Part shown: piece by piece, positions 1 through 64,000 of the stretch
How positions within the stretch are numbered: position 1 is the first letter of the stretch
Layout: every line of letters begins with the position of its first letter
Assembly (NCBI RefSeq): GCF_058153355.1
Contig: NZ_CM177019.1
Strand: one strand, 5' to 3'
Length of the DNA: 64,000 nucleotides
Program-made: the position numbers and the translations under genes
Notes under the pieces: model-generated
Database searches by the model: none
Seen by the model: the letters and a program-made list of their open reading frames with translations, nothing else
What the model was told of the DNA's origin: nothing

Positions 1-1425
1 TTTACCGTCTTTCACCACAATGGTTGGTGACATCGATGACAGCGGACGTTTATTCGGCCCGACAGCGTTAGCATCACCACCCACCAGCCCGTAAACGTTC
101 GGTACGCCCGGTTTGGCGGAGAAATCATCCATCTGGTTATTGAGCAAAATACCGCTCTCGCCCGCGACAATGCCCGTACCGAAGGTGGTGTTCAGCGTAT
201 AGGTCACCGCCACGGCGTTACCGTCTTTATCCACCACTGAGTAATGGGTAGTTTGATTACTCTCATAAGGCGCAAGCTTGCCAGGACGAATTTCGCTGGA
301 TGGCTTCGCTTTATTGATATCGATTTGATCGGCAATAGATTTGGCATAGGCTTTATTGGTCAGCGCCTGCCACGGTACTTTGACAAAATCCGGGTCGCCA
401 AGATATTCCGAGCGATCGGCGTAGGCATGTTTCTCCGCTTCTGCCATGATTTGCATCGCGTCGGCGCTGCCAAAGCCGTATTTCTGCATATCGAAGTTTT
501 CCAGAATATTGAGGATCTGCACGATATGAATCCCGCCGGAAGATGGCGGTGGCATGGAGTAAACCTGATACCCGCGATAATCGCCACTTATTGGTGTACG
601 TTCGACCGCTTTATACGCCGCTAAATCTTCTTTAGTGATCAAGCCACCGTTTTTCTGCATCTCCTGGGCGATCTGTTCCGCTATCGTGCCTTTGTAGAAT
701 TCATCCGGGCCGTTTTCGGCAATCATCTCCAGGCTCTTTGCCAGATTCGTCTGTACCAGCTTGTCGCCCTTTTTCAGCGGTTCGCCCTCTTTCCAGAAGA
801 TAGCTTTGCTGTTTTCGTGATTTGGTAGCACTTCACTGCCGTAGGTTTTGAGATCGTCTGCCAGCGCATCGTTAACGATAAAACCATCGCGTGCCAGTTT
901 AAACGCAGGCTGCACAACTTTGTTCAGCGGCATGGTGCCGTATTTCTCCAGCGCCAACGAGAAGCCCGCTACCGTACCGGGTGTGCCAGAAGCAAGATGC
1001 GAAGTGAGAGATTTTTTGCTGTCCGGGTTGCCCTGATCATCAAGGAACATATCGCGGGTCGCTTTGGCGGGTGCCATTTCGCGGAAATCGATAGCGGTGG
1101 TATTGCCATCTTTAGTGCGGATCAGCATAAAACCGCCGCCGCCCAGATTCCCTGCCTGCGGATGCGTTACCGCCAGCGCGTAGCCCACTGCCACGGCAGC
1201 ATCAACGGCATTCCCGCCCTGCTTAAGGATATCTACCCCCACCTGAGTGGCAGTGGCGTCCACAGATGCTACCATCCCCTGCTTCGCGCGTACCGGATGG
1301 AAGACATCCTCCTCCACGCCATACGAGACTGGCGGCGGCGCAGGTGGCGCGGCGACAGCACTAAAACAACTTCCTGTGAGCAGAGCAGCAATAGCCACCC
1401 GGCGTAAAAACGTCGGTTTTATCAT
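1..1425 (-). CDS. ggt: gamma-glutamyltranspeptidase, N-terminal part (gene runs off window start)
   Basis: Minus-strand frame open from window edge to ATG at 1423-1425; N-terminus MIKPTFLRRVAIAALLSGSCFSA is a signal peptide matching Ggt. Confidence 0.85.
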   Translation of the reverse strand, partial: MIKPTFLRRVAIAALLTGSCFSAVAAPPAPPPVSYGVEEDVFHPVRAKQGMVASVDATATQVGVDILKQGGNAVDAAVAVGYALAVTHPQAGNLGGGGFMLIRTKDGNTTAIDFREMAPAKATRDMFLDDQGNPDSKKSLTSHLASGTPGTVAGFSLALEKYGTMPLNKVVQPAFKLARDGFIVNDALADDLKTYGSEVLPNHENSKAIFWKEGEPLKKGDKLVQTNLAKSLEMIAENGPDEFYKGTIAEQIAQEMQKNGGLITKEDLAAYKAVERTPISGDYRGYQVYSMPPPSSGGIHIVQILNILENFDMQKYGFGSADAMQIMAEAEKHAYADRSEYLGDPDFVKVPWQALTNKAYAKSIADQIDINKAKPSSEIRPGKLAPYESNQTTHYSVVDKDGNAVAVTYTLNTTFGTGIVAGESGILLNNQMDDFSAKPGVPNVYGLVGGDANAVGPNKRPLSSMSPTIVVKDGK

Positions 1426-1544
1426 CGTTATACTCCAGAGATTAAGGGGCAACCCCAGCTAAGCCTGGTATATAACTCTGAATTAATCCTGATGATTGCA
1501 GGAAAGGAGTAAACTTAAAGAATATCTTCAGAGGAGGATACGCG

Positions 1545-1985
1545 ATGAAACGACTTCTGCTTTTGACGGCACTCCTGCCTTTTGTCGGCTTTGCACAGCC
1601 CATTAATACTCTGAACAACCCTAACCAGCCGGGGTATCAGATCCCCAGCCAGCAGCGAATGCAAACTCAAATGCAAACGCAGCAAATCCAGCAAAAAGGG
1701 ATGCTGAATCAGCAACTGAAAACTCAGACGCAATTACAACAGCAGCATTTAGAAAATCAGCTTAATAGCAACTCGCAGCGGGTATTGCAGTCACAGCCGG
1801 GGGAGCTAAATCCCGCCCGGCAGCAAATGCTGCCCAACACCAACGGCGGGATGTTAAACAGCAACCGTAATCCGGATAGTTCGTTGAATCAGCAGCATAT
1901 GTTGCCGGAGAGGAGAAACGGCGACATGCTGAATCAGCCCAGCACGCCGCAGCCTGATATTCCGTTGAAAACTATTGGGCCGTAA
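1545..1985 (+). CDS. yhhA: Q-rich secreted protein YhhA (DUF2756)
   Basis: 146-aa ORF with signal peptide [17 protein letters not shown] and Gln-rich body; RBS GGAGGA upstream; position between ggt and ugpQ. Confidence 0.8.
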
Positions 1986-2715
1986 AGTTCGGGCCAATAA
2001 CATCAATCGCATCGGTACAGATGCAATCCACGCCCCAGCGCAGCAACTCTGCCGCGCGCTGGGGTTTGTTGACGGTATAAACCAGAATCCGTAATCCAGC
2101 GTCTTTCAACTGCATCACTCGCGCTTTATCGAGCAACTTATGATTGAGATGAATAGAGACGCAGCCCAGCCGCGTGGTCAGTTCGCGCCAGTCGTCGCGC
2201 CACTCATCCAGCAACAAACCGCGCGGCAGTTCCGGTGCAGCCTGGTGCGCGGCTTCTAAAGCATCAATCTCAAACGATGACAGCAGCGGCGGCGTCATAC
2301 CAGCCCACAGTTCGCTCGCCGCCAGCGATACCATTTTACCCGTTAATGGACCAGTGCCAGTGGTGGGTTTGATTTCAATATTTGCCATCATCCCATGTTC
2401 ACGGCAGCGTTCCGCCACCTGCGAAAGCAACGGCAGCGGCTCACCTTTAAACGCTTTGCTGTACCAACTGCCCGCATCCACGCGCAGTAAATCCTGCCAG
2501 TTCAGTTCGCCCGCGACGCCCCAGCCGTTGCTGGTGCGTTCGAGATTATCGTCATGCAGCAGGAAGATCTCACCATCTTTCGATAACTTCGCATCAAATT
2601 CGATCATCTTATGACCGTATTTTGCCCCAACGTCGATTGCCGCCAGGGTGTTTTCCGGGGCCAGCTTACCGCCGCCACGGTGGGCGACAATGCGGGGATA
2701 AGGCCAGTTACTCAT
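1972..2715 (-). CDS. ugpQ: cytoplasmic glycerophosphodiester phosphodiesterase
   Basis: 247-aa ORF; GP-PDE motif HRGG near N-terminus ([14 protein letters not shown]); last gene of ugp operon. Confidence 0.9.
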
Positions 2716-3782
2716 ACTCGTTGTCCTGTTTCACCATCAAAAAGATGCAGCTGATTTTCCGGCAGATGCAGCCACAGCGTGCTGCCTGTCGTCGGGCGCT
2801 CCTGATGCGCCAGTCGCACCACCAGCTTCTGTTCGCCCCAGCGTCCGTGCGCCAGGTTATCTGCGCCGAGGATCTCCAGCGTGTCCATCACCAGCGGTAT
2901 GCCGCCTTCTGCCTGCGAGCTTAACGCAATATGTTCCGGGCGAATGCCAAGAGTCATTTTACGCCCGGCATACTGACGGTAGCCACCGTTTAGCGGTAGC
3001 GCGATACCGCCATCCAGTTCGAAATGCGTGCCTTCGTTATTCACGCGGCCTGTCAGCAGGTTCATCGCCGGACTGCCGATAAAACTCGCCACAAACAGAG
3101 TGGCGGGCTTTTCGTAGACTTCAACTGGCGTGCCAATCTGTTCGGCAACGCCGCCGTTCATCACCATTACCCGCTGAGCGAGCGTCATCGCCTCAACCTG
3201 ATCGTGAGTAACGTAGAGTGAAGTCGTTTTCAGGCGACGGTGCAGTTGTTGCAGCTCAAGGCGCATCTGAACACGCAGCTTGGCATCGAGGTTAGAGAGC
3301 GGCTCATCAAACAGGAACACCGCCGGATCGCGCACAATCGCACGGCCCATCGCTACACGCTGACGCTGACCGCCAGAAAGCTCACGCGGACGACGCTTGA
3401 GCAGGCCATCCAGCTCCAGAATACGCGCCGCTTCTTTAACACGTTCGGCAATTTGTTGCTTGCCCATGCCGCGAATTTTCAGCCCCCACGCCATGTTTTC
3501 TTCGACACTCATATGCGGATAAAGAGCGTAGTTCTGGAACACCATCGCAATCCCGCGATCTTTCGGCTCCATTTCGGTCACGCGTTGGTCGTTAATCCAG
3601 ATATCGCCTTCGGTGACCCGCTCCAGCCCGGCAACCATGCGCAGCAGCGTGGATTTCCCGCAGCCAGACGGCCCGACCATCACGATAAATTCGCCATCCG
3701 CCACATCAAGGGTCAGCGGTTTAATGACCTGGGTTTTGCCATCCCAGCTTTTGGTTACTGCCTGTAATTTCAGTCCTGCCAT
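2712..3782 (-). CDS. ugpC: sn-glycerol-3-phosphate ABC transporter ATP-binding protein
   Basis: Walker [10 protein letters not shown], signature [14 protein letters not shown]; start set at MAGLKLQ (ATG 3780-3782), 356 aa, overlapping ugpE stop. Confidence 0.9.
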
Positions 3783-3783
3783 C

Positions 3784-4629
3784 TTATTTCTCACTATCGA
3801 CCAGGCCGCGCACGAAGGCACGCTGCATCACTAAAACAATCACCACCGGAGGGATAAGCGTTAACAACATCGCCGCCATCACCGAATTCCATTCCGTGGT
3901 GCCTTCGCCTGTAGCGATCATCCCTTTGATTCCTGCCACGGTGGTGCCGAGATCAACATCGGTAATAATCAACAACGGCCACAAATACTGGTTCCAGCCG
4001 TAAATAAAAGTGATCACAAACAGCGCCGCCAGATTAGTTTTCGACAGCGGAAAAACGATGTCGCAAAAGAAACGCATTGGTGACGCACCGTCGATCCGCG
4101 CCGCTTCCACCAGCTCATCCGGCAGCGTCATAAAGAACTGGCGGAACAAGAAAGTAGCGGTCGCAGAGGCCATCAGCGGCAGCGTTAAACCAGCGTAGCT
4201 GTCAAGCATTTTCAGGTTGGCGATGACTTCTACTGTCGGGAAGATACGCACTTCAACCGGCAGCATCAGGGTGATAAAAATCATCCAAAAGAAGAGGTTA
4301 CGCAGCGGAAAACGAAACCAGACAATGGCAAATGCCGAGAGCATCGAGACGGTAATTTTGCCGAGCGTAATGCTGAACGCCATCACGAAGCTGTTAAGCA
4401 ACATCCGCCAGAACGGCGCGCTATTTGTGCCTACCCCGTTCACCCAGATGTTGTGGATGTTTTCCAACAGATGCGTGCCGGGGATGAGCGTCATCGGCGC
4501 GGCGTAGACAGCCTGTTTATCCAGCGTCGCCGCGACAAACGCCACGTACAACGGGAAGAGGATCACCGCGATCCCGAGGATCAGCATGGTATGGCTGAAT
4601 ATTGTCAGCCACGGACGGTTCTCAATCAT
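3784..4629 (-). CDS. ugpE: sn-glycerol-3-phosphate ABC transporter permease
   Basis: 281-aa polytopic membrane ORF; translationally coupled within ugp operon. Confidence 0.9.
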
Positions 4630-5513
4630 TGGTAACGCACCTTGCTTTCAACATAGCGGAACTGCACCACCGTCAGCACGATGACGAGGAACATCAACAC
4701 CACCGACTGCGCGGCAGACGAAGCCAAATCCAGCCCGGTAAAACCTTCGCGGTAGATCTTATAAATTAGCGTCGTGGTAGCCTGTACTGGTCCGCCGGAC
4801 GTGGCGGCGTCAATCACCGGGAAGGTATCGAAGAAGGCGTACACCAGGTTCACCACCAGCAGGAAGAAACTCACCGGCGCAATCAGCGGCAGCGCAATCT
4901 TAAAGAAGCGGCGAATCGGGCCAGCCCCATCAATGGCTGCGGCTTCAATCAACGAACGGGGAATGGATTGCAGCGCGGCATAGAAGAACAGAAAGTTGTA
5001 GCTGATTTGCTTCCATACTGAGGCAAACACCACCAGGAACATTGCCTGACCGCTGTTTTGCGCATGGTTCCAGTCGTAGCCGAACTCAGCGAGAAAATGA
5101 GTGATCAGCCCGCGACCAGGGTTAAACAGGAAGATCCACAATACGGCGGCAACGGCGGGAGCCACGGCATACGGCAGCAGCATTAAGGTTTGATAGAAAC
5201 GGCTGCCGCGCACGATGTACTCCACCAGCGCCGCGAAGAACAGCGACACCAGCAAACCGCTGACGGTGACAAAGGTGCTGAATTTTATCGTCGTCCAGAA
5301 GGAGTCGAGATAGTAGCTGTCATGAAACAGCGTGACGAAGTTATCCAGGCCGACAAACTGGCTGGAAAAGCCAAACGGATCGACGCTTTGTAGCGAGTAC
5401 CACAACGCTTCGCCCGCAGGCCAGATAAAAAAGATAACGGTGATGATAAGCTGCGGCGCGACCAGCAAATAAGGCAGCCAGCGCGAGCGGAACACCGGAC
5501 GGGATGATGACAT
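4626..5513 (-). CDS. ugpA: sn-glycerol-3-phosphate ABC transporter permease
   Basis: 295-aa membrane ORF overlapping ugpE start by 4 nt. Confidence 0.9.
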
Positions 5514-5610
5514 TACGGTTAATTCCTGAACTGTGCCGGATGCGCTTCGCTTATCCGGCCTACACGCGATGCCAGGTCAGATAAGCGAAACGCATCCGAC
5601 ATTTCACTGG

Positions 5611-6927
5611 TTAAGACTTCGTAGATTTCTCAAAGCGGCGCAGTAACTGGTTCCCACGCTCAACAGCGGTATCCAGCGCCTGCTGTGGCGTCTTCTTACC
5701 AGTCCACACGCTTTCCAGCTCTTCATCCACAATCACGCGGATCTGCGGCATATTGCCCAGACGCAGCCCTTTGGTGAACGGCAACGGCGGCTTGTTCAGC
5801 ATCTGACGCGTCGCGGTATCCGCCCCTGGGTTTTTCTCGTAAAAGCCCTGCTCACGGGTCAGGTTATACGCCGCTTTGGTGATTGGCAGATAACCGGTTT
5901 TCTGATGCCACTCGGCAGCATTTTCTGGCTTCGCGAGGAAGTCGAGGAACTTCGCCACGCCGGTGTAAGTTTCTTTATCTTTGCCCTGCATCACCCACAG
6001 GCTGGCCCCGCCGATAATGGCGTTTTGTGGCGCATCTTTCGCATCGGCGTCGTACGGCATCATGCCTACACCGTAGTTGAATTTGGCATACTCGCGAATG
6101 TTGGCAAGAGAACCGGAAGAAGCGGTCGTCATCGCGCAATCACCGTTATAGAACTTCTCGGTGGATTCATCCTTACGCCCGACGTAACTGAAATCGCCCT
6201 TCTTGTTCATCTCTTCGAGCATGGCGATGTGTTTCACCTGCTCCGGCTTGTTGAACTCAAGCACCGCGTCCGTGCCGTCAAAGCCGTTGTTTTTGCTGGC
6301 AAACGGCAGACCGTTCCAGGCGCTAAAGTTTTCCAGTTGGATCCAGCCCTGCCAGCCGCTGGCGTAGCCGCACTTCATACCAGAGGCTTTCAGTTTCGCG
6401 GAATAGTCCGCCAGATCCTGCCAGGTTTTCGGCGGCTGTTCCGGGTCTAACCCCGCTTTCTTGAAGGCGTCTTTGTTGTAATAGAGAACGGGAGTCGAGC
6501 TGTTGAACGGCTGGGAGAGTAAGTGGCCGGTTTTGCTGTCGGAGTAGTAACCTGAAACCGTCGGCACAAACTGCGACTCATCGAATTGAATCCCCGCCTC
6601 TTTAAACACGTCATATACCGGTTTAATGGCTTTCGACGCCATCATGGTGGCGGTGCCAACTTCATAAACCTGCAAAATAGCCGGAGCGTTGCCGGTACGA
6701 AATGCGGCAATCCCCGCGCTTAAATTCTGTTCGTAGTTGCCTTTATAGATCGGTACAATTTTGTAATCCGGGTTTTCGGCGTTAAAACGTTGAGCCAGAG
6801 AATCCACCTCTTTACCCAGTTCCCCTTCCATAGAATGCCAGAACGGAATGGTCGTCACTGCCTGTGCATTCCCCATTAACGCCAGTCCGAGCGCCAGTGC
6901 TGAAGCTGTATAATGTAACGGTTTCAT
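5611..6927 (-). CDS. ugpB: periplasmic sn-glycerol-3-phosphate binding protein
   Basis: 438-aa ORF with signal peptide [23 protein letters not shown]; first gene of ugp operon. Confidence 0.9.
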
Positions 6928-7045
6928 CGTTTATCTCTCTTGTTGTACCGAATGCGCGAATTCACGCGTTTTATGCTCGCGGGGTAACATGACATGCTCG
7001 AATTACAGAAAAATAACTTTTTTGTTACATTTTTAAGATAGTAAG

Positions 7046-7065
7046 GTGTCAGAAAGATGACAAGG
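7046..7065 (-). promoter_or_regulatory. candidate Pho box in ugpB promoter
   Basis: Minus-strand CCTTGTCATCTTTCTGACAC resembles PhoB direct-repeat consensus CTGTCAT-N4-CTGTCA, about 120 bp upstream of ugpB. Confidence 0.45.
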
Positions 7066-7164
7066 CAGTGACGGCATGGGGGAGGGAAAATGGGAGATGG
7101 GGCACGGATAAGCGGGAAAAATAGAAGGTCTGAATCAAACTCTACAGATTGCTCATCGTTTCAT

Positions 7165-7263
<99 letters not shown>

Positions 7264-7324
7264 AATTTTACATTTGTAACCTGTCTCAAAGGAGTCTTTT
7301 GACTCCTTATCAATCAACGTGTTA

Positions 7325-8038
7325 TTACCCGCCTAAATACGCACTTCTCACCGCTTCATTCGCCAGTAGCGCGTCGCCGGTATCGGAAAGCACGACATGA
7401 CCGTTTTCCAGCACGTAGCCGCGATCAGCGAGCTTCAGCGCCTGGTTGGCGTTCTGCTCGACGAGGAAGATGGTCATCCCCTGCTCGCGCAGCTGCTCGA
7501 TGGTGTCGAAAATTTGCTGGATGATAATCGGCGCAAGACCGAGCGATGGCTCATCAAGCAACAATAAACGCGGGTTGCTCATCAGCGCGCGACCAATCGC
7601 CAGCATCTGCTGCTCACCGCCGGACATGGTGCCCGCCCGCTGAACACGGCGCTCATGCAGACGTGGAAACAGTTCATACACCCACTTTATGCGTTCCTGG
7701 AACTGGTCACGTTCAGCAAAAAAACCGCCCATCGCCAGGTTCTCTTCCACCGTCATCCGCGAGAAGACGCGGCGTCCTTCCGGGACAATCGCTACCGCTT
7801 CGCGCATGATTTTCGCCGTCTGCCAGTCGGTAATGTCTTTATCATCAAACACAATTCGCCCGCTGGTGGCGCGCGGGTCGCCACATAACGTGCCGAGCAA
7901 GGTCGTTTTACCCGCCCCGTTCGCGCCAATGAGGGTGACAATCTCGCCCTGATTGATATGCAGGCTCACCTCATGCAGCGCCTGGATTTTGCCGTAGTGG
8001 GCGCTGACTTTGTCAAAGGACAACATGACTTTTTCCAT
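7325..8038 (-). CDS. livF: branched-chain amino acid ABC transporter ATPase
   Basis: Walker A GANGAGKTT; start set at MEKVMLSF (ATG 8036-8038), 237 aa. Confidence 0.9.
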   Translation of the reverse strand: MEKVMLSFDKVSAHYGKIQALHEVSLHINQGEIVTLIGANGAGKTTLLGTLCGDPRATSGRIVFDDKDITDWQTAKIMREAVAIVPEGRRVFSRMTVEENLAMGGFFAERDQFQERIKWVYELFPRLHERRVQRAGTMSGGEQQMLAIGRALMSNPRLLLLDEPSLGLAPIIIQQIFDTIEQLREQGMTIFLVEQNANQALKLADRGYVLENGHVVLSDTGDALLANEAVRSAYLGG

Positions 8039-8039
8039 C

Positions 8040-8807
8040 TTATGCCTCACCTAAATAGGCACGGATCACGTCCGGGTTATTACGGATTTGCTCCGGCGTA
8101 CCGTTTGCCAGTGGCGTCCCCTGATTGACCACGTAAATTCTGTCTGAAATCCCCATCACCAGCTTCATATCGTGTTCAATCAACAAGATAGTGGTGTTGT
8201 GATGGTTACGCAGTTCGGCAATCAGCTCATCCAGCTCTTTGGTTTCTTTCGGGTTAAGACCTGCCGCTGGTTCGTCGAGCATTAAAATCTCCGGCTGCGT
8301 TACCATGCAGCGGGCGATCTCCAGACGGCGCTGGTCACCGTAGGCCAGGTTACTCGCCTGACGGTTAGCGTGTTCGAGCAAACCAATGCGCTCAAGCCAG
8401 GTTGCGGCACGGTCGAGCGCTTCACTTTGGGCGCGACGGAAGGATGGCGTTTTCAACAGGCCAGAGAACAGCCCGGTTTTCAGTTGCTGATGCTGCGCCA
8501 CCAGCAGGTTTTCAATCACCGTCATTTCACGGAACAGACGCACATGCTGGAAGGTGCGCACCACGCCCATGCGGGCGATTTGCTGCCCCGGTAAACCTTC
8601 CAGATGCTGATCGCGCAGTAAAATGGTGCCGCCGGTGGGTTTATAGAATCCGGTCAGGCAGTTAAAAACCGTGGTTTTTCCGGCACCGTTAGGGCCGATT
8701 AACGAGACGATCTCCTGCGGGTACAGTTCAAGATTGACGTTATTCACCGCCAGCAGGCCGCCGAAGCGCATCATCAGACCGTTAACAGATAATAATGGCT
8801 GACTCAT
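8040..8807 (-). CDS. livG: branched-chain amino acid ABC transporter ATPase
   Basis: 255-aa ORF, Walker [23 protein letters not shown] signature. Confidence 0.9.
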
Positions 8808-10081
8808 GCCTGCTCTCCTTTCGCTGCGCCGTTTTTCAGCTTGAGTTGCGGGCGCGTCATGGGCAGCAAGCCCTGCGGACGCCAGATCATCATCAGCACC
8901 ATCAAACCACCGAGCATTAACATGCTGTATTCGTTGAAATCACGCATCAACTCGCGCGACACCACCAGCAAAATTGCCGCCAGAATCACCGCAAATTGCG
9001 AGCCCATACCACCGAGCACCACTATCGCCAGCACAAACGCCGATTCGGCAAAGGTGAAAGATTCCGGGCTGACAAAGCCCTGACGCGCAGCAAACAGCGT
9101 TCCGGCAAAACCCGCAAACGCGGCACTGATGGTAAAAGCGGTCAGCTTGATACGACGCGGACTTAAGCCCAGCGAACGACAGGCGATTTCATCTTCACGC
9201 AACGCTTCCCACGCGCGGCCCAGCGGCATTCGCAGTAAGCGGTTAATGACAAACAGGCTTAACACCACCAACAGTAACGCCACCAGGTAGAGGAAGATGA
9301 CGCGATCGGACGGGTCGTATTTCAGGCCAAAGAAATTGCTGAACGTATCCCAGCCGCCTTCGCGGGCGGTGCGACTGAACTCGAGTCCGAAGAGTGTCGG
9401 TTTCGGGATCTGACTGATTCCGTTCGGACCGCCGGTGATTTCCGTGTTATTGAGCAGCAATATGCGCACAATCTCGCCGAAACCGAGGGTAACGATCGCC
9501 AGATAGTCGCCACGTAAGCGCAACACCGGGAAGCCGAGCAGGAAGCCCGCCGCCGCCGCCATCAACCCGGCAATCGGCAAACAGGTCCAGAAGCCAAGAC
9601 CGTAATAGTGATTGAGCAAGGCAAAGGTGTAAGCGCCGATGGCGTAAAAACCACCGTAACCCAGTACCAGTAAGCCAGACAGCCCCACCACCACGTTCAG
9701 CCCGAGGCCGAGGATAATGTAGATCATGGTCAGGGTGGCGATATCCACCGTCCCGCGCGACACCATAAACGGCCACGCCACCGCAAGCACCAACAGTGCG
9801 ACGAGGAACAGCTTTTGCTTCACCGTGGAGCCATCAATCGCGGGCAGAATAAACTTCGGCCCGGAAACGCTTTTCAATCCTTTCTGAAATGCAGGTCGCA
9901 CAAGCTGGAAGAAAAAGACCACCGCAGTGCCAATAAACACCCACTGCCATCGGATGTCTGAAGCCGTATCGACCACCAGTTTGGTGCCGTCCAGCTCCAG
10001 TTGCACACCCATAAAGACGCCCGCGAGAACAAAGAACATGGCGGCAGAGAGCAGCGCCATTGCAATATGCATCGGTTTCAT
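8804..10081 (-). CDS. livM: branched-chain amino acid ABC transporter permease
   Basis: 425-aa polytopic membrane ORF, overlaps livG start. Confidence 0.9.
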
Positions 10082-11004
10082 ACTTTCTCTACCTCCGGGC
10101 GACCCAGAATACCGGTCGGCATCACCAGCAGTACCAGAATCAGCAGGGCAAATGAAACCACATCCTTATATTCCGTACTCAGATAGGCAGAAGAGAGCGC
10201 TTCCGCAATCCCCAGGATCAGGCCACCAATCATTGCCCCCGGAATACTGCCAATCCCACCGAGCACCGCAGCGGTAAAGGCTTTCATCCCGGCCATAAAG
10301 CCGATGTAGGGGTTAATTACGCCATAGAACTGACCGAGCAGCACACCGGCCACCGCCGCCATCGCCGCGCCAATCACAAAGGTCAGCGCAATCACCCGGT
10401 CAGTGTTGATGCCAAGCAGGCTCGCCATTTTCAGATCTTCCGCGCAAGCACGACAGGCGCGCCCCATGCGGGAATAGCGGATGAAAATTGTCAGCGCCAA
10501 CATGGCGAGGAAGGTAACAATCCAGATCACCGCCTGCATGGTGGTAATAGAGGCAGAGAAGTTTTCACTATGGCCCACAACCCACTGACCGTTAAACAGG
10601 CTGGGTAGCGCCACGTCGCGCGAACCTTCGGTCAGGCTGACGTAGTTTTGCAGGAAGATGGACATGCCGATTGCCGAGATGAGCGCAATCAGGCGCTTAG
10701 AGTTACGCACCGGGCGGTAAGCCACACGTTCGATACTCCAGCCATAGGCGCTGGCAATGACGATTGCGCCGACGAATCCCGCCGCCACCAGCAGCCAGCC
10801 GGTATCAATGCCCAGCATCATCAGTGCGGCGATGATCATAAAAGAGACGTAGCTGCCGATCATATAAACCTCGCCGTGGGCGAAGTTGATCATGCCGATA
10901 ATGCCGTAAACCATGGTGTAGCCGATGGCTATCAGCGCGTAGGTACTGCCCAGCGTGACGCCGTTAAACATCTGCTGCAAGAAATACAAAAACTGCTCAG
11001 ACAT
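10078..11004 (-). CDS. livH: branched-chain amino acid ABC transporter permease
   Basis: 308-aa membrane ORF, overlaps livM start. Confidence 0.9.
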
Positions 11005-11051
11005 AAGGTAACCTTTCTAAAACCGCCCGCATTTCACGGGCGGTGGGATGA

Positions 11052-12161
11052 TCACTTGGCTGCCGTCGATGAACCGTCGGCATGCCACTGGAAGACACCA
11101 AAATCAAATCCCTTAAGATCGCCTTTTTCATCCCAGTTCAGCGGCCCAATCACGGTGTTTGCACCGTTAGCTTTTAAATCTTTCACCAGCGCCAGCGGCT
11201 CATCGCTGCCGGTACGCTCAAGGGCAGTCGCCAGAGATTGCACCGCCGCGTAGGTGATCCAGACATATGGCCCGGACGGATCTTTCTTGTCTGCTTTCAG
11301 CGCATCAACGATGCCTTTGTTTGCCGGGTCCTGGTCATAGCGTTTTGGCATAGTGACCAACATACCTTCGGCGGCATCACCAGCAATGTTCGACAGCGAC
11401 GCATTACCCACCCCTTCCGGCCCCATAAACTGAGTTTTCAGGCCAACGGAACGGGCCTGGCGCAGCATCTGCCCCATTTCCGGGTAGTAACCGCCGTAGT
11501 AAACGAAGTCGATGTTTTCTTTTTTCAGGCGGGCGATCAGCGCGGAGAAATCTTTCTCACCAGCGGTAATGCCGTCGAAGAAGACGACGTTGGCATTGGC
11601 TGCTTTCAATCCGTCCTGCACCGAACGCGCCAGCCCTTCGCCATACTGTTGTTTGTCGTGAATGATGGCGATGCGCTGGGGCTTCACCGTCTCAAGAATG
11701 TATTTTGCCGCTGTTGGCCCCTGGGAAGAGTCCAGCCCGGCAGTACGCATGATGTGTTGATAACCGCGTTGAGTCAGCTCCGGGTTGGTCGCCCCCGGCG
11801 AGATCATCAAAATACCTTCATCTTCGTAGATATCTGATGCAGGTTGGGTAGAAGAAGAACACAGATGACCAATAACGTATTTAATGCCGTCGTTAACGAT
11901 TTTGTTGGCGACCGCAACGGCTTGTTTCGGGTCGCAGGCGTCGTCATATTCCACGCCCACCAGCTTATCGCCCTTAATTCCCCCCCTGGCATTAATGTCT
12001 TTAATCGCCTGACGCGCGCCGTTAAATTCCATATCGCCCCACTGGGCAATCGGACCGGACATCGCGCCGACAACGGCAACTTTAATATCGTCGGCCATAG
12101 CGGTGTGTGAAATTGTCAGTGCAATCATCCCTGCGATGATAGTTTTCGCATTCCGTTTCAT
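11052..12161 (-). CDS. livK: leucine-specific periplasmic binding protein
   Basis: Start set at MKRNAKTII (ATG 12159-12161), 369 aa; signal peptide; paralog of livJ. Confidence 0.9.
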
Positions 12162-12584
12162 AGTCAAAAATCCCCATTCGTGATGTTGTGTTGCTTTGTT
12201 TTTATGTGTTAACAAATCAGACTGTACTTTTTTTATACTGCACTGTTTTTGCCTGTCTGATTAAGGGTTTAGCGCAGTATTTTGTGATAATAGCGATTAA
12301 AATCCCTATTTTTCAGTCGATTAAGAACAGATAATATTCTGAATTTATTGATAGATAAACAGAAAAAAGCGCCGTTGTCAGCATAAAATAACGGTACAAA
12401 GGGCGGAATAATTCACTACCATTCAGGGGATTATGCTGGACATTTTTCATTCTCTAATGTTTTTAATTTGTAATTATTGCTGTTAAAAAATTAATCACCT
12501 GCCAAAAGAAATAAAAAAGAGAAAGCCTCCGATTAAATTATTTCGCTACACTGGTTCCACTTTTGTGATTTACACGGGTTCCCC

Positions 12585-12968
12585 ATGAAGCTGACCATCA
12601 TTCGATTAGAACACTTTAGCGACCAGGACCGGATTGATCTGCAAAAGATCTGGCCGGAGTACTCCCCTTCCTCTTTACAGGTTGACGATAACCACCGCAT
12701 CTACGCCGCGCGTTTTAACGAGCGCCTGCTCGCGGCCGTGCGGGTAACCTTAAACGGCACCGAGGGGGCACTGGATTCCCTGCGCGTGCGGGAAGTCACC
12801 CGCCGTCGCGGTGTGGGGCAATATCTGCTGGAAGAGGTTTTGCGTAACAATCCTGGCGTTTCAGGCTGGTGGATGGCAGATGCAGGCGTGGAAGATCGCG
12901 GCGTGATGACGGCGTTTATGCAGGCGCTGGGGTTTACGGCACAACAGGGCGGCTGGGAGAAGCGTTAA
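12585..12968 (+). CDS. panM: PanD maturation factor (GNAT-like)
   Basis: 127-aa ORF between livK and livJ, MKLTIIRLEHFSDQDRIDLQKIWPEY. Confidence 0.8.
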   Translation: MKLTIIRLEHFSDQDRIDLQKIWPEYSPSSLQVDDNHRIYAARFNERLLAAVRVTLNGTEGALDSLRVREVTRRRGVGQYLLEEVLRNNPGVSGWWMADAGVEDRGVMTAFMQALGFTAQQGGWEKR

Positions 12969-13009
12969 TCGTCAAGTTTGATTTCAAAAGTGATGACCAA
13001 CGAGAAATG

Positions 13010-13113
<104 letters not shown>

Positions 13114-13168
13114 GCATGCGTACTCGATATTAGCAATTTGGCGGCAACCCAAAGTTGCCGATTAATGA

Positions 13169-14272
13169 TTACTTCGCATCGGTCGCCGTGCCGTTGGCGT
13201 GCCAGTCAAATACGCCGAACTCAAAGCCTTTCAGATCGCCTTTCTCATCCCAGGTCAGCGGCCCCATCACGGTATCCACGGAGTTCGCTTTCAGGTATTT
13301 GGCGATTTCAGCCGGATCGTCAGACTGATTCAGGCCCGCCTGCAAAGATTGCAGCGCGGCGTAGGTGGTCCAGACGAACGCGCCGCTTGGGTCCTGTTTT
13401 TTCGCTTTGATCGCGTCAACAATTGGTTTGTTCGCCGGAACCTGATCGTAGTTCTTCGGCTTGGTTACCAGCAACCCTTCAGCTGACTCGCCCGCAATGT
13501 TAGACAGCGAGACGTTAGCCACGCCTTCCGGCCCCATAAACTGGGTTTTCAACCCTGCCGCGCGTGCCTGACGCAGGATCTGCCCCATTTCCGGGTGGTA
13601 ACCGCCGTAGTAAACGAAGTCGATATTCTCTTTCTTCAAACGCGCCACCAGCGTTGAGAAATCTTTTTCCCCGGCGGTGATGCCATCAAAGAACACTACG
13701 TTAGCATTGCCTTTCTTCAGGCCGTCCTGCACCGCTCGCGCCAGGCCTTCGCCGTACTGCTGTTTGTCGTGAACGATAGCAATACGCTGCGGTTTCACTT
13801 TCTCAAGAATATATTTCGCCGCCGTCGGCCCCTGGTCGGAGTCCAGGCCGGTGGTGCGCAGGATCAGCTGATAGCCACGGGCGGTCAGCTCTGGCGCGGT
13901 TGCCGCTGGGGTGATCATTAAAATGCCTTCGTCTTCGTAGATGTCAGACGCTGGCTGCGTTGATGAAGAACAGAGGTGGCCAATGACATATTTAATGCCG
14001 TCATTAACGACTTTGTTCGCCACCGCAACCGCCTGTTTCGGGTCACAGGCATCGTCATATTTTACGATTTGCAGTTTGTTGCCTTTCACGCCGCCTTTAG
14101 CGTTAATATCCGCAACTGCCTGCTCTGCGCCAGTAAACTCCTGGTCGCCATACTGGGCCACCGGACCGGACATTGCGCCCACAACCGCGACTTTAATATC
14201 TTCTGCCAGAGCCATATTGCTGAATGCCAGCGCGATACATCCTGCCAGTAACGCTTTACCCTTTATATTCAT
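13169..14272 (-). CDS. livJ: Leu/Ile/Val periplasmic binding protein
   Basis: Start set at [11 protein letters not shown] (ATG 14270-14272), 367 aa, signal peptide. Confidence 0.9.
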
Positions 14273-14489
14273 CCTGAGAATCCCCATTCATCTGGTTATT
14301 ACGTGTGTTGTGATGTTGTTGTTCAGCACTTTATTTCGTTTTATGCATGACTACCCGTGCTTTAGCAGCATACTCTGCTAAAACATACCCGATTTTTATG
14401 ATATTGGAATAGCTATTTTGACAGTTTATTAACAATCTGCGTGGGGATTGGCGTTTTGTCGGAGGGGGTAATTGATTATTGCAGAGGTC

Positions 14490-14535
14490 CAAAAAACAAA
14501 AACCCCGGACTCTCATCCAGGGTTCTCTGATTAAT
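14490..14535 (-). terminator. rpoH intrinsic terminator
   Basis: Minus-strand hairpin CCCTGGA..TCCGGGG followed by TTTTTGTTTTTT immediately after rpoH stop. Confidence 0.6.
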
Positions 14536-14543
14536 AGTGGAAA

Positions 14544-15398
14544 TTACGCTTCAATAGCAGCGCGAAGTTTTTTCATCGCGTTCTTTTCCAGCTGGCGCAC
14601 ACGCTCAGCGGAAACACCGTAACGGTCAGCCAGTTCCTGCAACGTGGACTTGTTGTCTTCGTCCAGCCAGCGCGCGCGGATGATATCCTGGCTACGCTCG
14701 TCCAGACCTTGCATCGCGTCGGTCAGACGGTTTGCCGCCTGTTCTTCCCAGTTATCATCTTCAATGCCGTCGGCAAAGTTGGACGATTTATCCTGCAGAT
14801 AAAGCACCGGAGCCATCGGCTGGCTGTCGGAATCGTCATCGGAAGACAGGTCAAAGGTCATGTCCTGTGCCGCCATACGCGATTCCATCTCACGTACGTC
14901 TTTGCTGGTTACGCCCAGTTCACGGGCCACCATTTCGACTTCATCCTGATTAAACCAGCCCAGACGCTGCTTGGTTTTACGCAGGTTGAAGAACAGTTTG
15001 CGCTGCGCTTTGGTGGTCGCAACTTTGACGATACGCCAGTTGCGCAGAACGTATTCGTGGATCTCTGCTTTGATCCAGTGAACGGCGAAGGAGACCAGGC
15101 GCACCCCCACTTCCGGGTTAAAACGGCGCACTGCTTTCATCAGGCCGATGTTACCTTCCTGAATCAAATCCGCCTGTGGCAGGCCATAGCCCGCATAATT
15201 ACGAGCAATATGAACAACAAACCGCAGGTGAGACAGGATCAGCGTTTTTGCTGCTTCCAGATCGCCATGGTAATGCAGCTTTTCAGCCAGCGCCCGCTCC
15301 TCGTCAGCCGACAACATCGGCCACGCGTTAGCTGCCCGGATGTAGGAATCCAGGTTGCCAACTGGGGCTAAAGCTAAACTTTGCATTTTGTCAGTCAT
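14544..15398 (-). CDS. rpoH: RNA polymerase sigma-32 (heat shock sigma factor)
   Basis: 284-aa [27 protein letters not shown]..., sigma-70 family regions. Confidence 0.95.
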
Positions 15399-15491
15399 TC
15401 AAATCCTCTCAATCGATATCTTCTGGCGCTTCAGTGGTAGCAACAACTGTGCCAGAGCTTAAGAGCAACGAGGTTATCATTCACTGTTTTA

Positions 15492-15518
15492 TCAGACCGT
15501 GATTTTATCCACAAGTTC
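15492..15518 (-). promoter_or_regulatory. sigma-E type promoter upstream of rpoH (P3-like)
   Basis: Minus-strand GAACTT-N16-TCTGA matches sigma-E consensus, about 100 bp upstream of rpoH start. Confidence 0.55.
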
Positions 15519-15642
15519 AATGCAACGCTGTGAATAAATTACGCACAAAATGTGACATAGAGATGAAATACCGGGAAGAGACAACGGGGTCTCTTTCCCT
15601 GCTACGGAACCCATTGCAGGGAAAGAGTATAACACGCTTTTA

Positions 15643-16701
15643 TTATTCAGGCGTAAAGTGGCGTAAATGTTGTACCGTGGCAAGCCAGGCTGCCACCCAG
15701 CCAATCATCGAACACACCAGCAGCAAAAGCAGACATTCATCGAAAGATAAGCCATTGATATCAAACCTCGTTCCGAAAACCTGTGCCACTTCCGCAACCG
15801 CCGAAGACAAACGCAGGACCAGAATTTCCGACAAAATTAATGACAGCAATGCGCCAGAAAATCCCAGCAATGCGCCACCGTACAGGAATGGGCGCAGGAT
15901 GAAACCATCTGTCGCACCAATCAGTTTCTGTACGTTAATGGAGTCACGGCGAGCAAAGATGCTCAGACGCACACTGTTACCGATGACGAGGAACACTGCC
16001 GCCACCATCAATACGCCGATCATTGCCGAAACGCGCCCGACCAGCCCGGTCAACGCCGCCAGACGGGCAAACCAGCTGTCATCCATTCGCACTTCGTCAA
16101 TGCCGTTGATCTGGGTGATACGATCGCGCAAGGTATTCAGTGACTCGGTCCCCTGAAAATCGAGTTTCGGGATTACCACCGCCACTGCCGGAAGCGGGTT
16201 TTCCTCCAGCATATCCAGCGCACCACCAAAACCAGACCAGTTACGGAACTCGCCCAGTGCGTCTTCACGAGAAAGATAGTTTACTTTCTCTACGCCTTGC
16301 TCGGCCTGCAACTGTGCCACCACACCCGCAGCGGCGTCATCATCCAGCGTTTTTTGCAGATAAACAGTGATTTGCGGTGACGGATAATACTGCGTCGCCG
16401 CCTGGTTAACGTTTTTGTACACCATATAACAGACGCTGGGCAGCGTCAGGGAGATGGCGATAACCATCACCGTTAAAAACGTGGCGAACGGTTTACTTTT
16501 CAGATCCTGCAATGCGCCGTGGAAGGCATAGCGCACCTGTTCGTTGAAAACGTTGGTTTTGCGATTTACCGGTTTTGGCGAGGATTTCGCCCGTTTTGGC
16601 GCGTTACGACCGCCGTCGCCAGAGCCGCCGACCGATTTACGGAAGCGATCCAGACGCCCGCCAAACTGCCGGATATGATTGATTGCATCGCGCTTATTCA
16701 T
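15643..16701 (-). CDS. ftsX: cell division ABC transporter permease-like protein
   Basis: Start set at MNKRDAINH (ATG 16699-16701), 352 aa; overlaps ftsE stop. Confidence 0.9.
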
Positions 16702-17362
16702 GGCCCACGCCTCCATGCAAGTGACCATCGCTCAGGGTGAGCATGCGATAGGAACGCCGCGAAATCAGGTTGATGTCGTGCGTTGCCATCAATACGGTTA
16801 CCCCAACGCGGTTAAATTCTTCAAACAGACGTAGAATTCCTTCTGACAACGCGTCGTCAAGGTTACCGGTCGGTTCATCCGCCAGCAGTACCGCGGGTTT
16901 GTTCACCACCGCGCGGGCAATGCCAACACGCTGTTGTTCACCGCCGGAAAGCTGAATAGGGAAGTTCTTCGCTTTGTCCAGTAGCCCGACTTTATCCAGC
17001 GCCGCCGATACACGACGACGAATATCGTCACCGCTGGCACCGGCGATAATCAGCGGGATCGCGACGTTATCGTAGACAGTACGGTCCATCAGTAGATGGT
17101 GATCCTGGAAAATCATGCCAATCTGGCGGCGCAGAAACGGAACTTCACGGTTTTTCAGACGCGTGATGTCATGGCCGCTAAACCAGATTTTCCCGGCGCT
17201 GGGCCGCTCAATCCCACAGATCAGCTTCAGGAGGGTACTTTTCCCTGCGCCGGAATGACCGGTCAGAAACGCCATCTCACCCGGCTGCATATGGAACGTA
17301 ACGCCCTGCAGCGCCTGTCTCCCACCGAGATAAGCCTTGCTGACATGTTCAAAGCGAATCAT
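16694..17362 (-). CDS. ftsE: cell division ABC transporter ATPase
   Basis: 222-aa ORF, Walker [24 protein letters not shown] signature. Confidence 0.9.
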
Positions 17363-17364
17363 TG

Positions 17365-18903
17365 TTAATCCTCTCGGGCAAAAAGTGCCTCTATAAAGTC
17401 GTCCGCTTTAAACGGACGCAAATCCTCAATACGTTCGCCGACACCAATGTAGCGGATAGGGATACCAAACTGGTCAGCCACCGAGAAAATTACCCCGCCT
17501 TTCGCCGTGCCGTCCAGTTTCGTTAGCGTGATGCCGGTTAAGCCAACGGCTTCGTGGAACAGTTTGGCCTGGCTTACTGCATTCTGCCCGGTACTGGCGT
17601 CGATAGTCAGCATAACTTCATGCGGAGCTTCAACGTCGAGTTTCTTCATCACGCGGACGATTTTCTTCAACTCTTCCATCAAGTGCGATTTGTTCTGCAG
17701 GCGTCCGGCGGTATCGGCAATCAGAACGTCGATGTTACGCGCTTTAGCGGCCTGAATGGCGTCGAAGATAACAGAAGCAGAATCCGCACCGGTATGCTGG
17801 GCAATCACCGGAATATTATTACGCTGCCCCCAGACCTGAAGCTGTTCAACCGCTGCTGCACGGAAAGTATCGCCCGCCGCCAGCATCACTGATTTACCCT
17901 GCTGCTCAAACTGACGCGCCAGCTTACCGATCGTCGTGGTTTTACCCACACCGTTGACGCCCACCATCAGGATCACGAACGGCGTTTTACCTTCAACGTT
18001 CAGCGGTTCATCGACTTTCGCCAGAATCTCACCCATCTCTTCTTTCAGTAGGCCATAGAGCGCCTCGGCATCACGAAGCTGCTTGCGGGTCGCACCTTCT
18101 GTCAGATTGGTGATAATTTTACGCGTGGTTTCCACGCCCACATCGGCGATGAGCAATTGCTCTTCCAATTCTTCAAACAGATCATCGTCGATTTTTTTAC
18201 CGCGGAACAGGCTGATAAATCCGGAACCGAGGTTTTCTTTGGTTTTTAACAGACTGCGTTTCAGGCGCGCGAAGAAACCTTCTTTGGTCGGTTTTTCCTG
18301 CTCCTGAGCGATTTCTTCCACCGGCTGCTCTTCTTCTGCCGGAGGAACCACCATCACCGCCTCTTCTGCCGCTTCGGCAGCCAGCGCCTGTGCTTCCAGC
18401 TCTTCGTCGGTGATTTCGTCTTTAGCCGCTTCTTCTTCCGCCGCTTCGACAATCTCTACGGTTTCCGCTTCGGCCTGCCACTCTTCTGGCGAAACCTCTT
18501 CGGCTTTGACGTCTTCCGGCAACGGCAGCTCTTCACGCTCGATAGCCACAGGCTCTGGCGTAACTTCAGGTTCAATGACTGACGCTGGCGTTTCTTCAAC
18601 TATCGTTTCCGGCTCAGTAATAACTTCCGGTTCAGCAACAGCTTCAGGCTGCGCTTTTTCACTTTCAGCAACCTGTTCAGTAACTTCCACAACGTCGGCA
18701 GCAAAAGTTTCCGCCTCGGCTTCAGTATGCGCCTGCGGCTGCTCTTCAACGGCTTGTTCAGAAGCCTTCGCAGGCTCTTGCGCCGGAACGATTTCTTCTA
18801 CAACCGGTTGTTCGTTCTGGACTTCTGTCTCTTTTTCCGGGGTCTGCTCTTTTTGACCAAAGCCCAGCCAGGAAAAAAAGCCACGTTTTTTTTCTTTCGC
18901 CAT
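17365..18903 (-). CDS. ftsY: signal recognition particle receptor
   Basis: 512-aa ORF: acidic N-terminal A domain then NG GTPase domain (GVNGVGKTTTIGKLA, DTAGR). Confidence 0.9.
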   Translation of the reverse strand: MAKEKKRGFFSWLGFGQKEQTPEKETEVQNEQPVVEEIVPAQEPAKASEQAVEEQPQAHTEAEAETFAADVVEVTEQVAESEKAQPEAVAEPEVITEPETIVEETPASVIEPEVTPEPVAIEREELPLPEDVKAEEVSPEEWQAEAETVEIVEAAEEEAAKDEITDEELEAQALAAEAAEEAVMVVPPAEEEQPVEEIAQEQEKPTKEGFFARLKRSLLKTKENLGSGFISLFRGKKIDDDLFEELEEQLLIADVGVETTRKIITNLTEGATRKQLRDAEALYGLLKEEMGEILAKVDEPLNVEGKTPFVILMVGVNGVGKTTTIGKLARQFEQQGKSVMLAAGDTFRAAAVEQLQVWGQRNNIPVIAQHTGADSASVIFDAIQAAKARNIDVLIADTAGRLQNKSHLMEELKKIVRVMKKLDVEAPHEVMLTIDASTGQNAVSQAKLFHEAVGLTGITLTKLDGTAKGGVIFSVADQFGIPIRYIGVGERIEDLRPFKADDFIEALFARED

Positions 18904-19052
18904 TTGCGACTACACTCCTCGCTGTTGCTTCATGGCACAGCGTTAACGCTATGTACATAGCAGCTAAAAAAATGATGAAATAGTCTATCACTTAACTTAA
19001 TTCACATCACCGCCTGCAAGTATGTGTTATCTGGCGGATTGAGCAATTTATC

Positions 19053-19649
19053 ATGAAAAAACCGAATCATTCCGGCAGCGGCCAAATCCGCATTATTGGC
19101 GGGCAGTGGCGAGGCCGTAAACTCCCGGTTCCTGATAGCCCAGGCCTGCGCCCCACCACCGACCGCGTACGCGAAACGTTGTTTAACTGGCTGGCTCCGG
19201 TCATTGTTGATGCCCAATGTCTGGATTGCTTCGCCGGGAGCGGCGCGCTGGGGCTGGAAGCGTTATCGCGCTACGCTGCGGGGGCCACGTTGATTGAGAT
19301 GGATCGCGCGGTTTCTCAGCAGTTAATTAAGAATCTGGCGACACTAAAAGCAGGCAATGCACGCGTGGTGAACAGCAACGCGATGTCATTCCTGGCGCAA
19401 AAAGGCACACCGCATAATATCGTGTTTGTCGATCCACCGTTCCGCCGTGGCTTGTTAGAAGAGACGATAAATTTACTGGAAGATAACGGCTGGCTGGCTG
19501 ACGAAGCCCTGATTTATGTCGAAAGCGAAGTCGAAAACGGTCTGCCCACTGTTCCGGCGAACTGGTCATTACATCGGGAAAAAGTGGCGGGTCAGGTGGC
19601 TTACCGCCTGTATCAACGCGAAGCACAAGGAGAAAGTGATGTTGATTAA
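19053..19649 (+). CDS. rsmD: 16S rRNA m2G966 methyltransferase
   Basis: 198-aa ORF with DPPF motif (FVDPPFRRG) typical of N6/N2 methyltransferases. Confidence 0.85.
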   Translation: MKKPNHSGSGQIRIIGGQWRGRKLPVPDSPGLRPTTDRVRETLFNWLAPVIVDAQCLDCFAGSGALGLEALSRYAAGATLIEMDRAVSQQLIKNLATLKAGNARVVNSNAMSFLAQKGTPHNIVFVDPPFRRGLLEETINLLEDNGWLADEALIYVESEVENGLPTVPANWSLHREKVAGQVAYRLYQREAQGESDVD

Positions 19650-19908
19650 TATTGGTCGTGTGTTAATGCTCTGCGTTTGGGGATTTTTAATCCTCAACCT
19701 GGTGCATCCCTTCCCGCGTCCGCTGAATATTTTCGTTAACGTGGCGCTGATTTTTACCGTGCTGATGCATGGTATGCAGCTGGCGCTATTGAAATCCACT
19801 TTGCCGAAAGATGGCCCGCAGATGACCACCGCCGAAAAGGTGCGGATTTTCCTTTTCGGCGTGTTTGAACTGCTGGTCTGGCAGAAGAAATTTAACGTTA
19901 AAAAATAA
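19639..19908 (+). CDS. yhhL: small inner membrane protein (DUF1145)
   Basis: 89-aa frame from ATG 19639 (MLINIGRVLMLCVWGF...), overlapping rsmD stop; two hydrophobic helices. Confidence 0.7.
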   Translation: MLINIGRVLMLCVWGFLILNLVHPFPRPLNIFVNVALIFTVLMHGMQLALLKSTLPKDGPQMTTAEKVRIFLFGVFELLVWQKKFNVKK

Positions 19909-19910
19909 CC

Positions 19911-20270
19911 TTATTGTTTGCTGACAAAGCTGACAAAGCGCGTTCCTTTATAGCTCAGCGTACCTTTATCGCCCACTGTCAGGGCATGGTACTGCTGGGC
20001 GTCGAGGCGAAACGTCTGTTCCATTCCTCCGCTTTGCGGTTTGAAGCTCGCCTCATAGCGCATGCTGGTACCAGCCGGTGTCACTTCCTGCTGGCGCGAA
20101 CGGCGATCGTTAATCGGTTTTTCCCGCTTATTGCTCACCACCACCAACTTTTGCTGGAGTGGCGCTATATCATTATCAGCTTTTTCCCGTCGCTGTTGCA
20201 TAAAACGAAACGATGCGGCGACGATAATTAAGCCAATGATAACAATAAAGAAAAGAGGTGGTTTGCTCAT
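19911..20270 (-). CDS. yhhM: DUF2500 membrane-anchored protein
   Basis: 119-aa ORF with N-terminal TM helix. Confidence 0.75.
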   Translation of the reverse strand: MSKPPLFFIVIIGLIIVAASFRFMQQRREKADNDIAPLQQKLVVVSNKREKPINDRRSRQQEVTPAGTSMRYEASFKPQSGGMEQTFRLDAQQYHALTVGDKGTLSYKGTRFVSFVSKQ

Positions 20271-20410
20271 CTTTATCCCTCATCGGAAAATGCGGAAATA
20301 AGCATACCCTGCCAGTTATGGTGTTGTCATCCGTCCACCCTCGCCACTAAACTGGAAACAAGACCGTAGGCATTCCGCTTACGAAAAAATAACGAATTCA
20401 AGGAACTAAG

Positions 20411-21037
20411 ATGCTTTGGTCGTTTATCGCAGTCTGTCTTTCCGCATGGCTATCTGTGGATGCATCGTATCGTGGGCCAACCTGGCAACGCTGGGTGTTT
20501 AAACCGTTAACCCTTCTTCTCCTGCTGTTACTGGCATGGCAAGCGCCGATGTTCGACGCCATTAGTTATCTGGTGCTGGCAGGGCTGTGCGCTTCACTGC
20601 TGGGCGATGCGCTAACCCTGTTGCCACGTCAACGTCTGATGTACGCCATCGGCGCGTTTTTCCTCTCGCACCTGCTGTACACTATCTATTTCGCCAGTCA
20701 GATGACGCTCTCTTTCTTCTGGCCTCTGCCACTGGTGTTGCTGGTTCTGGGCGCGCTGTTACTGGCGATTATCTGGACGCGTCTGGAAGAGTATCGTTGG
20801 CCTATCTGCACGTTTATCGGCATGACGCTGGTGATGGTATGGCTGGCAGGTGAACTGTGGTTCTTCCGTCCGACCGCTCCGGCACTCTCTGCGTTTGTCG
20901 GCGCTTCGTTGCTGTTTATCAGTAACTTTGTCTGGCTGGGTAGTCACTATCGCCGACGCTTCCGTGCGGACAACGCGATTGCCGCCGCTTGTTATTTTGC
21001 CGGTCACTTCCTCATCGTCCGCTCGCTGTATCTCTGA
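20411..21037 (+). CDS. yhhN: YhhN-family inner membrane protein
   Basis: 208-aa polytopic membrane ORF. Confidence 0.8.
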
Positions 21038-21043
21038 TAAAAC

Positions 21044-21075
21044 TTGACTCTGGAGTCGACTCCAGAGTGTATCCT
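21044..21075 (+). promoter_or_regulatory. zntA promoter with ZntR (MerR-type) operator
   Basis: TTGACT (21044-21049), 20-bp spacer containing perfect dyad ACTCTGGAGTCGACTCCAGAGT (21047-21068), TATCCT (21070-21075); long spacer is typical of MerR-family promoters. Confidence 0.8.
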
Positions 21076-21109
21076 TCGGTTAATGAGAAAAACTTAACCG
21101 GAGGATGCC

Positions 21110-23308
21110 ATGTCGACTCCTGACAATCACGGCAAGAAAGCCCCTCAATTTGCCGCGTTCAAACCGCTACCCACGGTTCAGAACGCCAACGACTGTTGCT
21201 GCGACGGCGCATGTTCCAGCACGCCAACGCTCTCTGAAAACGTCTCCGGCACCCGCTATAGCTGGAAAGTCAGCGGCATGGACTGCGCCGCCTGCGCGCG
21301 CAAGGTAGAAAATGCCGTGCGCCAGCTTGCAGGCGTGAATCAGGTGCAGGTGTTGTTCGCCACCGAAAAACTGGTGGTGGATGCCGACAATGACATCCGT
21401 GCCCAGGTTGAATCTGCGGTGCAAAAAGCGGGCTATTCCCTGCGCGATGAACAGTCCGCCGACGAACAACAAGAATCACGCCTGAAAGAGAATCTGCCGC
21501 TGATTACGCTAATCGTGTTGATGGCAATTAGCTGGGGGCTAGAGCAGTTTAATCATCCGTTCGGGCAACTGGCGTTTATCGCGACCACGCTGGTTGGGCT
21601 GTACCCGATTGCTCGTCAGGCATTACGGCTGATCAAATCCGGCAGCTACTTCGCTATTGAAACCTTAATGAGCGTAGCCGCTATTGGTGCGCTGTTTATT
21701 GGCGCAACGGCTGAAGCTGCGATGGTGTTGCTGCTGTTTTTGATTGGTGAACGACTGGAAGGCTGGGCCGCCAGCCGCGCGCGTCAAGGGGTCAGCGCGT
21801 TAATGGCGCTGAAACCGGAAACCGCCACGCGCCTGCGTAATGGCAAGCGTGAAGAGGTAGCAATTAACAGCCTGCGTCCGGGCGATGTTATCGAAGTTGC
21901 GGCAGGTGGGCGTTTACCTGCCGACGGTAAACTGCTCTCGCCCTTTGCCAGTTTTGATGAAAGCGCCCTGACCGGCGAATCCATTCCGGTGGAGCGCGCG
22001 ACGGGTGATAAAGTTCCTGCAGGCGCCACCAGCGTAGACCGTCTGGTAACGCTGGAAGTGCTGTCAGAACCGGGTGCCAGCGCCATTGACCGGATTCTGA
22101 AACTGATCGAAGAAGCCGAAGAGCGCCGCGCGCCCATTGAGCGGTTTATCGACCGTTTCAGCCGTATTTACACGCCAGCGATTATGGCCGTCGCCCTGCT
22201 GGTGACGCTGGTGCCACCGCTGCTGTTTGCCGCAAGCTGGCAGGAGTGGATTTATAAAGGGCTGACGCTGCTGCTGATTGGCTGCCCGTGTGCGCTGGTG
22301 ATCTCAACACCTGCGGCGATCACCTCCGGGCTGGCGGCAGCAGCGCGTCATGGGGCGTTGATTAAAGGCGGTGCGGCGCTGGAACAACTAGGTCGTGTTA
22401 CCCAGGTGGCGTTTGATAAAACCGGCACGCTGACCGTCGGTAAACCGCGCGTTACCGCGATTCATCCGGCAACGGGTATTAGTGAATCTGAACTGCTGAC
22501 ACTGGCAGCGGCGGTCGAGCAAGGCGCGACGCATCCACTGGCGCAAGCCATCGTACGCGAAGCACAGGTTGCTGAACTCGCCATTCCCGCCGCCGAATCA
22601 CAGCGGGCGCTGGTCGGGTCTGGTATTGAAGCACTGATTAACGGTGAGCGCGTGTTGATATGCGCTGCCGGAAAACATCCGGCTGTTGCATTTGCTGGTT
22701 TAATTAACGAACTGGAAAGCGCCGGGCAAACGGTAGTACTGGTGGTGCGTAACGATGAAGTGCTGGGTGTCATTGCATTGCAGGATACCCTGCGCGCCGA
22801 CGCCGCAACTGCCATCAGCGAACTGAGCGCCCTGGGTGTCAAAGGGGTGATCCTCACTGGCGATAATCCACGCGCCGCGGCGGCAATTGCCGGGGAGTTG
22901 GGGCTGGAATTTAAAGCGGGCCTATTACCAGAAGATAAAGTCAAAGCGGTGACCGAGCTGAATCAACATGCGCCTCTGGCGATGGTCGGTGACGGTATTA
23001 ACGACGCGCCAGCGATGAAAGCCGCCACCATTGGGATTGCAATGGGCAGTGGCACAGATGTGGCGCTGGAAACCGCCGATGCAGCATTAACCCATAACCA
23101 CCTGCGCGGCCTGGCGCAGATGATTGAACTGGCACGCGCCACTCACGCCAACATCCGCCAGAACATCACCATTGCGCTGGGGCTGAAAGGGATCTTCCTC
23201 GTCACAACGCTGTTAGGGATGACCGGACTATGGCTGGCGGTGCTGGCAGATACGGGTGCGACGGTGCTGGTGACGGCGAATGCGTTAAGATTGTTGCGCA
23301 GGAAGTAA
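21110..23308 (+). CDS. zntA: Zn/Cd/Pb-exporting P1B-type ATPase
   Basis: 732-aa ORF with N-terminal GMDCAAC metal-binding motif, CPC, DKTGTLT phosphorylation site, GDGINDAP. Confidence 0.95.
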   Translation: MSTPDNHGKKAPQFAAFKPLPTVQNANDCCCDGACSSTPTLSENVSGTRYSWKVSGMDCAACARKVENAVRQLAGVNQVQVLFATEKLVVDADNDIRAQVESAVQKAGYSLRDEQSADEQQESRLKENLPLITLIVLMAISWGLEQFNHPFGQLAFIATTLVGLYPIARQALRLIKSGSYFAIETLMSVAAIGALFIGATAEAAMVLLLFLIGERLEGWAASRARQGVSALMALKPETATRLRNGKREEVAINSLRPGDVIEVAAGGRLPADGKLLSPFASFDESALTGESIPVERATGDKVPAGATSVDRLVTLEVLSEPGASAIDRILKLIEEAEERRAPIERFIDRFSRIYTPAIMAVALLVTLVPPLLFAASWQEWIYKGLTLLLIGCPCALVISTPAAITSGLAAAARHGALIKGGAALEQLGRVTQVAFDKTGTLTVGKPRVTAIHPATGISESELLTLAAAVEQGATHPLAQAIVREAQVAELAIPAAESQRALVGSGIEALINGERVLICAAGKHPAVAFAGLINELESAGQTVVLVVRNDEVLGVIALQDTLRADAATAISELSALGVKGVILTGDNPRAAAAIAGELGLEFKAGLLPEDKVKAVTELNQHAPLAMVGDGINDAPAMKAATIGIAMGSGTDVALETADAALTHNHLRGLAQMIELARATHANIRQNITIALGLKGIFLVTTLLGMTGLWLAVLADTGATVLVTANALRLLRRK

Positions 23309-23316
23309 AAGTGTTG

Positions 23317-23339
23317 CCTGATAGCCTCTGGCTATCAGG
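23317..23339. terminator. hairpin between convergent zntA and small ORF
   Basis: Perfect inverted repeat CCTGATAGCC-TCTG-GGCTATCAGG; no strong U-tract. Confidence 0.4.
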
Positions 23340-23340
23340 C

Positions 23341-23649
23341 TTAGTGCTGGGCCGGGAACGGCGGCATAGTCAGGAAAGCATAATAAAGCGCTAACATCAG
23401 AATGACGGAGATAACACAGCATCCAGCAACCAGGCGGGATGCTATGGATGGCCTTTTGAACATCAACCACAGGGCATAAGCAAGCCCGACACCGTTAAGT
23501 AAAGGTAAAAAAATCATTAGCCAGAGCCAACCCCAGGCAAGTACCCCCAGCCATCCCCCCACGACGATAAAAACAGGGATCAGCCAATTGGGGGTGAAGA
23601 TCGCGAGCAATCCCAGCAATGCCAGACAAACTGGAATTAAATAATCCAT
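23341..23649 (-). CDS. hypothetical small inner membrane protein
   Basis: 102-aa ORF with three predicted hydrophobic helices, convergent with zntA, directly beside the IS insertion; I do not recall a K-12 gene here. Confidence 0.35.
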   Translation of the reverse strand: MDYLIPVCLALLGLLAIFTPNWLIPVFIVVGGWLGVLAWGWLWLMIFLPLLNGVGLAYALWLMFKRPSIASRLVAGCCVISVILMLALYYAFLTMPPFPAQH

Positions 23650-23700
23650 TTGTGCATTCCATTACGTTTGCGTGCCGGATGCGGCGTAAACGCCTTATCT

Positions 23701-24926
<1,226 letters not shown>

Positions 24927-24956
24927 CATGCCTGCAATCTGGGAAACCGGGGTAGA

Positions 24957-24988
<32 letters not shown>

Positions 24989-25142
24989 AGGGCATTGAAC
25001 TCGTAGGCATGATAAGACGCGACAGCGTCGCATCAGGCATTGCGCACCGTATCGCCAGATGCAGCTTGAACGTTTTATCCGTCCTACAAACCGGTTGCAA
25101 GCCGCAAAATTGAGCGCGATCGGTCCGCTAGCCTGATTCACC

Positions 25143-25388
25143 TTACCCCGATTTGCGAATCAAATAACGATAAGGCAGTCCATCGGTCTCTTTCGCAACC
25201 AGTTCGTGTTCCATAAAGGTACAAAACCCAGGAATATCGCGTGTCGTCGCCGGATCGTCAGCAATAATCAGCAACGTTTCACCTGGCTGCATATTGCGCA
25301 CAGTTTTGCGCACCATCATTACTGGTTCCGGGCAGCGCAGGCCAAGTGCGTCGAGTGTGTGGTCAGGGCTGGAAAAGAGATCGGTCAT
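25143..25388 (-). CDS. tusA: sulfur carrier protein TusA
   Basis: 81-aa ORF with CPxP motif (LRCPEPVMM). Confidence 0.9.
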
Positions 25389-25608
25389 TTTCTTCTCATC
25401 ACATAAAAAAACGGCGCTAGTTTACGCCCTGTGAGTCCGTAAGCAAACCAGGTTAACGATTGCGTGAAAATTAACCATTGCATTGTCAACGTAAAGCAGT
25501 ATCATGCGGCGGCTCGAAAAAAGGGTCAGCACGTTATTATGTTAAGGTAACAGACGTGTCGTACGTATTGGGTTCCCTCACCCCAATGGTTAATCAAAAA
25601 GGTACAAT

Positions 25609-26274
25609 ATGAACGTTTTCTCGCAAACTCAACGCTATAAGGCGTTGTTCTGGTTATCGTTATTTCATCTGTTGGTGATCACCTCCAGTAACTATCTGGT
25701 TCAGCTTCCCGTATCCATTTTTGGTTTCCATACCACCTGGGGCGCGTTTAGCTTTCCGTTTATTTTCCTTGCTACCGACCTGACTGTGCGTATTTTTGGC
25801 GCACCGCTGGCCCGTCGTATCATCTTTGCGGTGATGATCCCGGCGTTACTGATCTCCTACGTCATCTCGTCGCTGTTCTATATGGGTTCCTGGCAGGGAT
25901 TCGGCGCGCTCGCCCACTTCAATCTGTTTGTCGCCCGTATCGCCACCGCCAGTTTCATGGCCTACGCGCTGGGGCAAATCCTCGACGTGCACGTTTTTAA
26001 CCGCCTGCGTCAGAGTCGTCGCTGGTGGCTGGCACCGACGGCTTCCACCCTGTTTGGTAACGTCAGCGACACGCTGGCCTTCTTCTTCATTGCCTTCTGG
26101 CGCAGCCCAGATGCCTTTATGGCTGAACACTGGATGGAAATCGCGCTGGTCGATTACTGTTTCAAAGTGTTAATCAGTATCGTTTTCTTCCTGCCAATGT
26201 ATGGCGTATTACTCAATATGCTGTTGAAAAGACTGGCAGATAAATCCGAAATCAACGCTTTGCAGGCGAGTTAA
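25609..26274 (+). CDS. yhhQ: queuosine precursor transporter
   Basis: 221-aa polytopic membrane ORF. Confidence 0.85.
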   Translation: MNVFSQTQRYKALFWLSLFHLLVITSSNYLVQLPVSIFGFHTTWGAFSFPFIFLATDLTVRIFGAPLARRIIFAVMIPALLISYVISSLFYMGSWQGFGALAHFNLFVARIATASFMAYALGQILDVHVFNRLRQSRRWWLAPTASTLFGNVSDTLAFFFIAFWRSPDAFMAEHWMEIALVDYCFKVLISIVFFLPMYGVLLNMLLKRLADKSEINALQAS

Positions 26275-26346
26275 AGGTTCGTTATCAGAGTTGTGATAAG
26301 ATGGATGAATGAGCCGTTATGGCCGTTTATCGAAAGGAAGAAGTCA

Positions 26347-26904
26347 ATGCGCAATCTGGTTAAATATGTCGGAATTGGCCTGCTGGTTATGGGGCTTGCG
26401 GCCTGTGATGATAAAGACACTAACGCTACGGCGCAGGGTTCGGTCGCGGAAAGTAACGCTACCGGGAATCCCGTCAACCTGCTTGATGGCAAGTTAAGTT
26501 TCTCGCTGCCAGCGGATATGACCGACCAGAGCGGTAAGCTGGGAACGCAGGCTAATAACATGCATGTCTGGTCCGACGCCACCGGGCAAAAAGCAGTCAT
26601 CGTCATCATGGGCGATGATCCGAAAGAAGATCTGGCGGTGCTGGCGAAGCGCCTGGAAGATCAGCAACGTAGCCGCGATCCGCAGCTGCAAGTGGTAACC
26701 AATAAAGCCATTGAGCTGAAAGGTCACAAAATGCAGCAGTTAGACAGCATTATCTCCGCGAAAGGCCAGACGGCGTACTCTTCCGTTATTCTGGGTAACG
26801 TGGGTAATCAACTGCTGACCATGCAAATTACGCTGCCAGCTGACGATCAGCAAAAAGCACAGACCACCGCAGAAAACATCATTAATACGCTGGTTATTCA
26901 GTAA
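26347..26904 (+). CDS. dcrB: periplasmic lipoprotein DcrB
   Basis: Start set at [20 protein letters not shown] (lipobox LAAC), 185 aa. Confidence 0.85.
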
Positions 26905-26907
26905 GTT

Positions 26908-28125
26908 TTAAGATGATGAGATGGCCTCAGGTACTTCCACCGGAGGCCGTTTTTTTAATCGCCACGTCAGTAATAACGCGATTGCGACCAGTCCCGCCGC
27001 CGCCAGATAAATCACCGGGACGCCCGCCCAACTCATCACCAGCCCAGCCAGTGGTCCGGTCACGCCAAGCGATAAATCCATAAATACGGTGTAAGTTGCC
27101 AGCGCCGCCCCCTGATTCTGCTGCGGCACTGCTTTTACCGCCACTACGCCCAATGCCGGGAACACCAGCGAAAACCCCGCCCCCGCGAGTAAGACGCCAA
27201 TTTTCGCCATCCACGGCATAGTCGCCACGCCAACCAGTAGCAGGCCGATTATCTCAACGCTAAAGCAGAGCATCGCCACATTTAAGCCGCCGATACGGTT
27301 AATGCCGTTAGGAAATAACAAACGCGTACCGACAAACGCACAGCTAAACAGCGTCAACGCGAAAGCCGCACCGTCCCAACCTTTAGCGTCATAAAACAGC
27401 GTGATAAAAGTGGCGATAACGCCAAATCCGGCGGAAGCCAGTGCCAGCGCCATGCCGTACAGCCAGACGCGCCCAAGCACCGCGCGAAACGGCAGCGGTT
27501 TGCCTTTACTGGCTTTTACCGTCGGACGCGGGATCGCCAACAAAATGGCCACCAGCGCCACGCCCATAATGATTAACGCTAACGCCTGCAAGCCGCCCCA
27601 GTGATAAAACACGACACCTAACGGCGCACCCATCGCCATCGCCCCGTAAGTGACAATGCCGTTCCACGAAATCACCCGCCCGATATGCAGCGAACCCACC
27701 ACGCCAACGCCCCATAGGGTCGATCCCGTTCCGGCAAAACTTTGCCCAATCCCAAGGATCACGCGCCCCAGGCACAGTAATAACAGGCTGATGACGGGCA
27801 GACTGGCGGTTAATCCTGCCGTCAGATACCCCAAACCGCTCAAAAAGCAGCCGCATAAACCGAAGACGACAATCTTTTTAGGTCCCAGCAAATCGGCGTA
27901 ACGTCCGGCATGAGGGCGGCTCAGCAAGGTGGCGAAATATTGCAGGCTGATAACCAATCCTGCCCAGAAAGCGCTAAAGCCCATCACATCATGGACATAG
28001 CCCGGTAATACAGCGAGCGGCAACCCGATGGTGAGGTAGCTGGCGAAGTTAAACATGACAATGGAGACAATGCGCAAATTCAGGCGCAATCCGTTTAGCG
28101 CGGGTTCGGCTACGGGTTCGGGCAT
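26908..28125 (-). CDS. yhhS: MFS transporter
   Basis: Start set at MPEPVAEPALNG (ATG 28123-28125), 405 aa, 12-TM profile. Confidence 0.85.
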   Translation of the reverse strand: MPEPVAEPALNGLRLNLRIVSIVMFNFASYLTIGLPLAVLPGYVHDVMGFSAFWAGLVISLQYFATLLSRPHAGRYADLLGPKKIVVFGLCGCFLSGLGYLTAGLTASLPVISLLLLCLGRVILGIGQSFAGTGSTLWGVGVVGSLHIGRVISWNGIVTYGAMAMGAPLGVVFYHWGGLQALALIIMGVALVAILLAIPRPTVKASKGKPLPFRAVLGRVWLYGMALALASAGFGVIATFITLFYDAKGWDGAAFALTLFSCAFVGTRLLFPNGINRIGGLNVAMLCFSVEIIGLLLVGVATMPWMAKIGVLLAGAGFSLVFPALGVVAVKAVPQQNQGAALATYTVFMDLSLGVTGPLAGLVMSWAGVPVIYLAAAGLVAIALLLTWRLKKRPPVEVPEAISSS

Positions 28126-28256
28126 GAGGATCACCACATTTTTACAACAGTGTTTCATTTTTACCACGTGCTGACGTGAAAATCAGCAGTAAGAATCAGA
28201 ATATTGCTGGCGTGACTCCCGCTACACTTAATACAAAAAGTCACAAGGAAGCCCCA

Positions 28257-29306
28257 ATGGAAACCCCTCAACCCGATAAAACGGGCATGCACATTCTGCT
28301 TAAACTGGCCTCGCTGGTAGTAATCCTCGCGGGCATTCACGCAGCGGCAGATATCATTGTGCAACTGTTACTGGCGCTGTTTTTTGCCATCGTCCTCAAC
28401 CCGCTCGTCACCTGGTTTATTCGTCGCGGAGTACAACGCCCCGTTGCAATTACGATTGTGGTGGTGGTGATGCTGATCGCACTTACCGCACTGGTCGGTG
28501 TACTGGCAGCTTCGTTTAACGAATTTATCTCTATGCTGCCGAAGTTTAATAAGGAGCTGACGCGCAAACTTTTTAAATTGCAGGAGATGTTGCCTTTTCT
28601 TAATTTGCATATGTCACCGGAGCGAATGCTGCAGCGGATGGACTCGGAAAAAGTGGTTACCTTCACCACGGCGCTAATGACCGGGCTTTCCGGGGCAATG
28701 GCGAGCGTGCTTTTGCTGGTGATGACCGTAGTTTTCATGCTGTTTGAAGTGCGCCACGTCCCTTACAAAATGCGTTTTGCGTTGAATAATCCACAGATTC
28801 ACATCGCCGGACTACACCGCGCCTTAAAAGGTGTTTCGCACTATCTTGCATTGAAGACACTGCTAAGTTTATGGACAGGCATTATCGTCTGGCTGGGGCT
28901 GGAACTTATGGGCGTACAGTTTGCGCTGATGTGGGCAGTACTGGCGTTTTTGCTCAACTACGTGCCCAATATCGGCGCGGTAATTTCCGCCGTACCGCCA
29001 ATGATTCAGGTGCTACTGTTTAATGGCGTTTACGAATGTATTCTGGTCGGCGCATTGTTTTTAGTGGTCCATATGGTCATCGGCAATATTTTAGAACCGC
29101 GGATGATGGGCCATCGCCTGGGGATGTCCACCATGGTGGTATTTCTTTCATTATTGATTTGGGGATGGCTGCTCGGCCCGGTAGGTATGTTGCTTTCGGT
29201 ACCATTAACTAGCGTGTGTAAAATCTGGATGGAAACCACCAAAGGCGGCAGCAAACTGGCGATCTTACTGGGGCCGGGCAGACCGAAAAGTCGGTTACCG
29301 GGATGA
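28257..29306 (+). CDS. yhhT: AI-2E family (PerM-like) transporter
   Basis: Start set at METPQPDKTGMHILL (ATG 28257), 349 aa membrane protein. Confidence 0.85.
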   Translation: METPQPDKTGMHILLKLASLVVILAGIHAAADIIVQLLLALFFAIVLNPLVTWFIRRGVQRPVAITIVVVVMLIALTALVGVLAASFNEFISMLPKFNKELTRKLFKLQEMLPFLNLHMSPERMLQRMDSEKVVTFTTALMTGLSGAMASVLLLVMTVVFMLFEVRHVPYKMRFALNNPQIHIAGLHRALKGVSHYLALKTLLSLWTGIIVWLGLELMGVQFALMWAVLAFLLNYVPNIGAVISAVPPMIQVLLFNGVYECILVGALFLVVHMVIGNILEPRMMGHRLGMSTMVVFLSLLIWGWLLGPVGMLLSVPLTSVCKIWMETTKGGSKLAILLGPGRPKSRLPG

Positions 29307-29360
29307 GGCGACAAGTGATACGATACGCACTTTCATTTTCCATTAAACGTTGGCCCTGAT

Positions 29361-29948
29361 ATGTATCGGATAGTTCTGGGGAAAGTTTCGACCTTAAGCG
29401 CAGCTCCACTGCCACCGGCTTTGCGCGAGCAAGCACCGCAAGGCCCACGGCGCGAACGCTGGCTGGCGGGGCGTGCATTGCTTTCACACACGCTTTCCCC
29501 GCTACCGGAGATCATCTATGGCGAACAAGGCAAACCCGCATTCGCATCGGAAACGCCGCTATGGTTCAACTTAAGCCATAGCGGTGACGATATTGCCCTA
29601 CTGTTGAGCGATGAAGGCGAAGTCGGCTGCGATATCGAAGTGATTCGCCCGCGTGCCAACTGGCGCTGGCTGGCGAACGCGGTGTTCAGCCTCGGAGAAC
29701 ATGCCGAGATGGACGCCGTGCATCCAGATCAGCAACTGGAAATGTTCTGGCGCATCTGGACACGCAAAGAAGCCATCGTTAAACAACGTGGCGGCAGCGC
29801 CTGGCAAATCGTCAGCGTAGACAGCACCTATCAGTCCTCGCTGTCAGTCAGCCATTGTCAGCTTGAAAATTTAAGTCTGGCGATCTGCACCCCTACTCCC
29901 TTTACGCTCACCGCCGACAGTGTGCAATGGATCGATTCAGTTAACTGA
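29361..29948 (+). CDS. acpT: 4'-phosphopantetheinyl transferase
   Basis: 195-aa ORF with Sfp-type PPTase motifs (FNLSHSGD, WTRKEAIVK). Confidence 0.85.
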   Translation: MYRIVLGKVSTLSAAPLPPALREQAPQGPRRERWLAGRALLSHTLSPLPEIIYGEQGKPAFASETPLWFNLSHSGDDIALLLSDEGEVGCDIEVIRPRANWRWLANAVFSLGEHAEMDAVHPDQQLEMFWRIWTRKEAIVKQRGGSAWQIVSVDSTYQSSLSVSHCQLENLSLAICTPTPFTLTADSVQWIDSVN

Positions 29949-29993
29949 TCGGCCCATCCGACTGCCCATCTATTGATCCAGAACAGGTTATCA

Positions 29994-30021
29994 GTATGAC
30001 GAATACTTAAAATCGTCATAC
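29994..30021 (+). promoter_or_regulatory. NikR operator in nikA promoter
   Basis: GTATGA-N16-TCATAC dyad (GTATGACGAATACTTAAAATCGTCATAC) 40 bp upstream of nikA start. Confidence 0.85.
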
Positions 30022-30058
30022 TTATTTCCGCCATCTATTTTAATCCATTGGGGTTACC

Positions 30059-31633
30059 ATGCTCTCCACACTCCGCCGCACTCTATTTGCGCTGCTGGCT
30101 TGTGCGTCTTTTATCGTCCATGCCGCTGCACCAGATGAAATCACCACCGCCTGGCCGGTGAATGTCGGGCCACTAAACCCGCACCTTTACACACCCAACC
30201 AGATGTTCGCCCAGAGCATGGTTTATGAACCACTGGTGAAATATCAGGCAGACGGTTCGGTGATCCCGTGGCTGGCAAAAAGCTGGACCCATTCAGAAGA
30301 TGGCAAAACCTGGACCTTCACCCTGCGTGATGATGTGAAATTCTCTAACGGTGAACCATTTGATGCAGAGGCCGCGGCAGAAAACTTCCGCGCTGTGCTC
30401 GACAACCGTCAACGTCACGCCTGGCTGGAGCTGGCAAACCAGATTGTTGATGTCAAAGCTCTCAGTAAAACCGAGCTGCAAATCACCCTGAAAAGCGCCT
30501 ACTACCCTTTCCTGCAAGAACTGGCCCTGCCCCGTCCTTTCCGCTTTATCGCCCCCTCGCAGTTTAAAAATAATGAAACCATGAACGGGATTAAAGCGCC
30601 GATTGGTACCGGGCCGTGGGTTTTGCAGGAATCGAAACTGAATCAATACGATGTCTTCGTCCGTAACGAAAACTACTGGGGCGAAAAGCCGGCGATTAAG
30701 AAGATCACTTTTAACGTCATCCCAGACCCGACTACCCGCGCAGTAGCGTTTGAAACTGGCGATATCGATCTGCTATACGGTAATGAAGGGCTATTACCGC
30801 TCGATACCTTCGCCCGCTTTAGCCAGAACCCGGCCTACCACACCCAACTGTCACAGCCGATCGAAACCGTGATGCTGGCGCTTAATACCGCCAAAGCCCC
30901 CACCAACGAACTGGCCGTACGTGAAGCGCTCAATTACGCGGTAAACAAAAAATCGCTGATCGATAACGCGTTGTATGGCACCCAGCAGGTCGCCGACACC
31001 CTGTTTGCCCCTTCCGTGCCCTATGCCAATCTCGGCCTGAAACCGCGCCAGTACGATCCGCAGAAAGCGAAAGCGTTGCTGGAACAAGCAGGCTGGACGC
31101 TGCCCGCAGGCAAAGACATCCGCGAGAAAAATGGTCAGCCGCTGCGCATTGAACTGTCGTTCATCGGCACCGATGCGTTAAGCAAATCAATGGCCGAAAT
31201 CATTCAGGCTGATATGCGCCAGATTGGCGCGGATGTCACGCTGATCGGCGAAGAAGAGAGCAGTATCTATGCTCGTCAGCGCGACGGTCGTTTTGGCATG
31301 ATTTTCCACCGTACCTGGGGCGCGCCATACGATCCACACGCCTTCCTGAGTTCAATGCGCGTACCGTCGCACGCTGACTTCCAGGCACAGCAAGGTTTAG
31401 CCGACAAGCCACTGATTGATAAAGAGATTGGCGAAGTGCTGGCGACACACGACGAAACACAACGTCAGGCACTGTATCGCGACATTCTGACCCGTCTGCA
31501 TGACGAGGCGGTTTATCTGCCCATCAGCTATATCTCAATGATGGTGGTTTCAAAACCGGAACTAGGTAACATCCCCTACGCGCCGATCGCCACCGAAATC
31601 CCGTTCGAACAGATTAAACCGGTGAAACCTTAA
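30059..31633 (+). CDS. nikA: periplasmic nickel-binding protein
   Basis: 524-aa ORF with signal peptide, SBP family 5. Confidence 0.9.
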
Positions 31634-32573
31634 TGTTGCGTTATGTATTACGCCGCTTTCTGCTGCTGATCCCGATGGTGCTCGCCGCCTCGGTGATCAT
31701 TTTTCTGATGCTGCGCCTCGGCACCGGCGACCCGGCGCTCGATTATCTGCGTCTGTCTAACCTACCGCCGACGCCGGAAATGCTGGCTTCTACCCGCACC
31801 ATGCTGGGGCTGGATCAGCCGTTGTACGTGCAGTACGGAACCTGGTTGTGGAAAGCGCTGCATCTTGACTTTGGTATCTCATTCGCCAGCCAACGCCCGG
31901 TGCTGGACGATATGCTGACCTTCCTGCCCGCCACGCTGGAACTGGCGGGCGCGGCGCTAGTGTTAATTCTGCTCACTTCCGTGCCGCTCGGCATCTGGGC
32001 GGCGCGCCATCGCGACCGCCTGCCGGATTTCGCCGTGCGTTTTATCGCGTTTCTTGGCGTGTCGATGCCTAACTTCTGGTTAGCGTTTTTACTGGTGATG
32101 GCATTTTCAGTGTATCTGCAATGGCTGCCCGCGATGGGTTACGGCGGCTGGCAGCATATCATTTTGCCTGCTGTTTCCATCGCTTTTATGTCGCTGGCGA
32201 TTAACGCGCGTCTGCTGCGCGCCAGTATGCTGGACGTCGCGGGTCAGCGTCATGTGACCTGGGCGCGACTGCGCGGCCTGAACGACAAACAGACCGAACG
32301 CCGCCATATCCTGCGCAATGCCTCGCTGCCGATGATCACCGCCGTGGGGATGCACATTGGCGAACTGATTGGCGGGACGATGATTATCGAAAACATCTTT
32401 GCCTGGCCGGGCGTCGGGCGCTATGCGGTGTCGGCGATTTTTAACCGTGACTATCCGGTGATCCAATGCTTTACGCTGATGATGGTGGTGGTTTTTGTGG
32501 TCTGTAATTTGATTGTCGATTTGCTCAACGCCGCGCTGGACCCGCGCATTCGTCGTCATGAAGGAGCGCACGC

Positions 32574-32577
<4 letters not shown>
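31633..32577 (+). CDS. nikB: nickel ABC transporter permease
   Basis: 314-aa membrane ORF, coupled to nikA stop. Confidence 0.9.
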
Positions 32578-35380
<2,803 letters not shown>

Positions 35381-35388
35381 GCCCGTAA

Positions 35389-36516
35389 TTACGCCATTGT
35401 CCCAATCGTCTTCCTGAATCGCAGCAGCGCGATGGTGAAAAACACGCCGCCAATTGCCATCAACGTCAGGAACTGCGGCCAGACGATTTCGAATCCGGCA
35501 CCCCGGTAGAGGATGGCCTGCGCGAGGCTGACAAAGTGTGTCGTCGGCATGGTCAGCATAATGTCCTGCACCATCTGCGGCATACTTTCGCGCGGCGTGG
35601 AGCCACCGGAAAGCATTTGCAGCGGCAGCAGCACCAGAATCACCAGCAGCCCCAGTTGCGGCATTGAACGCGCTATCGTCCCCATAAAAATGCCGATTGA
35701 CGTGGTGGCAAACAGACTGAGCGCCACGCCCAACATAAACAACGGGATCGAGCCTTCAATCGGTACGCCCAGCACGCCTTTTACCATCAGCACCAGCGAT
35801 AATCCCGATACCACCAGCACCACCAGCCCCATCGACCAGATCTTCGCCATCATGATCTCAAACGGCGTTATCGGCATCACCAGTAAGTGTTCCACCGTGC
35901 CGTGTTCACGCTCGCGGATCAGCGCCGATCCGGTCAACACAATCGCCAGCATGGTAATGTTGTTGATGATCGCCATCACCCCGCCAAACCATGCGGGATC
36001 GAGGTTCGGGTTAAAGCGCATGCGGGTTTCCAGCGATACCAACGGTTCGCTGTTATCACGGTAGCGAGCGACAAAGCTGTTCACTTCACCGTTGATAATA
36101 TTCTGGATATAACCGTTGCCAGTGAATGCCTGGCTCATGCGCGTGGCATCGACGTTCACCTGAATATCCGGCTGACGTCCTGCGAGGACATCACGCTGAA
36201 AATTAGGCGGAATATTTATCGCGAAGGTATAGCGCCCGGCGTCCAGCCCGGCATCCATCTCATCGGCGGTGATCATCTCCGGGGGCAAAAACCACGGGCG
36301 GTAGAAGCTGTTAACGATCCGGTTCGATAACTGCGATTGATCCATATCAGCAATGGCGATCGGCGCGAGGTTCAACGATCCTGGCGTAACGGTCGCTGAC
36401 GAATACACCGACACCGTAAACGAGAAGACAATCAGCGTCAGCATCGCTTTATCACCGAGCAGACTGCGCAACTCTTTGATACCCAGATTAAAAATATTGC
36501 GTAAATGGCGCATCAT
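35389..36516 (-). CDS. yhhJ: ABC-2 type transporter permease
   Basis: Start set at [16 protein letters not shown] (36514-36516) with RBS GGAGGG and ATGATGA overlap with rbbA stop; about 375 aa. Confidence 0.85.
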
Positions 36517-39248
36517 CCCTCCTGTTTTTTCAGCAGCAGGATGCTTAAGCCCATCACCAGCGGGATGGCTATCAGCAACGGGATAAAAAGTTGCCATAAA
36601 TCCGTCAGATCCAGCGCCTTCGAGAACGTCCCGCGGGCGATAGTCAGAAAATGACTGGTCGGGTAAACCTCGCCGATCCAACGTCCTGGACCTTCCAGCG
36701 AAGCTACCGGATCGATCATCCCGGAAAACTGCGTCGCCGGAATCAACGTGATAATCGCCGTACCGAAAATGGCGGCAATCTGGCTTTTCATAAAAGTAGA
36801 GATCAGCAGCCCCATTCCGGTGGCGATGATGATATACAGCAGCGCCGCCAGGGTGAGCGTCAGGAAACTGCCTTTATGCGGTACGCCAAACACAAACACC
36901 GACAGGCCGCAGAGCAGGAAAAAGTTCAGCATCCCCAGCGCAATGTACGGCAGCTGTTTGCCAAGTAAAAATTCGCTGCGGGTGGTGGGGGTTACGTAAA
37001 GGTTGATAATCGACCCCAACTCTTTTTCCCGCACTACGCTAAGGGCGCTTAACATCGACGGAATCATCATCAGCAACAGCGGGATCACCGCCGGAACAAT
37101 CGCTGGCAGGCTTTTTACGTCCGGGTTATAGCGATAGCGTGTCTCAATATTCATCAGCCCGCTTTGGCTCGCGGGCGTGGATTGCCGACTCGCCACATCC
37201 TGTAGCCAGCTCTGGTGCATGGCCTGCACGTAACCTTTTACCGTTTCGGCACGACTGGGCATCGCACCGTCGATCCAGACACCGAGTTCCACAGGCGTAC
37301 CACGCGCGATATCGCGCCCGAAATTGGGTGGAATCTCAATCGCCACCGTGATATCGCCCGCACGCATCCGGCGATCAAGCTCGTCATAACTGGTGAGCGG
37401 CGGCTGCTCGATAAAGTAACGGGAACCGGAGAGATTGAGCGTCCACGCCTGGCTACTAACGGTCTGGTCGCGGTCGAGCACCGCAAAGCGCAGATTTTCC
37501 ACATCCATACTGATGCCATAACCCATTATCAGCATCAGGATCACCGTTCCCATCAGCGCCAGCGTCGAACGTACCGGATCGCGGCGCAGTTCCAGTGCTT
37601 CGCGACGGCTGTAGCTAAACAGACGTCGCAGGCTAAATCCCTGACGCGGCGCGTGGGTGGTATCATGTACCACAGGCGGCGCTTCGGCTTCGTTGCTCTG
37701 CCCTGCCGCTTCCTGCAAATAGGCGATAAATGCCTCTTCCAGACTGGCGGCTCCGCGTTTCTCAACCAGTTCCTGCGGTGTACCGCTGGCGAGCACTTTT
37801 CCGGCGTGCATTAGTGAGATGCGGTCGCACCGTTCCGCTTCGTTCATAAAGTGGGTGGAGATGAAAATGGTCACTTTGTCCTGGCGCGAAAGATCGACCA
37901 TTAACTGCCAGAACATATCCCTCGCCACTGGATCGACGCCAGAAGTAGGCTCATCGAGGATTAACATCTCCGGCCGATGAATCACCGCCACCGCCAGCGA
38001 AAGCCGCTGGCGAATGCCGAGCGGCAATGACTCCGGCAGAACATCTTCAACGTCGTTGAGCTTAAAACGCTCGCTCATTTCAGCCACTCGCGCGGGAATT
38101 TCCGCTTCCGGAATGTGAAACAAACGGGCATGTAACTCCAGGTTTTGCCGCACGGTGAGTTCGTTATAGAGCGAAAACGCCTGCGACATATAGCCCACCC
38201 GACGGCGAGTATCGATATCTTTTGGATCAACCGGTTGCCCGAACAGCCACGCCTCACCTTCGCTGGCGGGTAGCAGTCCGGTAAGCATTTTCATGGTGGT
38301 GGATTTACCGCAGCCGTTCGAACCAAGGAAGCCAAAAATCTCCCCGCGTGGAATGCGGAAATTGACGTGATCAACGGCAACGAAGGAACCAAAACGCATG
38401 GTCAGATCGCGCGCTTCGATGGCAATCTCTGCGTTTTCAGGTTGATACGGTGGGATCACTACCGCCTGATGCGCCTGCCGTTGTGCTTGCGGTAACAGAT
38501 TAATAAATGCTTCTTCCAGCGTGGCGCTTTGCGTTTGCTGCCGCAGCTCTTCGGCGCTGCCAGTCGCCAGTACTTCTCCGGCATTCATCGCTACCAGCCA
38601 GTCGAAGCGTTCCGCCTCTTCCATATAGGCGGTGGCAACCAGCACGCTCATATTGCTCTGCCGCTGGCGAATACTGTCGATCAGATCCCAGAACTGGGCG
38701 CGAGAGAGCGGGTCAACCCCCGTTGTTGGCTCATCAAGAATCAACAATTCCGGGTCGTGGATTAACGCACAGCACAGCCCCAGTTTTTGCTTCATCCCGC
38801 CGGAGAGTTTACCTGCCGGACGATCGCGAAACGGTGCTAACCCGGTGCTGGTCAGCAGCTCATTAATTCGGACTTCCCGCTCCGCTTTGTCGTGACCGAA
38901 CAGGCGGGCGAAAAAATCGACGTTTTCATACACCGACAAGGTGTGGTAGAGGTTTTTGCCCAGTCCCTGCGGCATCCAGGCAATGCGCGGGCAGACGTCA
39001 CGGCGATGCCTCGGGTCGCGCATATCGCCGCCCAGCACGATCACGTTGCCCTGCTCAATGACGCGGGCACCGGAAATCAGTGACAACAAACTCGACTTCC
39101 CAACGCCGTCCGGGCCAATCAGCCCGACCATGCAGCGGGCCGGAATGTCGAGAGTGATATTGTTCAGCGCAACAGTTTTTCCATAATGCTGGCTCACGCC
39201 CGCCAGTTGCGCGACAGGCGGGACGGGAACCAGTTCCAGATGCGTCAT
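36513..39248 (-). CDS. rbbA: ribosome-associated ATPase (fused tandem ABC ATPase plus permease)
   Basis: 911-aa ORF with two Walker A motifs ([18 protein letters not shown]) and C-terminal ABC-2 permease domain. Confidence 0.9.
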
Positions 39249-40312
39249 TGCGGCAACCTCACCACCAGGTCGTCAGGCCACGGAAGTTCTTCATTCACCC
39301 GTACCCACGCTACGCCCGGCAAACCGGTTTTGACATATTCCAGATGCTGCTGGAGTAATTCCGGTGGGATACGCGCTTTGACACGGAACATCAGTTTCAG
39401 CCGTTCATCGCTGGTTTCGACGGTTTTTGGCGTGAACTGGGCGACGCTGGCGACAAAGCTGATGGACGCAGGAATACGCAGATCTGGCGCGGCATCGAGG
39501 ATCAGTCGGGCTTCGCCGCCCAGTTTCAGCGTGCCCGCCTGTTCGGTTGGCAGGAAGAAGGTCATATAGACATCGCTGAGATCGACCATATTTAGCACCC
39601 GACCGCCTGCTGCCAGCACTTCGCCTGGCTCGGCAACCCGATACTGCACGCGTCCGTCACGCGGGGCTTTCAGTTCGCTGTCATCGATATCTGCGGCAAT
39701 GCGCCGTTCAATGGCTTGTGCCGCTTCGACGCGGGTTTGCGCCTGAATGATATTGGTGCGTGCTGCTTCTATAGCCGCTTTAGAAGCCGATACCTGAGCT
39801 TTCGCCGATTCCAGCGCGGATCGGGCGCTCTCGGCGGCGGCGCGATCGTCATCCAGCTGTTGCGCAGAAATAGCCCCCCGTTGGGCAAGCGAGCGGGAAC
39901 GCGTATGACGTTTAGCCACGGAGTCCAGTTCTGCCTGGCGTTGATTAACCAGCGACTGTGCGGCGCGAGTTTCGCTTTGTCGTTGCTCCAGCAAAGCCTG
40001 CGCGGCGGCAACGGCGCTTTGTGCTTCTTTGATTTGCGCGATGGCTTCCAGTCGCTGTTCCTGCAACACGCGAGTATCCATCTTCGCCAATACTTCACCT
40101 TCACGAACAAACTGGCCTTCTTTCACCAGAATGGTGTCGATACGCCCGGCAATTTTGCTGGCGATATCCACTTCCGTCGCTTCAATACGCCCATTGCTGA
40201 CGGCAAAGCCTTCCGGCACACCTGCCGGGCGCAACAGCCACCACGCCACGACAGCAACCACTGCCAGTAACCCGACAACCCACCACGCCAGATGGCGCTT
40301 ACTCTTATCCAT
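39245..40312 (-). CDS. yhiI: HlyD-family membrane fusion protein
   Basis: Start set at [20 protein letters not shown] (ATG 40310-40312), 355 aa, coiled-coil middle region. Confidence 0.85.
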
Positions 40313-40677
40313 AATCGACCCGCCATAATCCCTGTAAGCAAACGACACGTGTTACAACTGCCGCCGAACGACGTTCAGCGGATTCATCCATCCGGGATAA
40401 GAAGGAAACGGCAAATACGACCAGCGCACAGAGTATTGAGCGCCAACGGGGAAGGCTTAGTGAAAACGGGTAGTAATGTTGTCATCATCAGCATTCCTGG
40501 CCGTAAATGAAACACGCATACTCATAAGTGTGATCTATAAAACTGGCTGATAAAACGGTATCCATCCTGTTGGATAGCGTTTCACGCCTGTTCAGTTGCA
40601 GGAACAGAGCATTCCTTTTTACGTTTTATCAACAGTCTCAACCAGATAGTAACATTAATATTCATGTTGTCTATGGT

Positions 40678-52226: not shown

Positions 52227-53915
52227 ATGACATGTATGAAAATTACATCTAACAATGTAACTGCGGTCATCAACGGAAAAGGTTGGCATTCCATTAACTG
52301 GAAGAAATGCCATCAACACGTTAAAACCATACAGACAAGAATCGCAAAGGCGGCATGTAACCAGCAATGGCGTACAGTCGGTAGATTGCAACGATTGCTG
52401 GTTCGCTCATTCAGCGCCAGAGCACTGGCGGTGAAACGAGTTACGGAAAATAGCGGGCGTAAAACCCCCGGAGTTGATGGTCAAATCTGGAGTACTCCAG
52501 AATCAAAATGGGAAGCGATATTCAAACTCAGGCGAAAAGGGTACAAGCCCCTACCGCTAAAAAGAGTTTTTATACCCAAATCTAATGGCAAGAAAAGACC
52601 ATTAGGAATCCCCGTCATGCTTGACAGGGCAATGCAGGCCCTGCATCTGCTGGGATTGGAGCCTGTATCGGAAACTAATGCAGATCACAACAGTTATGGT
52701 TTCAGACCAGCGCGATGTACGGCTGACGCCATTCAACAGGTATGTAATATGTATAGTTCCCGGAACGCCTCGAAATGGGTTCTGGAAGGCGATATTAAAG
52801 GATGCTTTGAACACATTAGCCACGAGTGGCTGCTTGAAAATATTCCTATGGACAAGCAAATACTCCGTAATTGGTTGAAAGCCGGGATCATCGAAAAAAG
52901 CATATTCAGCAAAACTCTCTCGGGTACACCCCAGGGAGGAATCATATCTCCAGTTCTGGCAAACATGGCCCTGGATGGACTGGAAAGACTGCTGCAAAAT
53001 CGCTTTGGTCCGAAACGCTCAAAAACATTCAGGAAACATCAGGTTCACTTCGTCCGGTATGCTGATGATTTCATCATTTCCGGAAAGTCGAAAGAACTTC
53101 TGGAGGAGAATGTTCTTCCGTTGGTGAAATCATTTCTTGCAGAAAGAGGGCTGACGTTATCCGAAGAGAAAACGGTCATCACTCACATTACTGACGGATT
53201 TGATTTCCTTGGGCAGCACGTCCGACGCTTCGGTAGAAAACTCATAATCAGACCAGCCAAGAAAAACGTTAAACAATTTCTTAGCAAGATCAGAGAGACT
53301 ATTGAAGGTAACCGAACGGTTCCTGCATGGGTGCTAATAAATCTGCTTAATCCAATCATCACCGGGTGGGCAAACTATCACCAACATGTAGCATCGGCAG
53401 AGACATTTAACTATGTCGACAACCAAATCTGGCGCAAAATCTGGCAGTGGTGCAGAAGGAGACATCCCGGCAAAGGCCGGAGATGGATCTTCCGAAAGTA
53501 CCACACGACAATAAAAATGTGTCATGGTCGATTTTATGGAGTCGATCCGGAGGGTAGGAAATATGTTCTGTCCCGGGCCAGCGACATCCATATTAATCGC
53601 TATATAAAAATAAAGGGAACGGCAAATCCATATGATCCCGAGTGGGAAACATACTTCGAAAGAAGGCTGGACTACTCATGGAAGAAATCCCAACAGGGGC
53701 AGAAAAGGATTCTCGCTATATGGAAAAGGCAAGGATCGCGCTGCCCTTTATGTGAGCAACCGATTAATCGCGATACAGGATGGAATGTTCATCATTTGCT
53801 CAAGAAATCTCTTGGCGGTAGCGATGATGTGAGCAATTTAGTCCTACTCCATCCCAACTGCCATCGACAACTACATAGTAATGACGCTGGTCTCCCACAA
53901 GGTGGAGGCTTATAA
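52227..53915 (+). CDS. group II intron-encoded protein (reverse transcriptase / maturase / HNH endonuclease)
   Basis: RT motifs including FRPARCTADA and YADDFIISG (YADD); maturase X region; C-terminal HNH (CPLCEQPI..WNVHHLLKKSLGG..HPNCHRQLH). Start uncertain: frame opens at GTG 52173, first ATG 52227, alternative 52236. Confidence 0.85.
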   Translation: MTCMKITSNNVTAVINGKGWHSINWKKCHQHVKTIQTRIAKAACNQQWRTVGRLQRLLVRSFSARALAVKRVTENSGRKTPGVDGQIWSTPESKWEAIFKLRRKGYKPLPLKRVFIPKSNGKKRPLGIPVMLDRAMQALHLLGLEPVSETNADHNSYGFRPARCTADAIQQVCNMYSSRNASKWVLEGDIKGCFEHISHEWLLENIPMDKQILRNWLKAGIIEKSIFSKTLSGTPQGGIISPVLANMALDGLERLLQNRFGPKRSKTFRKHQVHFVRYADDFIISGKSKELLEENVLPLVKSFLAERGLTLSEEKTVITHITDGFDFLGQHVRRFGRKLIIRPAKKNVKQFLSKIRETIEGNRTVPAWVLINLLNPIITGWANYHQHVASAETFNYVDNQIWRKIWQWCRRRHPGKGRRWIFRKYHTTIKMCHGRFYGVDPEGRKYVLSRASDIHINRYIKIKGTANPYDPEWETYFERRLDYSWKKSQQGQKRILAIWKRQGSRCPLCEQPINRDTGWNVHHLLKKSLGGSDDVSNLVLLHPNCHRQLHSNDAGLPQGGGL

Positions 53916-53921
53916 AGGCTT

Positions 53922-53955
53922 GAGCGGTATGCGGGGAAACTCGCACGTACCGTTC
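53922..53955 (+). ncRNA. group II intron domain V (catalytic hairpin)
   Basis: GAGCGGTATGCGGGGAAACTCGCACGTACCGTTC: 34-nt hairpin with AGC catalytic triad and conserved bulge, 7 nt after the IEP stop. Confidence 0.8.
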
Positions 53956-54209
53956 TTAGGGGGCGGCGAGACAGTAATGAATCGCTGCTACCCGACTCTG
54001 CGTACGCAATCAAAATCCCCAGCCAATACAACATTTAACACCATCATATTTTCCATCATTAGTGTGATCAGCTGGTTATTTTCTGTTGTAATAGTGTATT
54101 AATCTATTCACCGCATCAATATTAAGAATCTCTGACAGATGTAAACTTTTTCGCGCGTTATCCCTTACGCGTTCATACTTTTCAGGATGGTATTGGAAGG
54201 TTAATAAAT

Positions 54210-55679
54210 ATGAATACAACAACACCCATGGGGATGCTGCAGCAACCTCGCCCATTTTTCATGATCTTTTTTGTCGAGTTATGGGAGCGATTCGGCTACT
54301 ACGGCGTGCAGGGCGTACTGGCGGTTTTCTTCGTTAAACAGCTTGGATTCTCGCAAGAGCAGGCTTTTGTCACTTTTGGTGCGTTTGCTGCGCTGGTCTA
54401 TGGCCTCATTTCCATTGGCGGCTATGTCGGCGACCACCTGCTGGGGACCAAACGCACCATTGTTCTCGGAGCACTTGTGCTGGCGATTGGCTACTTCATG
54501 ACCGGCATGTCGCTACTTAAGCCTGACCTGATTTTCATCGCCCTGGGGACTATCGCTGTCGGTAACGGCCTGTTTAAAGCTAACCCTGCCAGCTTGCTTT
54601 CGAAGTGCTATCCACCGAAAGATCCGCGGCTTGATGGCGCATTCACCCTGTTCTATATGTCGATCAATATCGGCTCGTTGATAGCGTTATCATTGGCCCC
54701 TGTGATCGCTGATAGATTCGGCTATTCAGTCACCTACAACCTGTGCGGTGCGGGGTTAATTATCGCGCTATTGGTTTACATCGCCTGTCGTGGAATGGTG
54801 AAAAACATTGGTTCTGAACCCGACTTCAAGCCGATGAGCTTCAGCAAACTGTTGTACGTATTACTTGGCAGCGTGGTGATGATCTTCGTCTGTGCATGGC
54901 TGATGCACAACGTAGAAGTCGCCAATCTGGTGCTGATTGTTCTCTCCATCATCGTCACCATCATCTTCTTTCGTCAGGCATTCAAGCTGGATAAAACCGG
55001 GCGCAATAAAATGTTTGTTGCCTTTGTCCTGATGCTCGAAGCGGTGGTGTTTTACATTCTCTACGCCCAGATGCCAACGTCGCTGAACTTCTTTGCCATC
55101 AACAACGTGCATCATGAAATTCTCGGCTTTTCCATCAACCCGGTCAGCTTCCAGGCGCTTAACCCGTTCTGGGTGGTACTCGCCAGCCCAATACTGGCAG
55201 GTATCTACACGCATTTGGGTAACAAAGGCAAAGACCTCTCGATGCCGATGAAATTTACTCTCGGTATGTTTATGTGCTCGCTGGGCTTTTTGACGGCTGC
55301 AGCTGCGGGAATGTGGTTTGCTGATGCACAAGGGCTGACATCGCCATGGTTTATCGTGCTGGTTTACTTATTCCAGAGTTTAGGTGAACTGTTTATTAGT
55401 GCCCTTGGCCTGGCGATGATTGCTGCCCTGGTGCCGCAGCATTTGATGGGCTTTATTCTCGGGATGTGGTTCCTGACGCAGGCTGCCGCGTTCTTGCTGG
55501 GCGGCTATGTGGCAACATTTACCGCAGTACCAGACAACATTACCGATCCGCTTGAGACGTTGCCCGTCTATACCAGCGTGTTTGGTAAAATTGGCCTGGT
55601 TACGCTGGGCGTTGCAGTAGTGATGCTGTTGATGGTGCCGTGGCTGAAACGCATGATTGAGACGCCGGAAAGCCATTAA
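54210..55679 (+). CDS. dtpB: dipeptide/tripeptide:proton symporter (POT family)
   Basis: 489-aa [35 protein letters not shown] (ExxERFxYY POT motif). Confidence 0.9.
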
Positions 55680-55727
55680 TTATTCTTGCAGAACACAGGG
55701 TAGCAATAACACTACCCTGCTTTACTT

Positions 55728-56480
55728 TCACACCGGCGTACCTGCATAAATATCAAAGCGATGCCCTTTGGTGACAACCGCGTTTGGCGTGGCGACATTC
55801 GCCAGCGGCGGCGCGTAGTCCGGGCGCTTTACCACCACGCGTTTGGTCGCCAGCAAGCGTGCAGGCTCCAGCAACCCATCAGCGTCGAGATCCGGCCCCA
55901 CCAGCGACTGGAACACGCGCATCTCTTTTTTTACCAGCGCGCTTTTCTGCTTATGCGGGAACATCGGGTCGAGATAGACCACCTGCGGGCGGGGGGTAAT
56001 ATCAGTCAGCGCCGTCAGGCTGGAGGCGTGGATTAACTGTAAACGCTCCTGCAACCAGCCGCCGATTTCCGCATCCGCATAACCACGCGCCAGGCCGTCG
56101 TCAAGCAGCGCGGCAACGACTGGATTACGCTCCAGCATCCGCACACGACAGCCGACCGAAGCCAGCACAAAGGCATCGCGCCCCAGTCCTGCGGTAGCGT
56201 CCACCACGTCCGGGAGATAATCGCCTTTAATGCCCACCGCTTTCGCCACCGCCTCACCGCGTCCACCGCCAAATTTGCGACGGTGCGCCATCGTTCCGCC
56301 AACAAAATCAACAAAGATGCCGCCAAGTTTTGGCTCATCGCGCTTACGCAATTCAAGATGCTCCGGCGTTAACACCAGCGCCATCAGGTTGTCTTCATCA
56401 TGTTCCAGCCCCCAGCGAGCCGCCAGAACAGATAAGGCACCGTCTCCGGTGCCTGTTTCATCAATTAAGCAGATTTTCAC
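55728..56480 (-). CDS. rsmJ: 16S rRNA m2G1516 methyltransferase
   Basis: Start set at GTG 56478-56480 ([14 protein letters not shown]), 250 aa, 7 nt after prlC stop. Confidence 0.8.
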
Positions 56481-56487
56481 TGAATGA

Positions 56488-58530
56488 TCAGCCCTTAATG
56501 CCGTAGTGCTCCAGCATCGCATCCAGTTGCGGTTCACGACCACGGAAGCGTTTGAACAGATCCATCGGCTCTTCTGAACCACCACGGCTCAGAATGTTGT
56601 CGAGGAACGACTGTCCGGTTTCACGGTTGAAAATGCCCTCTTCCTCAAAACGCGAGAAGGCATCTGCCGCCAGCACATCAGCCCACAGGTAGCTGTAGTA
56701 ACCTGCCGCATAACCACCAGCAAAGATGTGGCTAAATGCATGTGGGAAGCGGCCCCAGGACGGAGACGGTACCACGGCAACCAGTTTCTTGATTTCTGCC
56801 AGAGTTTCGAGGATTTTCGCCCCCTGATCCGGACGGAATTCTGCATGTAGACGGAAATCGAACAGGCCGAACTCCAGCTGACGCAGAATAAACAGCGCCG
56901 CCTGGTAGTTCTTCGCCGCCAGCATTTTATCCAACAGTTCTTTCGGCAGCGGTTCGCCAGTCTCATAGTGACCGGAGATAAACGCCAGCGCCTCCGGCTC
57001 CCAGCACCAGTTTTCCATAAACTGGCTCGGCAGTTCGACCGCATCCCACGGTACCCCGCTGATCCCGGATACACCGGCGGTTTCAATGCGGGTCAGCATA
57101 TGATGCAGACCATGACCGAACTCGTGGAACAGCGTGATTACTTCGTCATGCGTAAACAGCGCCGGTTTACCATTCACCGGGCGGTTGAAGTTACAGGTCA
57201 GATACGCGACCGGTTTTTGCAGCGAACCGTCGGCTTTACGCATCTGGCCTACGCAGTCATCCATCCACGCCCCGCCGCGCTTGTTTTCACGGGCATACAG
57301 GTCGAGGTAGAAGCTGCCGCGCAGTTCGTTGTTCTCGTCATACAGTTCGAAGAAACGGACATCCGGATGCCAGACATCAACATCTTTGCGCTCTTTGGCT
57401 GTGATGCCGTAAATACGTTTCACCACTTCAAACAAGCCGTTAACCGCTTTGTTTTCCGGGAAGTACGGACGCAGTTGTTCGTCGCTGATGCTGTAGAGGT
57501 GCTGTTTTTGTTTTTCGCTGTAGTACGCAATATCCCACGGCTGCAACTCATCGACGTCAAATTCGGCTTTGGCGAAGGCGCGCAGTTGCGCCAGCTCTTT
57601 TTCGCCCTGCGGACGTGCGCGTTTTGCCAGATCGGTTAAGAAATCAAGCACCTGCTGCGGGTTCTCCGCCATTTTGGTAGCCAGAGATTTAAAGGCGTAG
57701 TTTTCAAAGCCCAGCAGTTGCGCCAGTTCGTGACGCAGAGCGAGGATCTCTTCCATCACCTTGCTATTGTCCCACTTACCGGCGTTCGGGCCTTGATCGG
57801 AAGCGCGGGTGCTGTAAGCGCGATACATCTCTTCACGCAAGGCCTGGTTGTCGCAGTAGGTCATTACCGGCAAATAGCTTGGGATATCCAGCGTCAGCAA
57901 GTAGCCTTCCAGTTCTTTCGCTTCGGCCTGGGCTTTTGCCGCCGCCAGCGCGCTTTCTGGCATACCCGCCAGTTCCGCTTCGTCGGTAACGAGTTTGGTC
58001 CAGCCCATCGTCGCATCAAGGACGTTGTTGCTGTACTGGTTGCCCAGTTCGGAAAGACGGGTAGCAATTTCGCCGTAGCGTTGCTGTTTCTCTTTCGGCA
58101 GACCGATGCCAGAGAGTTCAAAATCACGCAGGGCGTTATCAACCGCTTTCTTCTGCGCCGTATTCAGCGTGGCGTAATGATCGCCATCGCGCAGATCGCG
58201 GTACGCTTTATACAGCCCTTCATGTTGCCCTACCCAGGTGCTGTATTCCGACAGCAGTGGCAGGGTTTGTTCGTAGGCTTCACGCAGTTCCGGGCTATTT
58301 TTCACCGAGTTCAGGTGGCTGACCGGGGAGAAGATACGCCCCAACACATCGTCCACTTCCGCCAGCGGCTGGCAGAGATTTTCCCAGGTGTACGGTGCCC
58401 CTTGCGCTACTACGCGCTCCACATTTTCACGGCAGTCATTCAATGCCTTCGTCACGGCTGGAACCACATGTTCCGGGAGAATTTTAGAAAACGGAGGCAA
58501 TTCAAAGGGAGTCAGTAACGGATTCGTCAT
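56488..58530 (-). CDS. prlC: oligopeptidase A (M3 family)
   Basis: Start set at [14 protein letters not shown] (ATG 58528-58530), 680 aa, HEFGH zinc motif. Confidence 0.9.
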
Positions 58531-58732
58531 TAGCGCAGTCCTGGTTAAAGAGGTTAAGGAAGCGCTCAACAGGCGCTTTACATAATGTGTGTAGCATGGG
58601 GTTAAGTGTAGTGAATTTCAATGAGAAACGTTACGCTTTCGCGGCAACGGCCTCTTTTCGGTATACTGTCCTGATAGGCTTTTGTGCGCCCCGAATACGG
58701 GCCGATTTTTACTTACCGGAACACCTTTACCC

Positions 58733-59575
58733 ATGCTCAGTTATCGCCACAGCTTTCACGCTGGCAACCACGCCGACGTTCTTAAACATACCGTTCAGAG
58801 CCTGATCATCGAGTCACTGAAAGAGAAAGATAAACCGTTTCTCTATCTGGATACCCACGCGGGTGCGGGGCGTTATCAGTTAGGCAGTGAACATGCCGAG
58901 CGTACCGGCGAATATCTCGAAGGTATCGCCCGTATCTGGCAGCAGGACGATCTGCCTGCGGAGCTGGAACCGTACATCAGCGTGGTGGAACATTTTAACC
59001 GTAGCGGGCAGTTACGTTACTACCCAGGTTCGCCGTTGATTGCTCGCCAGCTACTGCGCGAGCAGGACAGTCTGCAACTGACCGAGCTGCACCCGAGCGA
59101 TTTCCCGTTGCTGCGTGCTGAATTTCAGAAAGACAGCCGTGCGCGCGTGGAAAAAGCCGACGGTTTCCAGCAGCTTAAAGCCAAGCTGCCGCCGGTTTCT
59201 CGCCGTGGTTTAATCCTTATCGACCCGCCGTATGAAATGAAAACCGACTATCAGGCGGTGGTCAGCGGCATTAACGAGGGGTATAAACGTTTTGCCACAG
59301 GCGTCTACGCGCTGTGGTATCCAGTGGTGCTGCGTCAGCAAATCAAGCGCATGATCCACGATCTGGAAGCGACCGGTATTCGCAAGATTATGCAAATTGA
59401 ACTGGCGGTATTGCCAGACAGCGATCGCCGTGGCATGACCGCTTCCGGCATGATTGTGATTAACCCGCCGTGGAAGCTGGAACAGCAGATGAATAACGTG
59501 TTGCCGTGGTTGCATAGCAAACTGGTTCCGGCTGGCACCGGGCATGCCACCGTAAGCTGGATCGTGCCAGAGTAA
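58733..59575 (+). CDS. rlmJ: 23S rRNA m6A2030 methyltransferase
   Basis: Start set at MLSYRHSFHAGNHADVLKH (ATG 58733), 280 aa, DPPY motif (LIDPPYE). Confidence 0.85.
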   Translation: MLSYRHSFHAGNHADVLKHTVQSLIIESLKEKDKPFLYLDTHAGAGRYQLGSEHAERTGEYLEGIARIWQQDDLPAELEPYISVVEHFNRSGQLRYYPGSPLIARQLLREQDSLQLTELHPSDFPLLRAEFQKDSRARVEKADGFQQLKAKLPPVSRRGLILIDPPYEMKTDYQAVVSGINEGYKRFATGVYALWYPVVLRQQIKRMIHDLEATGIRKIMQIELAVLPDSDRRGMTASGMIVINPPWKLEQQMNNVLPWLHSKLVPAGTGHATVSWIVPE

Positions 59576-59646
59576 TTGCAGCCATTGCTGGCACCTATTA
59601 CGTCTCGCGCTACAATCGCGGTAATCAACGATAAGGACAATATGTC

Positions 59647-60999
59647 ATGACTAAACACTATGATTACATCGCCATCGGCGGCGGCAGCGGCGGTATCGCC
59701 TCCATCAACCGCGCGGCTATGTACGGTCAGAAATGCGCGCTGATTGAAGCCAAAGAACTGGGCGGCACCTGCGTGAATGTTGGCTGCGTGCCGAAAAAAG
59801 TGATGTGGCACGCGGCGCAAATCCGTGAAGCGATCCACATGTACGGCCCGGATTATGGTTTCGATACCACCATCAATAAGTTCAACTGGGAAACGTTGAT
59901 CGCCAGCCGTACCGCCTATATCGACCGTATTCATACCTCCTATGAAAACGTGCTCAGTAAAAATAACGTTGATGTAATCAAAGGCTTTGCCCGCTTCGTT
60001 GATGCCAAAACCATTGAAGTAAACGGCGAAACCATCACGGCCGATCATATCCTGATCGCCACCGGCGGTCGCCCGAGCCACCCGGATATTCCGGGCGTGG
60101 AATACGGTATTGATTCCGATGGCTTCTTCGCCCTTCCTGCTTTGCCAGAGCGTGTAGCGGTTGTTGGCGCGGGTTACATCGCCGTTGAACTGGCGGGTGT
60201 GATTAACGGCCTCGGCGCAAAGACGCATCTGTTTGTTCGTAAACATGCGCCGCTGCGCAGCTTCGACCCGATGATCTCTGAAACGCTGGTCGAAGTGATG
60301 AACGCCGAAGGTCCGCAGTTGCACACCAACGCCATCCCGAAAGCGGTCGTGAAAAATGCTGATGGCAGCCTGACGCTGGAGCTGGAAGATGGTCGCAGTG
60401 AAACGGTGGATTGCCTGATTTGGGCGATTGGTCGTGAGCCTGCCAATGACAACATTAACCTCGAAGCCGCTGGCGTAAAAACCAACGAAAAAGGCTATAT
60501 CGTCGTCGATAAATATCAAAATACCAGCGTTGAAGGTATTTACGCGGTGGGCGATAACACGGGCGCAGTGGAACTGACACCGGTGGCAGTTGCAGCAGGC
60601 CGCCGCCTCTCTGAACGCCTGTTTAATAACAAGCCGGATGAGCATCTGGATTACAGCAATATTCCGACCGTGGTCTTCAGCCATCCGCCGATTGGGACTG
60701 TTGGTTTAACGGAACCGCAGGCGCGCGAGCAATACGGCGACGATCAGGTGAAAGTGTATAAATCCTCTTTCACCGCGATGTATACCGCCGTCACCACTCA
60801 CCGCCAGCCGTGCCGCATGAAGCTGGTGTGCGTTGGACCGGAAGAGAAGATTGTCGGTATTCATGGCATTGGCTTTGGTATGGATGAAATGTTGCAGGGC
60901 TTCGCGGTGGCGCTGAAGATGGGCGCAACCAAAAAAGACTTCGACAATACCGTCGCCATTCACCCAACGGCGGCAGAAGAGTTCGTTACCATGCGTTAA
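59647..60999 (+). CDS. gor: glutathione reductase
   Basis: 450-aa ORF, FAD fold GGGSGG and redox-active [13 protein letters not shown]. Confidence 0.95.
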
Positions 61000-61005
61000 A
61001 TGTTA

Positions 61006-61036
61006 AAGGGCAAAGAGTGGTGTGCTCTTTGCCCTT
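61006..61036. terminator. bidirectional terminator shared by convergent gor and dinQ
   Basis: AAGGGCAAAGAG-TGGTGTG-CTCTTTGCCCTT hairpin 7 nt after gor stop. Confidence 0.6.
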
Positions 61037-61052
61037 AGTTACGTTTCCGCTA

Positions 61053-61169
61053 TCAGTTCAGAAGCTGAAGCAAGAAGCGGATCAGTTCCAGCAGCGCAAT
61101 TAACGCCCCAAGAACGATGATTGCTTTATCAATCACCCGTTTTCTCCATGCGATGGAGTGAGAATGCAT
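61053..61169 (-). CDS. dinQ: DinQ type I toxin peptide (27-aa form from GTG 61136; longest frame 38 aa from ATG 61169)
   Basis: Minus-strand frame MHSHSIAWRKR-VIDKAIIVLGALIALLELIRFLLQLLN; single hydrophobic helix; LexA box upstream. Confidence 0.6.
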   Translation of the reverse strand: MHSHSIAWRKRVIDKAIIVLGALIALLELIRFLLQLLN

Positions 61170-61204
61170 CCGCTTACTCATCCACTGCCTGTCACGGCGC
61201 ATGC

Positions 61205-61290
61205 CTCATTGTTAGATGTGGGCAATCTCACTCCGGCCAGAGCATCAGTTAACGGCACCACCCGTACCACTGATCAGGTCTTTGAAAGCG
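61205..61290 (+). ncRNA. agrA-like antisense sRNA repeat unit (bounds approximate)
   Basis: Unit GTTAGATGTGGGCAATCTCACTCCGGCCAGAGC at 61211-61243; near-repeat of unit at 61410-61442 and related to the dinQ 5' region. Confidence 0.4.
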
Positions 61291-61329
61291 TTTATGCGCA
61301 TTACCAGAGTGAAAATGCCTCAGAGCTAA

Positions 61330-61345
61330 CTGGATAATCATACAG
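61330..61345. promoter_or_regulatory. LexA box (SOS operator) in dinQ promoter
   Basis: CTGGATAATCATACAG matches CTGT-N8-ACAG consensus at 15 of 16 positions. Confidence 0.65.
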
Positions 61346-61399
61346 TGTAATTAGGCTAAATAACCAGCATAACCTTGCAATGTCTCTTTTAAGGTAATA

Positions 61400-61491
61400 G
61401 CATGGAAAAGTTAGATGTGGGCATTCTCACTCCAGCCAGAGCCACCAACTCAGGCCTGGAAAGTAAAAGACCGACGTAAGTCGGTTTTTTT
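61400..61491 (+). ncRNA. agrB-like antisense sRNA with intrinsic terminator (bounds approximate)
   Basis: Unit GTTAGATGTGGGCATTCTCACTCCAGCCAGAGC at 61410-61442, then hairpin GACCGACGTAAGTCGGT plus TTTTTTT (61469-61491) on plus strand. Confidence 0.45.
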
Positions 61492-61643
61492 ACATCCGGA
61501 TTCAGACCTCCTTTCAAATGAATACCCAACTCAAAATTCACACCTATTACCTTCCTCTGCACTTACACATTCGTTAAAACATATATGTTTTTGACTTATC
61601 CGCTTCGAAGAGAGACACTACCTGCAACAATCAGGAGCGCAAT

Positions 61644-61997
61644 ATGTCATTTCTGTTACCCATCCAATTGTTCAAAATTCTTGCCGATGAAACCCGTCTG
61701 GGCATCGTTTTACTGCTCAGCGAACTGGGAGAGTTATGCGTCTGCGATCTCTGCACTGCCCTCGATCAGTCGCAGCCCAAGATCTCCCGCCATCTGGCAT
61801 TACTGCGTGAAAGTGGGCTATTGCTGGACCGCAAGCAAGGAAAGTGGGTTCATTACCGTTTATCGCCGCATATTCCAACATGGGCGGCGAAAATTATTGA
61901 GCAGGCCTGGCGATGCGAACAGGTAAAGGTTCAGGTGATTGTCCGTAACCTCGCCAGACAAAATTGTTCCGCAGACAGTAAGAATATTTGTAGTTAA
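61644..61997 (+). CDS. arsR: arsenical resistance operon repressor (ArsR/SmtB family)
   Basis: 117-aa ORF with ELCVCDLC metal-binding motif in wHTH. Confidence 0.9.
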   Translation: MSFLLPIQLFKILADETRLGIVLLLSELGELCVCDLCTALDQSQPKISRHLALLRESGLLLDRKQGKWVHYRLSPHIPTWAAKIIEQAWRCEQVKVQVIVRNLARQNCSADSKNICS

Positions 61998-62051
61998 AAA
62001 ATTTATCTAAACACATATGAATATTCGAATGTGTTTTATCCAGGAGGCATG

Positions 62052-63341
62052 ATGTTACTGGCGGGCGCTATCTTTGTCCTGACCATCGTATTGGTTATCT
62101 GGCAGCCGAAAGGTTTAGGTATCGGCTGGAGTGCTACGCTCGGTGCGGTACTGGCATTAATGACGGGCGTGGTCCATCCGGGCGATATTCCGGTGGTGTG
62201 GAATATCGTCTGGAACGCGACGGCTGCGTTTATAGCCGTCATTATCATCAGCTTGCTGCTGGATGAGTCCGGCTTTTTTGAATGGGCGGCGCTGCACGTC
62301 TCACGCTGGGGCAATGGGCGCGGTCGCTTGCTGTTTACCTGGATTGTCCTGCTCGGTGCTACCGTTGCGGCCCTGTTTGCCAATGATGGCGCGGCGCTTA
62401 TTTTGACGCCGATTGTCATCGCCATGCTGCTGGCTTTAGGGTTCAGCAAAGGCACTACGCTGGCGTTTGTTATGGCGGCCGGATTCATTGCCGATACCGC
62501 CAGTCTGCCGCTTATTGTCTCTAACCTGGTGAATATCGTTTCCGCAGATTTCTTTGGCCTCGGCTTTCGCGAATACGCATCGGTGATGGTGCCGGTGGAT
62601 ATCGCTGCAATACTGGCTACCCTGGTGATGTTGCATCTCTATTTCCGCAAAGATATTCCGCAGAACTACGATATGGCGCTGCTGAAATCTCCCGCAGAAG
62701 CGATTAAAGATCCTGCCACCTTCAAAACTGGCTGGGTTGTTTTACTGTTTCTGCTGGTGGGATTTTTCGTCCTGGAACCGCTCGGCATTCCGGTAAGCGC
62801 CATTGCGGCAGTGGGCGCGCTGATATTATTTGCCGTCGCTAAACGCGGTCATGCAATTAATACGGGTAAAGTGCTGCGCGGTGCGCCCTGGCAGATTGTC
62901 ATCTTCTCGCTCGGCATGTATCTGGTGGTTTATGGCCTGCGCAATGCCGGGCTAACGGAATATCTTTCTGGCGTACTCAACGTACTGGCGGAAAACGGCC
63001 TGTGGGCCGCGACGCTCGGCACCGGATTCCTCACCGCCTTCCTCTCTTCTATTATGAACAATATGCCGACGGTACTGGTTGGCGCGTTGTCCATTGATGG
63101 CAGCACGGCATCTGGTGTCATCAAAGAAGCGATGGTTTATGCCAACGTGATTGGCTGCGATTTGGGACCGAAAATTACCCCAATTGGTAGCCTGGCAACG
63201 CTGCTCTGGCTGCACGTACTTTCGCAGAAGAATATGACTATCAGCTGGGGATATTACTTCCGTACAGGGATTATCATGACCCTGCCGGTGCTGTTTGTGA
63301 CGCTCGCCGCGCTGGCGCTTCGTCTCTCTTTCACATCGTAA
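62052..63341 (+). CDS. arsB: arsenite efflux pump
   Basis: Start set at [21 protein letters not shown] (ATG 62052), 429 aa membrane protein. Confidence 0.9.
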
Positions 63342-63353
63342 TGAGATACTGAT

Positions 63354-63779
63354 ATGAGCAACATTACTATTTATCACAACCCGGCCTGCGGCACGTCGCG
63401 TAATACGCTGGAGATGATTCGCAACAGCGGTACAGAACCGACCATTATCTATTATCTGGAAACACCGCCCACACGCGATGAGCTGGTCAAACTCATTGCC
63501 GATATGGGGATTTACGTACGCGCGCTGTTGCGTAAAAACGTCGAGCCGTATGAGGAACTGGGCCTTGCAGAAGATAAATTTACTGACGATCGGTTAATCG
63601 ACTTTATGCTTCAGCACCCGATTCTGATTAATCGCCCGATTGTGGTGACGCCGCTGGGAACTCGCCTGTGCCGCCCTTCAGAAGTGGTGCTGGAAATTCT
63701 GCCAGATGCGCAACAAGGCGCGTTCACCAAGGAAGATGGCGAGAAAGTGGTTGATGAAGCGGGTAAACGGTTGAAATAA
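63354..63779 (+). CDS. arsC: arsenate reductase (glutaredoxin-coupled)
   Basis: 141-aa ORF MSNITIYHNPACGTSRNTLEMIR with catalytic Cys12 context. Confidence 0.9.
   Translation: MSNITIYHNPACGTSRNTLEMIRNSGTEPTIIYYLETPPTRDELVKLIADMGIYVRALLRKNVEPYEELGLAEDKFTDDRLIDFMLQHPILINRPIVVTPLGTRLCRPSEVVLEILPDAQQGAFTKEDGEKVVDEAGKRLK

Positions 63780-64000: not shown

Follow-up and report, generated by a model that had tools for sequence, protein, structure and literature searches.

An intact Escherichia ftsY gene with a probably genus-typical long form of the acidic A domain

The ftsY gene described here lies in a 64,000-nucleotide stretch of Escherichia DNA (contig NZ_CM177019.1), referred to below as the window, and encodes an SRP receptor of 512 amino acids, compared to 497 amino acids in E. 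coli K-12 MG1655. The gene is intact, and the acidic, presumably disordered A domain that it encodes is very probably the long version typical of the genus, not one lengthened by local expansion. This would reverse the direction assumed in a sequence-only reading of the same DNA, as the most parsimonious account of the aligned sequences is that the K-12 gene is contracted and the window gene is not expanded.

The gene, its neighbors and its domains

On every feature tested, the window protein is a member of the FtsY family. It scores 385.9 bits against TIGR00064, the NCBIfam ftsY equivalog model (cut-off 260.7, residues 237-508), and stays under the cut-offs of the Ffh and SRP54 models. The family architecture is present, with an N domain (helical bundle) matched by Pfam SRP54_N at residues 225-290 (56.1 bits) and a G domain (SRP54-type GTPase) matched by Pfam SRP54 at residues 308-508 (268.2 bits). 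The nucleotide-binding motifs GVNGVGKT, DTAGR and TKLD are legible in the translation, and residues 211-512 align end to end with the solved E. coli FtsY-NG structures. The genomic context is also that of enterobacterial FtsY, with an ftsY-ftsE-ftsX operon and a divergent rsmD in the order annotated in K-12; the ftsY annotation is carried by 5,425 E. coli genomes. The genes and domains are as follows:

15643-16728: FtsX ORF, downstream of ftsY
16694-17362: FtsE ORF, downstream of ftsY
17365-18903, minus strand: ftsY coding sequence, 512 codons plus stop, SRP receptor (ORF list and family models)
17368-18273, minus strand: NG (GTPase) domain, with T272 and T307 where K-12 has S and A (codon comparison)
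18238-18276, minus strand: membrane-targeting amphipathic helix at the A/N junction, residues 210-222, equivalent and identical to K-12 195-207 (alignment; role from PMC2928010)
18274-18903, minus strand: A domain, residues 1-210, acidic and low-complexity, with no Pfam match (composition; first domain hit at residue 225)
18862-18903, minus strand: N-terminal basic lipid-binding segment, residues 1-14, MAKEKKRGFFSWLG, identical to K-12 (alignment; role from PMC5094494)
19053-19649: RsmD ORF, upstream of ftsY

An Rfam scan of the window placed no RNA element in or beside ftsY. A 148-residue antisense ORF at 18410-18856 on the plus strand was considered and set aside; it is a serine-rich mirror image of the Glu/Ala codons, and nothing marks it as a gene.

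The closest point of reference is the FtsY of K-12 (structures 2yhs and 5gad), which has been used in nearly all biochemical work. It is the product of the same gene, in the same operon position (rsmD / ftsY-ftsE-ftsX) and with the same start codon, and 484 of the 497 aligned residues are identical between the two proteins. What sets the window protein apart is found mainly in the A domain, which carries 11 substitutions as well as the additional residues described below. In the NG domain, 45 codons differ from K-12, but 43 of these differences are synonymous and the remaining two (2 of 302 residues) are conservative, while in the A domain 14 of the codon differences are synonymous and 11 are not. 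A linker under weak constraint, joined to a GTPase under strong constraint, would be expected to show this pattern. From the near-identical NG domain we infer that the GTP-dependent interaction with Ffh/4.5S RNA and the targeting activity are likely retained.

The composition of the A domain is similar in the two proteins. The window A domain is 28% Glu, 9% Pro and 11% Val with a net charge of -50, and the K-12 A domain (195 amino acids) has a net charge of -46. Within the central region, the window has 29.9% Glu and a net charge of -53, compared to 30.2% and -49 in K-12, and the inserted segments account for 3 more acidic residues. Variation in this part of the protein is common in the family. 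FtsY has between 427 and 558 amino acids in the 77 Enterobacteriaceae species compared, and the position of the GFFARLK motif varies from residue 153 to residue 255 in the 74 species where it was found, which places the length variation N-terminal of GFFARLK and the junction.

Anatomy of the length difference from K-12

The 15 extra residues relative to K-12 resolve, in both protein and DNA alignments, into three in-frame differences of 4, 10 and 1 codons in the central A domain. The sequence-only reading had assigned the extra length to the Glu/Pro/Val-rich N-terminal region, and the mapped indels bear this out, all of them falling in the acidic A domain; the peptide given there as an example, EPEVITEPETIVEETPASVIEPEVTPEPVA, is found at residues 91-120. 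The insertions correspond to K-12 positions 88-101. The features that separate the two alleles are:

About 18630-18641, minus strand: 12-bp segment encoding VAEP, residues 89-92, absent from K-12-type alleles (DNA and protein alignments)
18592-18629, minus strand: cluster of substitutions between the two indels, EVITEPETIVEE here and EVVAQPEPVVEE in K-12 (alignment)
18562-18591, minus strand: 30-bp segment encoding TPASVIEPEV, residues 105-114, absent from K-12-type alleles (DNA alignment and direct-repeat search)
18388-18390, minus strand: codon for Gln172, lacking in K-12, which has ACG in place of GCACAG (alignments)

Both of the larger segments are associated with short direct repeats. The 12-bp segment is bracketed by copies of CTGAA that lie 12 bp apart, and the 30-bp segment opens with ACGCCAG, the same 7 bp recurring directly after it. 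The roughly 36 bp between the segments are heavily substituted relative to K-12, and 5 of the 11 non-synonymous differences in the A domain fall at window residues 95-101.

The single-codon difference has another distribution. The Gln172 codon lies just beyond the range covered by the sequence-only reading (18400-18903) and is present in the window, in O157:H7, E2348/69 and SMS-3-5, and in all non-coli Escherichia examined. We read this one of the 15 residues as a 3-bp deletion in the 497-residue form of K-12, not as a gain in the window, and 14 residues separate the window allele from the common E. coli form.

Long forms in the genus and a haplotype block shared with E. fergusonii

E. fergusonii, E. 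marmotae, E. ruysiae and E. whittamii have FtsY proteins of 512 amino acids with both segments, and both segments are also present in SCPM-O-B-8794, a divergent genome labelled E. coli (512 amino acids), and in Escherichia sp. E1V33 (509 amino acids). E. albertii (504 amino acids) and Escherichia sp. MOD1-EC7003 (486 amino acids) contain the 4-codon segment and two of the ten codons of the second segment, and the 12-bp segment occurs in every non-coli Escherichia genome examined. A scan of species representatives provided E. whittamii, E. albertii and three other Escherichia, with no representative of E. coli, E. fergusonii, E. marmotae or E. ruysiae; the sequences of these four species came from look-ups of protein clusters and their encoding contigs. 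E. marmotae, E. ruysiae and E. fergusonii are also the names on 512-residue FtsY proteins in the 90% cluster of the window protein itself. Lineage-specific substitutions distinguish the long forms from one another, and the DNA of the variable stretch is 78-81% identical between the window and E. whittamii, SCPM-O-B-8794 and E1V33. An identity this low among long forms suggests that they are old, and the occurrence of both segments across Escherichia species, each with its own substitutions, argues that the long form is not only old but typical of the genus.

Most parsimoniously, then, a length of 512 amino acids would be the ancestral state in the genus, and the E. coli form of 497 or 498 amino acids would be derived by contraction. 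This polarity is a matter of parsimony over a few species representatives in a genus that recombines, with Salmonella and Citrobacter too diverged to root the segment, which cannot be aligned in either. A gain of the 10-codon segment after the split from E. albertii is conceivable, as E. albertii and MOD1-EC7003 lack eight of its ten codons. Under contraction, the 498-residue form would have arisen from the long form by the in-frame loss of two stretches, one of 12 bp and one of 30 bp, between the short direct repeats, through either replication slippage or unequal exchange. The 497-residue form of K-12 would have lost one further codon after the 498-residue form arose.

Within E. coli, the long form is a minority allele. 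Among 40 genomes evenly spaced out of 5,425 matching E. coli genomes, ftsY is 1497 bp in 22, 1494 bp (the annotated length in MG1655) in 13, 1488 bp in three, and 1539 bp and 1377 bp in one each; O157:H7 and E2348/69 have the 498-residue form. A 105-bp probe specific for the long allele matches 49 of 5,426 complete E. coli genomes (0.9%). Over the whole gene, 18 of these 49 are at least 99% identical to the window, and the rest, including SMS-3-5, are 96.8-98.1% identical. FtsY alleles of 458, 495, 497, 498, 506 and 512 amino acids coexist in the species. Like the window allele, those of 458, 495, 498 and 506 amino acids have in-frame indels confined to the acidic central A domain and an intact NG domain, but they go back to separate events, namely a 24-bp tandem duplication and deletions of 9 bp and 120 bp, which lie elsewhere or run in the opposite direction. 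A junction probe for the 506-residue duplication allele found 19 genomes in the band of at least 99% identity, the only usable band, since two-piece matches of single-copy genomes were otherwise joined to full coverage; in the separate whole-gene comparison, the band of 90-95% identity holds 25 genomes, which may not all carry the duplication. The exact window protein is already public, encoded on 381 contigs and named FtsY of E. coli, and the window allele is an ordinary, catalogued natural variant with nothing new in kind.

The surroundings of the gene point to a history shared with E. fergusonii, and the region concerned is:

1-23305: haplotype block (ggt, ugp, liv, rpoH, ftsXEY, rsmD, zntA), 97.6-98.3% identical to E. 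fergusonii (BLAST and alignment)

The right edge of the block lies near position 23305, and its left edge is beyond position 1. From 7365 to 23305, the window is 98.0% identical to E. fergusonii, 98.7% to E. coli EC42405, and 96.0% to both K-12 and SMS-3-5. Left of the liv operon to position 1, identity is 97.6% to E. fergusonii and 96.1% to SMS-3-5 (4179-7110 only), and over the wider stretch 3352-23303, K-12 is 95.8% identical. Right of zntA, the window genome is E. coli-like and unlike E. fergusonii: across 25152-29299, identity to E. fergusonii is 84.5% compared to 98.5% for E. coli EC42405, with K-12 at 95.35% (25152-34635) and SMS-3-5 at 97.3% (24983-34181).

The same relationship is seen in ftsY itself. 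The FtsY of E. fergusonii ATCC 35469 (CAQ90914.1) has 512 amino acids and a variable segment identical to that of the window. Two E. fergusonii FtsY proteins share 509 and 508 of 512 residues with the window protein, differing by three to four A-domain substitutions, and the DNA is about 99% identical across ftsY. The DNA of the NG domain is about 99.1% identical to E. fergusonii ATCC 35469, compared to 94.8% for K-12. Neighbor-joining trees of ftsY group the window and related E. coli sequences with E. fergusonii, at a divergence of 0.9%; in the NG domain, 3.5-5.2% separates this group from the main E. coli clade. E. coli chromosomes encode the exact window protein, and so do contigs with a flank 99.5% identical to the E. 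fergusonii type strain. The SMS-3-5-type FtsY (WP_001040624.1) also has 512 amino acids, sharing 504 of 512 residues and 99.1% of the variable-segment DNA with the window, but it is a mosaic of a fergusonii-type A domain and a main-clade NG domain, the latter 3.8% divergent from the window.

These comparisons suggest that the long allele belongs to a shared block of at least 23 kb that was moved or retained by homologous recombination. The window genome may have kept an old haplotype, or it may have acquired the allele through homologous recombination with an E. fergusonii-like lineage. A specific import from E. fergusonii into E. coli, rather than transfer in reverse or the persistence of an old E. 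coli haplotype, is a tentative reading that we consider somewhat less probable than its alternatives taken together. Every sequence named E. fergusonii that was seen has 512 amino acids and is near-identical to the window, the full fergusonii-type gene occurs in only 18 of the 5,426 E. coli genomes, and the high identity to E. fergusonii across positions 1-23305 collapses right of zntA, where the match is to E. coli; all of this is as an import would leave it. However, in yhhM-rsmD and in ftsE the identity of E. fergusonii to K-12 is 96.9-98.1%, above the 89-96% of the cryptic-clade species, and a divergence of about 2% implies that the exchange was not recent. As E. fergusonii is nearer to K-12 there than the cryptic-clade species are, the copy that it carries may be an E. 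coli-type one. The unusual closeness of E. fergusonii to all E. coli throughout the block fits a transfer in either direction, the direction being judged here from local identities.

Effect of the longer linker, repeat structure and meaning

Studies of K-12 FtsY give a basis for judging what the additional residues might do. In K-12 the A domain is intrinsically disordered, with residues 38-140 highly dynamic by NMR and making no contact with lipid, and lipid binding is instead carried out by residues 8-18 and the helix at the A/N junction (PMC5094494). Contacts of the acidic central region with SecYEG are transient, non-specific and electrostatic (PMC5094494). FtsY-NG+1, in which the A domain is reduced to Phe196, complements FtsY depletion in vivo, and its targeting in vitro is only 26% less efficient (PMC2928010). 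Binding of FtsY-NG+1 to SecY is less stable, and the A domain improves SecY binding (PMC2064314). The A domain has been termed "non-essential" and the N-terminal domains "low conserved" (PMC2780400).

By alignment, 14 of the extra residues should sit in the disordered, non-lipid-binding stretch that matches K-12 residues 38-140. Our best inference is that the window receptor should work as that of K-12 does, with a central tether about 8% longer and an effect close to neutral, because the insertions fall midway along the dynamic stretch, the composition is kept, both lipid-binding helices are identical and the NG domain has only two conservative changes. The sequence-only reading had called the difference "probably neutral", and the K-12 work leads to the same expectation. 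A small quantitative effect of the longer A domain is conceivable, given that the A domain improves SecY binding (PMC2064314).

It has also to be considered whether the long linker is adaptive, such that a longer and slightly more acidic tether alters the reach of FtsY or its affinity for SecYEG and is kept by selection in some lineages or hosts. The electrostatic contribution of the central A domain to SecYEG binding, the three more acidic residues (central net charge -53 compared to -49), the exact length of 512 amino acids kept in several species despite sequence change, and the recombination of the long A-domain segment onto different NG backgrounds, as in the SMS-3-5 mosaic, are all compatible with selection. 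Yet the allele is rare in E. coli (0.9% of complete genomes) and coexists there with other indel alleles (458, 495, 497, 498 and 506 amino acids), FtsY length varies from 427 to 558 amino acids family-wide, and nearly the whole A domain can be removed with a modest loss of function. The sources (human, cattle, dog, pig, goat, chicken and water) form no ecological pattern, and we regard adaptation as unlikely. More improbable still is a broader proposal, that ftsY length alleles are not subject to free drift but mark, or help drive, the movement between E. coli and E. fergusonii of the ggt-ugp-liv-rpoH-ftsYEX-zntA block (at least 23 kb); a longer, more acidic tether would then engage SecYEG differently enough for selection to act, favoring its repeated recombination onto other NG backgrounds.

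The sequence-only reading had called the extra length consistent with repeat expansion in a low-complexity domain, which is considered here as a recent expansion of tandem repeats, produced by slippage and specific to the strain. The region does have degenerate periodicities of 18 bp and 30 bp, and Tandem Repeats Finder reports one weak array (period 18, 2.4 copies, 76% matches, score 53); at the 30-bp spacing (family D4) identity is 76% and 67%. A near-identical head-to-tail copy of adjacent sequence was looked for in the region and not found, the best internal matches being 67-79% identical. The copy of ACGCCAG behind the 30-bp segment could be taken as a trace of duplication, but ACGCCAG and CTGAA are microhomologies at which slippage can either delete or duplicate. 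True recent duplications do happen at this spot elsewhere, as in the 506-residue allele of strain 1190, where a 24-bp tandem duplication gives EVVAQPEA twice. In the window, however, the direct repeats are far from identical, the segments recur, with substitutions particular to each lineage, in four or more other Escherichia species and also occur in 49 complete E. coli genomes, and the heavy substitution between the two indels is not what a recent duplication would give. A recent expansion is therefore highly improbable, and of the sequence-only interpretation the length, the location and the near-neutrality stand while the expansion in the window strain does not. A duplication in the distant past, in an ancestor of Escherichia, is possible given the degenerate 30-bp periodicity and the state of Salmonella and Citrobacter, which lack the segment or cannot be aligned there.

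An artefact of start codon, annotation choice, sequencing or assembly has next to no chance of being the explanation, as no support for it was found, the ATG at 18903 (with AGGAG about 10 nt upstream) and the first 39 residues are shared with K-12, the extra bases are internal and in frame, and the identical protein is encoded on 381 independent contigs and the long segment in 49 complete genomes. The alignment with reference strains called for in the sequence-only reading settles the two ways in which its length comparison might have failed. The reference is not of the same length, as both the MG1655 annotation and the full-length PDB chains 5gad_l and 2yhs_A (497 residues covered) agree with the 497 amino acids that it gave, and a different start codon is ruled out by an N-terminus that is the same as in K-12, residues 1-39 being identical in the window and eight E. 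coli genomes including K-12.

The biological weight of the long allele is small, with the block shared by E. coli and E. fergusonii a mildly interesting by-product; population geneticists may care about the allele as a marker of a recombinant block common to the two species. For work on the receptor, differences in ftsY length should not be called annotation errors, and residue numbers taken from K-12, such as F196 or the membrane-targeting helix at 195-207, shift by +15 in the window allele. The central A domain of FtsY tolerates in-frame indels, and the 497-residue FtsY of K-12 would best be seen as one slightly shortened allele and not as the norm of the genus.

A block shared with Escherichia fergusonii

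The gene ftsY lies within a stretch of the window in which identity to E. fergusonii is 97.6-98.3% by DNA comparison, while identity to K-12 and SMS-3-5 is about 96%. The stretch comprises:

1-23305: block ggt-ugp-liv-rpoH-ftsXEY-rsmD-zntA, with its right edge near the end of zntA and its left edge beyond position 1

To the right of zntA (window 25152-29299), identity to E. fergusonii drops to 84.5%, and E. coli EC42405 remains 98.5% identical. This pattern on either side of zntA indicates that positions 1-23305 belong to a block common to the two species, either shared or recombinant. Between livJ and panM, a contig with E. fergusonii context (CP057104.1, 15885-16685) carries an insertion of a TacA-like antitoxin gene and a GNAT acetyltransferase toxin-like gene, a pair that neither the window nor the E. 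fergusonii type strain has.

Insertion sequences and RNA elements

An IS621-family (IS110-like) insertion sequence occurs twice in the window, and both copies encode a 326-aa DEDD transposase:

23706-24982: copy 1
about 48987-50194: copy 2

The copies are inverted relative to each other, about 24 kb apart and 97% identical, and the gene order flanking them remains collinear with K-12. Copy 1 sits in REP-like sequence between zntA and tusA, a site at which locus comparison found no IS621-family copy in E. coli EC42405. Rfam matches were also found:

51690-51837 (+): group II intron domain, RF02012
53920-53996 (+): group II intron domain, RF00029
61411-61493 (+): AgrB antisense sRNA, RF02891 (95.7 bits)

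Within window 51690-53996, the two intron domains bracket a 580-aa ORF (52173-53915, +), which presumably specifies the reverse transcriptase/maturase of the intron. AgrB belongs to the dinQ-agrAB locus, of which the match may be part.

Mosaic and length alleles of ftsY

The two parts of FtsY, the acidic A domain and the GTPase NG domain, have different affinities in the 512-aa alleles of the SMS-3-5 type. When compared with window 17365-18903, the A domain of these alleles joins the cluster formed by the window and E. fergusonii, at a divergence of 2.0%, and their NG domain groups with the main E. coli clade. These alleles are mosaics, and the placement of the two domains in different clusters implies a recombination breakpoint within ftsY.

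Length also varies among E. coli strains. Strain 1190 has a 506-aa FtsY with a perfect 24-bp tandem duplication in the A domain (EVVAQPEA twice). In HCM-27C-1 and PSJ-07, other in-frame A-domain alleles bring the protein to 495 aa through a 9-bp deletion and to 458 aa through a 120-bp deletion that takes out 40 residues. The central A domain of E. coli ftsY is an indel hotspot. Inside the 10-codon segment TPASVIEPEV of the long form, E. albertii and Escherichia sp. MOD1-EC7003, whose genomes are otherwise dissimilar, both lack 8 codons, and the gap lies in the same place (VVES--------E[AV]TPEPV). Either slippage has recurred at the same repeats, or lineages have exchanged the sequence.

One further ORF overlaps this region:

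18410-18856 (+): Ser-rich ORF of 148 aa, antisense to the ftsY A-domain coding region

This ORF mirrors the run of Glu/Ala codons, and nothing supports it as a gene.

The K-12 one-codon deletion

K-12 FtsY carries a one-codon deletion (ET-A versus EAQA), equivalent to window 18388-18390, within Asp152-Ala161, the sole stretch of the central A domain found by NMR to be transiently helical (PMC5094494). K-12 FtsY, the reference protein for biophysics, is thus itself a minority allele at that spot.

Follow-up and report, generated by a model that had tools for sequence, protein, structure and literature searches.

We found that X, a 102-codon open reading frame between zntA and tusA, is an uncharacterised and taxonomically restricted accessory gene for a small inner-membrane protein, and that ancestrally it was probably the promoter-distal cistron of a tusA operon; the gene now appears to be decaying. 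The gene lies in a window of 64,000 nucleotides (the whole stretch of DNA analysed here; contig NZ_CM177019.1 of assembly GCF_058153355.1), where dcrB also belongs to the neighbourhood of zntA, X, tusA and yhhQ. In window positions, X and its setting are:

20411-21037, plus strand: yhhN
21110-23308, plus strand: zntA (Zn/Cd/Pb P-type ATPase), convergent neighbour of X
23316-23340, no strand assigned: hairpin between the stop codons of zntA and X, seen by folding and kept across loci
23341-23649, minus strand: gene X, from the list of open reading frames (ATG 23649-23647, TAA 23343-23341)
23507-23513, within X: A7/T7 homopolymer read from the sequence (codons 46-48, ATT TTT TTA)
23657-23660, minus strand: Shine-Dalgarno-like GGAA of X, 8 nt before the ATG
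25143-25388, minus strand: tusA (sulfur-carrier protein), 5' of X on the same strand
25609-26274, plus strand: yhhQ

X and zntA are convergent, as the initial annotation had stated, with 32 nt between their stop codons. Its remark on a weak ribosome-binding site also holds, as only GGAA is found, 8 nt before the ATG. The GC content of X (0.498, with a GC3 of 0.563) is unremarkable against the 0.519 of the whole window, and its composition is native.

X is very probably a real coding gene, judging from how its sequence varies. Nine Escherichia orthologues (from E. coli, E. albertii, E. whittamii and cryptic clades, at least five species) are each 309 nt long and contain no stops and no indels at nucleotide identities of 90.6-99.7%, and in the natural variants of 99 and 105 aa the change in length is a whole number of codons, which keeps the frame. 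Over four phylogenetically non-overlapping pairs there were 48.2 synonymous and 45.8 non-synonymous changes, giving a pN/pS of 0.31 with a significant synonymous excess (binomial p = 2.6e-8), and the variable sites were distributed over codon positions 1/2/3 as 21/16/39 (p = 0.003). The reading frame, whose conservation in relatives the initial annotation had proposed as a check, is thus kept throughout the genus under purifying selection. Pairwise dN/dS of X was 0.14-0.69; the neighbouring genes are tighter, with 0.01-0.05 for yhhQ and ~0.05 for zntA, and the pN/pS of X is 6-30 times above either. These values indicate that purifying selection on X is real but relaxed; the gene is dispensable.

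It is highly improbable that X is merely a chance open frame or a dead pseudogene, for instance within DNA flanking zntA or tusA on the 3' side, that PGAP called for its length alone. Such an origin would fit a frame that matches no family or domain, has a weak Shine-Dalgarno sequence and no detected promoter, is often deleted or frameshifted, and shares its strand with a second frame that is also almost open (0-2 stops). Weighing more heavily on the other side are the pN/pS of 0.31 (p ~3e-8) with its third-position bias, the nine genus-wide orthologues without indel or stop together with the in-frame length variants, and homologues of 33-40% identity that sit in the same slot behind a conserved ribosome-binding motif. 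As for the promoter, a sigma-70-like scan found none close to X, either in the window or in the IS-free allele, and none in the tusA-X gap of Huaxiibacter, but the scan is crude and insensitive, having missed the promoter that tusA must have, and its silence is not evidential. We also observed a 55-aa alternative-frame ORF overlapping the 5' half of X (window 23495-23662, minus strand).

The X protein has a GRAVY of 1.46, with three basic residues and one acidic residue. Kyte-Doolittle analysis revealed hydrophobic stretches at about residues 5-20, 24-62 and 71-92, and AlphaFold2, run on a 15-sequence alignment, placed helices at 4-18, 24-65 and 69-94 (mean pLDDT 78). The initial annotation of a 102-aa ORF with three hydrophobic segments is therefore confirmed by the ORF list, the hydropathy profile and the predicted helices. 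The middle stretch, at about 40 residues, is long enough for two membrane spans. The first part of the protein contains a putative repeat, positioned as follows:

23530-23643, minus strand: putative internal tandem duplication of 57 nt, made up of codons 3-21 (23587-23643) and codons 22-40 (23530-23586)

Codons 3-21 (YLIPVCLALLGLLAIFTPN) resemble codons 22-40 (WLIPVFIVVGGWLGVLAWG), with 30 of 57 nt identical at an offset of 57, the best of 90 offsets. The signal is modest; among 2000 shuffles of the codons, 9 scored as high. The 102-aa Escherichia protein is longer than P0039, an 83-aa homologue described below, by exactly 19 codons. From the repeat and this length difference together we infer a 57-nt tandem duplication that would have added one helix.

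The only charged cluster of X is K65-R66 with R72, and there is almost no extramembrane mass. By the positive-inside rule these three residues would mark a cytoplasmic loop, which suggests that the short homologues are N-in/C-out with three spans and Escherichia X is N-out/C-out with four, with a probable turn around residues 39-42, where E. albertii has WGEPW. The second residue agrees with N-in versus N-out, being K or R in the short homologues and D in Escherichia. Few residues are invariant in the family (P25, G32, W33, G55, L60, M63, R72, S81, M85, L88 and F98). No cysteine is among them, as C8, C77 and C78 of X are not kept in P0039 or P0042, and the C-terminal histidine is kept in P0039 and absent from P0042; nothing therefore suggests metal or sulfur chemistry.

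Searches of family and structure collections placed X in no known group. A Pfam-A scan gave no match to X at E <= 1, the distant homologues had nothing above threshold in Pfam, NCBIfam, PADLOC or PHROGs, and a profile search of PDB sequences gave no match. A Foldseek comparison of the predicted structure with the PDB returned none at E <= 0.001, only generic helical hairpins. In NCBIfam the best match was NF009243 (MnhF-like), which scored 16.4 bits where the cut-off is 95, and we rejected an MnhF-like identity as compositional. Our search of the literature on tusA with zntA, or with small membrane proteins, found nothing about gene X.

An exhaustive HMMER profile search of 1.84 billion representative proteins recovered only the X cluster, its fragments and two distant homologues, P0039 (83 aa, E = 1.5e-5) and P0042 (84 aa, E = 8.8e-4). 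P0045 (86 aa) came to light in a further profile search, in which E-values ran from 1e-22 to 5e-14. P0042 comes from Huaxiibacter chinensis and from a genome labelled Lelliottia amnigena (WP_442359237.1, ANG94608.1), and P0039 and P0045 come from two metagenomic (uncultured) enterobacteria. The phylogenetic spread of the family is very patchy. BLASTP of X against P0039 gave 39% identity (E = 2e-16), and another comparison within the family gave E = 4e-15. These 83-86-aa proteins are like X in their 33-40% identity, their place in the tusA slot, their ribosome-binding motif, and the motifs NG.GL...AL..M and (A/I)(S/T)R. They differ in being 19 residues shorter, with three helices instead of four, and in having other 3' neighbours (dctPQM or a 162-aa gene).

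Each of the three distant genes follows tusA directly and in the same orientation, giving the order dcrB-yhhQ|tusA-X-...-zntA, and tusA was upstream of X on its strand, with yhhQ|tusA...zntA synteny, in the window, in the nine Escherichia loci and in loci L010-L015. The TusA proteins encoded beside X and beside P0039 are ~86% identical and the 162-165-aa neighbours 64%, against 39% for X itself, indicating that X is fast-evolving within a conserved neighbourhood. The motif (A/T)GGAA(T/G)(G/A)C stands 6-13 nt before the ATG in 12 of 12 loci, including those of homologues with 33-40% protein identity; its ribosome-binding part reads AAGGAA in the distant loci and TGGAAT in Escherichia. This conservation supports the annotated start of X and shows the weak Escherichia site to be a degraded form of a good one.

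The 3' side of X is more variable. In four loci a gene of 162-165 aa, annotated by PGAP as a DUF2004 domain-containing protein, lies between X and zntA:

L006, 3869-4366: E. albertii
L008, 3878-4372: Escherichia sp. MOD1-EC7003
L003, 2450-2944: E. coli GF4-3
L010, 688-1176: uncultured enterobacterium

Pfam and NCBIfam scans of this gene gave no match. It is missing from the window and appears to be another ancestral gene that the zntA-tusA region has lost. In Huaxiibacter, dctPQM intervenes between the X homologue and zntA. The constant partner of X in every lineage is tusA, not zntA.

We consider it reasonably likely, from this gene order, that X was ancestrally co-transcribed with tusA. The tusA-X spacers are 36, 36 and ~37-49 nt in the distant loci, without REPs; in Escherichia the spacer is 136-450 nt and REP-containing, so that co-transcription is not assured there. 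A direct functional link between X and TusA is a separate matter, and we regard it as unlikely. TusA-like carriers encoded beside an integral membrane protein occur in YeeD-YeeE (thiosulfate uptake) and YedF-YedE, and pairs of this type are, to our knowledge, the only precedent for a connection between TusA and the membrane. YeeE and YedE are proteins of ~350-400 aa with the Sulf_transp domain (PF04143) and conserved cysteines, encoded 5' of the TusA-like gene. X, in contrast, has no PF04143 match and no conserved cysteine, and lies 3' of tusA. By analogy with such pairs, X and its 83-86-aa relatives might be a TusA-associated family that tethers or gates TusA at the inner membrane, in which case the loss of X would reflect rewired sulfur trafficking and not decay; we judge this quite unlikely.

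X has a more general likeness to AcrZ, KdpF, MgtS and CydX, which are small, very hydrophobic proteins without enzymatic motifs, often encoded by a distal cistron and frequently missed or unnamed. X too is small, hydrophobic and free of enzymatic motifs. Those proteins, however, have fewer than 50 aa, one helix and a demonstrated partner each, whereas X has 3-4 helices and is unrelated to all of them in sequence.

Between zntA and X we found a hairpin whose stems (23316-23326 and 23330-23340) form 11 perfect pairs around a 3-nt loop; the perfect hairpin described in the initial annotation (23317-23339) is real and slightly larger. Its folding energy on the strand of X is -20.6 kcal/mol (z = -5.2 against shuffles), and it is kept in every locus where X abuts zntA. 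A terminator consensus scan flagged 23316-23340 on neither strand, the T-tail being too short. The hairpin is probably a shared 3'-end stabiliser or a weak bidirectional terminator of zntA and X. In E. whittamii (L009, ~3810-3840) the loop is inverted, reading TCT on the X coding strand where AGA is found elsewhere, with the stem unchanged, and in locus L007 the stem has one mismatch. Comparison with the E. coli strain E200086 (L001) showed 99.7-100% identity over X, tusA and yhhQ and only 97.1% (dS 0.10) over zntA (window 21110-23308; L001 811-3009). This contrast suggests a mosaic ancestry with a recombination breakpoint at or near the hairpin. The zntA of the window is also unusually divergent from that of K-12 (94.5%).

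The hairpin shared with zntA, noted in the initial annotation, raises the question of whether X assists or regulates the metal exporter ZntA as an accessory subunit or regulator, in the way that AcrZ, KdpF and MgtS act with transporters. X directly adjoins zntA in the window with a 3' hairpin in common, and small membrane proteins commonly modulate transporters, which favours such a role. The adjacency is not conserved, though, making the role unlikely: X and zntA are kept apart by the 164-165-aa gene in E. albertii, MOD1-EC7003, E. coli GF4-3 and L010, and by dctPQM in Huaxiibacter. Furthermore, X and zntA are convergent and hence not co-transcribed, C8, C77 and C78 are not conserved in P0039 or P0042 and the terminal histidine occurs only in P0039, and the ZntA of K-12 works without X. 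We therefore give a partnership with ZntA hardly any probability.

The same features can be read in terms of toxicity, with X as a membrane-damaging protein like the type I toxins, held low by its weak ribosome-binding site and by antisense read-in from zntA, which would explain its frequent loss. The small size of X, its GRAVY of 1.46, its weak Shine-Dalgarno sequence, its convergence with zntA across nothing but a hairpin, and its frequent inactivation and deletion all agree with this. Known type I toxins (Hok, TisB, Ibs, Ldr and similar) are typically shorter than 60 aa with a single helix; members of the X family, by contrast, have 83-102 aa and 3-4 helices. The position in an operon behind a housekeeping gene and the good AAGGA Shine-Dalgarno sequence of the short homologues also argue against a toxin, and the Huaxiibacter homologue is not convergent with zntA. 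Scans of X with PADLOC (anti-phage defence) and PHROGs (phage proteins) gave no matches, and Rfam at relaxed thresholds found only REP-like naRNA4 in 20000-27000, with no sRNA or antisense candidate; the lack of a PADLOC match and of a known antisense RNA family counts against this reading as well. We hold a toxin-like role to be very unlikely.

The distribution of X among 5426 complete E. coli genomes was as follows:

317 of 5426 (5.8%): X present, always chromosomal and always annotated 'hypothetical protein'
4573 of 5426 (84%): K-12-type junction, without X
~536 of 5426: other zntA-tusA alleles

X is thus missing from 94% of complete E. coli genomes. Consistent with the initial annotation, which did not recognise the ORF from K-12, the zntA-tusA gap of MG1655 is only 101 bp and holds no trace of X. 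That K-12 spacer (L004 3151-3251) is mostly a GC-rich repeat, CCCCTCGCCCCTCTGGGGAGAGGGTTAGGGTGAGGGG, which may resemble the boxC repeat, has several BLAST matching places per genome (median 4), and is held in common with the X-bearing O145 allele (L002 3351-3494). E. coli Z0117EC0054 (L016 2322-2589), from the group of other alleles, has a third form of the spacer, in which X is deleted, and a remnant of a hairpin arm (GGCTATCAG) and a full REP/BIME cluster are kept; we read this allele as a second deletion, independent of the K-12-type one.

Outside E. coli, X is intact in E. albertii, E. whittamii, E. marmotae, E. ruysiae and further Escherichia clades, and it occupies the same tusA-zntA slot in E. 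albertii, E. whittamii, E. marmotae/ruysiae-type strains and E. coli. The simplest history suggested by these alleles is that X was ancestral to Escherichia and was then lost repeatedly within E. coli, at least twice independently. The initial suggestion that the ORF may be strain-specific therefore stands in relation to K-12, with 317 of 5426 genomes carrying X, and fails in that the gene was not gained by the window strain; it was lost from most E. coli. The suggestion that it might be unannotated was wrong, as PGAP/RefSeq lists a 'hypothetical protein' wherever X occurs, for example WP_032303952.1 (E200086) and WP_000385059.1 (O145 RM9154). These RefSeq Escherichia entries, like UniProt A0A7L5XAT8 from E. 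marmotae, represent the same gene at the same locus, being 84-99% identical and mostly 102 aa long. The window allele differs from X of E200086 by one residue (G76 for A76); it alone has IS621 upstream, and otherwise shows no difference in kind from the RefSeq entries.

Strain-specific horizontal acquisition, either together with the IS or in a small island next to zntA, is very improbable against this history. It would account for the adjoining mobile element and for X being missing in K-12 and in 94% of complete E. coli genomes; in addition, the E. coli alleles differ by <=8% and the O145 allele is nearest to that of E1V33, a cryptic-clade strain, a pattern that import by recombination could produce. 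Yet X has the same tusA-zntA position across Escherichia and lies beside tusA in other genera, its composition is native, X-less alleles keep remnants (part of the hairpin) that indicate deletion, and IS621 was at this site in 0 of 5426 complete genomes, showing that the IS came later than X.

Decay is also visible within the gene, as ~10% of the distinct database sequences of X are frameshifted or truncated. The truncated variants (49-61 aa; P0032-P0036, P0043, P0044 and P0046) diverge right after '...WLMIF', at the A7/T7 run. This run (23507-23513) may be a slippage hot spot, or the variants may contain homopolymer sequencing errors. Some alleles are frameshifted in the N-terminal third. Frameshifted alleles of E. 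marmotae and E. coli have been called from the ATG of the 55-aa alternative-frame ORF ('MECTNGLF...') into the X frame, and such alternative starts give rise to chimeric database 'proteins' of 103-106 aa.

In the window strain, X has also been separated from tusA by an insertion. The initial annotation had placed the ORF beside a REP occupied by an IS, and we found that IS621, at 23704-24982, splits this REP:

23670-23703, no strand assigned: left part of the REP, the IS621 target, with a sub-threshold Rfam naRNA4 match at 23670-23704, collinear with the uninterrupted REP/BIME of E200086
23704-24982, plus strand: IS621 (IS110 family), 1279 bp, delimited by alignment to the IS-free allele of E. 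coli E200086
23898-24878: IS621 transposase (NCBIfam NF033542, IS110 RNA-guided transposase, 253 bits against a cut-off of 140)
24920-24901, minus strand (that of X): terminator-like site inside IS621, from a terminator scan
24983-25142, no strand assigned: rest of the REP/BIME spacer from IS621 to the tusA stop, by alignment to E200086

The element, which we take to be of the bridge-RNA type of recombinase within the IS110 family, is ~1.28 kb long, encodes an IS110-type RNA-guided transposase and sits inside a REP. Its assignment rests on RefSeq copies that are 99% identical and named 'IS110-like element IS621 family transposase'. On the far side of the insertion, 25006-25084 matches Rfam naRNA4 (REP-derived) with 52.7 bits. 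The REP is a known type of IS621 target, as described in two papers (PMC1525189, PMC11208160). Native sequence 5' of the X ATG amounts to 54 nt, containing the partial REP, and is followed by IS621. The X-IS621 junction occurred in 0 of 5426 complete E. coli genomes, with no IS at exactly that site, indicating that the insertion is recent and private to the window strain. We rejected the idea that IS621 had carried X in, as an IS at this site is unique to the window strain. Genomes with IS621-like sequence had a median of 2 and a maximum of 27 matching places.

We propose the following course of events for X. Ancestrally, X would have been the second cistron of a tusA-X unit, encoding a three-helix protein behind an AAGGAA site. 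In the Escherichia lineage the 19-codon internal duplication would have added a fourth helix and probably moved the N-terminus to the periplasm, and REP/BIME elements would have built up between tusA and X. The REPs and the degraded Shine-Dalgarno sequence may have weakened expression of X, and the gene appears to be in the course of being lost. In the window strain, IS621 would have entered the REP 54 nt before the start of X, so that 1.3 kb and a terminator-like hairpin now intervene before the tusA promoter. IS621 thus probably uncouples X from tusA transcription in this strain, leaving X poorly transcribed or silent with its sequence intact. Rather than an enzyme or transporter, X would most plausibly be a membrane partner of a structural or accessory kind.

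What is new here is that X is supported as a real gene by selection and deep synteny, that its constant partner is tusA, and that it belongs to a very small family without a curated model. Taken alone, X is an accessory gene of minor weight that databases already list as 'hypothetical protein'. Its interest lies in being, as these alleles suggest, an ancestral Escherichia gene caught while it is being lost, through deletions, homopolymer frameshifts and IS621, and so an example of small-gene decay. If X does interact with TusA, it may add a membrane component to a sulfur relay that has been thought wholly cytoplasmic.

Follow-up and report, generated by a model that had tools for sequence, protein, structure and literature searches.

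The chromosomal site considered here was described by Jackson et al. (2009, BMC Genomics 10:584, their Table 3; PMC2935791) as rhs "locus 9", situated at about 3,620,000 between nikR and yhhJ. They mapped the presence or absence of locus 9 in 20 strains and inferred that rhs sequences at this locus arose only in the lineage of K12, HS and ATCC8739. For the RhsB element they refer to papers from the Hill laboratory (cited here through Jackson et al.), and the literature searched yielded no other paper naming nikR together with yhhJ. In Escherichia coli K-12 MG1655 (NC_000913.3) the order of genes is nikR, rhsB, yhhH, yrhC' (a pseudogene), yhhI and yhhJ, where yhhI is the transposase gene of ISEc1, also called the H-repeat. 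The GC content is 61.9% in the rhs core, 38.4% in the rest of the element and 56–57% in the flanks, a mosaic of the kind known for Rhs elements. A second described system that bears on the site is the insertion sequence IS1397, which inserts specifically into REP (PU) sequences, as stated in PMC1525189 with citations of Clement et al. (1999) and Wilde et al. (2001).

I will refer to the 64,000 nt analyzed in this study, taken from NCBI RefSeq assembly GCF_058153355.1 (contig NZ_CM177019.1), as the window. It is collinear with positions 3,585,402–3,650,662 of K-12, at about 95% identity on both sides of the site, and the site coincides in chromosomal position with Rhs locus 9, bounded like it by nikR on the upstream side and by yhhJ on the downstream side. 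The difference lies in what is found between the two genes. K-12 has 6,689 bp, with rhsB and the genes that accompany it, from stop codon to stop codon, whereas the window has 8 bp and lacks any rhs core, C-terminal tip, immunity gene or H-repeat between the nikR and yhhJ stops. A tblastn search with RhsB and YhhI of K-12 found no match anywhere in the 64 kb. The K-12 flanks match the window up to position 35378 on the left and again from 35385 on the right, the yhhJ segment being 97.1% identical from 4 bp before its stop. Read along the plus strand, the junction of the window consists of a TAA stop of nikR, GCCCGTAA and the yhhJ stop as TTA, and that of K-12 consists of a TGA stop of nikR, GTCTATTATTGGG...GGGCAATTGTAT and again TTA. 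The features discussed are collected in Table 1.

Table 1. Coordinates of features at the nikR/yhhJ junction and elsewhere. Positions are those of the window except in the last row, where L001 denotes the K-12 locus.
Feature	Coordinates	Strand	Basis or remark
Hypothetical 102-aa ORF	23341-23649	-	Between zntA and tusA; no Pfam match
nikE, left-hand flank	34168-34974	+	NCBIfam NikE models; collinear with K-12
nikR, 133 aa	34979-35380	+	ORF, NCBIfam match, alignment with K-12 nikR
nikR stop, TAA	35378-35380	+	Direct sequence reading
8-bp spacer, GCCCGTAA	35381-35388	.	Direct reading; unoccupied allele of RhsB / Rhs locus 9
Perfect 10-bp palindrome, CGTAATTACG	35384-35393	.	Direct sequence reading
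yhhJ stop, TAA (TTA on + strand)	35389-35391	-	Direct sequence reading
yhhJ, 374 aa, ABC-2 type permease	35389-36513	-	ORF, ABC-2 permease profiles, alignment with K-12
rbbA, 911 aa, right-hand flank	36513-39248	-	NCBIfam RbbA equivalog NF033858, 1596.6 bits; collinear with K-12
Complete group II intron	51690-53996		Between uspA and dtpB; Rfam RF02012 (D1-D4) at 51690-51837, RF00029 at 53920-53996
IS1397 right-end remnant, about 64 bp	L001 10525-10588 = NC_000913.3 3,625,524-3,625,587		Between the end of yhhI (ISEc1) and yhhJ

A preliminary description of the window, made from its sequence alone, had noted that nikR and yhhJ converge with their stops 8 bp apart, and direct reading together with the open reading frames bears this out to the base, as a matter of structure in which chance plays no part. 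It had also stated that RhsB and associated H-repeat genes lie between the two genes in K-12; the annotation of NC_000913.3 and the published Table 3 agree on the point, and alignment of the K-12 junction does place rhsB between nikR and yhhJ. That the site is unoccupied in the window, as the description held, likewise follows from a junction of only 8 bp without rhs or H-repeat sequence. Two further claims, that the junction is ancestral and that it helps to define the boundaries of Rhs elements, fare less well and are taken up below.

NikR scores well above the cut-offs of two NCBIfam equivalogs, NF002815 (235 bits against a cut-off of 83) and TIGR02793, as NikE and RbbA do with theirs, and RefSeq gives the orthologues the names nikR and yhhJ in all E. 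coli genomes that match. The former is the last gene of nikABCDE-R, with nikE upstream of it, and reads towards the site. On the other side, rbbA shares an operon with yhhJ, being upstream of it and overlapping its start, with yhiI further on. Both nikR and yhhJ are full length relative to K-12 and intact up to their stop codons.

The spacer itself, read directly, holds no REP, terminator or island DNA. No terminator-like site was found at the junction (the single match in 1 kb falls inside nikR and is within chance expectation), nor is there any unusual fold there (fold z-score −0.01). Going by the sequence, the nik and yhhJ-rbbA transcripts presumably run into each other in the 8-bp allele. 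The palindrome listed in Table 1 joins the conserved CGTAA that ends the spacer to the yhhJ stop and two bases beyond it; the palindrome is imperfect where the yhhJ stop reads TCA (strains 536, AREA_486 and L012) and is probably incidental.

The window as a whole, housekeeping genes such as ftsYEX and rpoH included, is about 95% identical to K-12, and its best match among 5,426 complete E. coli genomes is 98.6–98.8%; it therefore comes from a divergent lineage of Escherichia, close to the boundary of the species. Several other features of the window deserve mention. The ORF between zntA and tusA is absent from K-12 and annotated in strains 2020CK-00188 and SMS-3-5. Two inverted copies of an IS110-family element (23780–24987 and 48987–50194), about 24 kb apart, bracket the segment from nik to pitA, with the empty junction inside it. 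Both copies code for a DEDD transposase of 326 aa (Pfam PF01548 and PF02371), and their arms are 97% complementary. The second copy, an insertion relative to K-12 at 48992–50267, interrupts a REP whose K-12 counterpart is whole (GTAG^GCCTGATAAGCG). Such an inverted pair could mediate inversion of the segment between its members. With a size of about 1.28 kb and a REP as target, the element may resemble IS621 (compare PMC1525189). The group II intron, whose ORF (52173–53915) encodes a 580-aa protein with reverse transcriptase, maturase and HNH domains, follows immediately after a REP-like palindrome; the equivalent position in K-12 is 3,640,648, inside the small yriA/yriB ORFs. Finally, there is a single match to the AgrB-type antisense sRNA (RF02891, 61411–61493), where K-12 has the tandem agrA/agrB beside dinQ, and the BLAST segments overlap at 61425–61507, consistent with one agr repeat unit fewer than in K-12.

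To see the junction in the context of the species, I counted its alleles with junction-specific queries against 5,425 complete E. coli genomes, the numbers being drawn from query coverage and not from a genome-by-genome reading. The RhsB-type left junction of K-12 is found in 2,126 genomes, and the left junction of an island encoding a phosphotransferase system (the PTS island), with or without the toxin-antitoxin pair hicAB, in 1,635. A junction that is contiguous or carries an insert of no more than about 1.5 kb occurs in 1,654 genomes; in 165 of these (3% of the total) it is contiguous and hence empty, which leaves by subtraction about 1,489 with hicAB only. The four classes together account for 5,415 of the 5,425 genomes, and the empty allele is the rarest of these main forms. 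All of the 60 rows inspected among the 165 empty matches were exactly of query length. Positions 35381–35388 are the unoccupied allele of a known multi-allelic site for accessory genes, Rhs locus 9, the RhsB site of K-12.

The contents of the site differ in size and kind: 8 bp when empty, 823 bp with hicAB, 5.9–6.6 kb with the PTS island (hicAB present or absent) and 6.7–9.1 kb with RhsB. Annotated examples of the hicAB-only allele and of the PTS island with hicAB are found in ISHS7 and in O157:H7 and SMS-3-5, respectively. The PTS island consists of seven genes (GntR, PTS IIA, IIB and IIC, FGGY kinase, HPr and class II aldolase) and stands alone in E. whittamii and, at 78% identity, in Citrobacter amalonaticus S646. 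An RhsB allele of 9.1 kb, with extra orphan tips and immunity genes, comes from strain 2020CK-00188 (hereafter H41), the closest complete relative of the window (98.8% identity over 24 kb). In the hicAB-only allele the first approximately 108 bp after nikR (L002 2503–2610) include an inverted repeat, internal to the stretch and about 33 bp long, and no homology to this stretch was found in the PTS+hicAB alleles or the other fetched loci. The nikR stop codon was considered as a marker of occupancy (TAA when empty, TGA when occupied) and rejected, TAA being present also in H41, which has RhsB, and in all PTS alleles; among the alleles compared, TGA is confined to K-12 and to alleles with hicAB alone.

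The empty allele is not new. That RhsB is located between nikR and yhhJ and is missing from many strains is established in textbooks and papers, and public reference genomes have contained the empty allele ever since the sequencing of E. coli 536. The empty alleles of the uropathogenic strain 536 (NC_008253.1), F11, AREA_486 and MFDS1022581 are like that of the window in having a TAA stop of nikR, an 8-bp spacer with CGTAA at its end and a convergent yhhJ. They differ from it by one to three bases in the spacer (CCCCGTAA or CTTCGTAA) and by 2.6–7.2% in the flanks, and in the 536 group, as in L012, the yhhJ stop is TGA (read TCA) in place of the TAA of the window. The same genomes bear on the thought that the junction is an artefact of assembly, a repeated rhs element having been collapsed or dropped. 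Multi-copy Rhs cores do often break draft assemblies, and the E. albertii contig that ends near nikR may serve as an instance, but 165 closed genomes, 536 and F11 among them, have the identical 8-bp junction, and in the window nikR and yhhJ are intact to their stops with no rhs sequence anywhere. I regard an artefact as scarcely credible.

How old is the allele? Nine empty alleles from different haplotype classes were read, with their flanks compared over about 450 bp on each side. All nine have exactly 8 bp ending in CGTAA, in the variants GCCCGTAA, CCCCGTAA and CTTCGTAA, and their flanks differ from one another by up to 7.8%. Since a single architecture lies within flanks this far apart, the 8-bp allele must be old and not the product of repeated independent deletions. 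In flank sequence the empty alleles are no closer to each other than to occupied alleles, a comparison in which the left-flank distances of L003 and L004 are slightly inflated by a 3-base offset of the slices.

The relation between the window and H41 might suggest something quite different, that the immediate ancestors of the window recently lost an RhsB allele like that of H41. The two sequences are close, and H41 carries its 9.1-kb allele and has in common with the window TAA-GCC to the left of the site and GTAA-TTA to its right. Plain deletion of the H41 insert, however, would give GCC+CTGTAA, which is 9 bp, and not GCCCGTAA. Moreover, relatives of the window at 97–98.7% are also empty (MFDS1022581, 24A16CRGN010, 2013C-4282 and Z0117EC0005), as are lineages 4–8% away (536 and L012) with the same 8-bp architecture, and independent deletions would not be expected to arrive repeatedly at the same 8 bp. 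A recent loss is accordingly very improbable.

If the empty allele is old, it remains to ask whether RhsB entered it, and the edges of the RhsB allele speak to this question. The left edge is simple: DNA specific to RhsB begins within 0–3 bases of the nikR stop. The right edge is composite. The last approximately 91 bp before the yhhJ stop of K-12 (positions 6600–6689 between the stops) match the right end of the E. whittamii PTS-only allele at 88% identity, and the RhsB alleles of both K-12 and H41 have this stretch in common with the PTS-island alleles of other Escherichia. Being shared with an allele that has only the PTS island, the last 91 bp are therefore resident host DNA and not part of RhsB. 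By alignment, the spacer in PTS alleles opens with an intact canonical REP, GCCGGATGCGGCG-TAAA-CGCCTTATCCGGCC, and in K-12 and H41 only half of this REP is left, TAAA-CGCCTTATCCGGCC, following ...ACTGTCCAGGTTTTGGGGGTCAGTTCA.

What precedes the half REP can be identified as well. Independent copies of ISEc1 match K-12 only up to about L001 10526, and the roughly 64 bp that follow correspond to the right end of IS1397, as seen in a complete copy from strain CU42ET-1 that occupies a REP loop between alr and tyrB. One might have taken the whole stretch after yhhI to be the end of the H-repeat; this was rejected, as the ISEc1 copies stop where they do and the remainder is the IS1397 end. In K-12, then, a REP that has lost one half holds the remnant of IS1397 in its loop, fused to the end of ISEc1, and there is no intact IS1397 at the locus. 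The feature known from REP-targeted IS1397, its right end within a REP loop, is the same at the right boundary of RhsB in K-12; it differs in that K-12 keeps only about 64 bp of the element, and it belongs to the occupied allele, being absent from the window. Judged by these alignments, the IS1397 remnant is the true right boundary of the RhsB element in K-12. The same composite end (ISEc1, IS1397 remnant, half REP) is present in 1,826 genomes and in H41, which points to one founding event.

Because the right edge of RhsB is an IS1397 end within a REP loop of the host spacer, RhsB must have entered an allele that bore REPs. The 91-bp REP spacer that abuts RhsB DNA is absent from the 8-bp allele. 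Nor is the occupied allele simply the empty allele plus one insertion: the right edge is composite, and the spacer bases fail to reassemble exactly. As far as sequence can tell, the 8-bp allele cannot be the direct progenitor of the RhsB allele.

The sequence implies an order of events. A REP-bearing host spacer of about 105 bp, of the kind that is intact today in PTS-island alleles, came first; it received IS1397 in the loop of its REP, and the join between ISEc1 and RhsB then formed, truncating IS1397. Among the rows inspected no E. coli allele had REPs without an island, and so I infer the pre-insertion state. The alleles would most likely pass between chromosomes as entire cassettes, through homologous recombination within the conserved flanks, nik on one side and yhhJ-rbbA on the other. 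The 3' end of nikR shows a locally elevated, mosaic divergence that fits recombination in the flanks. Site-specific integration of the att type was also considered, and rejected for want of a tRNA, an integrase or flanking direct repeats. There are no tRNA or tmRNA genes in the 64-kb window, the annotations of the RhsB, PTS and hicAB alleles examined include no integrase, and no in-register direct repeat or target duplication was found at the edges of any type of island. In K-12 and the hicAB-only allele no 6-mer or longer is shared within 30 bp of both edges, and in H41 and E. whittamii the few 6–7-mers at the edges stand at unequal offsets.

To place the empty allele in a wider frame, species-representative genomes were scanned by means of NikR, and YhhJ and RbbA were then sought by tblastn. 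Convergent nikR and yhhJ without an island were found at 13 Citrobacter loci and in Salmonella enterica subsp. diarizonae, and the species-representative scan found no such adjacency in Klebsiella, Enterobacter, Kosakonia or other genera. S. arizonae has an 80-bp spacer beside a truncated remnant of yhhJ. The junctions of Citrobacter and S. diarizonae are like the window in the island-free convergence of the two genes; they differ in that their spacers are 15–103 bp long and consist mostly of REP palindromes, where the window has 8 bp and no REP. Two Citrobacter strains, Cu233 and On2M, have REP-less spacers of 15 and 17 bp, respectively. The flanks of the window and of C. amalonaticus ku-bf3 are about 82% identical.

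Within Escherichia but outside E. coli the picture is another one, with the PTS island at the site in four of the five representatives. Its left junction follows directly after nikR in E. albertii, E. whittamii, Escherichia sp. E1V33 and Escherichia sp. MOD1-EC7003, and among the divergent Escherichia compared only L012 (labelled E. coli SCPM-O-B-8794) is empty, having the 8-bp junction CTTCGTAA within flanks about 7–8% from those of other Escherichia. Two of these loci have peculiarities of their own. The contig of E. albertii NBRC 107761 ends 447 bp after nikR, and the gene for a GntR-family regulator (L006 10403–10846) is interrupted where the contig stops by what is presumably the end of an IS1. 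In Escherichia sp. MOD1-EC7003 (L011 16200–20399) additional genes, among them ORFs of 383 and 400 aa, take up at least 4 kb between the PTS island and yhhJ, and nikR and yhhJ are more than 10 kb apart, a further state of the site.

The PTS island of O157 is 94.7% identical to that of E. whittamii, with flank differences of 4.6–6%, and 78% identical to that of C. amalonaticus S646, to be set beside the 82% or so of the Citrobacter flanks. Its divergence thus parallels that of the flanks, which implies an island at least as old as the genus. RhsB, 93–95% identical between K-12 and H41, likewise looks old.

It is now possible to weigh the claim of the preliminary description that the 8-bp junction is the ancestral one, a pristine state into which RhsB and other islands were later inserted. 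There is something to be said for it. Junctions without islands are found in Citrobacter and Salmonella, the smallest of their spacers only 15 and 17 bp long; the 8-bp allele is old and present in the very divergent L012; and Jackson et al. inferred that rhs was a derived acquisition here (PMC2935791). The adjacency of nikR and yhhJ free of any island is thus upheld by the outgroups. On the other hand, the RhsB alleles keep the 91-bp REP spacer and the footprint of IS1397 in a REP, which call for a progenitor that bore REPs, and the PTS island, by implication at least as old as the genus, occupies most of the non-coli representatives. The term ancestral, then, is no more than loosely right, and as stated the claim is unsupported, because RhsB entered a REP-bearing allele whose host sequence the 8-bp allele lacks, because four of the five non-coli Escherichia representatives carry the PTS island, and because the site has at least four alternative alleles of which the empty one is the rarest. 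In its strict form, according to which K-12 minus the window yields the exact Rhs element, the claim is refuted by the comparison of the 91-bp spacer, and in the looser form I consider it unlikely.

I lean instead, with modest conviction, towards a single ancient deletion, which would have removed the spacer and perhaps the PTS island too, leaving four bases from each edge. Such a deletion is favored because the REP spacers adjoining yhhJ can be aligned between Citrobacter and Escherichia and because most Escherichia species carry the PTS island. The polarity of the change is nonetheless not provable from 8 bp of sequence. A short spacer without REPs could be primordial, with REPs and islands added later, since the empty L012 and the two Citrobacter spacers of 15 and 17 bp are all without REPs, and the position of the REPs common to Citrobacter and Escherichia could in principle be convergent, REPs being mobile. 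It is also possible, though I would put it forward only tentatively, that the junction is a long-lived trans-lineage polymorphism, in which four contents, kept for a time on the scale of species divergence, are shuffled by recombination in the flanks and the empty one stems from one ancient deletion; what suggests it is that the divergence of cargo or flanks roughly equals the divergence of the lineages that carry them.

Taken together, a site with multiple alleles, an RhsB that was not inserted into the 8-bp allele, exchange of whole cassettes and an ancient deletion make up what I believe to be the probable explanation of the junction. With regard to Rhs elements, about 39% of complete genomes, among them a lineage some 5% divergent from K-12, carry the RhsB allele, which is far more widespread than was inferred in 2009, from 20 genomes, when it was confined to the lineage of K12, HS and ATCC8739. 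The hope that the 8-bp junction would serve to define the boundaries of Rhs elements fails at the right edge, where subtraction of this allele from K-12 overstates RhsB by about 91 bp of resident REP spacer. It is the footprint of IS1397 within a REP that provides, in its place, an order of events by which the right boundary of RhsB in K-12 was formed.

Follow-up and report, generated by a model that had tools for sequence, protein, structure and literature searches.

Which element occupies the interval between gor and arsR in the 64,000-nucleotide stretch of DNA analyzed here (the window), and is it still complete? A preliminary description of this DNA had proposed a dinQ/agrAB-type type I toxin-antitoxin locus between the two genes, with sRNAs in the plural. 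Synteny, the RefSeq annotation of DinQ, NCBIfam and Rfam all agreed with such a locus, and an sRNA of the AgrB family was found; the part of the proposal that did not stand is the pair of sRNA genes, as the window has one and K-12 has two. On these grounds we identify the locus between gor and arsR (61001-61493) as the dinQ-agr type I toxin-antitoxin module of E. coli, very probably in an apparently intact form with one antitoxin gene as compared to the usual two. The dinQ-agrB module is already known and characterized as an SOS-regulated type I toxin-antitoxin system and is annotated by RefSeq, Rfam and NCBIfam. Its confirmation as such matters little; the block covariation and the cognate switching described below provide a modest lead.

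The genes were found in the order gor (plus), dinQ (minus), agr (plus) and arsR (plus), with dinQ convergent with gor and divergent from agr. The K-12 annotation has the same order, gor, dinQ (minus), agrA (plus), agrB (plus) and arsR, where dinQ, agrA and agrB are b4613, b4712 and b4713, respectively (Weel-Sneve et al. 2013, PMC3567139; Kristiansen et al. 2016, PMC5066626). The genes of the locus in the window and its flanks were:

59647-60999, plus strand: gor, flanking gene
61053-61136, minus strand: dinQ coding sequence (ORF V), GTG start at 61136-61134, 27 aa plus stop, single-transmembrane peptide
61411-61493, plus strand: the sole Agr antisense sRNA, AgrB family (Rfam RF02891)
61644-61997, plus strand: arsR, flanking gene and start of arsR-arsB-arsC

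Using the intergenic region as a 711-bp query, a match was obtained in 5,422 of 5,426 complete E. coli genomes, and the small ORF is named 'damage-inducible type I toxin DinQ' by RefSeq. The exact haplotype of the window was present in none of the 5,426 genomes, the best match being 95.2% identical. An identical intergenic region was found in one Logan assembly, SRR31441161 (L029), and two other contigs with an identical Gor protein carried two agr genes. The segment 56000-64000 shared 90-95% identity with most E. coli and 97.8% with strain WL297, and none of the Escherichia species representatives was more than 95% identical to it. Positions 20000-28000 were 95-99% identical to 5,439 E. coli records, which ruled out a non-coli Escherichia species as the origin of the window. 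Since these positions reached 95-99% but the prlC-gor-ars segment only 90-95% to most strains, the window is, judged by these identities, E. coli with a divergent haplotype limited to the prlC-gor-ars segment. From a separate genome scan, 15 of 25 loci (14 non-enterobacterial ones and L009) were taken as chance matches to a 17-base pattern.

The small minus-strand ORF for a hydrophobic peptide, previously proposed to start at a GTG or at an ATG giving 38 aa, was present as given and corresponds to DinQ. From the GTG it translates as VIDKAIIVLGALIALLELIRFLLQLLN. An in-frame ATG at 61169-61167 yields the 38-aa version, and the longest ORF starting with ATG comprises 49 aa and reaches up to 61202. 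The 27-aa peptide was identical to DINQ_ECOLI and matched the NCBIfam equivalog model NF041472 (toxin_DinQ) with 54 bits (cutoff 30). Pfam gave no match for the 27-aa and 49-aa peptides at E<=0.01, and for the 27-aa peptide none at E<=10. In K-12, DinQ is a toxic inner-membrane peptide of 27 aa that is translated from the +44 processed form of the mRNA (PMC3567139). The peptide was unchanged in 24 of 27 tabulated loci and was annotated under the same protein accession in 8 further loci. The three loci that differed were those of WL297, EC958 and MOD1-EC7003. In EC958 (ST131) the leader unit is fused to an agr body, the dinQ promoter and the LexA box are lost and DinQ carries the exchange L15Q. 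Escherichia sp. MOD1-EC7003 has a different sequence in place of the 5' UTR, together with a diverged peptide.

Upstream of the peptide ORF a LexA-box-like sequence had been noted at 61330-61345. The sequence CTGGATAATCATACAG is located there, and its core equals the K-12 operator. The elements placed around the dinQ start were:

61330-61345, minus strand: LexA operator core, CTGTATGATTATCCAG in minus-strand reading, 16/16 to the K-12 operator, overlapping the dinQ -10
61342-61337, minus strand: dinQ -10 hexamer TATGAT, inside the LexA box, placed by homology
61001-61330, minus strand: putative full-length dinQ transcript of ~330 nt, +1 set at 61330 by homology to the K-12 numbering

The 16-nt core was conserved in 25 of the 27 tabulated loci (22 exact, 3 with one substitution). 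When the operator is taken as a 20-mer, a flanking base differs from K-12 (C for T). The K-12 dinQ operator has an HI of 4.83 and dinQ is LexA-controlled; the primary transcript of ~330 nt is untranslated (PMC3567139). In the window, the LexA operator overlapping the predicted dinQ promoter would place dinQ under SOS control as well. In a consensus promoter scan both the dinQ and the agr promoter fell below the threshold, and their positions rest on homology to the mapped K-12 elements and on hexamers that stay invariant from one haplotype to the next. The 64 nt from the LexA box to the start of agr belong to another haplotype than in K-12, so that the weak second LexA operator of K-12 (HI 13.82) may be unconserved in the window.

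Translation of the K-12 mRNA depends on four elements of the 5' UTR, namely element 1 (U16-C28), element 2 (G94-G106), element 3 (U167-U178) and element 4 (A182-G187), the last including the SD (G184-G187). In the +1 RNA the pairings 1:2 and 3:4 hold the SD closed, in the +44 RNA the pairing 2:3 opens it, and AgrB bound to G88-A119 re-closes hairpin 3:4 (PMC5066626). With +1 set at 61330, all four published elements were found in the window at homologous positions with the expected sequence:

61315-61303, minus strand: switch element 1, UUUUCACUCUGGU, partner of element 2 in the +1 mRNA, missing from the +44 form
61237-61225, minus strand: switch element 2, within the Agr target site
61164-61153, minus strand: switch element 3, the anti-SD, UUCUCACUCCAU, mapped from the K-12 numbering (PMC5066626)
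61149-61144, minus strand: switch element 4, AUGGAG, with the SD GGAG at 61147-61144, pairs with element 3

The SD hairpin (61144-61164, minus strand) was identical in sequence to that of K-12. Element 1 differs in C28, which is a U in the window and gives a G.U wobble. In the predicted fold of the +1 RNA, duplex 1:2 (17-28 with 94-105) was part of the MFE structure with P=1.00, and hairpin 3:4 reached P=0.88. For the +44 RNA of the window, duplex 2:3 was predicted with P 1.00, a value to be read beside the K-12 control, which gave only P 0.03 despite SHAPE support. In the +44 MFE structure of the window the SD is paired with CUCU at 89-92, and with the K-12 control failing to form the SHAPE-supported 2:3 the predicted folds give no proof that the SD opens. 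Blocking of mRNA positions 88-119 brought hairpin 3:4 back, with a predicted P of 0.94. By these fold predictions the four elements of the window could form 1:2, 2:3 and 3:4 as mutually exclusive pairings.

The antisense part of the locus consists of a repeat. The preliminary description had reported two near-identical units of about 33 nt on the plus strand with a single mismatch across a 15-nt core, a hairpin with U-tract terminator after the second unit (61469-61491), and a division of roles in which the upstream unit serves as target within the leader of the toxin mRNA and the downstream one supplies the 5' end of a trans antisense sRNA. Each of these points was borne out. The units at 61211-61243 and 61410-61442 were identical in 31 of 33 positions, and their cores, GGGCAATCTCACTCC and GGGCATTCTCACTCC, differ by one mismatch. 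Allowing up to 3 mismatches, these were the only two copies of the unit in the whole 64-kb window, where 0.00 were expected (100 shuffles). In each unit a 9-nt variable block is framed by two conserved stretches, GTTAGAT before it and CTCACTCC(R)GCCAGAGC after it. The division of roles is in agreement with the AgrB match and with the K-12 site G88-A119. The corresponding features were:

61211-61243, minus strand: Agr target site in the dinQ 5' UTR (mRNA G88-A119, at 61243-61212), first unit of the repeat and published AgrB binding region
61218-61226, minus strand: 9-nt variable block of the leader, GTGGGCAAT on the plus strand, inside the Agr target site
61375-61403, plus strand: agr promoter, -35 TTGCAA at 61375-61380, 17-nt spacer, -10 TAGCAT at 61398-61403
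61470-61485, plus strand: stem of the Agr terminator ACCGAC-GTAA-GTCGGT, with the U run to 61491, stem of the Rfam match and of the RNA fold

The sRNA matched the AgrB model RF02891 over its full length (1-84 of 84) with 95.7 bits, compared to a gathering score of 40 and to 108 bits for K-12 AgrB, and this was the only match in the 64 kb. It comprises a single-stranded 5' antisense unit (61410-61442), an internal stem-loop and the rho-independent terminator, and the whole sRNA folds with -29.8 kcal/mol (z-score -4.19). A simple terminator scan called the Agr hairpin on the minus strand only. The -35 and -10 hexamers of agr were invariant in the alignments A1-A3, and the surrounding 64 nt fall into two haplotypes with 38-40 of 64 positions identical.

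The duplex between Agr and the leader was predicted at -59.1 kcal/mol in the window, compared to -58.2 kcal/mol for K-12 AgrB and -42.7 kcal/mol for K-12 AgrA. In K-12, AgrB counteracts dinQ and AgrA does not, and they match the leader in 30 of 31 and 25 of 31 positions, respectively (PMC3567139). The window shares with K-12 the orthologous position between gor and arsR, DinQ, the LexA core, the SD hairpin, elements 1-4, an AgrB-family sRNA with 5' antisense unit and terminator, and a conserved A.C mismatch in the Agr-dinQ duplex. Unlike K-12, it has, besides the changed base in element 1, one extra U.U mismatch inside the 9-nt block, and its blocks are GTGGGCAAT in the leader and GTGGGCATT in Agr, where K-12 has AAGAACTCT in both.

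Mapping the steps worked out experimentally in K-12 (PMC3567139, PMC5066626) onto the window by sequence, the following course of regulation may be proposed. LexA bound at 61330-61345 would repress the dinQ promoter, and upon DNA damage the minus-strand transcript of ~330 nt would be made. In its +1 form this RNA would stay untranslated, with 1:2 paired and the anti-SD/SD hairpin (3:4) directly in front of the GTG. Once the first 44 nt are removed, element 2 would be free to pair with element 3, the SD would open and the 27-aa inner-membrane DinQ would be produced. The 5' 33 nt of a constitutive Agr sRNA would pair with mRNA positions 88-119, element 2 included; as a consequence, the SD hairpin would close again and the duplex would be exposed to RNase III.

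The main difference to most strains is the number of agr genes. Compared with K-12, GF60, WL297 and L031, a unit of ~235 bp is absent from the window. Of 5,426 complete E. coli genomes, 3,842 contained the spacer between agrA and agrB, so ~71% of them would carry two agr genes. According to T1TAdb, which selects the most stable interactor, agrA occurs only 'in some bacterial strains'. Loci with a single agr were also found in 30EVA2, SCPM, PS10-3, HM50, E2863 and ATCC 11775, as well as in E. albertii, Escherichia sp. E1V33, Citrobacter and Serratia oryzae. Those of 30EVA2, E2863, ATCC 11775, PS10-3, E. albertii and E1V33 are arranged like the window (gor, dinQ, one agr, ars), and their Agr matches its own leader. 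However, they carry the A-type blocks AATGGCATT, GATGGCTAT and GATGACTAT, and in the window the B-type GTGGGCATT follows an A-position promoter.

The closest relatives of the single segments of the window agr were:

agr promoter: agrA-position promoter of GF60 (64/64)
33-nt antisense unit: B-position copy of WL297 and APEC O2-211 (33/33)
sRNA body: A or B type not distinguishable; three private substitutions
downstream flank: B-type

Read segment by segment, the window agr is chimeric: its promoter is that of an agrA position, and both its antisense unit and its downstream flank are of the agrB type; K-12 lacks this combination of a GF60-type promoter and agrB-type unit in one sole gene. The deletion gap was placed differently by MAFFT across alignments, and the segment identities reveal a mosaic with no unique breakpoint. 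Such shifting placement is expected of a repeat-mediated event.

The rare leader allele of the window, GTGGGCAAT, occurs in only 11 of 5,426 genomes, and all three genomes with this leader that were examined have two agr genes. There, the B-position block GTGGGCATT is the strong partner of the leader (-59.1 kcal/mol) and the A-position block GATGGCTAT the weak one (-49.1 kcal/mol). It is exactly GTGGGCATT that is kept in the window. A deletion of one unit by way of the repeats, with the cognate antisense unit retained, is the simplest and most likely reading; in terms of events, one ~235-bp tandem unit would most likely have been lost through recombination between the agr repeats. Alternatively, the single agr may be the ancestral state, with the change having run in the reverse direction. 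Considered together with EC958, the deletion suggests that the three direct repeats drive deletions which streamline the module, as they would have done in the window, or kill it, as in EC958.

This raises the possibility that the window itself carries a decaying relic, in which one agr was lost and the remaining pair has an extra mismatch, neither regulation nor expression of the module follows the K-12 pattern any more, and the module is heading for loss. Among the alternatives it is the one that survives best, and we nevertheless regard it as improbable. Repeat-mediated deletions do destroy the locus in other lineages (EC958), but in the window the peptide equals that of K-12, the LexA core is preserved in 16/16 positions and elements 1-4, the agr hexamers and the terminator are all intact. 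The replaced 5' UTR and diverged peptide of MOD1-EC7003 likewise document decay, and the haplotype of the window is absent from 5,426 complete genomes; against this, the kept agr is the cognate one, its predicted duplex is as stable as that of K-12 AgrB and dinQ, and loci that combine a single agr with matched blocks are frequent and widely spread over the phylogeny. We therefore prefer to describe the module as a rare, chimeric single-agr allele that looks fully functional.

A cognate pairing of leader and Agr was not restricted to the window. In 31 Escherichia loci as well as in Citrobacter and Serratia, each leader had a strongly matching neighboring Agr, and the 9-nt block varied by lineage. 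For 23 Escherichia loci (18 distinct haplotypes) the best neighboring Agr gave -51 to -66 kcal/mol with a mean of -58.0 kcal/mol, and the other copy of the two-agr loci averaged -46.4 kcal/mol. When the agr sets were shuffled among the 18 haplotypes, none of 5,000 shuffles reached the observed mean in this test, which ignores shared ancestry. Citrobacter youngae, Serratia oryzae and two tandem dinQ-like loci of C. amalonaticus shared the block in 9/9 positions between the leader and their own Agr. Their own-pair duplexes ranged from -56 to -64 kcal/mol, and most cross-pairs of different block alleles from -25 to -47 kcal/mol. This covariation of the leader and Agr blocks represents strong comparative support for the antisense interaction.

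Which of the two agr positions holds the best partner depended on the leader block:

AAGAACTCT (K-12): position B, 1,678/5,426 genomes
GTGGGCATT: position B, up to 283/5,426 genomes
GTGGGCAAT (window): position B, the sole copy in the window, 11/5,426 genomes
AATGGCATT: position A, 1,918/5,426 genomes
GACGACTAT: position A, 418/5,426 genomes
AATGGTATT (O157:H7): position A, 308/5,426 genomes

Leaders that fit best with the agrA position (AATGGCATT, GACGACTAT and AATGGTATT) thus amounted to 2,644 of 5,426 genomes and those that fit best with the agrB position to about 1,970, where the population counts are marginal ones and the joint leader/agr genotypes come from 32 genomes. This distribution suggests that agrA, regarded as a degenerate copy on the basis of K-12, is not one in general, and the K-12 conclusion that 'agrA is non-functional' should be applied to other strains with caution. 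We lean slightly towards reading the 9-nt block as a lineage-specific specificity code that is kept matched to one agr, with the second copy as an alternative antitoxin allele. Gene conversion, selection or the two together may maintain the matching; a literature search on gene conversion or cognate switching at dinQ/agr found no relevant paper. If the specificity code is real, about half of E. coli would rely on 'agrA' as their functional antitoxin, and the deletion of a unit would be tolerated only when the cognate block is kept, of which the chimeric agr of the window would be the remainder. In sequence, the match between antitoxin and toxin lies in a short, fast-changing block from Escherichia to Serratia, and the tandem sRNA gene that provides it varies by E. 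coli lineage. The blocks also offer a natural allelic series for tests of antisense specificity.

The same covariation bears on another interpretation, according to which the actual genes are plus-strand ORFs over the dinQ leader and agr, with the repeat arising from a coding duplication. One example is the following:

61158-61337, plus strand: ORF of 59 aa, homologues annotated as 'hypothetical protein' in several RefSeq genomes

RefSeq contains 'hypothetical protein' coding sequences of 57, 71 and 112 aa in some strains, and an automated gene caller also predicts such ORFs in L029-L031. However, their length, frame and presence vary between strains, no Pfam family is on record for them, and they overlap experimentally mapped RNAs. 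The antisense pairing, with leader and Agr covarying across genera, accounts fully for the repeat, whose second unit lies in a structured, terminator-bearing RNA-family match, and we hold a coding origin to be very improbable. Equally improbable is a second, degenerate agr-like sRNA gene starting with the upstream unit at 61211-61243: it is a same-strand direct repeat of the agr 5' unit, but no AgrB-family match was found over it even at E<=1, the sequences diverge immediately past the unit (ATCAGTTAACGG vs CACCAACTCAGG) with no terminator after it, it is without a TTGCAA/TAGCAT-type promoter upstream, and it coincides with the published AgrB target G88-A119 in the dinQ 5' UTR.

Beyond E. coli, the antisense-controlled dinQ module resembles the dql (dinQ-like) genes of Enterobacteriaceae (Kristiansen et al. 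2016), seen here in Citrobacter and Serratia, in the 5' UTR switch elements, the SD hairpin and the block-matched AgrB-family sRNA. The dql genes differ in their peptides, block alleles and genomic contexts. The NCBIfam model DqlB gave 14.9 bits with the window peptide, and according to these comparisons the gene of the window is a true dinQ and not a dql. With tisB-istR1 the module has in common the LexA control, an inactive primary transcript that needs 5' processing, a small inner-membrane toxin and an antisense sRNA, encoded divergently and outside the toxin gene, that targets the 5' UTR (PMC3567139). The sequences and the peptide of tisB-istR1 are unrelated to dinQ-agr. IstR-1 blocks a ribosome standby site, without an anti-SD hairpin switch.

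Finally, a structure was found between the stop codons of gor and dinQ:

61006-61036, unstranded: GC-rich inverted repeat with 12-nt arms (100% complementary), terminator-like site on the plus strand in the scan

This inverted repeat is likely a bidirectional terminator shared by gor (plus strand) and dinQ (minus strand).

The unit positions in the comparison loci (L001-L053) were measured from the SD hairpin formed by elements 3 and 4 of the dinQ 5' UTR and lay at +68, +267 and approximately +500. Across the E. coli lineages represented in these loci, the best match to the dinQ leader unit alternated between the tandem agr copies. The leader alleles AATGGCATT, GACGACTAT and AATGGTATT were matched by the agr copy at the A position, and the alleles AAGAACTCT and GTGGGCAWT by the copy at the B position. 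In E. whittamii the leader was matched equally by both copies.

With the leader query GTGGGCATT a total of 451 match places were obtained in 283 E. coli genomes, 168 of which contained a second place. This suggests that the additional places are agr copies in which the A of the otherwise conserved A.C mismatch is replaced by G. Such a substitution would render them fully complementary to the leader.

A tandem arrangement was present in Citrobacter amalonaticus:

Locus L014, 7078-7836: tandem array of two dinQ-like genes and three genes for AgrB-family sRNAs

Here, one Agr copy fitted the leader block GTTGAGAGT and another the block AAAGTTTGC. The third was a poor match to both and in this respect resembles K-12 agrA. 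In the distant loci the differences between leader and Agr were mostly C-to-U changes within the core CUCACUCC, which result in G.U wobbles in the leader-Agr pairing.

Altered loci were found in two further Escherichia strains. In the ST131 strain E. coli EC958 (locus L035) the agr body was joined directly to the dinQ leader unit (699-942, with an Rfam AgrB match at 858-942), and neither the promoter of dinQ nor its LexA box nor element 1 was left. All three were taken out by a deletion between the leader and agr repeats. In addition, DinQ carried the exchange L15Q and the locus lacked arsR and arsB. The EC958 locus is a dead relic of the dinQ-agr locus. In Escherichia sp. MOD1-EC7003 (locus L024) a DinQ-like peptide, GIVKAIIIPGVLIVLLKLIRFLLQLLN, was encoded at approximately position 3708, and the 5' UTR was replaced by other sequence directly after element 3. 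No AgrB-family gene was found near this peptide.

Two haplotypes that have diverged deeply from each other exist for the 64 nt from the LexA box to the agr start (window 61346-61409). Strain GF60 was identical to the window at 64/64 positions, and K-12, WL297 and APEC O2-211 shared only 38-40 of the 64 positions with them. The -35 and -10 hexamers of agr within this stretch were invariant across both haplotypes. The weak second LexA operator of K-12 may be located in the same stretch and may not have been conserved.

At the other end of agr lies the terminator:

Window 61461-61491: Agr terminator hairpin, preceded by an A-rich run and followed by a U run

The consensus scan called this hairpin on the minus strand only. 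It may act bidirectionally and, if so, could also halt antisense read-through from the arsR side.

In the region of the dinQ 5' UTR and the agr genes, RefSeq and automated gene callers have inconsistently placed plus-strand CDSs of 57, 71 and 112 aa, annotated as 'hypothetical protein'. The ORF/CDS sites were:

Window 61158-61337, plus strand
Locus L032, 5165-5338
Locus L034, 661-876
Locus L045, 5295-5633

These are probably spurious calls in non-coding RNA sequence.

The segment prlC-gor-dinQ-ars (56000-64000) showed 90-95% identity to 5,362 E. coli records and 95-99% to 60; for another 8 kb of the window (20000-28000), 5,439 records fell into the range of 95-99%. The segment is a locally divergent haplotype, probably of recombinant origin. 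A group II intron of approximately 2.3 kb precedes the dinQ locus in the window at a distance of about 7 kb:

51690-51837, plus strand: group II intron domain group-II-D1D4-7 (Rfam, 112.5 bits)
53920-53996, plus strand: group II intron domain Intron_gpII (Rfam, 65.5 bits)
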